Under the pieces are notes generated by a model, which worked only from the letters and a program-made list of their open reading frames with translations, had not been told where the DNA came from and did not search any database. The position numbers and the translations under genes were made by a program. A DNA stretch of 64,000 nt from Desulfosudaceae bacterium (GTDB lineage Bacteria > Desulfobacterota > Desulfobacteria > Desulfobacterales > Desulfosudaceae), in contig CAXXDV010000001.1 in NCBI GenBank assembly GCA_963674745.2, positions 672,001 to 736,000 on the forward strand, in the 5' to 3' direction. This document shows, one piece after another, positions 1 through 64,000 of this stretch. Position 1 is the first letter of the stretch, and every line of letters starts with the position of its first letter.

Positions 1-133
1 CATGAAAAATTCCAAGGACCAGATGGGAAAAAATATGCGCTACGGCTATGCTGTTTTCAACCACAACTCGCACCGTGTAAAAGCCCGTGTCCAGCAGATG
101 CTTTATAACCACCGCTTGAAAAAAAGCGCTTGA
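1..133 (+). CDS. 3' end of an unidentified gene entering from the left edge (partial)
   Basis: Frame 2 is open from the window edge (MKNSKDQMGKNMRYGYAVFNHNSHRVKARVQQMLYNHRLKKSA) to TGA at 131-133; no recognisable motif. Confidence 0.4.
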   Translation, partial: MKNSKDQMGKNMRYGYAVFNHNSHRVKARVQQMLYNHRLKKSA

Positions 134-393
134 TAAACAGAACACCCAACGGGACAAACCGTTCTCTCTGCCATACTGAAACCTGATTAATCCGAAGATG
201 CCCGGCAAAAGCCATTGAGACCGGACCGGTGGCAAAAAAGCTAAATATTCATATGGTTGTCAATTTTACGAGAAAATTTTAGCGTACCATTTTTTTGTTG
301 ATTATTTGATTCGGGTTTGAATAGTATCATTTAAATATCAATGCTTAAGATCTACTGACAGATCTTCGCAGAAAACAGGGGGAATCGCTAGAA

Positions 394-873
394 ATGTCGG
401 AATTTTACAAAACCCGGGAAAAGGTTAACAAACAACCCTCAAAGTCAGAACCGGTTGGAATGCGCCGAACCAGGCGTTTTCCGGTAAGAAACGCCACGCT
501 CAAGTTGCGCAAAACCGGTATGCTCAAATTCATTCTGCTGCATACCGGCAACGACGCTTCGCTTGTCAATCTCAGCAAAAGCGGCCTGCAACTGATGATT
601 TCCGAGACGCTGAAGGCCAACGACAACTATCAGATCAATCTTTATATTCCAGGGTTTATAAACCCGCTCATCATGAAGGCACAAGTCATGTGGTGCCGAC
701 CTTATAAAAAATTTTACGACAAGACCTACTACCGGGCGGGCTTTAAGTTTGTCAAGCTGAATCAGGAAGTTGAAGGCACATTAAAAAAGCTGGAAAAGGC
801 AGCAGCAAAAAAAGCCCAAAAAAAGAAAACATCATCAACAATAAACCGGGGGATGGTTCACTCACCGGTATAA
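394..873 (+). CDS. PilZ domain-containing protein
   Basis: RRTRRFPV (RxxxR) and NLSKSGL (D/NxSxxG) c-di-GMP motifs, C-terminal AGFKF strand; GGGGA RBS-like sequence upstream. Confidence 0.8.
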   Translation: MSEFYKTREKVNKQPSKSEPVGMRRTRRFPVRNATLKLRKTGMLKFILLHTGNDASLVNLSKSGLQLMISETLKANDNYQINLYIPGFINPLIMKAQVMWCRPYKKFYDKTYYRAGFKFVKLNQEVEGTLKKLEKAAAKKAQKKKTSSTINRGMVHSPV

Positions 874-907
874 CGGCTTCGGCCAAGCTCGGCCTTTCAT
901 CAAGGTC

Positions 908-1645
908 TTACGCCACTTTTACTTCCATGGGGGCGATAATTTCCGGATCTCCGGACAGGGTGAAGTCAGGCAGATTTAACCGCCCGGCCCGCCAGCCTTT
1001 ATGAACCAGTTTACCCTCAAACGGGGGGTCGCCGATAACATTTCCGCTTAACCGGTACGCACCTGGATCAAAACCCGGCGAAACCGTTACCGCCTCTCCC
1101 TCCGCCTGTTTTGACAATGGTTCCGGTGCAACATATTTGGCCAGGGCCTGTTTGCATCCCTCATGGACACCTCGCGCCGCCGCACCGATCTGTCCGTCCT
1201 CAAACTGGTCCAGATCCTCATTTAAAAAATCAAGCAACCGCCCTTCTGTCTGCAACACGGACATCAGGTGGAGAAACAGCTTCTTCTCCTGGTGCAGGCG
1301 TTTTTCCTTTTCTGACGGGCCTTCTTCTTTGGACTTGCTTTTTTCGGCAGGCGCTGCCGGTAATTCCGCTCTTTCGGCTTTCCGGCATACCCGGCCGATG
1401 ACCAGCCACAGCATCAGCATCCATAAGACAATCACCAAATCTGCCGTGATCATCGTAATCTCCTTGTAAAGATCCGGACGGATTTCAGCCGGCCACCATA
1501 AGGGTGGCCGGGCAGGTAAAAAAAAGTAACACAGGCCTTCAACCAGGCCCACCAGAAGCACCGTAAACAGCGCGGTCCATAAGAGTAACCGCCGCGTCAG
1601 GGAAGCGGATTTTTTCATAAGTCGTGATACCTTCTTTTTTTTCAA
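908..1645 (-). CDS. DUF2760 domain-containing membrane protein
   Basis: Two N-terminal TM segments, then LQTEGRLLDFLNED..IGAAARGVHEGC..LSGNVIGDPPFEGKLVHKGW..IIAPMEV. Confidence 0.75.
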   Translation of the reverse strand: MKKKKVSRLMKKSASLTRRLLLWTALFTVLLVGLVEGLCYFFLPARPPLWWPAEIRPDLYKEITMITADLVIVLWMLMLWLVIGRVCRKAERAELPAAPAEKSKSKEEGPSEKEKRLHQEKKLFLHLMSVLQTEGRLLDFLNEDLDQFEDGQIGAAARGVHEGCKQALAKYVAPEPLSKQAEGEAVTVSPGFDPGAYRLSGNVIGDPPFEGKLVHKGWRAGRLNLPDFTLSGDPEIIAPMEVKVA

Positions 1646-1687
1646 TTATTCATAATAAACAGAATTGTAAAAAGCCGGGGTTTAGCG

Positions 1688-1771
1688 GACACCGTGAAAA
1701 GTTCAAGATCAAGGGGCGCAAATCTTGAGGGATACAGAAAGCGGCACTGGGTTTTTTTACGAAGCCGTCAT
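1688..1771. repeat. Decayed short IS-end/MITE-like element
   Basis: Imperfect inverted ends GAC..CGTGAAAAG / TTTTTACGAAGCCGTC; partial similarity to the reverse complement of 61344-61400. Confidence 0.4.
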
Positions 1772-2418
1772 TATTCAGTATCCGGGGTGCCCGGTCGGGA
1801 CGGACCATTACCATCAGCACCGTTATCGTTGTTTTTGCTTAACTGGGTAAACAGGTCGTCAACCGTCCCGTTTTTAAGCACTTCGTCAAACTGGGAGCGA
1901 TAACTCTTGATAAAGCTGACCCCGTCGATTTCCACATCATAGACCTGCCACTGATCATTGGCTGAATAAAACTTATAAATGATTTCAACCCGACCATCCT
2001 TGGCCTCAAGATATGTCGGCACATGGATTTTCCCGGAAGATTCAATCGCTTTTCCATATACCACTTTCTGATCGGTATAAAGCGTTACCTTGTTAAGATA
2101 GGAAGCTTTCAGTCGCTCCACGAACAGGTCCACAAATCGGGTGCGCTCTTCCGGTGTCAGCCGGCTCCAGTTCTCCTTGCCCAGGGTCAACTTGGCCATG
2201 AGCGAAAAATTGATAACCGGATTTATCAACGCCATAACCTGCTGTCGTTTGGCTTCGTCGCTAACCTCGTCCTGGCTTAAAATATTAAGAACACCGTCAA
2301 TTTTTGTTTTCAGCAGTGTTTCCACGACCTCCGTTGAATCGCTGGCAAAAGCCGGAAAACAGAAGACAAAAACCATGGCTGTTATCAACCCGATATTTGT
2401 AACAGGTTTGCGTATCAT
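1771..2418 (-). CDS. mlaC: MlaC/Ttg2D-family phospholipid-binding periplasmic protein
   Basis: Signal peptide (..PAFA), WQVYDVEIDGVSFIKSYRSQF motif; ATG at 2418 follows GAGGAG and the mlaA stop. Confidence 0.85.
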   Translation of the reverse strand: MIRKPVTNIGLITAMVFVFCFPAFASDSTEVVETLLKTKIDGVLNILSQDEVSDEAKRQQVMALINPVINFSLMAKLTLGKENWSRLTPEERTRFVDLFVERLKASYLNKVTLYTDQKVVYGKAIESSGKIHVPTYLEAKDGRVEIIYKFYSANDQWQVYDVEIDGVSFIKSYRSQFDEVLKNGTVDDLFTQLSKNNDNGADGNGPSRPGTPDTE

Positions 2419-2422
2419 TTCA

Positions 2423-7076
<4,654 letters not shown>

Positions 7077-7095
7077 CGAAATAGTACCGAACTGC

Positions 7096-7135
7096 AAAAG
7101 AGGTCGCAAAAATACATTTTGCGACCTCTTTTTTG
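7096..7135 (+). terminator. Rho-independent terminator after PFOR
   Basis: AAAAGAGGTCGCAAAA-loop-TTTTGCGACCTCTTTT stem followed by a T run. Confidence 0.85.
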
Positions 7136-7160
7136 TTCTGTGTTCAGGGTTCTCGCTATT

Positions 7161-7270
7161 GTAGAGACGCCCCCTGTGGTTGCCTTTTACCGGGCAGGCA
7201 CGGGGGCCTGCCCCTACATTGTTCATGGACGCCCGCCACGGCCCGTAGGGGCAACCCCCTGTGGTTGCCC
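7161..7270. repeat. GTAG-family REP cluster (inverted pair 7161-7217 plus single REP 7245-7270)
   Basis: GTAG..CCCCTGTGGTTGCC / GGGCAGGCACGGGGGCCTGCCCCTAC; near-identical to 51394-51451. Confidence 0.8.
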
Positions 7271-7351
7271 TTCCAATGCATACCCTGCCCTTTGCCAGCC
7301 GATATCCAGTATAAATTTGCCTTTTTTTATTTTCTTTTATACCCTGTTGAC

Positions 7352-8530
7352 ATGAAACCGGATGATTTAAGACAAAGGCTCAACTGGGATGCCTGTGTTG
7401 AGTGCGGTGAGTGCCTGGTCAACTGCCGTTACATCGACTTTACCCGGGACGAGGCCATCCGGGAGATCAAAAAAATCAACCGGGGTGACACCGCCGATAT
7501 CCTTAAAAATTGCATCAGCTGTTATGCCTGTGACGCTTTCTGCCCCAATGACGCTCATCCTTACGAACGGATTATCTTCGGCTGGGACGCGCGGCATAAA
7601 AATCAGGGTCTGCCGCGCCGGGCTCACTACCTCATGCCCGGCAGCAAACCCAATTTCCGGGAAAATATTCCTTTTTACGAAAGCGAAAAAGCAATCCTGG
7701 CCCAGTGGAACCGGCCCGTTCCACCGGCGGAAACAATTCTCTATCCCGGCTGTAACCTGCTGGCCATGCCGTTTCTGGCAACGGGCAAAATTTTCGATCT
7801 GCTGCCGGTCTGGGGCAATTTTGATCTGTGCTGCGGAGAAATGTATTTCCGCACCGGTAACCTGGATAAAACAAAAGCGATTGCGGACAAGCTGACAAAC
7901 TTTTACAAAGACAAACCCGTTAAAGAGATGGTATTTGTCTGCCCGGCCGGTTACAACATGTTCACCAACGTACTGCCTCAATTGTTTGGCGCCGAATTTT
8001 CTTTCAAGACGACTTTTTTAACCGACTGGCTGACAAAGGCATTTGACGACGGACGGCTGACCATCACCCGACCTTTGGACGGCAGCGTGGTCATGCACGA
8101 CTCCTGCCATGCCCGGATACTGGGTGATGACTTCATGGAGGCCCAGCGTGATATTCTAAGACGTATGGGGTTGACTATTTATGAGACACCGCAAAACAAG
8201 TCCCATGGTCTGTGCTGCGGCATGGCCGCGGGCGCCAATAAATTTTCCGTGGTCGACCTGGTCAAAAACGCCCTGCGGCAATTACTGACGTTGGACCGGG
8301 CCGACGGTGACGCCGCCGCCATTTACTGCACCGGCTGCCTGCTCATGTTAAGCTGTGTCCGGCCGCTTGCCCCCCTTGGCAAACCCCTGGTGCATCCATT
8401 GGAGTATATCCGCCATGCCCTGGGCGAGTCCGTTCCACGCCGCAACGTTCCCCGGGCCATGGCCATCACCGCCGGCATTCTCTCCCACTCGCTGCCGTGG
8501 TATTTCAGTCGGCGAACCTTCCGTCCCTGA
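7352..8530 (+). CDS. (Fe-S)-binding protein with ferredoxin and two CCG domains (HdrD/GlpC-like)
   Basis: CVECGECLVNC, CISCYACDAFCP, YPGC..CCG..CPAG, HDSCH..CCG..CTGC; start moved to ATG 7352 because the longer ORF runs through REP DNA. Confidence 0.85.
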   Translation: MKPDDLRQRLNWDACVECGECLVNCRYIDFTRDEAIREIKKINRGDTADILKNCISCYACDAFCPNDAHPYERIIFGWDARHKNQGLPRRAHYLMPGSKPNFRENIPFYESEKAILAQWNRPVPPAETILYPGCNLLAMPFLATGKIFDLLPVWGNFDLCCGEMYFRTGNLDKTKAIADKLTNFYKDKPVKEMVFVCPAGYNMFTNVLPQLFGAEFSFKTTFLTDWLTKAFDDGRLTITRPLDGSVVMHDSCHARILGDDFMEAQRDILRRMGLTIYETPQNKSHGLCCGMAAGANKFSVVDLVKNALRQLLTLDRADGDAAAIYCTGCLLMLSCVRPLAPLGKPLVHPLEYIRHALGESVPRRNVPRAMAITAGILSHSLPWYFSRRTFRP

Positions 8531-8572
8531 GCCGGATACGGAGTTCTTGTTCTGACCGCATTCAATTGTTAA

Positions 8573-8843
8573 AAGGGATCAAGGATTCGAGGGGTCCAGG
8601 GAGATATTGTAGGGGCGGCCCCCTGTGGCCGCCCGGTGTTTGGGCACCCACAGGGGGGTGCCCCTGCATGAGTAGACGACCAATCGATCTGAATTATATT
8701 GATATGACACGGATTACACGGATCTTATGAACAACGCCCCTCAAACCCCGACCACTTAATCACCTAATCACATAAACACTTAACCACATACCTGAATCTC
8801 TAAAACCCTAACACTTAAAACTTTAAAACCTAAAACCTTCAAA
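8573..8843. repeat. Stacked intergenic repeats: GGATTCGA-type octamers, GTAG REP pair (8609-8667), CACTTAAT-type octamers and TAAAACC heptamers
   Basis: Seen directly; the same units recur at 31321-31500, 47686-47722 and 61409-61460. Confidence 0.7.
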
Positions 8844-8903
8844 GCCCCTGAAAGGCTACTATTGCCCACAGGCTAAGTGCCAAGCCGTCCCATGGGGGCA
8901 CAC

Positions 8904-9848
8904 TTAGAAGTAGTAATCCCGATTGGCCAGCATATCAGCCGCCTTCTCCTGGGCGACCTTGTTCAAGGCCCTGACGGAAGGAAATTCATCCACGGAAAAG
9001 TTCAGAATATAATTTAACTCCTGATCGAACAGCGCTTCTTCCAGAAGCAGGGTCGGATAGTATCGGGCGTAGAGGAAACGATTCAGCAGGAAATCGGGCT
9101 CAATCTCGATGGCTTTTTCAAATTCCACCAGGGCCTTATCAGGGCCGCCGCCTCCGGCAGCCGGCATGATGGCGTAATACACGCCCAGCAGAACATGGGT
9201 GGTGCCGTATTCAATCGTCTCATCGGTGGCTAATATCCAGTTGGTCAAGTCAACAAAATCTTCGGCCAGGGCCAGCACCTGGGGAACGTCCAGGCTGCAG
9301 ATAAGGTTCAGGCCCATATTAAAAGCCACACCGTAAGCCGCGGGAAGATCTTTTTTCTTAAGATAAGTTACAGCCTCTTTTATGGGGACATCCTTTTCAA
9401 GGGCTTTCTTGAATCGCCGGTTGGTTTTCAAGGCCTTCATGCCGTAATTAATCCCTCGCCAGTACATGTTTCGGGCCCGTTCAAGCCCTTGATTCCGCAC
9501 AGCCTCGTCCACATCCTGGTATTCGTCAACCACCACAAAGCCGTATCCGTAATACCCGTAAAGTTTGGAAACCAGGGCATTGAGTTCCAAATTATCAGGT
9601 GAATTAAGGGCCAGGGTTTCCAGTAGAATAAGATCCGCCTCGAGCAAAGACTGCAGCACAACCAGATCGTCGTGCCGTAATCCGGTATCTACCAGATCAT
9701 TAATGGTCGGCACGGCCAGATCACTGATCGTACTCTTGACAACGCCCATACCACCGATGGCGGCACAACCGGAAACGTAAACGGGTAAAATGGCAACCAG
9801 TACCAGCCTTAACCTTAACCCGGAAAACAACGATTTGTATGCCTTCAT
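8904..9848 (-). CDS. TRAP transporter TatT-family (TPAT T-component) lipoprotein
   Basis: Lipobox-like VSGC, all-helical TPR-like pattern, ARNMYWRG..YG, P..GGGPDKA..FEKAI; last gene of a dctPQM operon. Confidence 0.8.
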   Translation of the reverse strand: MKAYKSLFSGLRLRLVLVAILPVYVSGCAAIGGMGVVKSTISDLAVPTINDLVDTGLRHDDLVVLQSLLEADLILLETLALNSPDNLELNALVSKLYGYYGYGFVVVDEYQDVDEAVRNQGLERARNMYWRGINYGMKALKTNRRFKKALEKDVPIKEAVTYLKKKDLPAAYGVAFNMGLNLICSLDVPQVLALAEDFVDLTNWILATDETIEYGTTHVLLGVYYAIMPAAGGGGPDKALVEFEKAIEIEPDFLLNRFLYARYYPTLLLEEALFDQELNYILNFSVDEFPSVRALNKVAQEKAADMLANRDYYF

Positions 9849-9860
9849 ATTATCTCCTTT

Positions 9861-11138
9861 TCATGACCCCAGCCAGAGGCTCAGGCCGGGAACATAGGTG
9901 ATCAACAAAAGTGTTATGATGCCAAGCAATAAAAAGGGGAGCACCGCCCCGTAAAGATAGACAATGCTTTTGTTAAACCGGAAGCTGGAAATAAACAGAT
10001 TCAAGCCGATGGGCGGCGTACAGTAGCCGATCTCCAGATTGACCAGAAAAATAATGGCCAGGTGAACCGGATCGACCCCGAAACTCAGGGCAATAGGGGT
10101 AATGAGCGGCACCACCACCATGATGGCTGAAAAAATATCCAGAAAGCACCCCACCACCAGCAGCAGGCAGTTTAACATAATCAGGAACACGATCTTTGAT
10201 TCGGTAAACTGCTTCATGAATTCAACCACCGCGTAGGGAATCCGGAAATCAACGATAAAATAGGAAAAGGCCAGGGCCATGCAGAGAATCATCAAAATAG
10301 CGCCGACCATTTTCATACTGTCAATCGTTACCCGGTAAAGCTGCCTGGCATTCAGGTCCCTGATAATCAGCACCTCGGCCACAAACACATAAGCGGCGGT
10401 CAGGGCGGCTACTTCCGTCACCGTGGCAAACCCGCCATATATACCGACAATGATCAGGATCGGAATCGGGATTTCCCAGACAGCGCTTTTTAAGGCGGCA
10501 AATATTCTGCCCACCTCAAATTTATCCCGGGACATGTTTGACTTTAAGGCGGTTAAAAAAGGATAGCCGCCCCAGACCAGCATCAGGAGGATGCCGGGTA
10601 TGATGCCGGCGGTGAAAATACTCTGGATATCAACGCCGGCGATAAACCCGTACAAAATAACAGGGATACTGGGAGGGAATAACAGGCCGAGGCTGCCCGA
10701 TGCCGTCACCAGCCCCGTCGACATCCTTTCGGTGTATCCGCTTTTCATCAGAGCGGGCAGCAACAGACCGCCCAGGGCGATAATGGTGACGCCCGAGGCA
10801 CCGGTAAAGGCCGTAAACAAGGCGCAGGACACGATGGTCACCCAGGTAATGCTCCCGGGTATCCATCCCAGCAGGGCATTGTTCAACTCCACCAGGCGTT
10901 GCGGCATCTTGCTTTCGGCCATGATATATCCCGCGAATGTAAACAACGGAATGGAAACCAGAATGGGGTTTGAGACCAGTCGATAGGCTTCGCCGAAAAT
11001 AACCATCAACGGCTCCCCGGCGAACCAGTAAATACAGAACATGGAGGCCGCGCCGAGAATAAGAAAAAGGGGGGTTCCGACGACAAAGAAAAACAAAACC
11101 ACAGCCAGGAAGGCCCAGGGTAGAAGCAATTCTATCAT
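9861..11138 (-). CDS. dctM: TRAP transporter large permease
   Basis: SIPLFTFAGYIM, SGSLGLLFPPSIP, GVDPVHL, EIGYCTPPIGLNLF. Confidence 0.93.
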   Translation of the reverse strand: MIELLLPWAFLAVVLFFFVVGTPLFLILGAASMFCIYWFAGEPLMVIFGEAYRLVSNPILVSIPLFTFAGYIMAESKMPQRLVELNNALLGWIPGSITWVTIVSCALFTAFTGASGVTIIALGGLLLPALMKSGYTERMSTGLVTASGSLGLLFPPSIPVILYGFIAGVDIQSIFTAGIIPGILLMLVWGGYPFLTALKSNMSRDKFEVGRIFAALKSAVWEIPIPILIIVGIYGGFATVTEVAALTAAYVFVAEVLIIRDLNARQLYRVTIDSMKMVGAILMILCMALAFSYFIVDFRIPYAVVEFMKQFTESKIVFLIMLNCLLLVVGCFLDIFSAIMVVVPLITPIALSFGVDPVHLAIIFLVNLEIGYCTPPIGLNLFISSFRFNKSIVYLYGAVLPFLLLGIITLLLITYVPGLSLWLGS

Positions 11139-11150
11139 TTTACCATCCTT

Positions 11151-11642
11151 TTATCCGGCACGCCGGATATTGCTGATTTCCTCCAGCGCCAGTAGAAAGA
11201 AACGATACAGAATGATTGAAAGGCTGACCGGCATGACCAGCTGCAGAACCCAGAGCGGCACCGGTATGGCCGTCAGCATCTCCATCATGTCATATTCAAG
11301 TTGTACAAAGTCGATGGCGCAAACAATCAGAAATCCGCAAATGACCATGGCCACGATATTGATGGCCAGCATGATAAAATTCCGCAGATTGCCTTTCAGA
11401 TACTTTGACACAAAATCGACTTTTATGTGCTCCGCCCGCCTGGTAGCCAGGCTGCCGCCCACCATGGCCAGCCATAAAACCAGGATCTGGTTCATGCTGG
11501 TCGAATAGGACGGTACGTTGATCTCCAGGGCCCGGAAAAAAATCTGGAGCACATTGAGGATGATAATGGTAAAGACCATCACAAAAACCAGAATTTCCTC
11601 AACCCTGGCGATAACGTCATCTATTTTTTTTAATGCCGTCAT
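11151..11642 (-). CDS. dctQ: TRAP transporter small permease
   Basis: Four TM helices, LWLAMVGGSLA..EHIKVD. Confidence 0.9.
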   Translation of the reverse strand: MTALKKIDDVIARVEEILVFVMVFTIIILNVLQIFFRALEINVPSYSTSMNQILVLWLAMVGGSLATRRAEHIKVDFVSKYLKGNLRNFIMLAINIVAMVICGFLIVCAIDFVQLEYDMMEMLTAIPVPLWVLQLVMPVSLSIILYRFFLLALEEISNIRRAG

Positions 11643-11661
11643 GAATGGCGTCCTTTATCCT

Positions 11662-12705
11662 TTATTTGTTTTGGCTTCGAAAATCTTTCAAATGATGTTT
11701 GACGTCCTCGAGGATTGCTTTGGGGAACATGTCTCCGGGAAGGGTTTCCCAGACCTTCATGGTCTTTTCCCTGATCTTTGCCAGTTCTTCGGGTGAAATT
11801 TCAACGACATTGATGCCGCCGGTTTCAACCAGGGCCTTTAAGGCTTCTTCATCCGCTTCGTGTATTTTCTGGAGGTATTCCCGCTTAATCTTTTCCACGT
11901 CTTCATCATATACCATGGCCTGAATGTCCTCCGGCAAAGACTCCCACGCTTCTCGGGTAAAAATGAAGAAAGCCGGGGTATAAAACAATGACGGCGTGTA
12001 TACGGTGTCAACGAATTTGTTCCACTGAAAGGAAAGGACATGAAGGGGCGTACCGTAAAAGGCGGTTATCATGCCCGTCTGCAGGGCCGTCAAGGTTTCC
12101 GGCAACGGCAGGGAAATCGGATTGACACCCAAAGATTTCGATATTTCCAGCATGACCGGATCACCCTCCCATTGCCAGACCTTTTGCTGGGGGAAATCCC
12201 GGATCAGGCTGTCCACTTTGCCTTTGGTCCAGAAGTGCGCGAAACCGGCTTCTGAGATGGCTACCAGTTTGTATCCATGTTCCCAGGCGGCCTTTTCAAA
12301 ATACTCGAAGGTTTTATCATAAACATAGTCTGTTTCATCATAATTACGGTTAGGAAACAGAAACGGCAGTTCCATGACCTGAAATTCGGGGACCGTCAGG
12401 CGAACACCGGCCAGTGTAATACCGGCGCCCTGAATCACACCCATTTTCATTTTGCGGATCACATCCGGCTCATCGCCCATGACACCGCCGGCATAATAAT
12501 TGAATTTCACTCTGCCCCCTGATTTTTCCTCGACATAATCGGTGGCCGCCCGCATGGCCTTCATCCATGGTGTCCCTGCCGGCGCCAGGGTGGCGATTTT
12601 CATTCGTATCCGTTTAGATCGGGCATCCGCATACGTTGAAGAAAAACAGAACAGTGCTACCGTCATAAATAGAAAAAGCGCCTTAAAAGAACCTTTTTTC
12701 AGCAT
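11662..12705 (-). CDS. dctP: TRAP substrate-binding protein (TPAT P-component type)
   Basis: Signal peptide, KIATLAPAGTPW, YAGGVMGDE..RKM, LTALQTGMI. Confidence 0.92.
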   Translation of the reverse strand: MLKKGSFKALFLFMTVALFCFSSTYADARSKRIRMKIATLAPAGTPWMKAMRAATDYVEEKSGGRVKFNYYAGGVMGDEPDVIRKMKMGVIQGAGITLAGVRLTVPEFQVMELPFLFPNRNYDETDYVYDKTFEYFEKAAWEHGYKLVAISEAGFAHFWTKGKVDSLIRDFPQQKVWQWEGDPVMLEISKSLGVNPISLPLPETLTALQTGMITAFYGTPLHVLSFQWNKFVDTVYTPSLFYTPAFFIFTREAWESLPEDIQAMVYDEDVEKIKREYLQKIHEADEEALKALVETGGINVVEISPEELAKIREKTMKVWETLPGDMFPKAILEDVKHHLKDFRSQNK

Positions 12706-13004
12706 AAAACACCTCCGATATTGTTTTAGGAATAAATTGTGTGTCCAAGTTATGCATGCAAAATTTGTACAACTGTAAAAAAAGCGCCTTTTTTATTTTT
12801 AAGTATTCTATTTTATTATCATAAAAACATTTTCACCAAAAATTATCAAAAACACAAATTGGGGCCTATCGGATCGCCAGGCATCTCTTCTGACGGCCAT
12901 TTCAGCAATAACCACCTGTTATGATAAGGTTTTAAATTTAAATGCCCGCTATGCCCACCATGGGCACAAATGACCAGCATCATATGCTCGATCAACACCC
13001 GCTT

Positions 13005-13757
13005 TCAGGGTTTGCCCTTCCATACCAGACGCATCTGATTCAACTTAAAATCCAATGTATTATCAAGAATATACAAATTGGGGATCTCTTCAGCAATAGC
13101 ACCTTCAAGTGATACGTTGGCCTGAACGTGCTCCTTAAACGGAATGGTTAAATCGGCTTTTAACGGAATTTCCGCGGAAAATACCGTTTTAATCGGAATC
13201 TGGAAGACATCATCGATATCGACACTCACGGGCGTGCGCAGTGCCAGGGCAAAATCCTCATGCACCTCAACCTGTTGATCCACGGGTATACTTGTTTTAA
13301 CAGGGATATAGCCTTTTACGGGAACAGAAACGGGGATGCCCAGCACAGACGTCTTGATGACAGTGTCTACAAATACTTCTGTATCAATGGGAATATCGGA
13401 CTTGAAAGGAACGGTCATATAAACCGGGATAGTGGTGTTCAGTTCAATAGGGACATCAAGGGTTTTTTTAAAGGGGATGGAAAAGTGCTGTTGAAATGGG
13501 ACTGTAACGGAAATTGTTTCATTCAGGGGGATATGCAATAGCTGGTCGATTTCAGCCAGCACCGGAAAAGAGGCCGCCATCCGGGCTTTTAAGTATTGCT
13601 GTTCCAGGTTGATTCTCAGGCTGATACGGTCTAAAAAGCCGGTCGCGAAAAAGGCATATGCCATTACCGCGGCCAGAAGGACGGCACCGCATAAAACGCC
13701 CCCCAGCGCGGCGAAAAAAACGCGACCCGTCTTTATCGTGATATGATACTCCCCCAT
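13005..13757 (-). CDS. Hypothetical membrane-anchored protein with repeated [IV]P[hydrophobic] beta-strand motifs
   Basis: One N-terminal TM helix, then about 16 xP-hydrophobic motifs in alternating beta-pattern sequence. Confidence 0.7.
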   Translation of the reverse strand: MGEYHITIKTGRVFFAALGGVLCGAVLLAAVMAYAFFATGFLDRISLRINLEQQYLKARMAASFPVLAEIDQLLHIPLNETISVTVPFQQHFSIPFKKTLDVPIELNTTIPVYMTVPFKSDIPIDTEVFVDTVIKTSVLGIPVSVPVKGYIPVKTSIPVDQQVEVHEDFALALRTPVSVDIDDVFQIPIKTVFSAEIPLKADLTIPFKEHVQANVSLEGAIAEEIPNLYILDNTLDFKLNQMRLVWKGKP

Positions 13758-13811
13758 ATCGCCATTCCGAGTAAACTCAGCGCTTGAACAGGTGACGCAA
13801 TCAGGGCTGAC

Positions 13812-14345
13812 TTACTTTTTGGGCGTTGGAATAACCAGAACCGGAATTCGGCTTTTTTTCAAAACACTTTTGGTCGTAGAACCGGTAACCGCTTCCGCGA
13901 ACCTGTTGTAACGGCCATGTCCCATAACAATCAGGTCACAGTCGTATTTTTTGACGGCCGCGAAAATCTCAGAAACCGGATCTCCCTTTTTTACGATAAT
14001 TTCATCGGCCGGGATATCCTGCTGCTGAAGCTGGGTTTTCACATCTTCACAAAAAACCCCCAGGGCGTCTCTGACGACATCCGCCTCACGGCGTTTTCCG
14101 ATGAGAATATCCCTGGCACTTTCAGCATGTTCATCCTGTTTTTCGTCCAGCTCCCGCATTTTCTCACTGCCTAGAAAAACGGAAAGCATATTTCTGGTGT
14201 TTTCGGGCGGATCATCCCCCATCACATGAAGGATAACGATACTGGCTTTACTCAAGGCGGCAACACTGGTCACATACTGAAAAGAATAGCGGGCATGTTC
14301 GGAAAGATCAGTTGGAAAAAGAATTTTTTTGAATTTTGGGATCAC
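13812..14345 (-). CDS. Universal stress protein
   Basis: KKILFPTDLS, GDP..I..DLIVMG..GS....VL..IPVLVIP; GTG start after GGAGG. Confidence 0.9.
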   Translation of the reverse strand: MIPKFKKILFPTDLSEHARYSFQYVTSVAALSKASIVILHVMGDDPPENTRNMLSVFLGSEKMRELDEKQDEHAESARDILIGKRREADVVRDALGVFCEDVKTQLQQQDIPADEIIVKKGDPVSEIFAAVKKYDCDLIVMGHGRYNRFAEAVTGSTTKSVLKKSRIPVLVIPTPKK

Positions 14346-14395
14346 CGTGAACCCTCCCCACACTTTAAATTACATATTATCATATTTTAATTACA

Positions 14396-15790
14396 TCAAC
14401 TCTTCTGGCCTGCCCTGTATTCCTCGAGGGCTTTGAGCACCCGGTCCATCAACTCCTTGGAAAAGGCCTTACCGGCCAGTTTTTCCCTGGTTTTTATGCC
14501 GGCCTGCCGGATCGTTTCCATGTCCTGGGGAGAAAGGGTAACCGGCTTGATACCGCATTTCTCTTCAAAGGCCTTCAGGCTTTTGGCTTCATAAATCCGG
14601 CTCTGTCGTTTCCATTCGTCTTCCAGTGTGTTGACCTCATACACCAGCATCTCCTGAATGTTATAGGCAAATGTTTCAGAAACGTTAAACTGTTTTTTCA
14701 GCCTTTCTTTGGTGTTGATGCTGACAATAGCAGCGCCGGGAGAATAAAGCCAGGGCTGTTTAACATAATAGTTCACATATTGATAAGCCTGCATGCCCAG
14801 CATCCAGGCCGAAGGCGACAGGTTCGTGTTGGCCAAACCCGTGCTGAGGGCAGAAATAAGTTCCGGCACCGCCACGGGTGTGGCATCAATACCAAGCTCT
14901 TTAAAAAACGTGGTTTCCACCTCACCGAACCACGTCGATACTTTCTGTTTCCGGATATCCGCCAGGCTGGAAATCTTGTTTTTGGAAAACAGATAAAAAT
15001 TACCGGTATCGATCAGGGCGGAAAGGATGTAACCCCGTTTTTCACAGGCGGCGTCCAGCTCTTTTCTGAACTTCTTTAATATATAATCCACCTCATCATA
15101 GTTTCTGAACAAACCGGGAACCAGAAGCACGGATGTCTCCGGGGAGGCCGCCAGAATGCCCAGCGCGGTGCAGCCGCAGCAGTCAATCTGGCCGATGTCC
15201 ATTTTTCGCAGGATATCGGTGTCTTCCCCCATTACACCGCCGGAGTAAATTTTCATGGCCACCTTGCCGCCGCTCAACTTATCCATCTGGGGCATGAGCA
15301 CATTTTCCGGCAAATTCAGCCAGGGGGTACCCGCCGGGGCCAGGGTGGCGATGGTGATGACCATTCTTTCACCGTCGGGAATAGTAGCCGACCCCGCCTT
15401 CCAGACCATGGCACGGACCTCTTCCCAGTCCATATGAGGTGTCAGCAGTTTTTCAACCCGCCCGGGCACTTCCTGCAGGATATACCGGGAGGTCCTGATC
15501 TCTTCCAGAATATTAAGAAGCATCTTTTCCATGACCTGGTCTTTGAGCTCGGCCTTGGTAATGGCGCCATTACTCAGCATCGCCTTTAAAGAGGCCTGCT
15601 TTTTCTGTAACGCCGGGCTGAAATCTTTGCCGGTCAATAAGGCCTTGATACTCTCATATAAAGTTGCCTGCGCCTCTGCTTTGGAAAGGTCCGCCGCAAC
15701 CGCTGTTGCTGAAAAAACGAATAGCAGACAAAAAACCATGGCGATGAATAAGCGGCACCGCCTTATTAATTTAGATGAAGCATCACCCAT
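14396..15790 (-). CDS. DctP-family TRAP substrate-binding protein with extra N-terminal helical domain
   Basis: Signal peptide (..AVAA), about 110 extra residues, then IATLAPAGTPW..YSGGVMGED..RKM. Confidence 0.8.
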   Translation of the reverse strand: MGDASSKLIRRCRLFIAMVFCLLFVFSATAVAADLSKAEAQATLYESIKALLTGKDFSPALQKKQASLKAMLSNGAITKAELKDQVMEKMLLNILEEIRTSRYILQEVPGRVEKLLTPHMDWEEVRAMVWKAGSATIPDGERMVITIATLAPAGTPWLNLPENVLMPQMDKLSGGKVAMKIYSGGVMGEDTDILRKMDIGQIDCCGCTALGILAASPETSVLLVPGLFRNYDEVDYILKKFRKELDAACEKRGYILSALIDTGNFYLFSKNKISSLADIRKQKVSTWFGEVETTFFKELGIDATPVAVPELISALSTGLANTNLSPSAWMLGMQAYQYVNYYVKQPWLYSPGAAIVSINTKERLKKQFNVSETFAYNIQEMLVYEVNTLEDEWKRQSRIYEAKSLKAFEEKCGIKPVTLSPQDMETIRQAGIKTREKLAGKAFSKELMDRVLKALEEYRAGQKS

Positions 15791-16114
15791 GACCGATCTC
15801 CTTTCATGCCCATATTCTTTTATACATCCCGATAATAAAAAAAAGCGGAATCTGCCTTAACAAAATTCATTTTGGTAAAAGATGTTCACCCCCGGTCAGA
15901 AAACACAGCACCGTAAAATTTTTTCCTGTTTACCATGTTTGCAAATGGTTGTCAAAACAATCCACACGCCTGGAAACCGGTTATTTCGGGCCAGCCATTT
16001 GCAGGCACAAATTTGTTTATGGCAGACTGCGGGGCGGCAGGGAAAAACAGAAATGACGGATTCATGAACAAACTGAACAATTAAGGGCATCTCTAAAGAA
16101 GGGCCCTTAAGGCG

Positions 16115-17407
16115 TTATTGGGGTCGTTTCACAGCCAGCAGCAGAACGGCCGCGACAATATCCAGAGCGATGAATAAAACGTAAGCCGTGTTATAAGAGC
16201 CGGTCAGATCGAAACTCAGACCGGCGATAATATACCCGCTCATCTGGAGCACCAGAAAAACAGCCATAAACCGGAATACCGATGCGAATGACGTTCTGCC
16301 GAAAAGATCGGCCACAATAATGGGGTAAGTCGCCATCACCCCGCCCATGGCAAACCCGAATAAAAAAATAAAAACGCCCACCGCCACTGCAGAATCCGCT
16401 ACCAGAGCCGCCACCAGGCCGATGCCGTTGGCGATCATGATGGCGGAAACCACCCGGAGGGGGTTGATAAAATCGCACAGCATGCCCCAGCTGTACTTGC
16501 CAAGCGCGCCGAAAAGGGCCGTCACGGCCATTAATGTCATGGCGGTTGTATCGGAAAAGCCGACATCCACGAACCTGGGTTTTAACTGGGACATGACACC
16601 GACCACCCCGGTCATGACCAGGGTATAGGCAAACCCCACCTGCCAGAAAGCAGGCACCCTGATCAGCCGGCCCAGGGTCCAGTTGTGATGCGCGTCGGGG
16701 CGGCCTTCGGCCGGGGAAACGCTCGTGCCGGTAACGTTTATGCCGGGGGTCGGCAAAACTTCTGCGCCATTATCCATGGCATACAGATCGGTTGCATCAC
16801 CATCCGGGAACAGCCCGCGCTGTTCGGGCCAGTCCACCACCACCAGCCAGAACAAGGGTGCAAAGGCCAGAACCGCCGCTCCGATGGCCACGGAAGCGCC
16901 GGTCATGCCCATACGTAAAACCAGGGCCATGGCAATAAGGGGCAGAACCGCGCCGGAAAACGAAATCCCGGAGGTCGCGATGCCCATGGCTTTGCCTCTT
17001 TTTCGGATAAACCAGTTGTTGACGGCCGAATTGGCGACAATGCCGCCGTAAGCACCGTTTCCGACAAACAGCAGGACATAATAAAAATAAAACAGCCACA
17101 GATGGGACGTATTAAAAAGCATCATAAACGCCAGGCCGCCGACAATGGACCCGGCCACCATCAGTCGTTTCACCCCCAGGCGCATGACCAGCGTGCCGTA
17201 GATAAATTGGCCGAAAAACCCGAAAGGAGTGCCGATCACCAGGGCCATGTTGACCTGGGTACGGGTCCAGCCGTAAGCGTCACAAAGCGGCTCCATAAAA
17301 GCGTTAAAGGCATAAAAACCCGTGCCAACGGACATGAAATTGGCGATAAAGGCCACCGCCACGATGTACCAGCCGTAAAAAAGCCGTTCCGGACGGTCAC
17401 CACTCAT
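16115..17407 (-). CDS. MFS transporter
   Basis: 12-TM pattern, FYGWYIV start, NWFIRKRGKAMGIA, DLFGR. Confidence 0.9.
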   Translation of the reverse strand: MSGDRPERLFYGWYIVAVAFIANFMSVGTGFYAFNAFMEPLCDAYGWTRTQVNMALVIGTPFGFFGQFIYGTLVMRLGVKRLMVAGSIVGGLAFMMLFNTSHLWLFYFYYVLLFVGNGAYGGIVANSAVNNWFIRKRGKAMGIATSGISFSGAVLPLIAMALVLRMGMTGASVAIGAAVLAFAPLFWLVVVDWPEQRGLFPDGDATDLYAMDNGAEVLPTPGINVTGTSVSPAEGRPDAHHNWTLGRLIRVPAFWQVGFAYTLVMTGVVGVMSQLKPRFVDVGFSDTTAMTLMAVTALFGALGKYSWGMLCDFINPLRVVSAIMIANGIGLVAALVADSAVAVGVFIFLFGFAMGGVMATYPIIVADLFGRTSFASVFRFMAVFLVLQMSGYIIAGLSFDLTGSYNTAYVLFIALDIVAAVLLLAVKRPQ

Positions 17408-17472
17408 GAAGATTTTCCTGTCTTAAAAATTCACCCGTTAATTCAGCCTTATCCTCGCCGCGCAGGCGGCCT

Positions 17473-18288
17473 TTACTCAACCCCTTCAGGCATGGGCACC
17501 ATGGGTTCACCGCCCAGCACATAGCCGCCGTCCAGCCGCAGCACACTGCCCGTCATAAAAGGCGCATCCTGGAGGATAAACAGCACCGCCCTGACCACGT
17601 CTTCCGGCCGACCGGTCCGGCCGACCAGGGTGTGATCGATAATGGCCTGTTTCTGCATTTCGGTCAGCAGTCCCCAGCCGCGGGTCTGCTGCGCGTGCCG
17701 GGTATCGACAAAACCCAGCATGATTTCATTGACCCGCACCTCGGGTGCGCCCATGCGGGCCCATGTTTCCGTCAACAGGGAGACACCCCGGCAGGCAGCA
17801 GCGTAACCGTCGTTAAAGACCGGCGCTGCCGGGCCGGAACGCCCGACCATCCCCGCGATAGAAGAAAAATTAATGACCACCCCCCGACCGGATTTTTTCA
17901 GATGCGGCAGTGCCGCCTGAAACACCCATTGCTTGGCCCGCAGGGTGGTGGCCAGCTCCATGTCCCACTGGCTCTGGTTATAGGCGCCATGAACAACCGG
18001 CCAGCCGCCGCGCTCGATATTATTGATCAGAATATCAAGACCGTCGAAACGGCTGACCACCTGATCGATCAGCCCGGGAATTTTTCCGGTGTGGTTTAAA
18101 TCAATGCGCCGGATCAGATGCTCCGCTCCGGTTTCGGCAAAGGCCGCTTCCATGTCGGGAAAATGGTCTTCCCAGTCATGCCAGGTCAGTGCCAGACGAA
18201 CGCCCCGCCGGGCCAGGGCCAAACCGATTTCACGGCCGATCCCCTTAACGGCGCCCAGCACCAGGGCGGTTTTACCCTCCAGGTCCAT
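17473..18288 (-). CDS. SDR family oxidoreductase
   Basis: LGAVKGIG, LDILINN, NFSS, FMTGSVLRLDGG; catalytic YxxxK appears as YAAAC. Confidence 0.85.
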   Translation of the reverse strand: MDLEGKTALVLGAVKGIGREIGLALARRGVRLALTWHDWEDHFPDMEAAFAETGAEHLIRRIDLNHTGKIPGLIDQVVSRFDGLDILINNIERGGWPVVHGAYNQSQWDMELATTLRAKQWVFQAALPHLKKSGRGVVINFSSIAGMVGRSGPAAPVFNDGYAAACRGVSLLTETWARMGAPEVRVNEIMLGFVDTRHAQQTRGWGLLTEMQKQAIIDHTLVGRTGRPEDVVRAVLFILQDAPFMTGSVLRLDGGYVLGGEPMVPMPEGVE

Positions 18289-18290
18289 CC

Positions 18291-19031
18291 TTACTCCTGC
18301 TTTTCCGGAAACAGTATATGGCGTGTCCAGACCAGCGCCAGTTCAAGAAGCGCCCCGTCGTCCATGGACGACTGCGCCGGATCGACCTTCTCCATCCCGG
18401 CCTCGGCCAGCCTTCCGGTTTCGAAAATCTCGCTTCGAAATCGATCCAGGTCATAACAACCGGTATAAAAGATATTGGCTTCCGCCAGGCTCAAGGTTCT
18501 GCCCGGCGCGAGCCGGTTTTTGGCACTGATGATTTCCATCATCAGATCGTTCATACGGTTGTATTCGGCCAACCCCTGGTCCATGATCCACTGCCGTACG
18601 GTCTGCGTCCCGCCCTGCTCAAAGCCCCGGCAGTGGTCTTCCTGGATCAGAAAATACCGTTCACTGATCTGCCCGGTTTCCCTGGCCCTGGACGCAAGGC
18701 GGATCAGGGGATACGTTCGACATGATGACGGTCGATCATCATAAACCCCGCATCCCTCCGGCGTCACAAACGGACAACGGGTATCATCCGGCGATTCGCT
18801 TTTCAGCGACACAATAACAAGCCCCGTTTCTCCGCCCGTCTGCTGCCGGGTATAACGGGCCAGAAACTCGGAAGAGAACAGGCCCAGCCCCTGCTTGAGA
18901 CGCAAAATATCATACGGGGTCAAAAACTGTACCAGGTCGCCGCAGCACTGGTTAAAACAGGTCACCTTCGGATGACAGGCAAACTGGAAGGTATCATCCA
19001 GCGACAACTCTACGGGTTCATAATCAACCAT
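18291..19031 (-). CDS. YkgJ-family cysteine cluster protein
   Basis: FQFACH..CFNQCC, CPFV..GCGVYDDRPSSCRTYPL, CRG. Confidence 0.88.
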   Translation of the reverse strand: MVDYEPVELSLDDTFQFACHPKVTCFNQCCGDLVQFLTPYDILRLKQGLGLFSSEFLARYTRQQTGGETGLVIVSLKSESPDDTRCPFVTPEGCGVYDDRPSSCRTYPLIRLASRARETGQISERYFLIQEDHCRGFEQGGTQTVRQWIMDQGLAEYNRMNDLMMEIISAKNRLAPGRTLSLAEANIFYTGCYDLDRFRSEIFETGRLAEAGMEKVDPAQSSMDDGALLELALVWTRHILFPEKQE

Positions 19032-19096
19032 ATAAATATTAAATCTTCTCCAATAACAACCTGACTTCTAAAAACTTTATTGAGGACGGCTTCATC

Positions 19097-19621
19097 CTAT
19101 TCCCCTTCGAACTCCACCAGGGTAAATATGGAATACCCCTTGATCTTGTCCTTGCCCTTTAAATCCGGCAGATCAATGACAAAAGCGCATTCCACCACTT
19201 CGCCGCCCAGTTTTTCCACCAGATCAACGGCGGCCTTAATGGTACCGCCGGTAGCAATCAGGTCGTCCATGATCAGCACCCGGTCGCCCTTTTTAAGGGC
19301 ATCTTCGTGAATCTCAATACTGTCTTCCCCGTATTCCAGCGCGTAGGACTGGCTGACGGTTTTATACGGCAGTTTGCCCTTTTTGCGGACCGGCACAAAC
19401 GGCAGGCCCATTTTATACGCCAGCGGCGCGCCGAAAATCAGGCCCCGGGCGTCAATCCCCAGGATGGCGTCAATTTTCATTCCCTGATAACGGTCATAAA
19501 AACAGTCGATGACTTCTTTAAACACCGCCGGATCCTGCAGCAAAGTCGTAATATCCCGAAACATAACCCCCTCGACCGGCCAGTTGGGTACGGTCCTGAT
19601 AGCATTTTTTACTTTCTCCAT
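19097..19621 (-). CDS. apt: Adenine phosphoribosyltransferase
   Basis: FRDITTLL, VRKKGKLP, YALEYG, DDLIATGGT. Confidence 0.96.
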   Translation of the reverse strand: MEKVKNAIRTVPNWPVEGVMFRDITTLLQDPAVFKEVIDCFYDRYQGMKIDAILGIDARGLIFGAPLAYKMGLPFVPVRKKGKLPYKTVSQSYALEYGEDSIEIHEDALKKGDRVLIMDDLIATGGTIKAAVDLVEKLGGEVVECAFVIDLPDLKGKDKIKGYSIFTLVEFEGE

Positions 19622-19635
19622 TCGGTCCCCCTTAT

Positions 19636-20385
19636 TTATATTTTGGCAATTGAGGCTAACAACAACTGCCTCACTTTTTCGGCGTTACTGTTGAACACAT
19701 CCATGATCTCTTTCCAGGTCACCGGCTCCTCATCTTCTTTCCAGCAGTCATAATCGGTCGACATGGCCACCGCCGCGTAGGGAATTTCAGCCTCATTGGC
19801 CAGGGCCGCTTCCGTGGCCACGGTCATATTAATGACGTCCGCGCCCCAGGCCCGAAACATTTTCGATTCCGCCCGGGTGGAAAACCGGGGGCCTTCAATG
19901 GTTACCACCGTGCCCCTGTCATGCACGGGCAAGTCCATTTCTTTGGCACATTCAATCATCACCCGGCGCAATTCTCCGTCAAAAGGATCGGCCATGGGCG
20001 TGTGCGCACTCATATCATTATCGGCGAAGGAATCAAAAAAAGTGTTATCCCTTTTCTTTGCAAAATCAATAAACTGGTCCAGAATAACAAAATGACCGCG
20101 GTCGATCTTTTCACGCAAACTGCCGCAGGCGGTAGTGGCCAGGATATGGGTCACGCCATGATCCTTCATGGCCTGAATGTTGGCCCGGTAATTGATCCCG
20201 GAAGGTGAATGCTGATGCTCTTTCCCGTGCCGGGGCAAAAGCACAACCTCTACGCCCTCGATCTTGCCACAGGTCAATGGCGCCGAAGGCTCGCCAAAAA
20301 TGGTCATCACTTCGTCTTCATGATACTCGCTCAACAGACCCGGATCATCCAGCCCGGATCCCCCGATAATCCCTATTTTTTTCAT
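19636..20385 (-). CDS. mtnP: S-methyl-5'-thioadenosine phosphorylase
   Basis: IGIIGGSG, RHG..H, INYRANI, IEGPRFSTRAES, TDYDCW. Confidence 0.92.
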   Translation of the reverse strand: MKKIGIIGGSGLDDPGLLSEYHEDEVMTIFGEPSAPLTCGKIEGVEVVLLPRHGKEHQHSPSGINYRANIQAMKDHGVTHILATTACGSLREKIDRGHFVILDQFIDFAKKRDNTFFDSFADNDMSAHTPMADPFDGELRRVMIECAKEMDLPVHDRGTVVTIEGPRFSTRAESKMFRAWGADVINMTVATEAALANEAEIPYAAVAMSTDYDCWKEDEEPVTWKEIMDVFNSNAEKVRQLLLASIAKI

Positions 20386-20784
20386 GTTCCACCCTGTTCC
20401 TGGTTAAAATTATAAAGAACGCTTCCACCCCAAAATTCATGGGTGGAAAAACCCGTTTGCCCGGATTGCGTGCATTAATCTCTGTTGAAATAGTATAAAT
20501 GCTACATATTGTCAAGATATTGCGCCAGTTAGCCTCTTCCCGTCACCGGACTCCGATTTATACTGGATCCCCCGGACAAGCTGGAGGATGGCTATGGGAA
20601 AGGCAACAGACTTCCCAGTTACTTCCCACTAATGTTTTCAGGCCCCTTACTTGTCATAAAAACCGACCGTCCCCCGTGTCGCCAATGCCGCCCATAACCA
20701 TAACATCAAGATATAACTGCGATATAATGCCTATGGGAATCATCAGGGCTAATTCGCTGTATTTTTTACCGAAAAACATTTTTC

Positions 20785-20813
20785 TTGACTGCGCGGTCAA
20801 ATTTTGTTATAAA
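20785..20813 (+). promoter_or_regulatory. Sigma70-type promoter with overlapping palindromic operator candidate
   Basis: TTGACT-17 bp-TATAAA; TTGAC-N6-GTCAA palindrome (20785-20800) covers the -35 box. Confidence 0.6.
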
Positions 20814-20889
20814 AATATATCATTTCGCGAATTATTATCCGTATAATCGCACACTCTATGCCACGCAAAAATGGGGGGGGGAAGGCACT

Positions 20890-21252
20890 GTGAAGCTCTG
20901 GTCAAGAGGTCTTGGAAAGACCGAAATCTACATGGATTTTCGCTATTACAAAACCATCAAAGACCCCGATACCGGGCAGATGATGATCATCGGCAGCATG
21001 CAGGACCCGGTCAACTGGGAATTTAAAGTAATTCTACAGCCGGAAGATATAGGCGGCGTCATGAAGTCCATGTTCAACCTGCCGATGATTTTTTTTATCC
21101 TCAGAAATCTCCACCAGTATGTGATCTACCTGTTCAAGCGCAAACAGTTCAACAACAGCCAGGAAAATATCGTGGAAAAAGTCAACACCGCCTATGAACA
21201 GATAATGAAGGCTCAGGATCAGAAACAGCGCCAGCAGCGATTTTCGTTTTAA
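20890..21252 (+). CDS. Hypothetical protein (MKLWSRGLG...), first gene of the flavoprotein operon
   Basis: GTG start after GGGGAAGG, 120 aa, globular N-terminus then an amphipathic/hydrophobic helix. Confidence 0.7.
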   Translation: MKLWSRGLGKTEIYMDFRYYKTIKDPDTGQMMIIGSMQDPVNWEFKVILQPEDIGGVMKSMFNLPMIFFILRNLHQYVIYLFKRKQFNNSQENIVEKVNTAYEQIMKAQDQKQRQQRFSF

Positions 21253-21317
21253 GCGTCTTTATATTTGAACCAAAACGCCTTTGGGCGCAACCTGTTTTTT
21301 ATCAAAGGAGGAAAACC

Positions 21318-23039
21318 ATGCCGGATTATGATGTCATCGTCATCGGCGGGGGCATAAACGGCCTGACCTGTGCCGCCTATCTGGGAAAAGCCGGGCTTAA
21401 AACCCTCCTCATCGAAGCCAGGGGCGAATGCGGCGCCCATTGTGACACCGTAGAAGCAAGCATCCCCGGTTATCTCTTTAATCTTCACGCCGTCTGGATG
21501 ATCACGCCCATCAGCCCGGCCATGGTGGACCTGGAGCTGGAAAAGTACGGGCTGGAATGGCGGACCACCGAATACGCCTGGGCCAAGACCTTTGCCGACG
21601 GCAAGAACATGCTGTCAGGCAACGATCCCTTTCTGACCGTTGACAAGGCCGGCCGGCATTCGGCCAGGGACGCCAAAACCATCCACAAGGGCATCAATTT
21701 CTTTATGGACAATCTGTACGAAGCCTGCCAGGTGATGCACGATTATATCTTTACCGCCCCCAGCCAGGCCAACGTAAAAAAAGTGACCGACATCGTCGAC
21801 CGATTCTTCCGGGCCGCCAAGGTCAATTGCAGCGGCGAAAAATTCATGCAGATGAACGGATACGAAATCCTGGACATTCTTTTTGAATCCGAATACGTCA
21901 AGACCACGGCCCATGCCCTCTCCTGGATCGGTGCCTATAACCCCCTGCAAAAACAGATCGGGGCCATGGGCTCGGCCCTGATCGGCCTGCTGCTGGGGCC
22001 TTTTTTCCCCTCGGTGGTGGTCAAAGGCGGTTCCCACGAGTTGACCCATGTGCTGGTCCAGGCCTGTATCGATAACGGCGTCACCGTCATGCCCAACTGC
22101 CCGGTCAAAACCATCATCACCGAAAACAATCGCGCCGGCGGCGTTATCCTGTCCGATCGGGCCCTTTATCCCGGGGAAACCATCACCGCCCAAAAAGTGG
22201 TCAGCAACGTCACCGCCGGACCTACTTTCCTGGACATGATCGGCGAGGACAAGCTGGGGCCGGACATGACCGCCCGGCTGAAAAAATTCGACTATGACGA
22301 GCAGAACCTGTTCACGGTCCACTTTGCGTTAAACGGTCAGCCTCAGTTTGCGTCGGCCGAATACGATGACGGTATTCAGCGGGCCTACATGGGTTATATG
22401 GGCGGAGAGACATCCGCCGAAATGATGCGCTTCGGCCGGAATATCGCCCCGGACAAGCGCCGTATCCACGACGACATCATCTGCAACTATTTTATTACCA
22501 CCCTGGCCGACCCGCTCCAGGCGCCGGCCGGATGCCACACCACCCACATGTGGCTGGACGTGCCGCCCGACCCGGCGGAATGGAAATTCGGACCGCTCAA
22601 GGGGTTTTCCGACTGGGACAGCCTCAAACAGGGCCTGGCCGACCAGATGACCGATACTTACGAAAAATATGCCCCGGGCTTCAAGTCACTGATCAAAGAC
22701 CGGCTGATCTACACGCCCCTGGACATGTACCGCAACAACCCATCGGCCGTCAAAGGCAACTGGGCCGGCGGCTCGCTGACACCCGGGCAGTACTACGAAA
22801 ACCGGCCGGTAGCCGGGGTCATCACCGGCGGCGGCACCCGCACCTTTATCGAAAACCTTTACCTGTCTAACTCCGTGCACCATTTTTCCAATTCGTCCCT
22901 GGCGTCCGGATATATCGCCGCCTGCGACGTGGCCGAGGACATGAATGCCAGAAACCAGGACTGGTGGCAGAGCCAGGGATTTCACTGGTACCTCCAGAAC
23001 TGCTCACGATTTCCCCGGGACCTGGGGGTGAATCCATAG
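21318..23039 (+). CDS. Phytoene dehydrogenase-like FAD-dependent oxidoreductase (COG1233)
   Basis: VIGGGINGL..AAYL..LIE, KGGSHELT, YTPLDM..N..GN, IENLYL; AGGAGG RBS. Confidence 0.88.
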   Translation: MPDYDVIVIGGGINGLTCAAYLGKAGLKTLLIEARGECGAHCDTVEASIPGYLFNLHAVWMITPISPAMVDLELEKYGLEWRTTEYAWAKTFADGKNMLSGNDPFLTVDKAGRHSARDAKTIHKGINFFMDNLYEACQVMHDYIFTAPSQANVKKVTDIVDRFFRAAKVNCSGEKFMQMNGYEILDILFESEYVKTTAHALSWIGAYNPLQKQIGAMGSALIGLLLGPFFPSVVVKGGSHELTHVLVQACIDNGVTVMPNCPVKTIITENNRAGGVILSDRALYPGETITAQKVVSNVTAGPTFLDMIGEDKLGPDMTARLKKFDYDEQNLFTVHFALNGQPQFASAEYDDGIQRAYMGYMGGETSAEMMRFGRNIAPDKRRIHDDIICNYFITTLADPLQAPAGCHTTHMWLDVPPDPAEWKFGPLKGFSDWDSLKQGLADQMTDTYEKYAPGFKSLIKDRLIYTPLDMYRNNPSAVKGNWAGGSLTPGQYYENRPVAGVITGGGTRTFIENLYLSNSVHHFSNSSLASGYIAACDVAEDMNARNQDWWQSQGFHWYLQNCSRFPRDLGVNP

Positions 23040-23074
23040 CCGCTTAACGTCAACACCTTTTGGGAGGTATGCCC

Positions 23075-24661
23075 ATGACAGTCAAGCACGTAGACGTGGC
23101 CATTATCGGCGCCGGCCCCAACGGCCTGATATGCGGTGCCTACCTGGCCGGCTGCGGCCTTAACGTGGCCCTGCTGGAAGCCCGCCACGAAACCGGCGGC
23201 GGCCTGGAAACACTGGAACTTTCCGGGTTCCGCTACAACCTGCACGCCGTCTATCACATGATGGCCCTGCAGATGCCCTGCTACCATGATTTCGGGTTGG
23301 ATCAGAAAGGCGTCAAATACGTGTTCCCGGATGTTCAATGCGCCTATATCAACGCCGGCCGGCCGCCCTTACTGTTTTACCGGAACGGGGAGAAAACCGC
23401 CGATTATCTGGCCCGGCACCTTTCCCCCGAAGACAGCCGCGCCTGGCGCCGCATGCACGCCGATTTCAAGGAATTTTCCGAAAAGATCCTCATACCCCTG
23501 ACCTATATTCCACCCCTGCCCTTTGTGGAACAGACGCTGGTCCTGGACAAGGCCCGGGACGATGTGGGCAGACGATACAACGAAATCGCGGACCTGACGC
23601 CCCTTGACATCCTCGACGCCTATAAGATCAAGGATCCGCTGAAAGCAGCCCTGCTCAACCTGTTTACCATGTGGGGCATGTCGCCCTATGAATTGGGATT
23701 TCTGTTCCCCTTGTACGTTTACCGGATGACGGACGCGGCCCTGGTCCGGGGCGGCTCCCACCGTTTATCCTCGGCGTTATACCGGACGTTTGTGGCCTCC
23801 GGCGGCACCGTCCTGGACCGGGCCGAAGTCGTGCGGATCCTGGTGGAAAAGGGCGGCGTGGCCGGCGTGGTGACCGCCGGCGGAGATGAAATCCGGGCCA
23901 AGGCGGTGGTCTCCACCTGCAACCCGGAACAAAACTTCACGCAGTTCATCGACCCGTCCGAACTGCCGACGGAACTGGTCGAAAGCGCCGGAAAGTGGGA
24001 ATGGGAAAAAACCACTTTTTTCGGCGTCCACCTGGCCTTGAAAGAATCGCCGGTGTACGGGCCGGATGAAGACGCCAACCGGGCCATGATCACCTTTTTC
24101 GATATCCAGGACACGCCCCGGCTGCTGGAACACCTGCGATCCGTTGAGCAGGGCGAACTGCCGGAAATCCCGCTGGGCCATGTCACCTGTCCGTCCCTGT
24201 TCGACCCCCTGCACGCGCCCGAAGGCCTTCATACCGGACGATGGGAGTGCCTGGTCCCGTTTGATGCCGACTGGGAAACCATTACCGGCGGTTACGCGCA
24301 AACCTGCGTCGACCGGTGGAAATCCGCCGCCCCCAACCTGGAACCGCTCAACGTGCTGGCCTATCCGCCCACCTATATTGAAAAGAAAAACCAATCCATG
24401 AAGCGGGGCTCCTACAAACATGGCGCCTACATCCCGCTGCAGATGGGTTACCTGCGGCCCAACGACATGTGCTCCCGGAACTTCACGCCGGTTGAACGGT
24501 TTTACGTGGCCGGCGCCAGCAGTTATCCCGGCGGCATGATCCTGGGCGGAGGCGGTTACCTGGCCGCCAATGCCATTGCCGCGGATTTCGGACTTGACAA
24601 GAACTGGCAGGAACCGATTTACATGCAGGCTGCGCGGCAGGCCGGAATCATCGCAGACTGA
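23075..24661 (+). CDS. Phytoene dehydrogenase-like FAD-dependent oxidoreductase (COG1233)
   Basis: IIGAGPNGL..AYLA..LE..GGG, RGGSHRL, TPVERFYVAGASSYPGG..GGGYLAA; GGAGGT RBS. Confidence 0.9.
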   Translation: MTVKHVDVAIIGAGPNGLICGAYLAGCGLNVALLEARHETGGGLETLELSGFRYNLHAVYHMMALQMPCYHDFGLDQKGVKYVFPDVQCAYINAGRPPLLFYRNGEKTADYLARHLSPEDSRAWRRMHADFKEFSEKILIPLTYIPPLPFVEQTLVLDKARDDVGRRYNEIADLTPLDILDAYKIKDPLKAALLNLFTMWGMSPYELGFLFPLYVYRMTDAALVRGGSHRLSSALYRTFVASGGTVLDRAEVVRILVEKGGVAGVVTAGGDEIRAKAVVSTCNPEQNFTQFIDPSELPTELVESAGKWEWEKTTFFGVHLALKESPVYGPDEDANRAMITFFDIQDTPRLLEHLRSVEQGELPEIPLGHVTCPSLFDPLHAPEGLHTGRWECLVPFDADWETITGGYAQTCVDRWKSAAPNLEPLNVLAYPPTYIEKKNQSMKRGSYKHGAYIPLQMGYLRPNDMCSRNFTPVERFYVAGASSYPGGMILGGGGYLAANAIAADFGLDKNWQEPIYMQAARQAGIIAD

Positions 24662-24697
24662 CAATATTAACGGCCGTGATTTAAAAACCGTTTTAGT

Positions 24698-24840
24698 AGG
24701 GCATCTCTAAAAATTAGAATTTTGGTTCGAGGTCAAGGCGTGTGAAAATTTTAACCACAGGAATACCTGGAGTATTTCGAGGATTAAAATTTGAGCACAA
24801 CGCCGAGATCGGGCCAAAAGGCAATTTTTAGAGGTGGCCT
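24698..24840. mobile_element. 143-bp palindromic MITE-like element with TTAGT flanking direct repeats
   Basis: Terminal inverted repeats AGGGCATCTCTAAAAATT / AATTTTTAGAGGTGGCCT, internal arms also complementary; TTAGT at 24693-24697 and 24841-24845. Confidence 0.7.
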
Positions 24841-24859
24841 TTAGTCACAAGGAGTCGAC

Positions 24860-25231
24860 ATGCGTTTTAAATTCCTATTATGGCTGGTCGCCGGCCTGAT
24901 GAAACGGGCCGGGCGGAAAAATACCGAATTTCAGAAAAAAATCGCCGGTAAAAAAGCCGTTGTCCAGATCGCCACCGCCGACGGGCAGTTGATCCGGTAC
25001 TTCGGCTTTGACGACGGCCGGGTGTCATCTTCGGTCGGCGGCCACGAAAAACCATCCTGCACGGTTTTTTTCAAAGACGCCGCTTTTGGTTTTTCCGCTC
25101 TTTTACCCTGGAACAAACGCCTCCAGGTCAGCGGCATTCAGAACGGCAGCATTCGTGTAGATGGCGATTTCTCTTTGTTCCTCTGGTTTCAGAGCCTGGC
25201 CCTGCTGATCCAGCCGGGAAAAAAATACTGA
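24860..25231 (+). CDS. SCP2 sterol/lipid-binding domain protein
   Basis: 123 aa, VVQIAT..RYF.F..G, GIQNGSIRVDGD..L.W typical of the SCP2 fold; AAGGAG RBS. Confidence 0.7.
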   Translation: MRFKFLLWLVAGLMKRAGRKNTEFQKKIAGKKAVVQIATADGQLIRYFGFDDGRVSSSVGGHEKPSCTVFFKDAAFGFSALLPWNKRLQVSGIQNGSIRVDGDFSLFLWFQSLALLIQPGKKY

Positions 25232-25248
25232 TGCAATAGGGAAGAACA

Positions 25249-26637
25249 ATGAAAAAGAAAATTATTATCATCGGCGCCGGGGTGGGCGGCATGGCCTGTG
25301 CCGCCCTGCTGGCCAAAGCCGGCCATGAGGTAACCGTGCTGGAGTCCCATTCCTTTCTCGGCGGGCGTTGCGCCACCCTGGAAAAGGACGGGTTTGTCTA
25401 CGATTTCGGCGTGCATATGTTCAGCCGGGGCGACTGCGGCCCCCACGGCGACACCAACCGCCGCCTCGACGGTGACCTGCAGTGGATCACCAAAGAACCG
25501 TCCTGTAGAGTCATGGGGAAAATGGAATTTGACTTTCCCCTGGATATCCGCCCGTTTTCCCGCCAGGTCAAGCTGGCCTTGCAGCTTGGCGTGCGGCCGA
25601 AAAACTTGTTCGGGGCCTGGCGCCTGTTCCGTACCCTGATGAGCGGTCGCAGCGTCGAAGCAAACAACAACGTCTTCCTGGAAGACTACATTTTTCGTTT
25701 CACCGGCGACGAAAGTATCCATTTATTTATCACATGCGTTTCCCAGCTTTACTTTGCACTGTCCGCCAGACAGGCTTCGGCCGGCGAGTTCATCTGGTGT
25801 TTTTCCCGCATGTTTAAAGACGCCGCCTTCGGTTATCCTAAAGGCGGTGCCCGGGCCATCCCGCAGGCTTTTGAGGATGCCTTGATCCGTTACGGCGGGA
25901 CCATCGCCTATGAAACCCCGGTCACCGGTATCCGGGTCGAAAACAAACGGGTCACCGGCGTGGACACGGCCAGGAATTTTTTCCCGGCCGATATCGTCAT
26001 TTCCAATGCCGGCCTGAACCGCACCATCGACCTGGCCGGCGCCGACCGGTTTCCCGAGGACTATGTCAAACGGGCCAAAACCCTGAAATACGCCAACCCT
26101 TACGTCACCAACACCTACGCCCTGGACTGGCCGGTGGTGCCTTATCCGGTGGTGTTCTATATGCCGGACATGCCGGCCGATAAAATTTTCTCTCACATAG
26201 AGAACAACACCGCGCCCGAAGATCCTTATCTGTTCATGCCCATCCCCAGCAATCTTGATCCCGGCCTGGCGCCGCCCGGCAAACAACTGGTTATTGCCGG
26301 TACACCGGTGGCCCCCGGGGCCGACGATGACGTCTGCCAACAGACACTGGACCGGATCGACGACCGCGTACACAAACTGTTTCCGGAAATCAAAAAGGCG
26401 CTCATCTGGCAGGAACAGGGCACCCGGGCCGACACGACCCGCATCACCGCCCATCCTCCGGGCGGGGCCATCGGCCTGGGACAGTTCCCTGGCCAGACCG
26501 GACAGCAGCGGCCCTCTTTGCAGACACCCGTAACCGGGCTATACCTGGTCGGCGCCGACGCCGGCAGCCGGGGCATCGGTACGGAGCTGGCCGTGGGCAG
26601 CGCCCTCAACCTGGCCGACCTGCTGGCTGGAACATAA
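25249..26637 (+). CDS. Phytoene desaturase-family FAD-dependent oxidoreductase
   Basis: IIGAGVGG..AALLA..VLE..GGR, YPKGGA, APPGKQL, TPVTGLYLVGAD. Confidence 0.88.
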   Translation: MKKKIIIIGAGVGGMACAALLAKAGHEVTVLESHSFLGGRCATLEKDGFVYDFGVHMFSRGDCGPHGDTNRRLDGDLQWITKEPSCRVMGKMEFDFPLDIRPFSRQVKLALQLGVRPKNLFGAWRLFRTLMSGRSVEANNNVFLEDYIFRFTGDESIHLFITCVSQLYFALSARQASAGEFIWCFSRMFKDAAFGYPKGGARAIPQAFEDALIRYGGTIAYETPVTGIRVENKRVTGVDTARNFFPADIVISNAGLNRTIDLAGADRFPEDYVKRAKTLKYANPYVTNTYALDWPVVPYPVVFYMPDMPADKIFSHIENNTAPEDPYLFMPIPSNLDPGLAPPGKQLVIAGTPVAPGADDDVCQQTLDRIDDRVHKLFPEIKKALIWQEQGTRADTTRITAHPPGGAIGLGQFPGQTGQQRPSLQTPVTGLYLVGADAGSRGIGTELAVGSALNLADLLAGT

Positions 26638-26728
26638 CCGCCGGTTTTGTCAATTTTCATGACACTTTCCGAAATATTTGCTATTATTCTTTAATCCATG
26701 ATTAATCACTTTACGGGGGAAGTGTCGG

Positions 26729-27409
26729 ATGATGAAATATGCCTTTACTTTCGAGGACGGTAAAACCCTGGAATTCCCTGTTGAGGAAGGCGTCGACACC
26801 TCTTCGGAAGCGGGGTTGACGGACGCGCCGGATTGGATGGAGCTTGAGAATTATCGCTGCAAAGAGTGCGGCATCCCGGCAGGAGAGAGAAAAACCTGCC
26901 CCGCGATCCTGGCCATCAAACCGGTCATTGATTCGTTGGACAGCCATTTTTCCTATGAAAAAGTCCATCTTGTTTTTACCCGTGACGATATCCGGATGGA
27001 AACAGATATCAGTATTCAGCGGGCCCTGCGCTCGCTCATCGGCTTTCTACTCCCTTTTTCCAGTTGCCCGGTAATGATGAAACTCAGGCCCATGGCCTAC
27101 TTTCATCTACCGTTGGGGAGTAAAGACCACACCGCCTTCCGGTTTATCGGTATGTACCTGACGGCCCAGTACCTGCGCCAGAGGGCAAACCTGTCATCCG
27201 ACTGGGAGCTTGAGCAACTCCTTGATCTTTTCAGAAAAATCCACATGGTCAACCGGGGTCTGGCCAACCGGATCCGGGTGGCGGCCAAGGCCGATGCCAC
27301 CGTAAACGGGATTGTCCTGCTGGACGCGTTTGCGGATTCCGTGGAAGTGCAAGTGGAAGAATTGTTAGAGGAGATGAAGCCCTTTTTCTCGACTTACCTG
27401 TCCGATTGA
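26729..27409 (+). CDS. Conserved hypothetical protein with Cys motifs (DUF6901-like)
   Basis: WMEL..RCKEC..CPA, SSCPV..LRPMAYFHLP, DATVNG..LD; family name recalled, not searched. Confidence 0.6.
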   Translation: MMKYAFTFEDGKTLEFPVEEGVDTSSEAGLTDAPDWMELENYRCKECGIPAGERKTCPAILAIKPVIDSLDSHFSYEKVHLVFTRDDIRMETDISIQRALRSLIGFLLPFSSCPVMMKLRPMAYFHLPLGSKDHTAFRFIGMYLTAQYLRQRANLSSDWELEQLLDLFRKIHMVNRGLANRIRVAAKADATVNGIVLLDAFADSVEVQVEELLEEMKPFFSTYLSD

Positions 27410-27421
27410 GCCAGCCGGCGG

Positions 27422-28252
27422 CTATACCCCCAGTACCTTTTGAATAACGTTTTTCCGGTACAAAAAGGAAAAGGTGCCCAGATAGATGCGGGGCAGCCAG
27501 CGTTTGACCCGCCACAAAACACGGGCATCCCACTGGGGCAGGACATAGAACCGGTTTTTTTCCACCGCGCGTATAAGCTGCCCGGCCACCTTCTCGGCCG
27601 GAAATGACGACCGGTCAAAAAGCGTCCTGATCATGGTTTCCTTTTCTTTGTCCTGACAATAAAGTTGATCCATCAGGTTCGTCTGGAAAAACGACGGCAT
27701 CAGCACCGACACGCCGATGTTTTTCCCGGACAGCTCGATGCGCAGTGTTTCCGACAAAGACACAATGGCGGCCTTGGTCAGGTTGTAACAGGCCGAACCC
27801 GGCGCGGATAAAAAGGCCAGGTAGGATGCCACGTTGGCAATATGGCCCCCGCCCTGCTGGGCCAGCATGGGAATGAAGGTCTTGCAGCCGTAAATGCAGC
27901 CCATGAGATTAATATCCATGATCCAGCGCCAGCGTTCCACGGGTATGGTCTCCATATCGCCATAGGCCGATACACCGGCGTTGTTGACCACCACGTCCAC
28001 TCCGCCCCAGGCGTCCCGGACCGTCGCCGCCGCCGCCTCCAGATGTTCCGGTTGTGTGACGTCGCAGGTAATGCCGAGCGCCTGCCCCCCGGCCCGTTTA
28101 ACCATCTCAACCGTCCCCTCGACGCGCTCCGGATCGATATCGCTCACCGCCACCCGCCATTGCCGCCCGGCCCAACCCAGCGCCAGGGCCCGTCCCAGCC
28201 CGCTGCCGGCACCGGTAACCAAAACCCTTTTCTCCGCCAATCGTTTATTCAT
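27422..28252 (-). CDS. SDR family oxidoreductase
   Basis: TGAGSGLG, VNNAGV, NVAS, YNLTK. Confidence 0.92.
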   Translation of the reverse strand: MNKRLAEKRVLVTGAGSGLGRALALGWAGRQWRVAVSDIDPERVEGTVEMVKRAGGQALGITCDVTQPEHLEAAAATVRDAWGGVDVVVNNAGVSAYGDMETIPVERWRWIMDINLMGCIYGCKTFIPMLAQQGGGHIANVASYLAFLSAPGSACYNLTKAAIVSLSETLRIELSGKNIGVSVLMPSFFQTNLMDQLYCQDKEKETMIRTLFDRSSFPAEKVAGQLIRAVEKNRFYVLPQWDARVLWRVKRWLPRIYLGTFSFLYRKNVIQKVLGV

Positions 28253-28262
28253 AATCCCCCCT

Positions 28263-28381
28263 GTCATTGCCCGGCCTTTTTACCTCGTCATTACCCGGCC
28301 TTTTTACCCCGTCATTATCCGGCTTGACCGGATAATCCAGATTCCTTCCCCGTCATTGCCCGGCTTGACCGGGCAATCCAG
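28263..28381. repeat. CGTC-family REP cluster (four units)
   Basis: GTCATTGCCCGGCTTGACCGGGCAATCCAG-type hairpins plus two 24-bp truncated tandem copies. Confidence 0.75.
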
Positions 28382-28452
28382 CACAAAGCCGACAGTAATT
28401 TTTTATCCCCAATATCTTGAAAAAAGAAATAAAAAGTCTGCAAACAGGCCAT

Positions 28453-28791
28453 CTACGAGTACTTCAGAATCGCCTGAATTTGTTGAATAAGGGAAGGCAG
28501 ATTTTCTTTTACCGTCTGCAATATCACACGGTAATCAATATCAAAATAGACATGAATCAAGCGATTGCGCATTCCAATAATTTTATGCCAGGGTATGTGG
28601 GTATGCTCTTCACGGAAATGATCAGAAAGGTTCGCGGCTGCTTCACCAATTACTTCAATAGATCGAATAATCGCACGGACGGTTTTTCCATCCTGAACAA
28701 AAGCTTCATAAGAAAGCCCCTCGGCATAACTACATGCCTCTTCAGCTTCTTCAAGAATGTGCATTAACCGAATCCGATCTTCAGGCTGCAT
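28453..28791 (-). CDS. HepT-like (DUF86/HEPN) RNase toxin
   Basis: IEVIGEAA, IPW..I.GMRNRLIHVY (Rx4HxY). Confidence 0.92.
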   Translation of the reverse strand: MQPEDRIRLMHILEEAEEACSYAEGLSYEAFVQDGKTVRAIIRSIEVIGEAAANLSDHFREEHTHIPWHKIIGMRNRLIHVYFDIDYRVILQTVKENLPSLIQQIQAILKYS

Positions 28792-29083
28792 ATTCTACTT
28801 TCGCTGTTTTTAAAACCTCGTTTCTGAAATAGCGGCTAAGCTCCGCCGGGGTGCGAAGGTCTACTTTTCTACCAATCATTTCCGACAATTCGATCTCCAT
28901 TCCAGCTAAATCCATCAAGCCCGGAATATGATTTTGATGAAACTCAACAAGAATATCAATATCACTGTTTGGCGTCAGGTCATCACGAATGGCGGAACCA
29001 AAAAGTGCCATTTTGGTTATGTGATTCCTTCGACAAAAAGAATCCAGTTCTTTGCGAGAAATATAATTCGTAATCATAAACAT
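28781..29083 (-). CDS. MntA-like minimal nucleotidyltransferase antitoxin
   Basis: LFGSAIRDD..SDIDILVEF (GSx10DxD), GRKVDL; overlaps the toxin start; GAGGA RBS. Confidence 0.92.
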   Translation of the reverse strand: MFMITNYISRKELDSFCRRNHITKMALFGSAIRDDLTPNSDIDILVEFHQNHIPGLMDLAGMEIELSEMIGRKVDLRTPAELSRYFRNEVLKTAKVEYAA

Positions 29084-29218
29084 TTTTATTCCTCTCTCCC
29101 CCGTCGGCACGCCCATTTAAAATCAACGGCAACTTTTTATTATCACAACCTGGCGACACTACCAATATACGCTACAAACTAAATCATTTCAAGATCTTCC
29201 TAAAACAGCCACACACCT

Positions 29219-29372
29219 CGTCATTCCGGCCCCCGAGCGCTTCCCCTCGTCATTGCCCGAGCGCTTCCTTCCTCGTCATTCCGGCCAGTGGAGCGAAGCG
29301 AAACGTGAGCCGGAATCCAGTATAAAATTGATATTTTTTCCTCGTCACAAGCGGCTTGACCGGAAAATCCAG
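29219..29372. repeat. CGTC-family REP cluster (four units)
   Basis: CGTCATTCCGGC...CCGGAATCCAG and degenerate copies. Confidence 0.7.
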
Positions 29373-29485
29373 CCATAATTTTTACTATACCACATCACCG
29401 CCCATATTCACCCACCAGTGCCTGATTGATTTGCCCGCTTTGACGTGTTAGCCTGTTTTCTACTTTAATCGATTAGCAAAGGAGC

Positions 29486-31087
29486 ATGGATATGGATCCC
29501 CTATGGATCGTGGCCGCATTCATATTCGGCGCGCTGATCAGTAAAACCGGGTTACCGCCCCTGGTGGGCTATTTACTGGCCGGGTTCTTCCTCAACCGTA
29601 TCGGCGTCGATGGCGGCGACAATCTTGTCAAAATCGCCGATGCCGGCGTGACGTTGCTCCTTTTTACCATCGGCCTGAAACTGAAACTAAAAAGCCTGTC
29701 CAGACCGGAAGTCTGGGCCGGTACAACGATCCACATGGCCGTTACGGTCGCCGTCTACGGTTTGGCCATCCGGATTGCCGGGTGGGCAGGCGTTCCCCTT
29801 TTCGAAGGACTGAACGTCTATACCGCCCTGCTGGTTGCCTTTGCGCTTTCTTTTTCCAGCACGGTCTTCGCCGTAAAAGTGCTTGAAGGGAAAAAAGAGA
29901 CGGCTTCCCGGCATGCCGTAACCGCCATCGGCATCCTCATCATGCAGGACATCATCGCGGTTGTTTTTCTGGCCTCCTCGACCGGGAAACTCCCCTCCCC
30001 CTGGGCTTTAGCCCTTTTCCCGGCGTTGCTTATCGCCCGCCCCGTCCTGGCCAGGTTTATGGCCCGCTGCGGCCACGGCGAACTGCTGATGCTGTTCGGC
30101 ATCCTGATGGCCATCACCGGTTATGTCAGTTTCGAGCGGGTCGGATTAAAGGGAGACCTGGGCGCCCTGGTGTTCGGCATGCTTGTCGCCGCTCATCCCA
30201 AGGCCGCCGAACTGGCGGAAAGACTGCTCAGTTTTAAGGACCTGCTTCTGATCGGCTTCTTTCTGAATATCGGCATCTCCGGCACACCGACATCAACCGG
30301 GCTGCTGATCGCCGCCGCCCTGGCGGTTGTCATGCCGTTTAAAGCCGGATTGTTTTTCCTGCTTCTGACACGGTTTAAACTGCGCGCCCGAACCTCCCTG
30401 CTGGCCTCGTTCAGCCTGGCCAATTACAGCGAATTCGGCCTTATCGTCGGTTCAATCGGCGCGGCCAACGGCTGGATCAGCAGCGACTGGCTGGCCATCA
30501 TCGCCGTTGCCCTTTCCATCACCTTTATCATGGCCGCGCCCCTCAATTCAGCCGCCCACGCCATCTATGCCCGGATATCAAGCCGTATCAAAAGTTTTGA
30601 AACCGAAAAACGCCTGCCGGATGATCAACCCATCGATACCGGCGATGCCGAGATCGCCGTCATCGGCATGGGCGTTGTGGGCACCAGCGCCTACGACGAA
30701 ATGAACCGCCGTTACGGCGACATCGTGATCGGCATTGATTTCGACACCGAAAAAGTCAAAAAGCACCGTGAGACGGGCAGAAACGTGTTTCACGGCGATG
30801 CCGGGGACAGTGATTTCTGGGAACGCATCGAGCCCGCCAACAGCCAGGTCATCCTGGTCATGCTGGCCCTTCCCGACCCCCGGACCAGCGTGTTTGCCAT
30901 TCAGCAGATGAAACAAAAAGGCTACCCGGGGCAAATCACGGCCTCGGTCAGCTACGAAGATGAGATGCACCTGCTCAAAACAGAAGGCATCGACGCCGTC
31001 TACAGCTTATACGAAGAAGCCGGTGTGGGTTTTGCCGACCACGTATGCGACCACATGGATTATTGCAGAATTAAAATGAGTCAATAA
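29486..31087 (+). CDS. CPA2-family cation:proton antiporter with C-terminal TrkA-N (KTN) domain
   Basis: LPPLVGYLLAG, LLFTIGL, FSST, LIMQD, SEFG, then IGMGVVG..GDA. Confidence 0.9.
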   Translation: MDMDPLWIVAAFIFGALISKTGLPPLVGYLLAGFFLNRIGVDGGDNLVKIADAGVTLLLFTIGLKLKLKSLSRPEVWAGTTIHMAVTVAVYGLAIRIAGWAGVPLFEGLNVYTALLVAFALSFSSTVFAVKVLEGKKETASRHAVTAIGILIMQDIIAVVFLASSTGKLPSPWALALFPALLIARPVLARFMARCGHGELLMLFGILMAITGYVSFERVGLKGDLGALVFGMLVAAHPKAAELAERLLSFKDLLLIGFFLNIGISGTPTSTGLLIAAALAVVMPFKAGLFFLLLTRFKLRARTSLLASFSLANYSEFGLIVGSIGAANGWISSDWLAIIAVALSITFIMAAPLNSAAHAIYARISSRIKSFETEKRLPDDQPIDTGDAEIAVIGMGVVGTSAYDEMNRRYGDIVIGIDFDTEKVKKHRETGRNVFHGDAGDSDFWERIEPANSQVILVMLALPDPRTSVFAIQQMKQKGYPGQITASVSYEDEMHLLKTEGIDAVYSLYEEAGVGFADHVCDHMDYCRIKMSQ

Positions 31088-31153
31088 AAACGTTCATTTT
31101 GGGGTTAATGTTCATCAGATCCGGATTGCCCAGACCGGCGGCCAACGGCATCA

Positions 31154-31297
31154 TTATCCATGGCGACGATGCGGAACGACAAGAAATTCAGTATCGCTGT
31201 ATTCTTTTCGGACCATTTTCGAAAAACGGGTTTTGAGGTTCCAAATTTCCAGTGCGGCAAAAAAAAGCGTGGTTAAAATGCAGACGGTGATTTCCAT
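31154..31297 (-). CDS. Putative 47-aa small membrane protein (not in ORF track)
   Basis: AAGGAG-7 nt-ATG; MEITVCILTTLFFAALEIWNLKTRFSKMVRKEYSDTEFLVVPHRRHG. Confidence 0.5.
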   Translation of the reverse strand: MEITVCILTTLFFAALEIWNLKTRFSKMVRKEYSDTEFLVVPHRRHG

Positions 31298-31320
31298 GGT
31301 TTTTCTCCTTTTTATGAACG

Positions 31321-31623
31321 TTTTAAGTTTTAGGTTTTAGGTATTAAGGTTTTGATCTTGATTGGACGATAGCAGGCAGGTGTGACAGATCCGGTCATAG
31401 TTAAACAATTTTTTTTAAAAGTGTTTAGGTGGTTATGTGATTAAGTGATTAGGGGGGCGGGGTTTGAGGTTCAGTGCGTAAAAGTGGTCATGTGATTAAG
31501 GGGGAGGAAAACTATCAATTTTTCTGGATGCCGGGTCGGAGCCCGGCATGACGATGGGAGGGATGCTACGTTCCTATCCGGCATGACGATGGGAGGGATG
31601 CTACGTTCCTATCCGGCATGACG
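31321..31623. repeat. Stacked repeats: GGTTTTA heptamers, GTGATTAA octamers, CGTC-REP with a 35-bp tandem duplication
   Basis: CCGGCATGACGATGGGAGGGATGCTACGTTCCTAT twice (31543-31612); octamers at 31421-31500. Confidence 0.75.
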
Positions 31624-31634
31624 GGGAAAAAACT

Positions 31635-33131
31635 TCAGGAACCCATGATTTTCAGGATGCGGTCGACATCGACGTACTGTTCAAAATGGGCGGCCAGGCG
31701 GTCGTAATTGCGGTCTTTGACTTTGTAAAAATCTTCCCGGGGGAGGTCGGCGTCAAAGAAAACGGCATGCCGGCGGGCAACAGAAGACAGGAAGGCGGCC
31801 CGGAAAGATCCGGCATCAAACAGGCCGTGAAGGTAGGTGCCGAACACCCGGCCGTCCCTGGAAACAGCGCCGTCCGGTCCGTTATCAAGTTCAAGCAGGG
31901 TGGCGGCATCGGGCCCAAGATTTGTACGGCCCATATGAATTTCATACCCGGACACCGCCGCGCCAAACAGGCGGTCCGTACCGTGAGACAACCGGACCTC
32001 TTTGACGGCCTCAATGCGGGTGGTGATATCGACAAGCCCCAGACCATCGGTTGCAGCGGGCGTCCCCTCGATACCATCGGGATCTTCAAGATGCCGGCCG
32101 AGCATCTGGTAACCGCCGCACAAACCAACCACCACGCCGTTGGTATCGGATAGGTACCGCCGGAGGGCTTCCGTCCAACCGGCCTTTCGCAGACGAATCA
32201 TGTCATAAACCACGCTTTTGCTGCCCGGGATAATAACAACCTGATAATCCGCCAACCGGTTCGGCGCGTCCAGCCAGGTAACGGTGACTTCCGGTTCTCC
32301 GGCCAGGGCGTCGATATCGGTAAAATTGGAGACATGGGGCGGCCGGACGACGGCGATGTTGATTTTTCCGGGGACCGGGCCGGTCGCCTGTTCGCAGGCT
32401 GCTTCAAGGGACATGCTGTCCTCCATGTCAACCGCAAAATCCCGGTAATACGGAACCAGCCCGAAAACCGGCTTACCGGTTTTCTGTTCGATCAGGGCGA
32501 TACCGTCGTCAAACAGCCGCGGATCACCTCGGAACTTGTTGATGATAAACCCGGCCACCAGATCCTGCTCGGCCTGGTCGATAATATTCATGGTACCGAT
32601 GATCTGGGCAAAAACCCCGCCCCGGTCAATATCCGCCACCATTACCACCGGCGCTTTTACAGCCAGGGCCAGGTCAAAATTGACGATATCGTTTTTTCTT
32701 AAGTTCAGCTCGGCACACGAACCGGCCCCTTCCATGACAATGGCCTCGTAATCAGTGGTCAGGCGGGTGAAACTTTCAAGGACGATCCGCCGCAGGTAAT
32801 CTTTGGTATCGTAATAATCACCGGCCGCCAGGCTCTGCCAGACCTTTCCCTGCACGACCACCTGGGCGCCCACATCGCTGCTGGGTTTTAACAGAACGGG
32901 ATTCATGTCAGTCGTGGGCAGGCACCCGGCGGCTTCGGCCTGGGCCGCCTGGGCACGGCCGATTTCGCCCCCGTCCAGGGTCACAAAAGAATTGTTGGAC
33001 ATGTTCTGGGCCTTGAACGGGGTCACAACAACGCCCCTGTTCTTGAGTATCCGGCAGAAAGCCGTGGCCGTGACGCTTTTGCCCACATCCGAACCGGTCC
33101 CCAGGAACATGATTTTTGCCGACTGATTCAT
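31635..33131 (-). CDS. cobQ: Cobyric acid synthase
   Basis: GTGSDVGKS, PFKAQNMSNNS, MNPVLLKP, DIDRGGVFA, GLCGGYQMLG, GYEIHMG, GTYLHGLF. Confidence 0.96.
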   Translation of the reverse strand: MNQSAKIMFLGTGSDVGKSVTATAFCRILKNRGVVVTPFKAQNMSNNSFVTLDGGEIGRAQAAQAEAAGCLPTTDMNPVLLKPSSDVGAQVVVQGKVWQSLAAGDYYDTKDYLRRIVLESFTRLTTDYEAIVMEGAGSCAELNLRKNDIVNFDLALAVKAPVVMVADIDRGGVFAQIIGTMNIIDQAEQDLVAGFIINKFRGDPRLFDDGIALIEQKTGKPVFGLVPYYRDFAVDMEDSMSLEAACEQATGPVPGKINIAVVRPPHVSNFTDIDALAGEPEVTVTWLDAPNRLADYQVVIIPGSKSVVYDMIRLRKAGWTEALRRYLSDTNGVVVGLCGGYQMLGRHLEDPDGIEGTPAATDGLGLVDITTRIEAVKEVRLSHGTDRLFGAAVSGYEIHMGRTNLGPDAATLLELDNGPDGAVSRDGRVFGTYLHGLFDAGSFRAAFLSSVARRHAVFFDADLPREDFYKVKDRNYDRLAAHFEQYVDVDRILKIMGS

Positions 33132-34429
33132 TGCAGATGCTCCAGCGCTTTTTGCGCCTGTTCGGCATATCGTTCATACTCAGCCGCATGTTTAAAAGCA
33201 TCGACGGCCGCGTTAATTTTTCTCTGACGCCAGGCGATGTACCCCCGCATCAGCCAATGCCGGCCGGATTCGGGTGACAGGGCAGCTAGTTTTTGATATA
33301 CCGCGTCGGCTTCATCCAGCCGTTCGGCTTCGTAAAGCAGATACCCCTTCATGGTCAACAGGTCCTGGTCTTCCGGCGCTGTTTCCAGGCCGCGCTCAAT
33401 CCATTTTAAGGCCTGCTGATCGTCATAAAGACGCAGAAAGCCACGGGCGGTTTTTTTAAACAGCCCGGGATCGGGTGCCAGGTCCAGCTGGTTTTCATAA
33501 TAGCGTACCGCCTCGGCCGGTATGCCCGTCACCATATTGATGTCACCCAGCAGTTCCCGTTCTTCATCGGACAGGATCTGCAAATAACTATAAGCGGTCA
33601 ACGACGTCAGTGCCCGGCGGTAATCCTGACGCTCCAGCAGAAGCCAGGCATGAATTTTCCACCATTTTGATTCCAGGGGATCGTCCCGGGTATAAGCCTC
33701 CGCACCGGCCAGGGCATTGTCTTTCATGTCAAGCTGCAGATAAACGTAAATCAAGGTTTCCCGCCATTGTCGCTGTTGTTTGCCTTGAAGCTGATCGGCC
33801 AGAATTTTGACCTGCGGCAGTGCCAGATCCGGCTTTTCCATCACCAAATAAAGTCGGGCCAGGGACTGGCGCCACTCCAGCGTCAGGGATTGCGGATGGT
33901 TGTCCAGCAGGCGCTTAAACGTCGTCAGGGCCAGGGGATAGTCATTGGCCCGCATAAAGCAGACCGCCCCGTAATACAGGGCTTCCACGGACTGACCGCC
34001 GGACGCGTCATAGGCGGCAACAAATCCCCGGCCGGCTTCGGCCGGACGATTCAGTTCATACAGTCCCCGGGCCAGGTTGAACCGGGCTTCGGTAAAATCC
34101 GCCTTTTTATCGATGGCGGCCTGATAATGCCGCACGGCCGACGCCGAATCACCAAGGGCCATATAGCCGTTACCCAGCAGGAAGTCCACCAGGTAATGCG
34201 TGTACCCCCGGCTTTCGGCCTTGTCCGGTGAAACAGCGGAACGTTTGGCCTGAAAGGTTTCAAGCAGCTCTATGCTTTCTTTGATTTTTTCCGCCGCCAT
34301 CAATTGTTCGGCCTTGTTGATCACCAGTGCGGCCGCAGGGGGAATCCGTCCATGATCGGCCGCACAAACCGGGTAATCCAGCCAGCCGACCGGAACTAAC
34401 AGAACGATAAAAATGACGGCCCACTTCAT
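33128..34429 (-). CDS. Exported tetratricopeptide repeat protein
   Basis: Signal peptide and many TPR-like repeats; 4-bp overlaps with both neighbours. Confidence 0.85.
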   Translation of the reverse strand: MKWAVIFIVLLVPVGWLDYPVCAADHGRIPPAAALVINKAEQLMAAEKIKESIELLETFQAKRSAVSPDKAESRGYTHYLVDFLLGNGYMALGDSASAVRHYQAAIDKKADFTEARFNLARGLYELNRPAEAGRGFVAAYDASGGQSVEALYYGAVCFMRANDYPLALTTFKRLLDNHPQSLTLEWRQSLARLYLVMEKPDLALPQVKILADQLQGKQQRQWRETLIYVYLQLDMKDNALAGAEAYTRDDPLESKWWKIHAWLLLERQDYRRALTSLTAYSYLQILSDEERELLGDINMVTGIPAEAVRYYENQLDLAPDPGLFKKTARGFLRLYDDQQALKWIERGLETAPEDQDLLTMKGYLLYEAERLDEADAVYQKLAALSPESGRHWLMRGYIAWRQRKINAAVDAFKHAAEYERYAEQAQKALEHLQ

Positions 34430-35124
34430 GAATCACCTTCCAGTTCAAACCGGATGGTGGTAGCGACCCGGGTCTTGACAGGTTCCCCCATGACGGTACC
34501 CGGTTGAAACCGCCATCCGGAGACCGCCTTGCGGACGCTTTGTTCAAACACCCCCGGTGGTTGCGCATCAATGATCCGGATATCCGTGACCCGGCCCTGC
34601 TCATTGACCATAAATTCAATATCCACCCAGCCTTCGACAGAAGCCCGCTTGGCCTGAAGAGGATAAAACGGCGGCACGCGGGATACGGGTATCAGGGGTT
34701 TGTCCAGGTCATCGGCGTCAAACACATCGCCCAGGTTCATGGCAGCAAAGTCGACGGCCGCCAGCGGGATATCGGCCAGGGCGGACATATCCGTCGGCAC
34801 TGGAACTCTCTGTAAGTCCGGCTGAAATGTCCGTTCCAGGGAATCCGGGGTCAGGTCAAAGGTCTCCCGCACGGGCGCGGGAATTTCCGGCCTGGGTAAT
34901 ACCTCCTGCGGCGTGTCTGGCGTCTTTGTTAAAACGGTGTCGGGCGGCGTCAGTCGGACAAACTTGATGGCTTGAAGCGGCGGCGGATTCTTGGGCAGGC
35001 TAAGCCGCCCCAGGTTGACGACCGGCAGGACGCTCAACAGCATGAGATTGATCACCAGGGCCGCAACCGCGACGGCCGGCCACCGGCTTTTGCCTTCAAT
35101 TATCTGTGAATCGCGATACGTCAT
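34426..35124 (-). CDS. tonB: Energy transducer TonB
   Basis: TM anchor, Pro-rich linker, YP..A..EGWV..F.V..G.V, WRFQP. Confidence 0.88.
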   Translation of the reverse strand: MTYRDSQIIEGKSRWPAVAVAALVINLMLLSVLPVVNLGRLSLPKNPPPLQAIKFVRLTPPDTVLTKTPDTPQEVLPRPEIPAPVRETFDLTPDSLERTFQPDLQRVPVPTDMSALADIPLAAVDFAAMNLGDVFDADDLDKPLIPVSRVPPFYPLQAKRASVEGWVDIEFMVNEQGRVTDIRIIDAQPPGVFEQSVRKAVSGWRFQPGTVMGEPVKTRVATTIRFELEGDS

Positions 35125-35142
35125 TTCATCAGTTGTATTCTA

Positions 35143-35589
35143 TTAATTATAACTGGTCCGGGTGGCTTCATCGCTCATGGTCGGCGCGACAATCGGATCC
35201 CAGGCACTGTCCACCCAGGTGCCAAGTGATGTGTGCATGTCCAGATATTTGGTCGGTATAGGGTGCGTGCCGATAACGACCTTGACGGGATATCGTTTTT
35301 CAAGAAACGCTTTGAAGGTATTGATATAAGGGCAGGGCGGATACCCCACCACCAGTCCGGTCGCCAGATGAATAATGGTCGCCCCGTTTTTTACCATTTC
35401 GTCGCCTGCATACTCAATGTTGCCGCCGGGGCACCCGTCACAACTGGTATAGCCGACCAGTTCGACGGCCGTGTCCGTGTATATATCAAACGCCCCATCC
35501 CTGTTTTTCAGGGCCCTCAGGCACTTGCCGCCGGCACAACGGCGGTAGCGGTCACAGATGATAATACCGATCTTTACCGATGAATTCAT
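35143..35589 (-). CDS. CGGC domain-containing protein
   Basis: IGIIIC..CAGGKC, SCDGCPG, IHLATG, CP, VVIGTH; AAGGAG RBS. Confidence 0.88.
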   Translation of the reverse strand: MNSSVKIGIIICDRYRRCAGGKCLRALKNRDGAFDIYTDTAVELVGYTSCDGCPGGNIEYAGDEMVKNGATIIHLATGLVVGYPPCPYINTFKAFLEKRYPVKVVIGTHPIPTKYLDMHTSLGTWVDSAWDPIVAPTMSDEATRTSYN

Positions 35590-35679
35590 TTTTATCTCCT
35601 TTCCGCTCTGACTACCAAATGATCCCGGCAGAGCGATCAATCGTTCAAGCATTATTGTATTTTCGCCATGGTCCTGGAA

Positions 35680-36840
35680 TTAAAAGCGTTTTTTTAATAC
35701 AGATCCATATCGGACGGCATCCACCGGGCATACATTCAGGCAGCGCCCGCAGCTGAAGCAGTCTTCCGGAAGTCGCCGGCCGGCGACCCGGCCTTTGGCG
35801 GCATTTAAAGGACAGGCCTTTATGCAACCGCCGCATTCCGTGCAGCGGTCCCTGTCAATCCAGACCCGATTAATGCTGATTGTTTCAAATAGCCAGGAAA
35901 TCAACCCAAAAGGACAGATAATCCGGCAAAAGGGACGGTACACAAACAGCGACCCCAGCATAACGACAATGACCGTTATCAGGATACTGATACTTTCAAA
36001 ATGAAAATCAAACAGGTTAAACGGATTGACAAAATGGTAAAGGACAAGCCCCTTGCGGCTGCCGACAAAACCAAACAGGAACAACAGCACCAGGATAAAC
36101 AGCATCACGCGGATGGTGTTGGTCAGGGCAAAGGGAAGTTTATGCTTTTTTGTTTTTCGCAGGAACGGCAAACTGTATACCAACTCCTGTAACGCCCCGA
36201 AAGGGCAGGCCCAGCCACAGATGACCTTGTTGCCGACGACGGCCAGCACGATAAAAAACAAAAAAGCCATGACTTTGGAGCCGGGATCGGGATACAGGCC
36301 GGCCATGGACTTGAACAGTTTTACCGCTCCCTCCATGGGATTAGGCGATTTCCCAAAATAAAAACCAGCCACCAGAACCGACACGATCAGCGTCATAATG
36401 TAAGGGAAACGGGGGTACCCGTATTTTCTCTGTTTAATGTCCGTCCCGGCCGGCCGCCCCAGGCGGGTTAAATAAACAACCCCCACCAGCACCAGTGCCA
36501 GATAAACATAGTATTTCGGGACAGCGTCCACATGGGACCGCAGGTGTTCAATGACATGTGCCAGTTCATCATCGGTTACTTGCAATTGCCTCAGGGGCTT
36601 GCTTTTGGAGACCTGCAGGGGAAGATGCAGCTCTTTGGCCAGGGATTTGCCGGTCACCCCCAGATGGGGCGCGATCTGCTTTATGGACATATCGATGTTG
36701 AAGCTGTCCATCGTATCTTGTTCAGGCGCCGCATGAATGAAAAAGCCACAAACAACAATGGTCAGGGCGACAACCAGTGTCAGCGCCAGAACAAGGCGTT
36801 GCCGGAAAGACAATAATAAAAACCACTGTTTTGTTTGCAT
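35680..36840 (-). CDS. Membrane 4Fe-4S binding protein (NapH/MauN/NosR-like)
   Basis: TM helices, CGWACPFG, FCRIICPFG, two CxxCxxCxxxCP. Confidence 0.85.
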   Translation of the reverse strand: MQTKQWFLLLSFRQRLVLALTLVVALTIVVCGFFIHAAPEQDTMDSFNIDMSIKQIAPHLGVTGKSLAKELHLPLQVSKSKPLRQLQVTDDELAHVIEHLRSHVDAVPKYYVYLALVLVGVVYLTRLGRPAGTDIKQRKYGYPRFPYIMTLIVSVLVAGFYFGKSPNPMEGAVKLFKSMAGLYPDPGSKVMAFLFFIVLAVVGNKVICGWACPFGALQELVYSLPFLRKTKKHKLPFALTNTIRVMLFILVLLFLFGFVGSRKGLVLYHFVNPFNLFDFHFESISILITVIVVMLGSLFVYRPFCRIICPFGLISWLFETISINRVWIDRDRCTECGGCIKACPLNAAKGRVAGRRLPEDCFSCGRCLNVCPVDAVRYGSVLKKRF

Positions 36841-36869
36841 GCCTGTTTTTCTTTCACACAACCAGAAGA

Positions 36870-37403
36870 TTATCCGGAAACGCCGGCGATGTTTCCTGCC
36901 CGGTATTGTTCGATCAGTTTCCTGTAAACATCTATCGAGGCCTGATTGAAGAGCAGTTCATCTTCGGTCAACGGCCGGATCAGCCGGGCAGGTGTACCGA
37001 TGATCATTGATCCCGGTGGAAAGGACTTGTTGTAAGGAACAAAACTGTTGGCACCGACAATGCTGTTCTTTCCGATTTGGGCGCGTGACATAATGGTGGC
37101 ATTCATGCCGATCATGACATCCGCTTCGATACGGCAGCTGCGGACGACCGCCCCGTGACCGATGGTGACCCGTTCGGCAATACTGACTGCCGCCCCGAGG
37201 TCGCTGTGAATCAGCACGTTGTCCTGTATATTGCAGTCCCGCCCGATATCGACCGGGCCTTCATCTCCCCGCAAAACCGCATTAAACCATACGCTGGCGC
37301 CTTCCGCGATACGAACATCGCCAAAAATTTGGGCTCCCTGGGCAATATAAACCGTTTCATGTATCTCAGGCCGGCAGACCTGATGACAATTTTGCGAGGT
37401 CAT
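36870..37403 (-). CDS. Gamma carbonic anhydrase-family protein
   Basis: Hexapeptide repeats, SVWFNAVLRGD, NIQDN..H, TIGHG; the third Zn-ligand His position appears to be Arg. Confidence 0.88.
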   Translation of the reverse strand: MTSQNCHQVCRPEIHETVYIAQGAQIFGDVRIAEGASVWFNAVLRGDEGPVDIGRDCNIQDNVLIHSDLGAAVSIAERVTIGHGAVVRSCRIEADVMIGMNATIMSRAQIGKNSIVGANSFVPYNKSFPPGSMIIGTPARLIRPLTEDELLFNQASIDVYRKLIEQYRAGNIAGVSG

Positions 37404-37669
37404 GTCCCACTCCTTTTATTTTGGCATTACGGTTAACCAAACCGGTTTATGTTACGAATTCCTCGAAGAATTGGTTTATGCGGTTTTTGGATTGGCCCTT
37501 AGCGTTCATAAGGTTGAAAGAGCCTTGATTGGTTATACATCCAATTGTTTTTAAAATCAATCGCCGCCGGAATAATCACAAAAAACATCCGCTTATATCG
37601 GGCATTGCCAAAATTGATGTTTTCTGCGATGCTTTTTAAAACACCAAGCAAAGTAAAAAATTCGAAATT

Positions 37670-38527
37670 ATGACCAGCGACAGCGTCACCAACCTCAAGA
37701 AATGGTTAAAAACCTACGCCGACACTTTTATTCAACGGGCAACAGATCCCGCCCCCTACCTGTTAAAAAAGGCCCATACCTTCAGGGTCTGTCGTGAGAT
37801 TGTTGACCTTGGCCGGGACCTGGCGTTAAGCCCGAAGGACCTTTTGCTGGCGGAAGCCGCCGCCTGCCTGCACGATGTGGGTCGATTCCGCCAGATGGAA
37901 AAATACGGCACTTTTGTGGACGATCTTTCAGAAGATCACGCCCGCCTGGGGCTGCAGGTTATAAATGAAAAAAAACTGCTTGACGAATTCAGCGTCGAGC
38001 AATCGCATATTCTGCGGTCAGCCGTTGCCTTCCATAATGCCGCAAAAATACCGGACGGCCAGAATGATAAGGCCCTGCTTTTTATTAAATTGTTAAGAGA
38101 CGCCGACAAACTCGATATCTGGCGGGTGGTAACCGCCGATTACAAGTTAAGTGATGCCGCCACACCGGATTTTGTCCGACTCGGGCTCAAAGATGACGGC
38201 CTTTATTCACCGCAGGCCCTTCAGGCAATCAAAGAAAAGCGACTGATCAACAAGTCGGTCATAACCCGTTTGAACGACTTTAAATTGATGCAGATCAGCT
38301 GGGTGTTTGATATCAATTTCACGCCCGCCCTCCAAAAGGTCCGAGATCGGGGTTATATTCCGGCCATCATCGCGACCTTGCCGGCTTCTGATGAATTAAA
38401 CAGCATCCTGAACCAGGTAGAAGAATATATGATCCATATCGATCCGACGGTTTTGACCAAAGAAGAACCATCTCCCAATAAGGTAAAAGGGCAACCACAG
38501 GGGGTTGCCCCTACGGGCCGTGGATGA
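37670..38527 (+). CDS. HD domain-containing protein
   Basis: HT.RV, LHDVGRF.Q, DHA, HN, RDADKLDI. Confidence 0.88.
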   Translation: MTSDSVTNLKKWLKTYADTFIQRATDPAPYLLKKAHTFRVCREIVDLGRDLALSPKDLLLAEAAACLHDVGRFRQMEKYGTFVDDLSEDHARLGLQVINEKKLLDEFSVEQSHILRSAVAFHNAAKIPDGQNDKALLFIKLLRDADKLDIWRVVTADYKLSDAATPDFVRLGLKDDGLYSPQALQAIKEKRLINKSVITRLNDFKLMQISWVFDINFTPALQKVRDRGYIPAIIATLPASDELNSILNQVEEYMIHIDPTVLTKEEPSPNKVKGQPQGVAPTGRG

Positions 38528-38567
38528 CACCCGCAAATGTTGTGGGGGCGGCCCCCTGTGGCCGCCC
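38489..38567. repeat. GTAG-family REP pair
   Basis: GGGCAACCACAGGGGGTTGCCCCTAC (38489-38514) and GTGGGGGCGGCCCCCTGTGGCCGCCC (38542-38567). Confidence 0.8.
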
Positions 38568-38727
38568 GATAAAAACGCCCTGCACGATGTGCCCCCATGT
38601 AAATTCGCGATACGGAAAGCATTGATTTATCATGCTGAATATGTTATAAAATATAAACATTTTTTTTGCTGTTAAGATGTATTGATCAGGAAACGTGCCT
38701 TAACCTGGATTACCGAAAGGACGCCAC

Positions 38728-39021
38728 ATGGATGCGCTGACCGCTCTTTCCCTGGAATTTTTTACAAACACCGAAATTGTGATCCCGATCACACAGATTA
38801 TTCTTTTTCTTTCCATCAGCACAGTGGTCCTGCTTTTTGGCAGAGCCAAACTGGCCCTTATGACAAACTATCTTTTCGCGCTGTACTGGGGATACCTGTG
38901 CAACCTTGAGCTCTATACCGAGCTTTTCCAGGACGCGGAATACATTATTTATATTTATTTTGGATTCGGTATTGCCGTGGCCTTTCTGGCGGTCTACGGA
39001 TTTGTCTTTCAGCACGAATAA
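38728..39021 (+). CDS. Hypothetical small membrane protein (3 TM)
   Basis: AAGGA RBS, 97 aa hydrophobic ORF. Confidence 0.7.
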   Translation: MDALTALSLEFFTNTEIVIPITQIILFLSISTVVLLFGRAKLALMTNYLFALYWGYLCNLELYTELFQDAEYIIYIYFGFGIAVAFLAVYGFVFQHE

Positions 39022-39034
39022 ATAGCACATCGCC

Positions 39035-39499
39035 TCAGGTCGCGGGCGTGCTGCCGACCAGATTTTTCAACACATCCTCTTTGCCGAGGACCCCTACCAG
39101 CCTGGTGCCCGCCACCACCGGAATGGTGTGATAGTGTTTCTCCACCATCAGCGATGCGATTTCTTCAAGGGGGGTGTCCGGCTTGACGAATACGGGATCG
39201 GGTGTCATGGCATCAGCCACGGTTGTGGCGGCTATTTTCTGAATTTCTTTTTCCAGCGATTTGGTGGAGGTAAAAGAAAAAATACCATCAAGGAAAGTAA
39301 AGATCGACGGCAGGGGGAACCGTTTCTGCTGGGTAATCAGATCGCTCTGGCAGAGGATGCCCACCAGTTTATTCTCCTGATCGACCACTGGAACTCCATT
39401 AATATGGTTTTTCAGAAGTGTTCCTGCCGCCTGGGCAATATCGGTCTCCGGGGAAACCGTGATAACATCTTTTGTCATAATATCTCGGGCACTAATCAT
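39035..39499 (-). CDS. CBS domain-containing protein
   Basis: ARDIMT..VITV, PVVD..LVGI, VADAMT, IPVV..LVGV; GGAG RBS. Confidence 0.92.
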   Translation of the reverse strand: MISARDIMTKDVITVSPETDIAQAAGTLLKNHINGVPVVDQENKLVGILCQSDLITQQKRFPLPSIFTFLDGIFSFTSTKSLEKEIQKIAATTVADAMTPDPVFVKPDTPLEEIASLMVEKHYHTIPVVAGTRLVGVLGKEDVLKNLVGSTPAT

Positions 39500-39598
39500 A
39501 TCTTCTCCATATGTTTTGACATTTTTATTTATTTTACCACACATCCCGGCAAACCAAAAGGCGGTAACCCGCAAGTTTTACAAAAAGACTAAAAATTA

Positions 39599-39627
39599 TT
39601 GACTTTTCTTGTTTATCTGATTATATT
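39599..39627 (+). promoter_or_regulatory. Sigma70-type promoter candidate for the DUF3108 gene
   Basis: TTGACT-17 bp-TATATT. Confidence 0.5.
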
Positions 39628-39805
39628 TATTACAATAAATGTTTATCGATAAGCTTCTTTGTTTCCGGCCACTTCATTGCGCCCCGCACTGATAAGAATC
39701 ACACTGGATTAATTTGAATGCTATGAGAGTAGCTTACCGAAATGATATGATTTGATGCTTTTTCGATAACCAGGTAAAAAATTTTTATTACTCAAGAGCT
39801 GTATT

Positions 39806-40711
39806 ATGACGTACAAGCACAAAACATATGCACTGGCGACATTGATCATTCTCGCGATTGTTCTTCATCCAGGAATCCTTTTGGCCGAAAAACTGCCCGC
39901 AGACCAGGTCAACATTTCCACCCCTGTTTACACCCCGCCCAAATCCTTTGCGCCGCAGCTGGGTCTTTATTCATATTCGGTTTCATGGAACGGCATCCCT
40001 GCCGGCAGTGCCGAGCTTGAACTTGATCGCAATGACGAGAGCTATGAAATCCGGGCCCGTGCGCGAACAGCCAAAGGGATCGACCTGATTTATAAGCTTC
40101 GTTACAAATCCGAAACCGTTCTTGATGCCGATACGCTCAAGCCAAAGCACTCGTTTTCCGTTGTATCCGCAAATTCCAGAAAAAAGACAACCCAGGTCGA
40201 ATTTCTTCCCGACGGTGAAATTCTTTCCACCCGTAAAAACCATCGGGGCAGCGTCAAAACATTAAAATTCAACCCCGACAATTTCACCCTTGATCCTTTT
40301 TCCGCCGGGTTTCTGGCCTTGAGCCAGGAATGGAAAGTGGGAGAAAGCCGGCAGTTTGATCTGTTCAGCGGTAAAAGCCGTTACTTGATCGAATTTTCAG
40401 CAGTGGAACAGGTCAGTTTAACGGTAAACGGAGAACTGCGTTCAGCCATCGTGATCGTTCCCAAGGTAAAATCCCTGACTCAAACCGGTGACGATGCGGA
40501 TGAGAAAAAAATGCGGGAAACACGAATTTTTATTGCCGCAGATCCCTCCCGTGAAATCCTTAAAGTATCCAGCGACCTTCTGTTCGGTAGTGTGAATACG
40601 GAGATAGTGGCCTTTACGCCTGCAGGGACGTCACCGGCGTCTGACACAGACAAAGGCGAAGTTGCTACAGTTGTCCCCCCTTTTTTATATCCCTTTGACA
40701 CAGCCTTATAA
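39806..40711 (+). CDS. DUF3108-like exported protein
   Basis: Signal peptide, YSVSWNGIPAG, LDPFSA, beta-rich, LLFGSV. Confidence 0.7.
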   Translation: MTYKHKTYALATLIILAIVLHPGILLAEKLPADQVNISTPVYTPPKSFAPQLGLYSYSVSWNGIPAGSAELELDRNDESYEIRARARTAKGIDLIYKLRYKSETVLDADTLKPKHSFSVVSANSRKKTTQVEFLPDGEILSTRKNHRGSVKTLKFNPDNFTLDPFSAGFLALSQEWKVGESRQFDLFSGKSRYLIEFSAVEQVSLTVNGELRSAIVIVPKVKSLTQTGDDADEKKMRETRIFIAADPSREILKVSSDLLFGSVNTEIVAFTPAGTSPASDTDKGEVATVVPPFLYPFDTAL

Positions 40712-40775
40712 ATTTTCTATATTTCCAAGATTCATTCAATATTAACTGTCACTCCTATTCAGAGCAGAGAAAAAG

Positions 40776-41873
40776 TTGTCTGTTAAAACACAGCATAAGC
40801 GGCAGCGGTATATTCTTTATTCTCTCCTTTTGCTGATGGCTTTTTATATCGTCCTGTCCGATGCTGCGGCATCGGAAACGTCTTCACCGCCAGACGAAGG
40901 CAGCACACCATCCGACCAGGTGGCCACAGACACTTTTAATGCCTTGGGGGAATCCCTGGAGATGGGTAATGAGGTAAAAACCATTCGTCCGATCTGGCAG
41001 ATTTACGGAGAAAGGGCTGATATCTTTCATCAAATGGTATGCGAAAAGCTGACGACAACGGCCAACTGGCTCGATTCGTTTTTTCGGGATGAACGTTCTG
41101 AAGTCGAAGAAAACACCTCCAGCCTGAGGCTGAGGCTTTCTTCTTTTTTTGAAGAAGGTGAAAGCGTAAAGCCCGACGCCAGGATACGATTCAGGCTTGT
41201 CCTGCCTGAACTGGAAGACCGGTTTCATATCATGATTACCGGTGAACAGGATAAAAATGATGATATCCGTGACACACTTTTGGATAAAAACGCGGAAATC
41301 GATCAAGAAGCAGAAAGAAACGTCAACCTGTCTTTGCGTTATTTTATTCGTACGGCCAAGGACATGAATTTCAGCTTGAAGGTGGGCGCCCGCATCAATA
41401 ATTTTTCACCCGTCATATATGCCGGCCCGCGTTACAGAATTTCCAAAAACATCGGCGCCTGGCTGGTTCGGTTTACCCAGGAAGTTAAGTATTTCACGGA
41501 CGAAGGCTGGGAGTCTGATACCCGATTTGACTTTGAAAAAATCCTTAAAGAGGATTTGTTTTTCCGAACCAGAACCGAAGGCTATTGGTTCGAACAGGAA
41601 TACGGCTATTTTTATGAATTGAACTTTTCATTATATCAAGTGGTGGATGAAGACCGGGCCTTTCAATACGTCTGGAACAATTATTTTGAAACCCGGCCAT
41701 GCCACTGTCTGGACCAAACCCTTCTGGGAATAACCTATCGCCGCAGATTCTGGCGAAAATGGCTTTTCTTTGAAATCAGCCCTCAGCTTGCATTCAGAGA
41801 AGAAGATGATTACCGTCCGACCCCGGGCATTACCTTTGCCGTGGAAGCCTTGTTCGGCAACAGAGAATGGTAG
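40776..41873 (+). CDS. Hypothetical exported protein, probable outer-membrane beta-barrel
   Basis: Signal peptide, WLDSFF, amphipathic beta strands, aromatic-rich C-terminus WLFFEISPQL..VEALFG; TTG start uncertain. Confidence 0.65.
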   Translation: MSVKTQHKRQRYILYSLLLLMAFYIVLSDAAASETSSPPDEGSTPSDQVATDTFNALGESLEMGNEVKTIRPIWQIYGERADIFHQMVCEKLTTTANWLDSFFRDERSEVEENTSSLRLRLSSFFEEGESVKPDARIRFRLVLPELEDRFHIMITGEQDKNDDIRDTLLDKNAEIDQEAERNVNLSLRYFIRTAKDMNFSLKVGARINNFSPVIYAGPRYRISKNIGAWLVRFTQEVKYFTDEGWESDTRFDFEKILKEDLFFRTRTEGYWFEQEYGYFYELNFSLYQVVDEDRAFQYVWNNYFETRPCHCLDQTLLGITYRRRFWRKWLFFEISPQLAFREEDDYRPTPGITFAVEALFGNREW

Positions 41874-41930
41874 AGGGGCACCCCCCTGTGGGTGCCCCTT
41901 CACCGGGCGGCCACGGGGGGCCGCCCCTAC
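41870..41930. repeat. GTAG-family REP inverted pair
   Basis: GTAGAGGGGCACCCCCCTGTGGGTGCCC..GGGCGGCCACGGGGGGCCGCCCCTAC. Confidence 0.8.
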
Positions 41931-41961
41931 AATATTCGTGAAGCGTGGTTATGTCTTCGGG

Positions 41962-44274
41962 TTAAAGCGAGGGAAGCCCGTCCAGCATTTTGCCGTCCGA
42001 AGAACCGTTCAACTGAAACCCGACCACGTTCTTGTCGGACGTAAACGAAATGTAAGTGGCGTTACTGATATTCTGTGGCGTGAATATTGCCTCCGCCATG
42101 TTGACCACTTTTTCATGCCCACCGACATTGATGGTGCTGGTAGCTATCGCGGCGCCACTATCGTTATATGCCCTCAGGGTGACGGACGCCTGGCTGTTTT
42201 CGGTATTGACAAAGGCAATGCCGGTCCAGCCGCTTTTTTCGATCTTGGCAAAAACGCCCTGCTTCGCGCCGGTGCCGCTGCCTTCGGCGTAAGCCGCCAG
42301 CAGTTTGCCGTTGATTGTACCAAACAGTTCAAATCCGCTTAATGGCCGCGTGGCATCAATTTTAAACCAGGCGGTCTCGGCGTCAAGCCCCAGGTTCTTG
42401 ACCACACCGATATATTTTTCACCGCCTGCAATGGACAGGTTAAAAGGCGTCAGGGCCGTCCCGGTCTCACTATAGGGAGAAACCGTCAAGTCAGATGCCA
42501 TGGCCGATGGGTTATAAGCGACTATGCCTGTCCACCAGGTGTTCATGTCGGCCACATGGGGATAGTATATGGTCGAGACCGTGTCATCCGTCAGCAAAAG
42601 GCCGTCCAGCTGGGTGTCGTTACCAAACAGTTCCAAACCGATGACGCCGCTGGCGTTGCTGATCACACCCGACTTGATGGCGGTCTGCGGTTGTCCGCCG
42701 AACAGGCCGGCCACGGTAAAAATTTTGTGCTCGTTGGCATTGATGGTATAGTTGACACTCCGGCCATCATTGAAAGTAATGGTCATATTCTTCGTTGCCG
42801 AGGTGGTGTTAACCAGGCTGATCCCGGTCCAGAAGCTGGCGTTGGAGGCGATATGCGAAATATAGATATCCGACGCATTGACCTCGTCAACCGCGGGAAT
42901 GGCGGTCCGGTAGAGCCCGTTCTGAAAAAACTTTGTATAGCCCCGGACGACCCCTTCGGTATCTGAATAAAAAACGATATAGCCGATGTTGGCATGATTA
43001 GTAAATTCATTGGCAACGGTGATCTGCTTCCGTCCGTGGGCGGCAAGTGAAACGGTTTGGGTCTCAACCAGTTCACCGCTGTTGCTGAAGCCTGACAGCG
43101 TTCCACTGACCGTTTGACTGCCGGTGTTGATAAGAGCGATCTCTGTCTGCCAGGGAGTCCGGGTTGAAACATGCGGAAAATAAAGGGGATAACCATCTGA
43201 ACCGGCAGTCGATCTGGCGACACACACCGTAAGCTGGGGATCGTCATAATCACTGGTGATGACAAGCAGGTCTTTTCCGCAATCCATAATCCCGGCCAGA
43301 GAGGCATCACCTCCCTGTGTAATTATCCCGTTTGCGTTCATGGTCAAGGTGCCTGAACCCATGCCGGAATCCTGATCTGAATCACTCCAGTTGGTGGTGA
43401 AGTTTCCGACGGCATCGAAATTCAAGTCGGCCCGTTCCCAGCCTTCCCAGCCCGAGGCCGAAGAGTAAACTGAATGGGCTTTCCACTCGCCGGCAAGGTC
43501 GGAAGCACTGAACGCAGACCCGCATTGCTTAACCGCAATCATCAGTGAAGGGTCACCGGCGCCCTCGTATTCACCTGTCATGACAAACAGATTCTTGTCA
43601 GGGCTCATAATACCCTCAAAAGAGGGGACGCCTGTGAGCGTGATGATACCGCTGGAATCAATGGCCAGTGTTCCTGCAGTCGTGCCGGAATCCAGGTCCG
43701 AGTCTATCCAGTTGGCCGTAAAGTTTCCGGAATTATCGATGGCAAACGCTGTCCGGTCCCAGCCTTCCCAACCCGAGGCCGTAGAATGAATCAAATGCGC
43801 ATTCCAGTTGCCCGCAAGATCGGAAGCACTAAATGAAGTCCCGGTCTGTTTGACACCGACCATTAAAAAGGGATCATATCCAGGATTGGAATATTGGCCT
43901 GTCATGACAAACAGGTTTTTATCAGACCGCATTATACCTTCTACCGAGGAACCATAAGCCGGGATTGTTATTATCCCGTTGGCATCAATAGCCAGGGCGC
44001 CGGCATCCGTACCGGAATCCATGTCCGAGTCCACCCATGTAGCCGTAAAATTTCCGGAATTGTCCACCGTAAGACTCGTACGGTCCCAACCTTCCCAGCC
44101 CGAAGCTGAAGAATTCATCATGTGCGCTTTCCAGCTGCCCGAAAGATCGGCGGATGAAAAAGCATCGGCCGCAAAAGACAGGGTGCCGCTAAACAGCATA
44201 ATAACAGTTACCAGACAAGCACTCAGAACAGCCGTGTGCTTAAACCCGACCTTCAGTGTTTCTTCGTTTCGCAT
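41962..44274 (-). CDS. Exported modular protein: three tandem ~105-aa beta repeats plus C-terminal repeated beta-sandwich-like domains
   Basis: Signal peptide; FS.SDL.G.W.AH..SGWEGW three times; Y.PHV..WTGI..N repeats; AAGGAG RBS. Confidence 0.75.
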   Translation of the reverse strand: MRNEETLKVGFKHTAVLSACLVTVIMLFSGTLSFAADAFSSADLSGSWKAHMMNSSASGWEGWDRTSLTVDNSGNFTATWVDSDMDSGTDAGALAIDANGIITIPAYGSSVEGIMRSDKNLFVMTGQYSNPGYDPFLMVGVKQTGTSFSASDLAGNWNAHLIHSTASGWEGWDRTAFAIDNSGNFTANWIDSDLDSGTTAGTLAIDSSGIITLTGVPSFEGIMSPDKNLFVMTGEYEGAGDPSLMIAVKQCGSAFSASDLAGEWKAHSVYSSASGWEGWERADLNFDAVGNFTTNWSDSDQDSGMGSGTLTMNANGIITQGGDASLAGIMDCGKDLLVITSDYDDPQLTVCVARSTAGSDGYPLYFPHVSTRTPWQTEIALINTGSQTVSGTLSGFSNSGELVETQTVSLAAHGRKQITVANEFTNHANIGYIVFYSDTEGVVRGYTKFFQNGLYRTAIPAVDEVNASDIYISHIASNASFWTGISLVNTTSATKNMTITFNDGRSVNYTINANEHKIFTVAGLFGGQPQTAIKSGVISNASGVIGLELFGNDTQLDGLLLTDDTVSTIYYPHVADMNTWWTGIVAYNPSAMASDLTVSPYSETGTALTPFNLSIAGGEKYIGVVKNLGLDAETAWFKIDATRPLSGFELFGTINGKLLAAYAEGSGTGAKQGVFAKIEKSGWTGIAFVNTENSQASVTLRAYNDSGAAIATSTINVGGHEKVVNMAEAIFTPQNISNATYISFTSDKNVVGFQLNGSSDGKMLDGLPSL

Positions 44275-44586
44275 GGGGACTCCTTTAAAATTTTTGCTGT
44301 TTCCTGTTTCCCAGCATCAGCCAGCGCCAAAACATGACGCACAGGTTCTCGCTGACCGATTATATTTGTTTGCGTTATATCAACCTGCTGAAAGGGTCAA
44401 GTTTTTTTTGCCGTGCCGCCATTGTCACCGATCAAACAAAAAGTGATGAAATTTTGCCGGCCGCTATTCAAACACTTCAAAAACTGATATAATTTTAAAA
44501 TAATATTAATTACGAGATAAGCAGGGAGCCGGAAAAACCGGCGCTCAACAATTTGTATTGTATTAACCGGAAAACAGGGAGGAAGC

Positions 44587-44949
44587 ATGAGGCGGATCGT
44601 ATTAATTCTGGCAATCGCAACGGTATTATGTACCGGATGTTCTCAACGTATTCTGGACTTTACCATCATTTCGTCAAAAAATGTTGATTTATCTCGTGCC
44701 GACACCTGGGAACAAGCCTCATGGCGTGTTAAGGGAGTCGATACGGCCCACTGGATCATCTTCTTTCCGACCGGAATACCTGACGCAAAAGAAGCCATGG
44801 ATCGTGCCATCGAGTCCCAGCCGGGCGCGGTGGCCCTTGTCGACGGCGTCGTCTCATACAAAGGTTGGATGATCCCGCTGCTTTATGGACAGCAGAAGTA
44901 TATTGTTGAAGGTTCCCCCCTGATTGACCCCAAGCTGAAAAGGCCTTAA
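44587..44949 (+). CDS. Small hypothetical lipoprotein
   Basis: GGAGG RBS, lipobox LCTGC, DFTIISSKNV..EAMDRAIE. Confidence 0.75.
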   Translation: MRRIVLILAIATVLCTGCSQRILDFTIISSKNVDLSRADTWEQASWRVKGVDTAHWIIFFPTGIPDAKEAMDRAIESQPGAVALVDGVVSYKGWMIPLLYGQQKYIVEGSPLIDPKLKRP

Positions 44950-44983
44950 CGCGAAATAACGACTAAAGACACTGCAATTGCAT

Positions 44984-45013
44984 AAAAGGCCGGGCGGTTT
45001 TGCCCGGCCTTTT
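44984..45013 (+). terminator. Rho-independent terminator
   Basis: AAAAGGCCGGGC-loop-GCCCGGCCTTTT. Confidence 0.8.
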
Positions 45014-45131
45014 GTCGTTCCCGGCCAAAAACATTACCCCGCCGCAATTAAGGCCTGTGACGAGAGACCGGAAAAAGCGGAAAACGGTTTGCGCGCAGGG
45101 TTGGCTGTGGGTCAGGCCTTTTTCAGACCAT

Positions 45132-45170
45132 AAAAAAAGGGGTTAAGATTTTCTCTTAACCCCTTGTTTT
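45132..45170 (-). terminator. Terminator of the tRNA gene
   Basis: AAGGGGTTAAGA-loop-TCTTAACCCCTT stem with a T run on the minus strand. Confidence 0.85.
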
Positions 45171-45175
45171 ATTTT

Positions 45176-45252
<77 letters not shown>

Positions 45253-45272
45253 TCAAATTAGAGTAATTTTGT

Positions 45273-45300
45273 ATTATAGTTTGTTCCGCCGTTGTGTCAA
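45273..45300 (-). promoter_or_regulatory. Consensus sigma70 promoter of tRNA-fMet
   Basis: TTGACA-16 bp-TATAAT on the minus strand. Confidence 0.85.
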
Positions 45301-45313
45301 GAGGTTTTTATCA

Positions 45314-45625
45314 TTAATAATCGGCAATCAGCGCTTTAATCCGTGCTTGATTCTCTTTTCCCTGTTTGTCCGTTGAAAAGCGGGCCATTACCTGCTTTTG
45401 TCGGGAGGATTGCCCGGAAATGATTTCAAGATCGGTTTTGGGCATCTGAAATGTTTTGGCCAGAAAAGAAACACACATCTTATTGGCCGCCCCGTCTACC
45501 GGCGGCGCTTTGAGTTTTACTTTAAGCGCGTCCCCATGACGCCCCACAATCTGATTTTTAGAGGATCTGGGCACGGCCAGCACTTTGAATTCCAGAGAAC
45601 CCGATGTTTCTTTAACGGGAATCAT
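45314..45625 (-). CDS. DUF167 (YggU/UPF0235) protein
   Basis: PRSSKN.IVG, LKVKL.APPVDG.AN, IISG..SR.K. Confidence 0.9.
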   Translation of the reverse strand: MIPVKETSGSLEFKVLAVPRSSKNQIVGRHGDALKVKLKAPPVDGAANKMCVSFLAKTFQMPKTDLEIISGQSSRQKQVMARFSTDKQGKENQARIKALIADY

Positions 45626-45644
45626 GCGGCCTCCGCACTGGTTC

Positions 45645-46253
45645 TTACAGATTCAGGGCCTCGACCAGTCGTTCTTTTAACTGTTCGTACGTGGTGGTAA
45701 CGGGAAATTGCGGGAATTCCGTGATCACATTTTCCGGGGGCCGAAACAGGATGCCACTGGCCGCTTCTTTGAGCATGCTGATATCGTTGTATGAGTCGCC
45801 CATGGCCGTAATCCGGTAATTCAGGCTTTTCAGGGCCTGGACGGTTTTCCTTTTGCCGTCCTGCTGACGAAGGGTATAATCGACGACATCCCCCTTATCG
45901 CCGATAACCAGGGTATTACAGAACAGGGTCGGCATCTTCAGTTTTTCCATCAAAGGGCCGGCAAACTGGGTGAAGGTATCAGACACAACAATCACCTGGA
46001 CTTCCCGACGCAACCAGTCCAGAAAATCCACCGCCCCTTCCAGAGGCTCAAGGGTGGCGATAACATCTGTAATATCTTTTAATTTCAGGTTGTTTTCAGC
46101 CAGGATACCCAGTCTTTTTTTCATCAGCACATCATAATCGGATATATCCCGGGTGGTCAGTTTAAGTTCCTCGATACCGGTTTTAAGGGCCACATTAATC
46201 CAGATCTCGGGCACAAACACACCTTCCAGGTCGCTACAGACAATATTCATCAT
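45645..46253 (-). CDS. thrH: Bifunctional phosphoserine phosphatase/homoserine phosphotransferase
   Basis: DLEGVFVPEIWI, TTRDISDYDVLM, SDTF, GDSYND. Confidence 0.93.
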   Translation of the reverse strand: MMNIVCSDLEGVFVPEIWINVALKTGIEELKLTTRDISDYDVLMKKRLGILAENNLKLKDITDVIATLEPLEGAVDFLDWLRREVQVIVVSDTFTQFAGPLMEKLKMPTLFCNTLVIGDKGDVVDYTLRQQDGKRKTVQALKSLNYRITAMGDSYNDISMLKEAASGILFRPPENVITEFPQFPVTTTYEQLKERLVEALNL

Positions 46254-46263
46254 AAATCTTTTC

Positions 46264-47586
46264 CTATTCAGTTTCTCCATCGACATCGTCAATGCGGATC
46301 AGCATCGGTTTGTCGGTCACAATGTCCAGGGCCGCGATTTCCGTCAGTGCCTGCTTGACGTCAGCTTCATAAGCCAGATGCGAGATCATGACCAGCGGCA
46401 CTTGTCCGCCGTCGACAACCCGCCCTTTCTGCTGAACCGATTCGATGCTGATATTATGGTTTCCCAGGATACCGGCAATTTTCGAAAGCACACCCGGCCG
46501 GTCAGAAGCGGTAAAACGGAAATAATAACGGGTAAGCAGATTATCCATGGGCAGCACCGGCATCGGCTTGACGGCGCCGTCTTGATACGAAAGAGCCGGA
46601 ACACGCTGTTTCATGCCCCCGGCGATATTTCTGGCCAGGTCCACAATATCGGACAACACCGCGCTGGCGGTGGGCATCATACCGGCCCCATGGCCATAAA
46701 GAAGGATGTCACCCACGCAGTCACCGGAAACCGTCACCGCGTTCAGGGAACCGTTGACACTGGATAAAAGATTGTCTTCCGGGATCATGGTCGGATGGAT
46801 TCTGGCCTCCACACCGCCCTTGGTCCGTTTGCTGATGGCCAGCAGTTTGATCCGGTAACCAAAGGCTTCGGCAAACTCGATATCCAGAGGGGTGATGGAC
46901 CGGATGCCCTCAACGTAAATATCCTTTAAATTGATGGTCATGCCGAAACTGATGGCATTCAAAATGGCCAGCTTGTGCGCCGTATCCATGCCGTCAATAT
47001 CCAGGGTGGGATCGGCTTCGGCAAAGCCCTTGTCCTGAGCTTCTTTTAAAGCGACGTCAAAAGCACATCGCTCTTCGGTAATTTTGGTCAGAATATAGTT
47101 GCAGGTGCCGTTTAGAATCCCCCGGATGGAGTCAATCCGGTTGGCGACCAGAGACTCCCGGATGGTCTTGATAATGGGCATGCATCCGCCCACGCTTGCT
47201 TCATAGGCGATATCCACGTTTTTTTCCGCCGCCTGTGAAAAAATTTCACCGCCGTGGTTTGACAGCAACGCTTTATTGGCGGTGACAATGTGTTTGCCGT
47301 TCTCAATGGCACGCAACATCAGGTCTTTGGCAATGGTTTCGCCGCCGATCAACTCGACAATAATATCAATTTCCGGATCGCTGATAACCGCCCCGGCATC
47401 TGCCGTCATCACACCCGGTTCCAGGGCCAGACCCCGGTCCCGCTCGGTATCGATATCAGCGATGTTTTTTAATTTTAATATCAAACCGCTCCTGGCAGCA
47501 ATCAGGGACTGCTTGTCCAGCAGCGTTTTAGCCACGCCGGTGCCAACCGTGCCGCAACCGAGCAGACCAATTGAGATTGTTTTCAT
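46264..47586 (-). CDS. hom: Homoserine dehydrogenase with ACT domain
   Basis: GCGTVG, VTANKAL, EASVGG, GILNGTCNYIL, AEADPTLD, DRPGVL. Confidence 0.96.
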   Translation of the reverse strand: MKTISIGLLGCGTVGTGVAKTLLDKQSLIAARSGLILKLKNIADIDTERDRGLALEPGVMTADAGAVISDPEIDIIVELIGGETIAKDLMLRAIENGKHIVTANKALLSNHGGEIFSQAAEKNVDIAYEASVGGCMPIIKTIRESLVANRIDSIRGILNGTCNYILTKITEERCAFDVALKEAQDKGFAEADPTLDIDGMDTAHKLAILNAISFGMTINLKDIYVEGIRSITPLDIEFAEAFGYRIKLLAISKRTKGGVEARIHPTMIPEDNLLSSVNGSLNAVTVSGDCVGDILLYGHGAGMMPTASAVLSDIVDLARNIAGGMKQRVPALSYQDGAVKPMPVLPMDNLLTRYYFRFTASDRPGVLSKIAGILGNHNISIESVQQKGRVVDGGQVPLVMISHLAYEADVKQALTEIAALDIVTDKPMLIRIDDVDGETE

Positions 47587-47685
47587 TAAACACCTTTTTA
47601 CTGTTAGTATTACCGCTTTTTAATCAATCTATCGGCAGAAAAGGCCTCCGGAATTCGAAGGGAGTCGAGAAATTGAATGCCCTTT

Positions 47686-47722
47686 CCCTCGACCCCTTGA
47701 ATCCTTGAACCCTGGAATCCTT
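47686..47722. repeat. CCTTGAAT-type octamer tandem repeat
   Basis: CCTCGACC CCTTGAAT CCTTGAAC CCTGGAAT; reverse complement resembles 8573-8601. Confidence 0.6.
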
Positions 47723-48890
47723 ATATTATCTTTTTAATGCCCCGGACCGCCTGATTGATACGCATTTCGTTTTCAATCAGCGCGAAGCGGACATAGTCGT
47801 CACCGTATTCGCCGAACCCCAGCCCGGGTGAAACCGCAACCTGGGATTCATGGATCAGCATTTTGGAAAATTCCACCGAGCCCATTTCCCTAAATTTTTC
47901 CGGGATTCTGGCCCAGACAAACATGGTGGCCTTCGGCTTTTCGATGGACCAGCCCACCCGGTTCAACCCGTTTACCAGGGTGTCCCGGCGGGACCGGTAG
48001 GTTTCGCAGATGTCCTGAACGCATTCCTGGGGACCGTTCAAGGCGATAATGGACGCGATCTGAATGGGCTGGAACATGCCGTAATCCAGGTAGCTTTTGA
48101 TCCGCCGCAGAGCCGCCACGATATGCCGGTTGCCGACACAAAAACCGACCCGCCAGCCGGGCATGCTGTAGCTTTTTGACAGAGAGAAAAACTCTACTCC
48201 CACATCCTTGGCCCCTTCCACCTGTAGAAAACTCGGGGCCTGGTAACCGTCAAACACGAGGTCGGCATAGGCGAAATCATGGATGACCATGACATCATAT
48301 TTTCTCGCATAGGCCACGATTTCCTTGAAAAAATCCAGTTCCACAATTTCGGTGGTCGGGTTATGCGGATAGCAAAGCACCAGGACCTTGGGCTTGGGCC
48401 AGCTCTGCCGGGTAGCGTCGGTAAGGTTCTTGAGAAAATCTTCCCCCGGCCCCACCGGAATGCCGCGAACACTGCCGCCGGCGATGATGGTAGCGTAGGG
48501 ATGAATGGGATAAGTCGGGCTGGGGGTAAACACCAGATCACCGGGACGGATCGTCACCAGGATGAGATGAGAGAAACCCTCTTTCACCCCCATGGTGGCA
48601 ATCGCTTCTTCCTCATAATCAATACCTACGTCGTAGCGGCGCTGGTACCAGTCGGCGATGGCCATACGGAGTTTACGGATCCCCATGGAAGCCGAATAGC
48701 GGTGATTATGGCCTTTTTCGGCCGCTTCCACCAGCTTGGCAACCACGTGATCCGGTGTCGACAAATCGGGGTTTCCCATACCCAGATCGATAATATCCTT
48801 ACCCGCCCGCCGTTCCTCCATCTTGATCTGGTTGACCGTGGCAAACACATAGGGCGGCAGGCGATCAAGCCTTCCAAATTTAGTATTCAT
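47721..48890 (-). CDS. alaC: Class I/II PLP aminotransferase, AlaC-like
   Basis: [55 protein letters not shown]. Confidence 0.85.
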
Positions 48891-48963
48891 TCTTTCTTCC
48901 TTTTCAAACAAAGATAAACACACCATAATTACTACAGGTCAACGGCCGCTGTCAAAAAATATT

Positions 48964-48992
48964 TTGACTTTTCACAGGCATAACGTTAATAT
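48964..48992 (+). promoter_or_regulatory. Sigma70-type promoter candidate for purM
   Basis: TTGACT-17 bp-TAATAT. Confidence 0.55.
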
Positions 48993-49051
48993 TGTTGGTC
49001 TTTGGCTACAAATAATTCTACGCATGCAAGATATATGATAAGGACGCGGAT

Positions 49052-50092
49052 ATGACTTCAATAACATATAAAGACGCCGGTGTTGACATTGACAAAGGCA
49101 ACGCCTTTGTCGAACAGATCAAAAAAATCGCCAAAAAAACGCATCGGCGCGGGGTGATTGACGATATCGGTGGATTTGGCGGTTTGTTCTCGCTGGACAC
49201 CTCCGGCATGAAAAATCCGGTACTGGTCAGTTCCACCGATGGTGTCGGCACCAAGCTGAAAATTGCCTTCATGACCGGCAAGCATGATACGGTCGGTATC
49301 GATCTGGTGGCCATGTGTGTCAACGACGTCGCTGTGCAAGGGGCCGAACCCCTCTTTTTTCTGGACTACCTGGCCACAGGCAAGCTGGACATCAAAATCG
49401 CCACCGACGTGGTCAAAGGCATCGGGGACGGCTGTCAGCAGGCAGGGTGCGCGCTGATTGGCGGCGAAACAGCAGAGATGCCTGATTTTTATAAGAAAAA
49501 TGAATACGACCTGGCCGGCTTCACGGTCGGCATCGTCAACAACAGCCAGATTATTGACGGCTCGGACATACGGGTAGGCGACAAGGTTATCGGTATCGCC
49601 TCCAGCGGCCTTCACAGCAACGGCTATTCGATGGTGCGAAAAATATGCTTTGATATCCTGAAACTTAAACTCGAGGGCCATATTGAAGAATTCGGCCGCG
49701 CCCTGGGCGAAGAGCTGCTGGAACCGACCCGTATATATTCCGAATTGATCAAACGACTGATAAAAATGTTTACCATTCGCGGCCTGGCCCATATCACCGG
49801 CGGCGGCCTGGCGGAAAACCTGGCCCGTATCCTGCCCCAGACCTGCACCGCCGAAATCGCCGCGGGTTCATGGGACGTGCCGCCCGTATTCCGTTTTCTG
49901 CAACAAGGCGGCAATGTTTCCGACGATGAAATGCAACGAACCTTTAACAACGGCATCGGACTGGTGATCGTCGTATCTAAAAAGCAGTGTCAGGAAGTCC
50001 TGCAGAGCATTGAAGCCATGGGAGAAAAGGCGTTTCTGATCGGCGAAATAAAGTCCCGCAAGGAAAAGGCAACCCATGTTTACTTCAAGTAA
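49052..50092 (+). CDS. purM: Phosphoribosylformylglycinamidine cyclo-ligase
   Basis: YKDAGVDI, TDGVGTKL, GGETAEMP, SSGLHSNG, HITGGG. Confidence 0.97.
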   Translation: MTSITYKDAGVDIDKGNAFVEQIKKIAKKTHRRGVIDDIGGFGGLFSLDTSGMKNPVLVSSTDGVGTKLKIAFMTGKHDTVGIDLVAMCVNDVAVQGAEPLFFLDYLATGKLDIKIATDVVKGIGDGCQQAGCALIGGETAEMPDFYKKNEYDLAGFTVGIVNNSQIIDGSDIRVGDKVIGIASSGLHSNGYSMVRKICFDILKLKLEGHIEEFGRALGEELLEPTRIYSELIKRLIKMFTIRGLAHITGGGLAENLARILPQTCTAEIAAGSWDVPPVFRFLQQGGNVSDDEMQRTFNNGIGLVIVVSKKQCQEVLQSIEAMGEKAFLIGEIKSRKEKATHVYFK

Positions 50093-50204
50093 TCCGGATA
50101 AAGATTCCCCTCCGGGATTTTTCAATCGCCTCCGAAAGGGTTTCATTCGTTGGATGGCGCGCATTGAAGAGGCGCAAAAAAAAACCCCTGCCTGTAAAAG
50201 CTGA
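50076..50204 (+). CDS. Putative 42-aa small protein (not in ORF track)
   Basis: MFTSSNPDKDSPPGFFNRLRKGFIRWMARIEEAQKKTPACKS; overlaps the purM end; purine-rich RBS-like sequence upstream. Confidence 0.45.
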   Translation: MFTSSNPDKDSPPGFFNRLRKGFIRWMARIEEAQKKTPACKS

Positions 50205-50325
50205 GGTGTTGCAAGGCGTCCGCCGGTACGGCGGAATCGATAACGGATTTGCGACACCCTGGTCTTGAACTTATTCCTTTGCCACCTGGAATCATATTTG
50301 ACAGAATCATTAGCGGAAGCATTAA

Positions 50326-51324
50326 ATGTATGTTCTGGGTATAGAAAGCTCGTGTGATGAAACAGCCGCAGCGGTTGTCCTAGACGGCCACACCATCCGC
50401 TCCTCGATCGTATCGTCACAGGTGAAGACACACCAGCCCTACGGCGGTGTTGTTCCCGAACTGGCATCGCGAAAACATATTGAAAACATCACCCCGGTTG
50501 TCCGGCAGGCCATAGCCGAAGCAGACCTGACCAACGACCGGATCGACGCCGTGGCCGCCACTCAGGGACCCGGCCTGGTCGGTGCTCTGCTGGTGGGCTT
50601 CTCCTTTGCCAAGGCCTTTGCCTACGCCCTGAACCGACCGCTGGTCGGCGTCAATCACCTGGACGGCCACCTGGCCTCGGTCCTTTTGACCGACAATCCA
50701 CCGGCCTTCCCGTTTGTAGCGCTGCTGGCTTCCGGCGGCCATACGGCCATCTATCATGTCAGGTCCAGGACCGAGGCCGATCTCATGGGGCAGACCCGGG
50801 ATGACGCGGCCGGTGAGGCATTTGACAAAGTCGCCAAAGTCATGGGCCTGGGCTATCCCGGCGGCGGAATCGTCGAACGGTGCGCCGCCCGTGGGGATCC
50901 ATCTGCTATCCGGTTCACACGGCCGTATCTTGATAAAAACGAATTTGATTTCAGCTTCAGCGGCATCAAAACAGCCGTCAGCCGCCAGGTTCAGTTAGCC
51001 GAAGACAATCTGGAAGCAATGATACCGGACATTGCAGCGGGTTTTCAGGAGGCGGTGGCCGATGTGCTGTGCCATAAACTGATTTACGCGGCCAAGGTCA
51101 AGAACACCCGTCATATCGCCCTGGTCGGGGGCGTGGCCGCCAATACCCACCTGCGTCGAAGAATGGCGGAGCAGGCCGAAGAAAACGGTCTGTCACTTCA
51201 CGTTCCACCGATTTCTCTCTGCGGCGACAACGCCGCCATGATTGCGGCTGCCGGATTTTACCGGCTTCAGGAGAGCAGACCGGTCGGTCTTGATGACGAT
51301 GTTTATTCAAGGATACGAGCGTAA
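50326..51324 (+). CDS. tsaD: tRNA N6-adenosine threonylcarbamoyltransferase
   Basis: LGIESSCDETAAA, GGVVPELASR.H, HLDGH, SGGHT, DDAAGEAFDK, DNAAMI. Confidence 0.97.
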   Translation: MYVLGIESSCDETAAAVVLDGHTIRSSIVSSQVKTHQPYGGVVPELASRKHIENITPVVRQAIAEADLTNDRIDAVAATQGPGLVGALLVGFSFAKAFAYALNRPLVGVNHLDGHLASVLLTDNPPAFPFVALLASGGHTAIYHVRSRTEADLMGQTRDDAAGEAFDKVAKVMGLGYPGGGIVERCAARGDPSAIRFTRPYLDKNEFDFSFSGIKTAVSRQVQLAEDNLEAMIPDIAAGFQEAVADVLCHKLIYAAKVKNTRHIALVGGVAANTHLRRRMAEQAEENGLSLHVPPISLCGDNAAMIAAAGFYRLQESRPVGLDDDVYSRIRA

Positions 51325-51393
51325 GCAGACGCCTTTTCGAATTTCTCCGGCAATAATATGTAGCGGAAGGCTGCAAGGCAATCCGCTACGCAC

Positions 51394-51451
51394 GTAGGGG
51401 CAACCCCCTGTGGTTGCCCTTTACCGGGCAGGCACGGGGGCCTGCCCCTAC
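51394..51451. repeat. GTAG-family REP inverted pair
   Basis: GTAGGGGCAACCCCCTGTGGTTGCCC-TTTACC-GGGCAGGCACGGGGGCCTGCCCCTAC. Confidence 0.85.
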
Positions 51452-51552
51452 AATATGCATGAGCATCCGCCCTACAGCATTCGCGATTACCCCACACCAC
51501 TCAAAAAAAGGCCGGCATTGTCTTTCTAAAAAGGGCTACCGCCGGATACACT

Positions 51553-54500
51553 TCAATGACATAGCGTCTGTAAGAAGCATCCGCCGCCCCCGCCTCCTCC
51601 GCCATTAGCACCGGTATCGTCACCGCCGCCGTCACCATCATTGCTGATAAACAGGGCCGGGCCGGAAGGATCTTCAATAACGCCGTTCGCAATGCCGTCC
51701 GCGTCCCCGATCCCGCCGTCCTGCAGGGTCAACGTTACCGACATGCGGTCCCCGCTGATGACGGCATGAGCCGTATAATCATACCAGCCGTTGACGGAAT
51801 CATGTTTATACCAGATCGCTCCTTCAGGAATCGGTTGGGAACAATAAATTGTCAATTCAACGGTGTCGCCGATGAAAGCCGTCAACACCCGGAACGACAC
51901 CAGTCCCAGCGGAAAGGCGTCCGGCCGGTTGGTGGTGTCGGGCACTGTCGCGTCGTCGACCCATTCCAGGTATTCCAGCATGATTTCATCCGGAAGAACG
52001 ACCCCGAAGTACAGCCCTGAACCGTTGGAGACCACGGCGATGTTGTTCTGATCCCCATCCGGTATGCCGTTACCGTCCAGGTCAAGATCATCCGGCAGCT
52101 CCTCACCGGGTGTCCAGATAACTGTAAATTCGGCGCTAACCGCGATGTCGGCCATGACATTGATATCCCGCCGGGTCGCGGTGGTAACGCCGTCACTCCA
52201 CCTCAGAAACCGATAGCCTTCATCCGGACTGGCCGTGACCGGTGATCCGTCCGCACCCTGACGGATTGTCTGGTAACTGTCACCGATGATGGCGCCATGA
52301 TCGCCGGCCGTGTAATCCAGCGTAAAGGTGTTGACAGCCTCTTCAAAAACAGCCGTCACCAGGATATTTGAGGTCACATCGGTGTCCAGGCGCGGGTTCT
52401 CAACAGATCCATCGTCCCATTGGACGAAGTCATAACCGGGGTCAGGTACGGCCAGAACTTCCGAACCGTCGCCGCCATGGCTGACCCGTTGGGGACTGAT
52501 ACCGCTGATACGACCATTGGCACCGGCCGCGTATTCGAGGACGTAAATGTTTCTGGCAAAAACGGCTGTTGCGGCCAGATCGGCGGTGACATTCAGGTCG
52601 GTCCGGTAGGCACCGGCCACGCCGTCACTCCAGCGCACAAAATGATAACCGCTGCGGGGCATCGCCCTGACAGCCGCGCCGTCCGTTCCGTAATCGACCG
52701 TCTGGGGATTCGGGCCCACAACACTCCCGCCACTGCCGGCGGTATAGGTCAGGGTATAAGTGTTAATGGGCGCCACAGCGGTCACGCTGATATCGGCCGC
52801 GGGCATGGTCAGGGTGGTATCGGCCTGATTGGTATCCGCCACCCAGGCGGTCTGACCGGTCCAATGCGAAAACGTATGGCCGACGGGAACCGTGGCTGAG
52901 ATGGCGACATTTACCCCGGGCAGGTAGTTCCCACCGCCGGTGCCGTCGTTTACCGTCAGTGTAAACGTCGCGGCTCCCTGGGTCTTATATTCGGCCGTCA
53001 CCGCCGCGGCCGACGAGGGCATGACCAGGGTGGTGTCCGGCAGGTTGATGTTGGCAAGGGTGGCCGTGTCCCCGGTCCACTGGTCGAACACCATGCCGGC
53101 CGGGGATGGATCCGCTGCCAGCAGAACCGTTTCACCGGGCAGATAATCCCCGCTGCCGCTGCCGGATGTAACCGTCAACGGATAGGTGACGGCGCCCTGG
53201 GCCTTGAAGGTGGCGGTTACGGTTGTCACCGCACCGGGCATGAACAAGGTGGTGTCCGGCAGGTTAACGTTGACGATGGTGGCGGTGTCCCCGGTCCATT
53301 GGTCGAACACCATGCCGGGCGAGGGGGCATCCGCCGCCAGCGTCACCGTATCACCGGGCAGATAATCCCCGCTGCCGCTGCCGTCAACGACGGTAAGCGA
53401 ATAGGCTGTGGTGCCCGGATCCTTGTAAGTGGCCGTTACGATCACATTCCCGTCGGGTATGGTGACGGTCGTGTTGGGCTGATAGATATTGGCCACCGTC
53501 CCGGTATCGCCGGTCCACTGGTCGAACACCAGGCCGGCCGCGGGCGGATCGGCGGCAATGGTGACCACATCTTCAAACGGGTATGTTCCGTCGCCCACGC
53601 CGCTGTTGACCGTCAGGATATAATTGTTGATCGTCCACTGGGCGTAAAGGGTCACGTCGCCGGCACCCATGGCAAAGGTGTCACCGCCGGTGTAGCCGGT
53701 TCCGCTGCCGTTGGCGGCCGTGTTCCAACCGCTGAACGTATGGCCGGTTTTGACCAGGGAGCCGGTATTGCCCAGCACGGTTACTGTATTGGTAATATTG
53801 TAGGTATTCCCGTCCACCGGGACGCTGCCGCCGCTATTGGTGTTGCCGTTGTAAGTCACGCTGTAGGGAATGGCCGTCCACTGGGCGTAGAGCGTCACGT
53901 TACTGCTGCCCATGGCAAAGGTGTCACCGCTGGTGTAGCCGGTACCGCTGCCGTTGGCGGCCGTGTTCCAGCCGGCGAAGGTGTAGCCGGTCTTGACCAG
54001 GGAGCCGGTGTTGCCCAGGACGGTTACCGTATTGGTGATATTGTAGGTATTGCCGTCCACGGGAACGCTGCCGCCGGTATTGGTGTTGCCGTTGTAAGTC
54101 ACGGTATAATCGATGGCCGTCCACCGGGCGTAGAGCGTAACATTGCCGGTAATGCCGAAGGTATCGCCCCCGGTATAACTGGTGCCGCTGCCGTTACTGA
54201 CCGTGTTCCAGCCGGCAAAGGTATAGCCCGTACGCACCAGACTGCCGGTGTTACCCAGCACCGTGGCCGTGTCGCCATAGGTATAAACCGTCCCGTCCAC
54301 GGGCACCGCACCGCCGGTATTGGTGTTGCCGTTGTAAGTCACGCTGTAGGGAATGGCCGTCCACTGGGCATAGAGCGTCACATTGCTGCTGCCCATGGCA
54401 AAGGTGTCGCCGCCGTTGTAACTGGTACCGCTGCCGTTGGCCGCCGTGTTCCAGCCGTTAAAGGTATAGCCGGTTTTGACCAGGGAACCGGTATTGCCCA

Positions 54501-57477
54501 GCACCGTCACCGTATCCGTGATGTGATAGGTGTTGCCGTCCGTCGGCGCCGCCCCGCCGGTGTTGGTGTTGCCGTTATAGGTAACCGCGTAATTGACGGC
54601 CGACCACTGGGCGTAAAGCGTGACATTGCTGAGACCGATGGCAAAGGTATCGCCGCCGGTATAGCTGGTGCCGCTGCCATCGGCGGCCGTATTCCAGCCG
54701 GTAAAAGTATAACCGGTGCGCACCAGACTGCCGGTATTGCCCAGAACCGTGGCCGTGTCGGTATAGTGATAGCTCGTGCCATCTGTAGGCACCGCGCCGC
54801 CGGTGTTGCTGTTGCCGTTGTAAGTGACGGAATACGTGATCTCCGTCCATTGGGCATAGAGCGTCACATTGCTGCTGCCCATGGCAAAGGTGTCGCCGCC
54901 GTTGTAACTGGTGCCGCTGCCGTTGGCAGCCGTGTTCCAGCCGGAGAAAGTATAACTGGTCTTTACCAGGGAGCCGGTGTTGCCCAGGACGGTCACCGTA
55001 TTGGTAATGTTATAGGTGTTGCCGTCGGTCGGCACCGCTCCGCCGGTGTTGGTGTTACCGTCGTAGGTGACCGTGTAATCGATGGCTGTCCATTGGGCGT
55101 AAAGCGTCACATTGCTGAGACCGATGGCAAAGGTGTCGCCGCCGGTATAGCTGGTGCCGCTGCCGTCGGCGGCCGTGTTCCAGCCGGCAAAGGTATAACC
55201 GGTGCGCACCAGGCTGCCGGTGTTGCCCAGGACGGTCACCGTATCCCCGTCGGCATAGCTGCTGCCGTCCGTGGGAACCGCTCCGCCGGTATTGCCGTTT
55301 CCGTCGTAGGCCACCTTGTAACCGCCCAGGGTAATGTTATCAAAGTTGAGCTGGTTAACGCTGCCGCCGGTCACGGTGATATCAAAACGAAGCTCGGTGA
55401 CATCGACAAAAGCGGAAAAATCCAGCCCCAGGAGGGCCAACGAGTAGGCCAGGCCGTTGTACATGGTAAAGCTGGAAATGGATTGACTGGTCGTTCCCCC
55501 GGCATTCAAATCGGCCGTAATCGTGATCGATACCACCCGATCGGCGCCGTAGGGACTGAACTCCATGTCCCCCAGGTCAAACATCGACAGGTTGGTGCCG
55601 TCCGGCTTGATGACGATCCCGGTTTCCGTTGCATTGGATGAGCTGTAATACATGCTGGTGATGTCATTGGTGAAGGTATCCGATACCAGAAACCGGTTGC
55701 CCTGGGGTTTGAAGCCGCCGCTGGCCGCGCCCAGGGCGCTAAAATCGTATTTGGGAAGCCCGGCCGGATCGGTGGTGTGGTTGATGATATTGGTGCCGGT
55801 AGCGGTCAGGTAGTTTTCCCCGCCTCCGGAACCGTCAAACTCATAAACGGCTGTTCGGTATTCGGTGCCGGCCGACAGGCCGGCAATACGCGTATGGTTT
55901 TCAGTCCCGATATAGACGCATTTCCAGCCGCCGCCGATGTCCGCGGCCGTGCCAAAATTCGCATCAGCGGTGTACTCGGTGCCGTCCGTCACCGTGGGGG
56001 TGCCGGTATTGCCCGCTTTGATAAACATGATCCGGCTGGTGCCGTTTCCGTTTACCCAGTAAACATCCATGGTCGTCGTGCTGGTGCTGGCCACCTTCAG
56101 GCCGGACGCCTGCGTGGTTGGTTCGGTGCCAAGCACGTACTCATCCGGATCGGAAATGGTGATGTTGCCGAAGTTTATATTTAAGACCTGGTCGGTGGTG
56201 ATATCGAAACGAAGTTCAGTGACGTCATTAAAAGCTGAAAAATCCATGCCCATGAAGGACAGGGAATACGGTATGCCCAGGTACATGGTAAAATTGTTGA
56301 CGGTCTGGCTGGTTGTACCACCGGCTTTCAGGTCCGCCGTAACCGTAACGGTAACCGTGCGGTCGGCATCATAGGGGATGAGTTCCAGGTCGACCAGGTC
56401 AAATGAAAAAAGGGTTGTGGCATTGGGTTTGATCACCATCCCTGTAACGGAGGCGCCGGAATCGTTATAATACATACTGGTACCGTCATTGGTGAACGTC
56501 TCACTGACCAGGTAGCGGCCGCCCTGGGGCTTGAATCCGCCGCTGGCCGCGCCCAGGCTGCTGAAGTCTTTCTTGTCTAGACCGGCCGGACTGGTGGAGT
56601 GGTTGATGATGTTGGTGCCGATTGACGTCAGATAGGCTTCGCCGCCGCCGGTGCCGTCAAATTCATAGACTACCATCCGGTATTCCGTATTGGCGGCCAG
56701 GCCGGTAATGGACAGCAAGTGACCGGTGTCCCGATACACGCATTTCCAGCCGCCGCCAATGTCCGTGGCTGCCGAAAAATCCGCGTTGGCCGTATACACG
56801 ATGCCGTCAGTAACCGTGGGGGCGCCGGTATTGGCCTGCTTGGCAAATACGATGCGTTTGGTGCCGTTTCCGTTCTGCCAGTATATGTTAATGACCGTGG
56901 TGGCGTTGCTGGCCGCCTTGAGGTTCGAGGCCTGCACGGTCGGAGTTGTGCCGGACGCGACCGGCGCCTGCTCGTCGGTAATCGTGATATTGTCGAAGTT
57001 AATGTTATATACCAGGGAGCTCACCACGGTCAGGTCAATTCTGAGTTCGGTAACGTCATTAAAGGCGCTGAAGTTCATGCCCATGGCCGTCAGGGAGGTC
57101 GCTGCCGTTAAACCATAATTTGAGACCGACTGGCTGGTGGTGCCGCCGGCCTTCAGATCCGCGTGAACGGCAATTGACACCGTATAGGTGCCGCCATAGG
57201 GGCTGATGGTCATGTTGCCCAGGTCAAAGGAAGACAGGTTGGTGCCATCCGGCTTGATAACCATGTCGGTGACGGTCGAATTGACGCTGTCATTGTAATA
57301 CATGCTGGTGCCGTCATTGGTAAACGTTTCCGTCACCAGAAACCGGTTGCCCTGGGGTTTGAAACCGCCGCTGGCCGCACCGAGATTGGAAAAATCATAC
57401 ACGGCGGCAGAAGCGGGCAGGGCCAGGGTAATAAGTAAAAACAGCACTGGGACAAACCGACAAACGGACTTTTTCAT
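51553..57477 (-). CDS. Large cell-surface protein: duplicated N-terminal domains, InlB B-repeats, choice-of-anchor U domain, Gly-rich CF sorting tail
   Basis: Signal peptide; 7 x GYTFxGWNT..VTLYAQW repeats; 7 divergent B-like repeats; VTLTLQDGG.GDADG.ANG.I.DP; ends GGGGGGGGCFLQTLCH. Confidence 0.85.
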   Translation of the reverse strand: MKKSVCRFVPVLFLLITLALPASAAVYDFSNLGAASGGFKPQGNRFLVTETFTNDGTSMYYNDSVNSTVTDMVIKPDGTNLSSFDLGNMTISPYGGTYTVSIAVHADLKAGGTTSQSVSNYGLTAATSLTAMGMNFSAFNDVTELRIDLTVVSSLVYNINFDNITITDEQAPVASGTTPTVQASNLKAASNATTVINIYWQNGNGTKRIVFAKQANTGAPTVTDGIVYTANADFSAATDIGGGWKCVYRDTGHLLSITGLAANTEYRMVVYEFDGTGGGEAYLTSIGTNIINHSTSPAGLDKKDFSSLGAASGGFKPQGGRYLVSETFTNDGTSMYYNDSGASVTGMVIKPNATTLFSFDLVDLELIPYDADRTVTVTVTADLKAGGTTSQTVNNFTMYLGIPYSLSFMGMDFSAFNDVTELRFDITTDQVLNINFGNITISDPDEYVLGTEPTTQASGLKVASTSTTTMDVYWVNGNGTSRIMFIKAGNTGTPTVTDGTEYTADANFGTAADIGGGWKCVYIGTENHTRIAGLSAGTEYRTAVYEFDGSGGGENYLTATGTNIINHTTDPAGLPKYDFSALGAASGGFKPQGNRFLVSDTFTNDITSMYYSSSNATETGIVIKPDGTNLSMFDLGDMEFSPYGADRVVSITITADLNAGGTTSQSISSFTMYNGLAYSLALLGLDFSAFVDVTELRFDITVTGGSVNQLNFDNITLGGYKVAYDGNGNTGGAVPTDGSSYADGDTVTVLGNTGSLVRTGYTFAGWNTAADGSGTSYTGGDTFAIGLSNVTLYAQWTAIDYTVTYDGNTNTGGAVPTDGNTYNITNTVTVLGNTGSLVKTSYTFSGWNTAANGSGTSYNGGDTFAMGSSNVTLYAQWTEITYSVTYNGNSNTGGAVPTDGTSYHYTDTATVLGNTGSLVRTGYTFTGWNTAADGSGTSYTGGDTFAIGLSNVTLYAQWSAVNYAVTYNGNTNTGGAAPTDGNTYHITDTVTVLGNTGSLVKTGYTFNGWNTAANGSGTSYNGGDTFAMGSSNVTLYAQWTAIPYSVTYNGNTNTGGAVPVDGTVYTYGDTATVLGNTGSLVRTGYTFAGWNTVSNGSGTSYTGGDTFGITGNVTLYARWTAIDYTVTYNGNTNTGGSVPVDGNTYNITNTVTVLGNTGSLVKTGYTFAGWNTAANGSGTGYTSGDTFAMGSSNVTLYAQWTAIPYSVTYNGNTNSGGSVPVDGNTYNITNTVTVLGNTGSLVKTGHTFSGWNTAANGSGTGYTGGDTFAMGAGDVTLYAQWTINNYILTVNSGVGDGTYPFEDVVTIAADPPAAGLVFDQWTGDTGTVANIYQPNTTVTIPDGNVIVTATYKDPGTTAYSLTVVDGSGSGDYLPGDTVTLAADAPSPGMVFDQWTGDTATIVNVNLPDTTLFMPGAVTTVTATFKAQGAVTYPLTVTSGSGSGDYLPGETVLLAADPSPAGMVFDQWTGDTATLANINLPDTTLVMPSSAAAVTAEYKTQGAATFTLTVNDGTGGGNYLPGVNVAISATVPVGHTFSHWTGQTAWVADTNQADTTLTMPAADISVTAVAPINTYTLTYTAGSGGSVVGPNPQTVDYGTDGAAVRAMPRSGYHFVRWSDGVAGAYRTDLNVTADLAATAVFARNIYVLEYAAGANGRISGISPQRVSHGGDGSEVLAVPDPGYDFVQWDDGSVENPRLDTDVTSNILVTAVFEEAVNTFTLDYTAGDHGAIIGDSYQTIRQGADGSPVTASPDEGYRFLRWSDGVTTATRRDINVMADIAVSAEFTVIWTPGEELPDDLDLDGNGIPDGDQNNIAVVSNGSGLYFGVVLPDEIMLEYLEWVDDATVPDTTNRPDAFPLGLVSFRVLTAFIGDTVELTIYCSQPIPEGAIWYKHDSVNGWYDYTAHAVISGDRMSVTLTLQDGGIGDADGIANGVIEDPSGPALFISNDGDGGGDDTGANGGGGGGGGCFLQTLCH
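53635..55320 (-). repeat. Seven tandem ~240-bp intragenic repeats (InlB B-repeat domains)
   Basis: Near-identical DNA and protein units inside the 1974-aa ORF. Confidence 0.85.
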
Positions 57478-57718
57478 TTCAAAAGTTCCTTATTCGATTT
57501 TAATTTTTCTGGTTCAAACGCAGAACGCGATCCGTGAAACACTTCGAAAAACCCGATATGCTTCAAAACATCATATTAATTTAAGATATTATATAATAAA
57601 CCCCGGTTTTTTGACAGTAATATTTTATCTTCCATCATAAAAGGTGGCGCCCGGGTTCGAGGTTTGAGGGACCGGTTTCAGAAAAGGGGGGGCGGCGGTA
57701 AAACCTTAAAATGCTTAC

Positions 57719-58726
57719 TTAAAGGCACTTTCGTTTCAACTGTAATACGCGTGAGACCGAACGCAGGGAGGCCTCACGGGCCGACTCGTCTGAGCAGATC
57801 TTTTCCAGAAGCGTGTCAAAGGCGGCCTGCCGGGCCGGCCCCCGATGACAGACCATGGCCAGGTCGATATCCGCTTCAATTACACGCCTGATCACGGTTT
57901 TTATATCATAATGCCGGACAATGGCCCCCATATCCAGGTCATCGGTCATGACCACGCCGTCAAATCCCATTTTATCACGAAGCAGGGTTTTGACAATTTT
58001 GACAGACATACCGGCCGGCCAGTCCCTGTCCCAGCCGGTATAGAGGATATGGGACAGCATGACGGCGGAAACATCACTGTCAATGGCCGCCTGAAAAGGG
58101 ACCAGGTCGGTGGCGGCCATTTCGTCCGGACCTGTTTCCAAAGAGGGCCGGTCAATATGAGAATCGGCAGTGGTGCGGCCCAGGCCGGGGAAATGTTTGG
58201 CCACTGCCATAATGCCGCCGGCCTGCAGACTGTCGATCACCCGGCACCCGAGACGGGCCACGTTTTGGGGGTTACCCGGAAACGACCGGTCTTTCATGAT
58301 ACTGTTTTCACATAATGAAGCAACATCCATGACCGGCGCGAAGTTCATGTTGACACCGATGTGCCCCAGTTCAACGGCGGATATCCGCCCAAACCGATCC
58401 GCCGCATCATAATCGTTAATATGCGCATTCCCCGGAAACAGGGTAAACGGTTCCCGTAACCGGGCCACGGTTCCACCCTCCTGGTCAATGGCGATCAACA
58501 GCGGCGGCAGGCCGCAGTCAGCCGCGCAGGATTGCGCAGCGGCGCACATCTCCCTTATATCTTCCGGGCCTTCCAGGTTTCCGGAAAACAATATAATGCC
58601 GGCGACATTCAGTTGTTCGATCAGAAACCTTAAATCGTCATTAAAGCCGGGGCCGTCAAAACCGGCGATCAGGCGCTGACCGGCCAGCATTTTGTCCGGA
58701 AAAGAGGACGGATTCATAAGATGCAC
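57719..58726 (-). CDS. nagZ: Beta-N-acetylhexosaminidase (GH3)
   Basis: IDQEGG.V.R, NFAPV.D, KHFPGLG..DSH, TDDLDMGA; start may be 58717. Confidence 0.92.
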   Translation of the reverse strand: MHLMNPSSFPDKMLAGQRLIAGFDGPGFNDDLRFLIEQLNVAGIILFSGNLEGPEDIREMCAAAQSCAADCGLPPLLIAIDQEGGTVARLREPFTLFPGNAHINDYDAADRFGRISAVELGHIGVNMNFAPVMDVASLCENSIMKDRSFPGNPQNVARLGCRVIDSLQAGGIMAVAKHFPGLGRTTADSHIDRPSLETGPDEMAATDLVPFQAAIDSDVSAVMLSHILYTGWDRDWPAGMSVKIVKTLLRDKMGFDGVVMTDDLDMGAIVRHYDIKTVIRRVIEADIDLAMVCHRGPARQAAFDTLLEKICSDESAREASLRSVSRVLQLKRKCL

Positions 58727-58732
58727 CTTTCT

Positions 58733-59536
58733 TCACCCTGTGGTTTTACGAAACCGGGACACCTGCCGGGAAATCGCGATCAGCTCATTTTTTTCATCCC
58801 ATACCCGGGCGTCTTCCTCGACCACCCCGTGACTGAGAAAAAGTGATCGAAACACACATTTCAGCCATGCGGATTGGGGGTTATTGCGGACATTGATGGA
58901 CATTTCAATGGTCGGCACCCAGGCCACCGCCCCCTGGCTGGCCAGGATCGGCGGCGGAAAGGCATCGGCCGCCAGAAGTGCCGACAAGGCGTCAAACGGC
59001 CGATCATCACGAAACCTTATCCACCCCCTGTGCTCCGATTCTTCCGACAGCTTGCCGGTCGTCATCCAGCCGGCACAGGCCGGGTCCAGTCTGACCTCCA
59101 GATGATCGAACATGGTATAACCGGGAAGGCTCGGCATTTCGATACATTGCTCAAGCCCGGGAAGCTCGGGCGCGGCGGCTTCATACCGCTTCTCACCGGT
59201 ATCGTTACCTTCATCCGTCATGGTACAGAAAGCCCGGATTCTGGGAGTTCCCTCCTGAAGCAAGGTGGCCTGCCAGCGGTCAAAATAACGGGAGCCGCCC
59301 AGATATTCCAGCCCGATCTCCGCCGGACCCGGCCTACAGCGGGCAATAAAATTGGCGGTCACGATCAGGGGCCACTGTTTACCGGCGCTTTTTTGCACGG
59401 CGTTGGCCAGCATGGCCATAAGATAACCGCCATCGGGATTTTTATCCACGGACCAGTTTTCGGAAACCGTCGCCTGAAACGTTTCCGGCGTCTGCAAAAT
59501 CACTTCGATATCCCTGTCAAATTGATACATTGCCAC
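58733..59536 (-). CDS. Acyl-CoA thioesterase-family protein (TesB-like double hotdog)
   Basis: W..PDGGY, DAFPP, WVPTIE, EED..VWD..L.AISRQ. Confidence 0.85.
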   Translation of the reverse strand: MAMYQFDRDIEVILQTPETFQATVSENWSVDKNPDGGYLMAMLANAVQKSAGKQWPLIVTANFIARCRPGPAEIGLEYLGGSRYFDRWQATLLQEGTPRIRAFCTMTDEGNDTGEKRYEAAAPELPGLEQCIEMPSLPGYTMFDHLEVRLDPACAGWMTTGKLSEESEHRGWIRFRDDRPFDALSALLAADAFPPPILASQGAVAWVPTIEMSINVRNNPQSAWLKCVFRSLFLSHGVVEEDARVWDEKNELIAISRQVSRFRKTTG

Positions 59537-59689
59537 TCCTTCCCGTCTAAAATAACCAGAGGCCCCAAGACATGGGTTTTACATTAAATATCATGCCGGC
59601 GGTAAGCATGCAACCGCAACCCCGGCTCCTTTATGTAAGTTACCGGACGGGAACTCACGAAGGGACAGCCGCGGGAATTGTTTTTCTTT

Positions 59690-59768
59690 GGGCGGCCACG
59701 GGGGGCCGCCCCTACGGATCGTGGAGCGCGTTCATGGATATTGTAGGGGCAGGCCCCTGTGCCTGCCC
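59690..59768. repeat. GTAG-family REP pair
   Basis: GGGCGGCCACGGGGGGCCGCCCCTAC (59690-59715) and GTAGGGGCAGGCCCCTGTGCCTGCCC (59743-59768). Confidence 0.8.
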
Positions 59769-59942
59769 GTTTACCGCGCGATCACAGGGGGGCGGAGACG
59801 GTAGGTCGGTAAGGTAATCACAAAATTTCCGGCATGACTTCAAAAATGGGGTTGCGGTGCTGGCTTTTTTGTGACAAGACGATTTTAATTAGGCATACTA
59901 AATGTTTTTTAATATAAATCAAATAAACTAAATGAGGCTGTT

Positions 59943-61346
59943 ATGGGCGGGGTTTTTGGTTGTGCCACGAAAAATGACTGCGTGTTGGACCTGTTTTACG
60001 GGATAGACTACCTGTCTCATCTGGGAACCCGAAGGGCCGGAATGGCCGTATGGAACACGTCCGGGATTAAACGAAAAATACACAGCCTGGAAAGTTCATA
60101 TTTCAGGACCAAATTTGAATCGGATCTGCCGGAACTGACAGGCGGCACCGGCATCGGCGTCATCAGCGATCATGAAGACCAACCCATCCTCATGCGTTCC
60201 CACCTGGGCACCTTCGGACTGGTAACAGTTTCAAAAATCAATAATATTGAAGAACTGGCGGAAAAGGCCTTGAGCAAGAAACAGCATTTTTCCGAACTTA
60301 GCCCCATCGGCATTAATCCCACGGAACTGGTGGCCATGCTGATCTGCGAACAGGATTCGTTTGAAGCCGGAATCGCCTATGCCCAAAGCCTGATCAAAGG
60401 ATCCTGTACCCTGCTGCTGCTGGCCGACAATTCGATATACGCCGCCCGGGACAAGTTGGGTCGGACCCCGATTATTATCGGTAAAAAAGACGGGGCTTTT
60501 GCGGTATCCACCGAGACCTGTGCTTTTCCCAACCTGGGATATATGGTGGAAAAAGACATCGGCCCGGGTGAAATCGTCCGTATTACGGGCGACGGGTATG
60601 AACAGCTTAAGCCGCCGGGCGATAAAATGCAGATCTGCTCATTTTTATGGGTTTACTATGGATATCCGGCTTCCGCCTACGAAGGCATAAATGTGGAATG
60701 CGTCCGTTACAAGTGCGGCAATGCCCTGGCCAGAAACGACGACGTGGAGATTGATTTTGTGGCCGGCATTCCGGATTCGGGCATCGGTCACGCGGTGGGA
60801 TATGCCAATGAAAAGCGTGTCCGCTATAAACGGCCCTATGTCAAATACACCCCGACCTGGCCGAGAAGCTTCATGCCCCAGAACCAGGAGGTCCGTAACC
60901 TGGTGGCCAGGATGAAACTGATCCCCATCGCCGACCTGATCAAAGGCCAACGGATCCTGTTCTGTGAGGACTCCATTGTCCGGGGAACCCAGTTACAGGA
61001 CAACGTGGAGCTGTTGTTCAATACCGGCGCCAAAGAGGTGCACATGCGACCGGCCTGCCCTGTCCTGATTTATCCCTGCGAATTTCTAAATTTTTCCCAG
61101 TCCCGGTCCACCCTCGACCTGGCTGGCAGAAAAGCCATTTTAGAAATAGAAGGCCGGGAGGATGCCAACCTGGAACGTTATGCCACGGCCGGCACGGATG
61201 AAAATAAAGCCATGATCGAAGGCATTCGAAAACGGCTGAAGCTGACCACGCTGAAGTTTCAAACCATGAACGATCTGGTCGGCGCCATCGGCCTGCCCAA
61301 GGATAAGTTGTGTACGCATTGCTGGGACGGCTCCAGCTACTTCTGA
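59943..61346 (+). CDS. purF: Amidophosphoribosyltransferase (variant lacking N-terminal Cys)
   Basis: ARDKLGRTP, CSF.WVY, GIPDSG, EDSIVRGT, CTHCWDG; starts MGGVFG. Confidence 0.88.
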   Translation: MGGVFGCATKNDCVLDLFYGIDYLSHLGTRRAGMAVWNTSGIKRKIHSLESSYFRTKFESDLPELTGGTGIGVISDHEDQPILMRSHLGTFGLVTVSKINNIEELAEKALSKKQHFSELSPIGINPTELVAMLICEQDSFEAGIAYAQSLIKGSCTLLLLADNSIYAARDKLGRTPIIIGKKDGAFAVSTETCAFPNLGYMVEKDIGPGEIVRITGDGYEQLKPPGDKMQICSFLWVYYGYPASAYEGINVECVRYKCGNALARNDDVEIDFVAGIPDSGIGHAVGYANEKRVRYKRPYVKYTPTWPRSFMPQNQEVRNLVARMKLIPIADLIKGQRILFCEDSIVRGTQLQDNVELLFNTGAKEVHMRPACPVLIYPCEFLNFSQSRSTLDLAGRKAILEIEGREDANLERYATAGTDENKAMIEGIRKRLKLTTLKFQTMNDLVGAIGLPKDKLCTHCWDGSSYF

Positions 61347-61588
61347 TGACTTCGTCAGACGCCGAATATCTGCGTTGCACTTCATCCCTCGGGATTTCAC
61401 GGACTAACAGGTGATTAGGTGTTTATGTGATTAAGTGGTTAAAAGGACGGGGTTTGAGATTGGGGTTCAGCCCGCTACGCGGGGGAATGTTCGAGGTTTG
61501 AGCTTAAAAAGGCACAATCGTGTACTCGTGTAGGGGCAACCCCCTGTGGTTGCCCTTTTGTCGTGCGGCCACAGGAGGCCGCCCCGAC
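61344..61588. repeat. Stacked repeats: decayed IS-end element, GTGATTAA octamers (61409-61460), GTAG REP pair (61530-61588)
   Basis: Units match those at 1688-1771, 8740-8790, 31421-31500 and 51394-51451. Confidence 0.7.
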
Positions 61589-61707
61589 AACAGTCGACAG
61601 CGATCTGCAACACAGAAGCAAAAAAACCATAAAATATTCGGCCTAAAAAATATCGTTTGAGTCATCAGAATCGTTCAGAATCGGGTAAATCAAGCATTCT
61701 CGCCTGT

Positions 61708-64000
61708 TTATGCGGAAGGGGTCTCGGCCCGGGCGACAATGGCTTCGGCCACCTTTTCGGCCGAGCGGCCGAAAAGGTCTTTGATATCAACCAGCTCCAG
61801 AAACTCATCCTGCCAGACCACGTTGTTTTCCTGGACGATATTTTTGATGCGCTCGCCTTTTCCACCCAGGGCTTTTTTCTTGACCGACAGGGTCGCGTCC
61901 GGCTTGAAAGCAATGTTCAACAGCAGGATAAAGCGGATCATGCCGCCGGCAGCAGCCGATGAGGAAAGGATGGGAATCACGATAATCGAGCGGTCGTCCT
62001 TGCGGCCCTTGCCGATGTAGACATTCCCTTCCCGGACAATAATTTTCTTGCTGCCCTTGAGCCGGTTGTCGTTTTCCACCCGGGAGGGGATCGGTGCCAG
62101 CACACCGTCTTTTTTCAAAATCGTAATGGTCGTTTCTTCGGTGGGTTCTCCCAGCAGGCTCAACCGGTCCACTTCATATAAAATGGCTCCTTTGATATCG
62201 GCCACGACTCCTTGAAGATTTTTTAAAACCACGACATTAGTGTTGATCAGCTGCGACAGGCTTATCCCGTACCTGGTCAGGGCGTCGAACAGAACCCCTT
62301 CCATGGTCTGGGTAATACGGCTGGTACCGACCGTCACCGTCTTGGCCTGATGCTTGATGGCGTCAATGGGGCGGGCCATCTGGTTAATGGAATCGTTGAT
62401 AAATTCAAACAGGGTATTGAGCATATTCGGTGCCGTTCCAGTCCGGCCGAAATCCAGTTCAAAATCGGCCAGGGGCAGGCGTCCGGCCAAGTATTTTAAC
62501 AGCAGGGCGATGTCGGACGAAAACGCGATGCGCGACGGGGCTTTACGGTCTTCCCGGCAGGAACGAAATTTATGATAAAAACGGATGACCCGCTCCCGGA
62601 AACCTTTTTCCAGGACCATTTCAAAGGCATCAAGGCCCTTTTCCCGGTAAGTTTCGATGCCCTGGCGCATCTCCTCCCGAAAATCGTGAAGCATCCTGGA
62701 CCCGTCATTTATGGCCAGGGCGGCGTAATACCCCCACAAATGCCCGGCAAATGTATTGACGATGGGGCCGAAATGTTCGGCCGTCTGCGGAACGTAAATA
62801 ATCCCGGCCGCGTAAGGGGAAAAGCGGTCCTCGCCTTCGTCCGTGATAATCACGGGAACGGCTTTATGTGCCCGGAATATGGCTGTATCCTTGATAATAT
62901 CATCCAGAACCCCGGATCGGGATCCGGCCGCGCAAACGATAATAAGCGGTTCAGCGGAAAGATCAATGTGCTTCTTGTCTTCCACAAAATCCGAGGATAT
63001 GGTCTTGTAACACAGTTCGCTCAGTTTGATCCGGATTTCATCCGCCGAAGCCTTGTTGGGGCCGCTGCCCACAACCGCCCAGTAGGGCCTGGTTGCAGCC
63101 AGCCGCCTGGCAATGGCTTTAATTTCGTCCTTGCCGGCGAAAATTTTCCGCAACGTCAACGGCAGCCTGGCCAGCTGCCGGATTTCATCAGAGATAAAAT
63201 TTCTGTTCCGGACCCCCTTGAGCCCGACGATATAAAGCCCCAGCATGGCCGCGGCCACCACCTGGGAATAAAAGGCCTTGGTAGAAGCCACCGACATTTC
63301 AATATCGCGTCCGGTACTGGTATAAAAAACACCGTCAACCTTAAAGGTAATATCCGAATCCCGCCGGTTGACGATGGCCACGGTATGGGCCCCCAGTTTT
63401 CTGACCATATCCAGGGCGCGGTTGGTGTCCGTGGTCGTGCCGGACTGGCTGACGGCGATAACCAGCGTATCGCTCATTGACCGGGGCCGGTCCGCTTCGG
63501 CCAGGTTGAAACCGCTCAACTCCGATGATTTCAAGGCCCGCACGGTGATGGTCGGATCCGACAGGTAATAGTTCAATATATCGGCACCGGCAAGAGCGGC
63601 CACCCCCGCCGTTCCCTGGCCGATAAAAAAGATGCGGCGCACAGTGTCATTTTTCAATGCGGCGGCCAGGGTGTCGGGAACAACGTCGGCCGACAGCCGG
63701 ACTTCGAAACGGGCCCTGTCATCGGCCGCTACCTGCCAGCGGTTACGGAGCGTTTTTTCAATGGAAAGCGGCGCTTCTGAAATTTCTTTTAAAAAATAAT
63801 GGGTATGCCCCTGCCGATCAACATCCCTGGAAGTGATCGCTGTCTGCAGGATGTCTTTTTCGGAGAACGTCACCGGACGGCCGTCATACCGCATGACCGA
63901 TATACCATCAAGCCCCCCCGCGGCCTGATCCAGCACCACAATCTGCCCGGCCGAGTCCTCGTCTGCGGCTGCCGCGCCATCGGCATTCATTTTAATAAAC
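61708..64000 (-). CDS. Large GlmS-like SIS-domain protein (5' partial)
   Basis: HYFLKEISEAP, SQSGTTTDT, E.SVASTKAF, IKLSE, AKTVTV; frame open to the window edge. Confidence 0.8.
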   Translation of the reverse strand, partial: FIKMNADGAAAADEDSAGQIVVLDQAAGGLDGISVMRYDGRPVTFSEKDILQTAITSRDVDRQGHTHYFLKEISEAPLSIEKTLRNRWQVAADDRARFEVRLSADVVPDTLAAALKNDTVRRIFFIGQGTAGVAALAGADILNYYLSDPTITVRALKSSELSGFNLAEADRPRSMSDTLVIAVSQSGTTTDTNRALDMVRKLGAHTVAIVNRRDSDITFKVDGVFYTSTGRDIEMSVASTKAFYSQVVAAAMLGLYIVGLKGVRNRNFISDEIRQLARLPLTLRKIFAGKDEIKAIARRLAATRPYWAVVGSGPNKASADEIRIKLSELCYKTISSDFVEDKKHIDLSAEPLIIVCAAGSRSGVLDDIIKDTAIFRAHKAVPVIITDEGEDRFSPYAAGIIYVPQTAEHFGPIVNTFAGHLWGYYAALAINDGSRMLHDFREEMRQGIETYREKGLDAFEMVLEKGFRERVIRFYHKFRSCREDRKAPSRIAFSSDIALLLKYLAGRLPLADFELDFGRTGTAPNMLNTLFEFINDSINQMARPIDAIKHQAKTVTVGTSRITQTMEGVLFDALTRYGISLSQLINTNVVVLKNLQGVVADIKGAILYEVDRLSLLGEPTEETTITILKKDGVLAPIPSRVENDNRLKGSKKIIVREGNVYIGKGRKDDRSIIVIPILSSSAAAGGMIRFILLLNIAFKPDATLSVKKKALGGKGERIKNIVQENNVVWQDEFLELVDIKDLFGRSAEKVAEAIVARAETPSA

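Follow-up and report, generated by a model that had tools for sequence, protein, structure and literature searches.

As the original prediction had it, five co-oriented genes, here g1 to g5, occupy positions 20890..26637 on the + strand of the window, the 64,000-nucleotide stretch of Desulfosudaceae DNA that was analysed. The cluster and the features around it are as follows.

20785..20813, + strand: promoter-like TTGACT-N17-TATAAA, found by eye 77 nt 5′ of the g1 start; weak
20890..21252, + strand: g1, 120 aa, conserved small partner protein of an unnamed family
21318..23039, + strand: g2, 573 aa, predicted alpha subunit of a flavoprotein of the type of limonene dehydrogenase (CtmAB) and steroid delta-24 desaturase (delta-24-SD)
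23075..24661, + strand: g3, 528 aa, predicted beta subunit
24695..24845, no strand assigned: palindromic repeat element of about 145 bp, occupying the g3–g4 gap
24860..25231, + strand: g4, 123 aa, SCP2-like, may carry a hydrophobic ligand; confined to a narrow clade
25249..26637, + strand: g5, 462 aa, classical (non-covalent type) CrtI-family flavoprotein
26729..27409, + strand: DUF6901 protein, 226 aa, doubtful member of the cluster
27422..28267, − strand: SDR oxidoreductase, convergent with the cluster and probably linked to it (alcohol/ketone step)

The g1 start, a GTG with a GGAAGG ribosome-binding site, was set by alignment to 47 homologues. The 528-aa length of g3 is favoured over the 533 aa that a TTG at 23060 would give, as its full-length homologues are nearly all 528–537 aa. 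The g3–g4 gap measures 198 bp and contains the inverted repeats of the palindromic element, which has 47 BLAST matches genome-wide including itself (among those listed, mostly 133–146 nt at 81–96% identity). The same gap is only ~43 bp in G402, a genome of the same genus. Because a repeated palindrome fills the wider gap, co-transcription of g4 and g5 with g1–g3 is putative. The single promoter-like site noted originally can be read by eye at 20785, but the promoter scan does not list it. Since promoter-like sites are no commoner in 20300–28500 than in shuffles (6 vs. 5.2 ± 2.4), the site does not count as evidence. No sigma-54-type promoter was matched 5′ of g1. Downstream, the DUF6901 protein (Pfam E 5e-58) has its own promoter-like site at 26659–26687, and is encoded at 0/80 related loci and not beside the G402 cluster. 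The SDR matches NF004196 with 302 bits (cut-off 297). Its homologues of at least 50% identity adjoin the module in 4/80 loci (L001, L010, L018 and L038), and none stands beside the G402 cluster.

The two large flavoproteins, g2 and g3, are 26% identical and each carries a covalent-flavin-type motif with its histidine at position 57. The motif is exact in g3 (GFRYNLHA) and has Tyr for Phe in g2 (GYLFNLHA). This motif, G-F-L/R-x-N/S-T/L-H-A, is described as the covalent-flavin site in both subunits of CtmAB and of delta-24-SD (PMC11061730). Across related loci, the histidine is kept in 55/57 alpha-type, 56/56 beta-type and 12/12 third-type paralogues, with Gly in the six g5-type proteins. The canonical GGG and GAS..PGG flavin-binding motifs are found in g3; in g2, the GG and C-terminal flavin motifs are replaced by a conserved Cys-x-x-His-Cys and SNSxH. 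The g2 motifs highlighted in the original prediction, RGECGAHCDT and LSNSVHHFS, are indeed present. They had been called degenerate, but are instead near-invariant hallmarks of the alpha subunit (Cys38, His41, Cys42 and S517-N-S-x-H521), which fits the accompanying idea of a specialised subunit.

Could these proteins belong to an ordinary carotenoid pathway, as a CrtO ketolase with CrtI desaturases? CrtO is the best NCBIfam model for both g2 and g3, and JGI labels some homologues 'beta-carotene ketolase (CrtO type)'. The proteins also share the fold and Rossmann GxGxxG of classical CrtI/CrtO/CrtD/HpnE enzymes. However, the CrtO scores of 145 (g2) and 132 (g3) bits are far under the cut-off of 1000, and g2, g3 and g5 likewise fall short for crtI_fam (54, 57 and 120 bits; cut-off 238) and HpnE (30, 27 and 52 bits; cut-off 283). 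Unlike the classical enzymes, g2 and g3 thus miss every curated cut-off, and carry the covalent-flavin histidine motif in place of the CrtI pattern. The 99.96%-complete genome has no match to PF00494 (phytoene/squalene synthase) or PF13243 (hopene cyclase); the absence of these enzymes noted for the window therefore holds genome-wide, and the substrate-making synthase of the classical pathways is missing. On the missed cut-offs, the lack of these synthase and cyclase matches and the histidine motif, the carotenoid reading is refuted. By their scores the proteins do not qualify as biosynthetic CrtI, CrtO or HpnE, nor is there a carotenoid or hopanoid pathway for them to serve.

Pairing of the two flavoproteins, also anticipated, is conserved. 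The beta gene lies immediately 3′ of alpha in 57/70 related loci with room for it, and immediately 5′ in 7 of the 13 exceptions. The small gene g1 lies immediately 5′ of alpha in 44/78 loci and is found anywhere in the locus in 57/78. Among 401 sampled genomes of the phylum, nine have an alpha match (E ≤ 1e-100); all nine have g1, which adjoins alpha in eight. Its family comprises 257 representatives in 1.84 billion proteins, and the 150 listed are all small (54–400 aa). The protein has no cysteine, histidine or cofactor motifs and matches no Pfam family. Its AF2 model (pLDDT 85.9) has an N-terminal five-stranded sheet followed by helices, and gave no match in a fold search. Judged by this sequence distribution, g1 is an undescribed, family-specific partner that travels with the flavoprotein pair across many phyla, and is a candidate third structural subunit or flavinylation/assembly factor. 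Against this, purified delta-24-SD is reported as two bands near 60 kDa, with no g1-like third subunit documented (PMC11061730).

Two characterised enzymes resemble the pair closely. The CtmA and CtmB subunits of Castellaniella defragrans 65Phen (CDM25290/CDM25289) are likewise tandem alpha/beta COG1233 paralogues, 27% identical to each other and of similar size (565 and 549 aa, PMC4109377; 573 and 528 aa for g2 and g3). Both have the N-terminal histidine motif, and CtmAB acts on a hydrophobic substrate with no need for O2, as g2 and g3 probably do. The ctm operon also has small hypothetical genes, ctmC and ctmD, just as g1 is one here. Unlike in the ctm operon, which encodes the [2Fe-2S] ferredoxin CtmE and the reductase CtmF, no CtmE/CtmF-like ferredoxin or reductase lies in the cluster, and here the conserved g1 stands upstream while the SCP2-like g4, the CrtI-type g5 as third flavoprotein, and an SDR are attached. 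The alpha and beta subunits of delta-24-SD from Sterolibacterium denitrificans (WP_067170564/WP_067170561) are similarly encoded by adjacent genes, are 26% identical (63 and 57 kDa) and have a covalent FMN-histidine motif in both subunits, a motif that g2 and g3 share by sequence (PMC11061730). The enzyme is described there as soluble and acting on an isoprenoid side chain; its steroid-pathway context is missing at the window locus, and its two-band composition differs from an arrangement with a g1 gene. According to the literature, both enzymes have their closest relatives in Deltaproteobacteria (PMC11061730, PMC4109377).

Together, the motif in both proteins, their conserved pairing and the missed CrtI, CrtO and HpnE cut-offs favour the CtmAB-like pair originally proposed. 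We estimate a probability of roughly 0.6 that g2 and g3 are the alpha and beta subunits of a CtmAB/delta-24-SD-family enzyme that, with g1 as partner, acts without O2 on a hydrophobic isoprenoid-like or alkene substrate. Family membership is predicted from motif, architecture and what the literature states, not from phylogeny or from aligning the proteins to the type enzymes.

The remaining genes are less widely shared. All five occur in the same order in G402, and together with the g1-g2-g3 order across phyla this places the arrangement far beyond chance. Across phyla it is g1-g2-g3, rather than the whole five-gene neighbourhood, that is conserved as a unit; g4 and g5 have been added within a narrow clade. 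The SCP2 assignment of g4 is weaker than had been implied, as the single protein scores under the Pfam cut-off (E = 0.0085, 16.9 bits; cut-off 21.3 bits). It is supported family-wide, with Pfam SCP2 matches in 14/14 members (best E 7.1e-5), and by SCP2 as the top PDB profile match (E 0.038). Foldseek also places SCP2/UbiJ-SCP2 domains on top (E 1.8e-4 to 6e-3, TM 0.5–0.6, from a low-confidence model of pLDDT 56), and size and secondary-structure order agree. Thirteen homologues of g4, each 123 aa, are 64–90% identical to it, and 0/80 related loci have one; an unrelated SCP2 family lies immediately 5′ of g1 in 3/80. The g5 protein has Gly where the covalent His would stand, and its GFxxDxG and C-terminal motifs are of the classical kind. 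Of the 80 loci, 5 contain a homologue of at least 50% identity and another 13 a CrtI-like gene that is more distant.

In a biosynthetic alternative, the side chain of the cell's isoprenoid quinone, or else some unusual membrane lipid, would be desaturated, saturated or hydroxylated by the flavoproteins, with a UbiJ-like SCP2 protein presenting the lipid. The g4 model resembles UbiJ-SCP2 (TM 0.59) and one homologue is labelled UbiJ at its source. The best PDB matches of g5, 3ka7 and 3nrn, are archaeal CrtI-like proteins, and a phytoene-desaturase homologue of Methanosarcina reportedly makes hydroxyarchaeol (as cited in PMC12669819). Gene order of all five is kept within the genus. The locus itself also has no downstream catabolic genes or regulator: within the window, no beta-oxidation, aldehyde dehydrogenase or CoA-ligase genes and no TetR or sigma-54 regulator adjoin the cluster. 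Elsewhere, however, the module has neighbours of a catabolic flavour. Clusters from crude ORF calling and single linkage, in which no single neighbour exceeds 10/80 loci, include SDR (10), 4Fe-4S protein (10), TetR (9 + 5), NAD-epimerase/3-beta-HSD (9), acyl-CoA dehydrogenase (8), NMO (8), aldehyde dehydrogenase (6), CoA ligase (4) and sigma-54 activator (4). Thiolase, enoyl-CoA hydratase, Zn-ADH and MerR genes are also found, and in G402 a histidine kinase lies immediately 5′ of the cluster together with a sigma-54 response regulator. Distribution is patchy, with g1 in 30/401 genomes of the phylum (G000 included), 4/12 other genomes of the family and, within the relatives sample, 5/28 additional genomes of the order; relatives carry several paralogous copies per genome. 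Both characterised family members are catabolic, and the genome has no phytoene/squalene synthase match. Lipid or quinone tailoring is therefore unlikely.

The direction of the reaction is a separate matter. The genome encodes DsrA (621.5 bits; cut-off 392.85), which makes the anaerobe of the original prediction reasonable; the host is thus of sulfate-reducer type, unlike the denitrifying host of CtmAB. Limonene dehydrogenase is said to need a positive-potential acceptor and such a reaction 'may not be operable' where sulfate reduction or methanogenesis is the organism's metabolism (PMC12583861), an argument that, given DsrA, counts against allylic oxidation here. It would favour a C=C reductase that saturates hydrophobic compounds with low-potential electrons, as an electron sink, detoxification or degradation step. 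In line with this, 4Fe-4S proteins are among the module's neighbours, and L038 has a ferredoxin-nitroreductase fusion. The CrtI superfamily also includes saturases and isomerases. Yet both characterised relatives oxidise their substrates, a covalent histidyl linkage usually raises the flavin potential, and within the window the cluster lacks a partner linked to NAD(P)H or ferredoxin. Reduction is thus decidedly improbable. Points against the leading, oxidative reading are, besides, the Tyr for Phe in the g2 motif and the lack of ferredoxin/reductase, catabolic or regulator genes adjoining the cluster.

In a CtmAB-like mechanism, each subunit would bind flavin covalently at His57. A hydride or hydrogen atom would be taken, without O2, from an allylic C–H in an isoprenoid-like or alkene substrate that does not dissolve in water. 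The resulting allyl intermediate could capture water (hydroxylation) or be deprotonated (desaturation), with electrons leaving via the second flavin to an acceptor. As a third subunit or helper, g1 would complete or assemble the enzyme, g4 may hold the hydrophobic substrate or product, g5 may act on a double bond in a second step, by isomerising, saturating or hydrating it, and the SDR may oxidise the resulting alcohol. The most likely role of the cluster would be the oxidation of oily isoprenoid-like compounds without oxygen, and g2 and g3 would join the rare CtmAB/delta-24-SD family as a new member, accompanied by an undescribed conserved partner, g1.

All five co-oriented genes of the original prediction are present. 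They and the two genes that follow them are:

g1, GTG start at 20890, forward strand: small lead gene, 120 aa, start set by alignment with 47 homologues from related loci
g2, 21318–23039, forward strand: alpha flavoprotein, 573 aa
g3, ATG start most likely at 23075, forward strand: beta flavoprotein, 528 aa
g4, 24860–25231, forward strand: SCP2-like protein, 123 aa
g5, 25249–26637, forward strand: CrtI-type flavoprotein, 462 aa
DUF6901 gene, 26729–27409, forward strand
SDR gene, 27422–28267, reverse strand

A GGAAGG ribosome-binding site precedes the g1 start, and the g3 start was placed at the ATG because full-length homologues are nearly all 528–537 aa. The intergenic gaps are 65, 35 and 17 bp, the exception being the 198 bp between g3 and g4, where a palindromic repeat element (~145 bp, 24695–24845) takes up the space. 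This element has 47 BLAST matches in the genome, itself included, and the matches listed are mostly 133–146 nt long with 81–96% identity. In a second genome of the same genus (G402), by contrast, g3 and g4 are only ~43 bp apart. The promoter predicted at 20785 is visible as a TTGACT-N17-TATAAA site, but promoter-like sites in this region are no commoner than in shuffled sequence (6 versus 5.2 ± 2.4), and we therefore give it no weight. The sigma-54 promoter pattern has 30 matches in the window, where 35.9 are expected, none of them upstream of g1, and Rfam returned no match at E ≤ 0.1 between 20000 and 29500. Just downstream of the SDR gene, at 28453–29116 (−), an ORF with a nucleotidyltransferase domain (Pfam NTP_transf_2) overlaps a 112-aa ORF, probably forming a small toxin–antitoxin-like pair.

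The two larger flavoproteins, g2 and g3, are adjacent COG1233 paralogues with 26% mutual identity. Excerpts of the published description of the delta-24 steroid desaturase of Sterolibacterium denitrificans (delta-24-SD; PMC11061730) report a 63 kDa alpha and a 57 kDa beta subunit, encoded side by side, 26% identical to each other and sharing 34% and 38% identity with CtmA and CtmB of the limonene dehydrogenase of Castellaniella defragrans. In each desaturase subunit, FMN is covalently attached to a histidine close to the N terminus, in the consensus G-F-L/R-x-N/S-T/L-H-A that both CtmAB subunits share (PMC11061730, same excerpts). GFRYNLHA of g3 matches this consensus exactly, while GYLFNLHA of g2 has Tyr in place of Phe; in both proteins the histidine is residue 57. 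CtmA (565 aa) and CtmB (549 aa) share 27% identity, and the relative ranked best for them in the databases came from the sulfate reducer NaphS2 (PMC4109377). That strain is absent among the 120 g3 relatives listed in a protein search, which are unnamed or generically named. The nearest relatives of CtmAB and delta-24-SD are deltaproteobacterial proteins, according to PMC4109377 and the excerpts of PMC11061730. Motif, architecture, sizes and these published statements support a predicted placement of g2 and g3 in the CtmAB/delta-24-SD family. PDB sequence searches with the flavoproteins of the cluster returned no close solved structure and none from this family. The Ctm system (CtmABEF) includes a [2Fe-2S] ferredoxin, CtmE, and an NADH:ferredoxin reductase, CtmF, whereas the cluster has neither; domains of these types were found neither in the ten proteins scanned (16115 to 28267) nor in the scanned flanks.

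Scanning one genome per species gave 127 relatives, and the best 80 loci were kept. From these loci, the COG1233 ORFs of 430–700 aa (137 of that cluster's 158), along with g2, g3 and g5, were grouped by average-linkage clustering of pairwise identities, which yields groups and not a rooted phylogeny of the 140 sequences.

Residue at the flavin-motif histidine position in the COG1233 groups (group; sequences; residue)
Alpha; n = 57; His in 55
Beta; n = 56; His in 56
Third paralogue; n = 12; His in 12
g5-type; n = 6; Gly in all 6
Three small groups; n = 5, 3 and 1; Trp, Gly and His, respectively

The 573-aa protein had been described as carrying degenerate family motifs, as might be expected of a specialised subunit. 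Specialisation stands, but decay does not, since the residues in question are near-invariant in the 57 alpha-type sequences: Cys38 and Cys42 occur in all 57 and His41 in 56, and towards the C terminus Ser517, Asn518, Ser519 and His521 occur in 54, 53, 55 and 54, respectively. These hallmarks were present in 16 of 16 cases in a further comparison. The beta type keeps GGG (second Gly in 56/56) and the usual C-terminal motif. The conserved Cys/His and Ser-Asn-Ser-x-His residues therefore mark alpha as a conserved, specialised subunit, and Cys38, His41, Cys42 and SNSxH offer residues open to testing.

Pfam assigns only general flavoprotein domains to the large proteins of the cluster. CrtO (NF045689), the best NCBIfam model for g2 and g3, scores 145 and 132.3 bits against a cut-off of 1000. 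For g2, g3 and g5, crtI_fam (TIGR02734, cut-off 238.1) gives 54.3, 56.6 and 120.1 bits, and HpnE (TIGR03467, cut-off 283) gives 30, 27.4 and 52.4 bits. The reported lack of a phytoene/squalene synthase or cyclase in the window extends to the whole genome (5.55 Mb in 3 contigs, 99.96% complete), where neither PF00494 (phytoene/squalene synthase) nor PF13243 (squalene-hopene cyclase) finds a match. A carotenoid or hopanoid pathway elsewhere in the genome, named beforehand as part of one of the findings that would overturn the prediction, was thus not found by this search. With scores far under the cut-offs and no synthase or cyclase match, a carotenoid or hopanoid role is unsupported, and we regard a carotenoid pathway as refuted. 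The same genome encodes DsrA (621.5 bits, above cut-off), and the host is thus of sulfate-reducing type. About 2 kb before the window start lies a further CrtI-family gene (contig positions 668632–670155, −; 189 bits to TIGR02734, below cut-off). Its product of ~540 aa has an N terminus resembling a lipoprotein signal peptide; export of a CrtI-like flavoprotein would be out of the ordinary.

The 80 loci span Desulfobacterales, Desulfosudis oleivorans, Desulfatibacillum alkenivorans, Smithella and Spirochaetota, as well as Nitrospirae, Acidobacteria, Acidimicrobiia, Myxococcota, Binatia and Calescibacterium, and the g1–alpha–beta module itself occurs in Desulfobacterota, Acidimicrobiia, Myxococcota, Nitrospirota and others. 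Tandem pairing is kept, as had been predicted: by tblastn, a beta-type gene starts at most 400 bp after alpha in 57 of the 70 loci with room for it, and 7 of the 13 exceptions have a beta-like gene immediately upstream of alpha instead. The small lead gene, g1, immediately precedes alpha in 44 of the 78 loci with room and is present anywhere in the locus in 57 of 78 (tblastn). Conservation of the five-gene neighbourhood held in part. While g1–g2–g3 is widely kept, g4 was found in none of the 80 related loci and g5 homologues at ≥50% identity in only 5 (tblastn; 13 more have a more distant CrtI-like gene). All five genes recur in the same order in G402, with 76, 84, 76, 66 and 74% identity from g1 to g5. 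There, genes for a histidine kinase and a sigma-54 response regulator immediately precede the cluster and two HGD-D family genes (2-hydroxyacyl-CoA dehydratase/benzoyl-CoA reductase type) immediately follow it, all absent at the window locus; these flank genes are at 10953–13930 and 2598–5191 of L087, the G402 locus (G402:C12:32000-48000).

In many related loci (L028, L030, L031, L037, L042–L045, L047, L054, L062, L063, L080 and others) a second flavoprotein pair adjoins alpha and beta, consisting of the third paralogue, with PGFRIDPHAT at the histidine site, and a beta-like protein 35–40% identical to g3. The module is therefore often tandem-duplicated.

Across 401 evenly sampled genomes of the phylum, g1 occurs in 30 and an alpha match at E ≤ 1e-100 in at least 9, a lower bound because three candidates per genome were scored. 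All 9 of these alpha-bearing genomes have g1, adjacent to alpha in 8. Among 40 relatives of the host, g1 is present in both other members of the genus, in 4 of the family's 12 other genomes (those two included) and in 4 of 28 further genomes of the order, one each from four different families. The host genome has one copy. Such tight linkage argues for a physical or assembly partnership between g1 and alpha.

The g1 protein belongs to no Pfam family. Searching 1.84 billion representatives with a profile gave 257 proteins at E ≤ 0.001, and the 150 matches listed are all 54–400 aa long with the matched part nearly always N-terminal, so no g1–flavoprotein fusion is among them. ESM Atlas clusters of g1 are labelled only "hypothetical protein". 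The invariant residues are Ser5, Gly7, Leu8, Gly9, Glu12, Asp16, Gly35, Pro40, Trp43, Phe45, Asp53 and Gly56, with no Cys or His among them. The AlphaFold model is confident (pLDDT 85.9) and shows five short strands followed by helices, for which no convincing fold neighbour was found by Foldseek (best E 0.12) or VIA-align (best Z 3.6 among 48,161 chains). The g1 and g4 profiles are unrelated. A subunit and a flavinylation helper are both candidate roles, the helper being mildly favoured in our analysis because purified delta-24-SD showed two bands near 60 kDa (excerpts of PMC11061730). A bolder proposal, which we hold tentatively, is that g1 represents an undescribed family and an obligatory partner of CtmAB/delta-24-SD-type enzymes, either installing the covalent histidyl flavin or, as a third subunit, linking the enzyme with its physiological electron acceptor, and that the module would be a widespread means of O2-independent attack on isoprenoid and alkene hydrocarbons, sulfate reducers included. 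If true, this would contradict the published view that enzymes of this kind require a high-potential acceptor. Those parts of the limonene dehydrogenase literature that were accessible treat neither sulfate-reducer homologues nor a third small gene, and in the literature searched, Desulfatibacillum is joined with phytoene only in reference lists.

The fourth gene is genuine, with 13 homologues at 64–90% identity, all 123 aa. Its SCP2 assignment, part of the original prediction, is probable but not firm: all 14 family members match SCP2 at E ≤ 0.1 (best 7.1e-5), yet g4 itself scores 16.9 bits to PF02036, under the gathering cut-off of 21.3. SCP2 proteins are also the top Foldseek matches, from a low-confidence model (pLDDT 56), and hhalign against another SCP2 family gave E 0.043. 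In 3 of the 80 loci the gene immediately upstream of g1 belongs to another SCP2 family (Pfam E 1e-6). The module has therefore acquired a lipid-carrier gene at least twice, in keeping with a hydrophobic ligand. By sequence g5 is a classical CrtI-type flavoprotein; its ESM Atlas clusters are generic and CrtI-like, and among solved structures it is best matched by two uncharacterised proteins from archaea. The convergent SDR passes the NF004196 cut-off, and a homologue at ≥50% identity lies beside the module in 4 of 80 loci (tblastn). Membership of the DUF6901 gene is unsupported: it occurs in none of the 80 loci, is absent in G402 and is probably unrelated.

The surroundings of the related loci bear on function. 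Recurring neighbours, each in at most 10 of 80 loci by crude ORF calling, are SDRs, 4Fe-4S proteins, TetR regulators, NAD-epimerase/3-beta-HSD-like enzymes, acyl-CoA dehydrogenases, NMO-type enzymes, aldehyde dehydrogenases, CoA ligases, sigma-54 activators, thiolase, enoyl-CoA hydratase, CoA-transferase, Zn-ADH and TRAP transporters. They would lend these loci an inducible catabolic flavour running from alcohol to aldehyde, acid and CoA ester, which is how C. defragrans proceeds after limonene dehydrogenase (PMC4109377). O2-independent allylic oxidation of an external hydrophobic substrate is our preferred prediction for the cluster (probability about 0.6), favoured by the catabolic neighbours, by a patchy distribution and by the expansion of paralogues in relatives. 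Counting against it, the window has no such downstream catabolic genes and no regulator at the cluster. Moreover, excerpts of a 2025 paper (PMC12583861) argue that limonene dehydrogenase depends on an acceptor of positive potential and may fail to operate in sulfate reducers. These points keep alive a biosynthetic role in lipid or quinone tailoring, which we consider unlikely, and a reductive role, which we consider more doubtful still.

Two further neighbours were seen in relatives. One, represented by L003:11374–12198 and 15 further ORFs in 10 loci, is a family of ~270–300 aa beside the module, absent from the window, with a C-terminal 2x[4Fe-4S] domain and a Cys-rich N-terminal part of no known type. 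It is a candidate electron-transfer partner, and is unrelated to the DUF6901 protein. The other, in a relative of the same family (L001:15597–17678, −), is a transporter of the MMPL/RND type that has a sterol-sensing domain and is encoded a few kb downstream of g5, accompanied by TetR and a methyltransferase, and hints at carriage of a hydrophobic compound.

The enzyme family is already known, and to our knowledge only two of its enzymes have been characterised, both from denitrifiers. What is new is the evidence for a small unnamed protein as conserved partner of the pair, together with the Cys/His hallmarks specific to alpha and the five-gene form, with its SCP2-like carrier and classical CrtI-type enzyme, in a sulfate-reducer genus. 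Being compact and single-copy, and lying in a near-complete genome of sulfate-reducer type, the cluster provides a clean system for the questions the family poses: what these enzymes oxidise in strictly anoxic habitats, how allylic oxidation is coupled to low-potential metabolism and what job the conserved small protein performs. Should the enzymes act on sedimentary isoprenoids, alkenes or sterol side chains, the genes of the module would together serve as a marker of the anaerobic turnover of such lipids.
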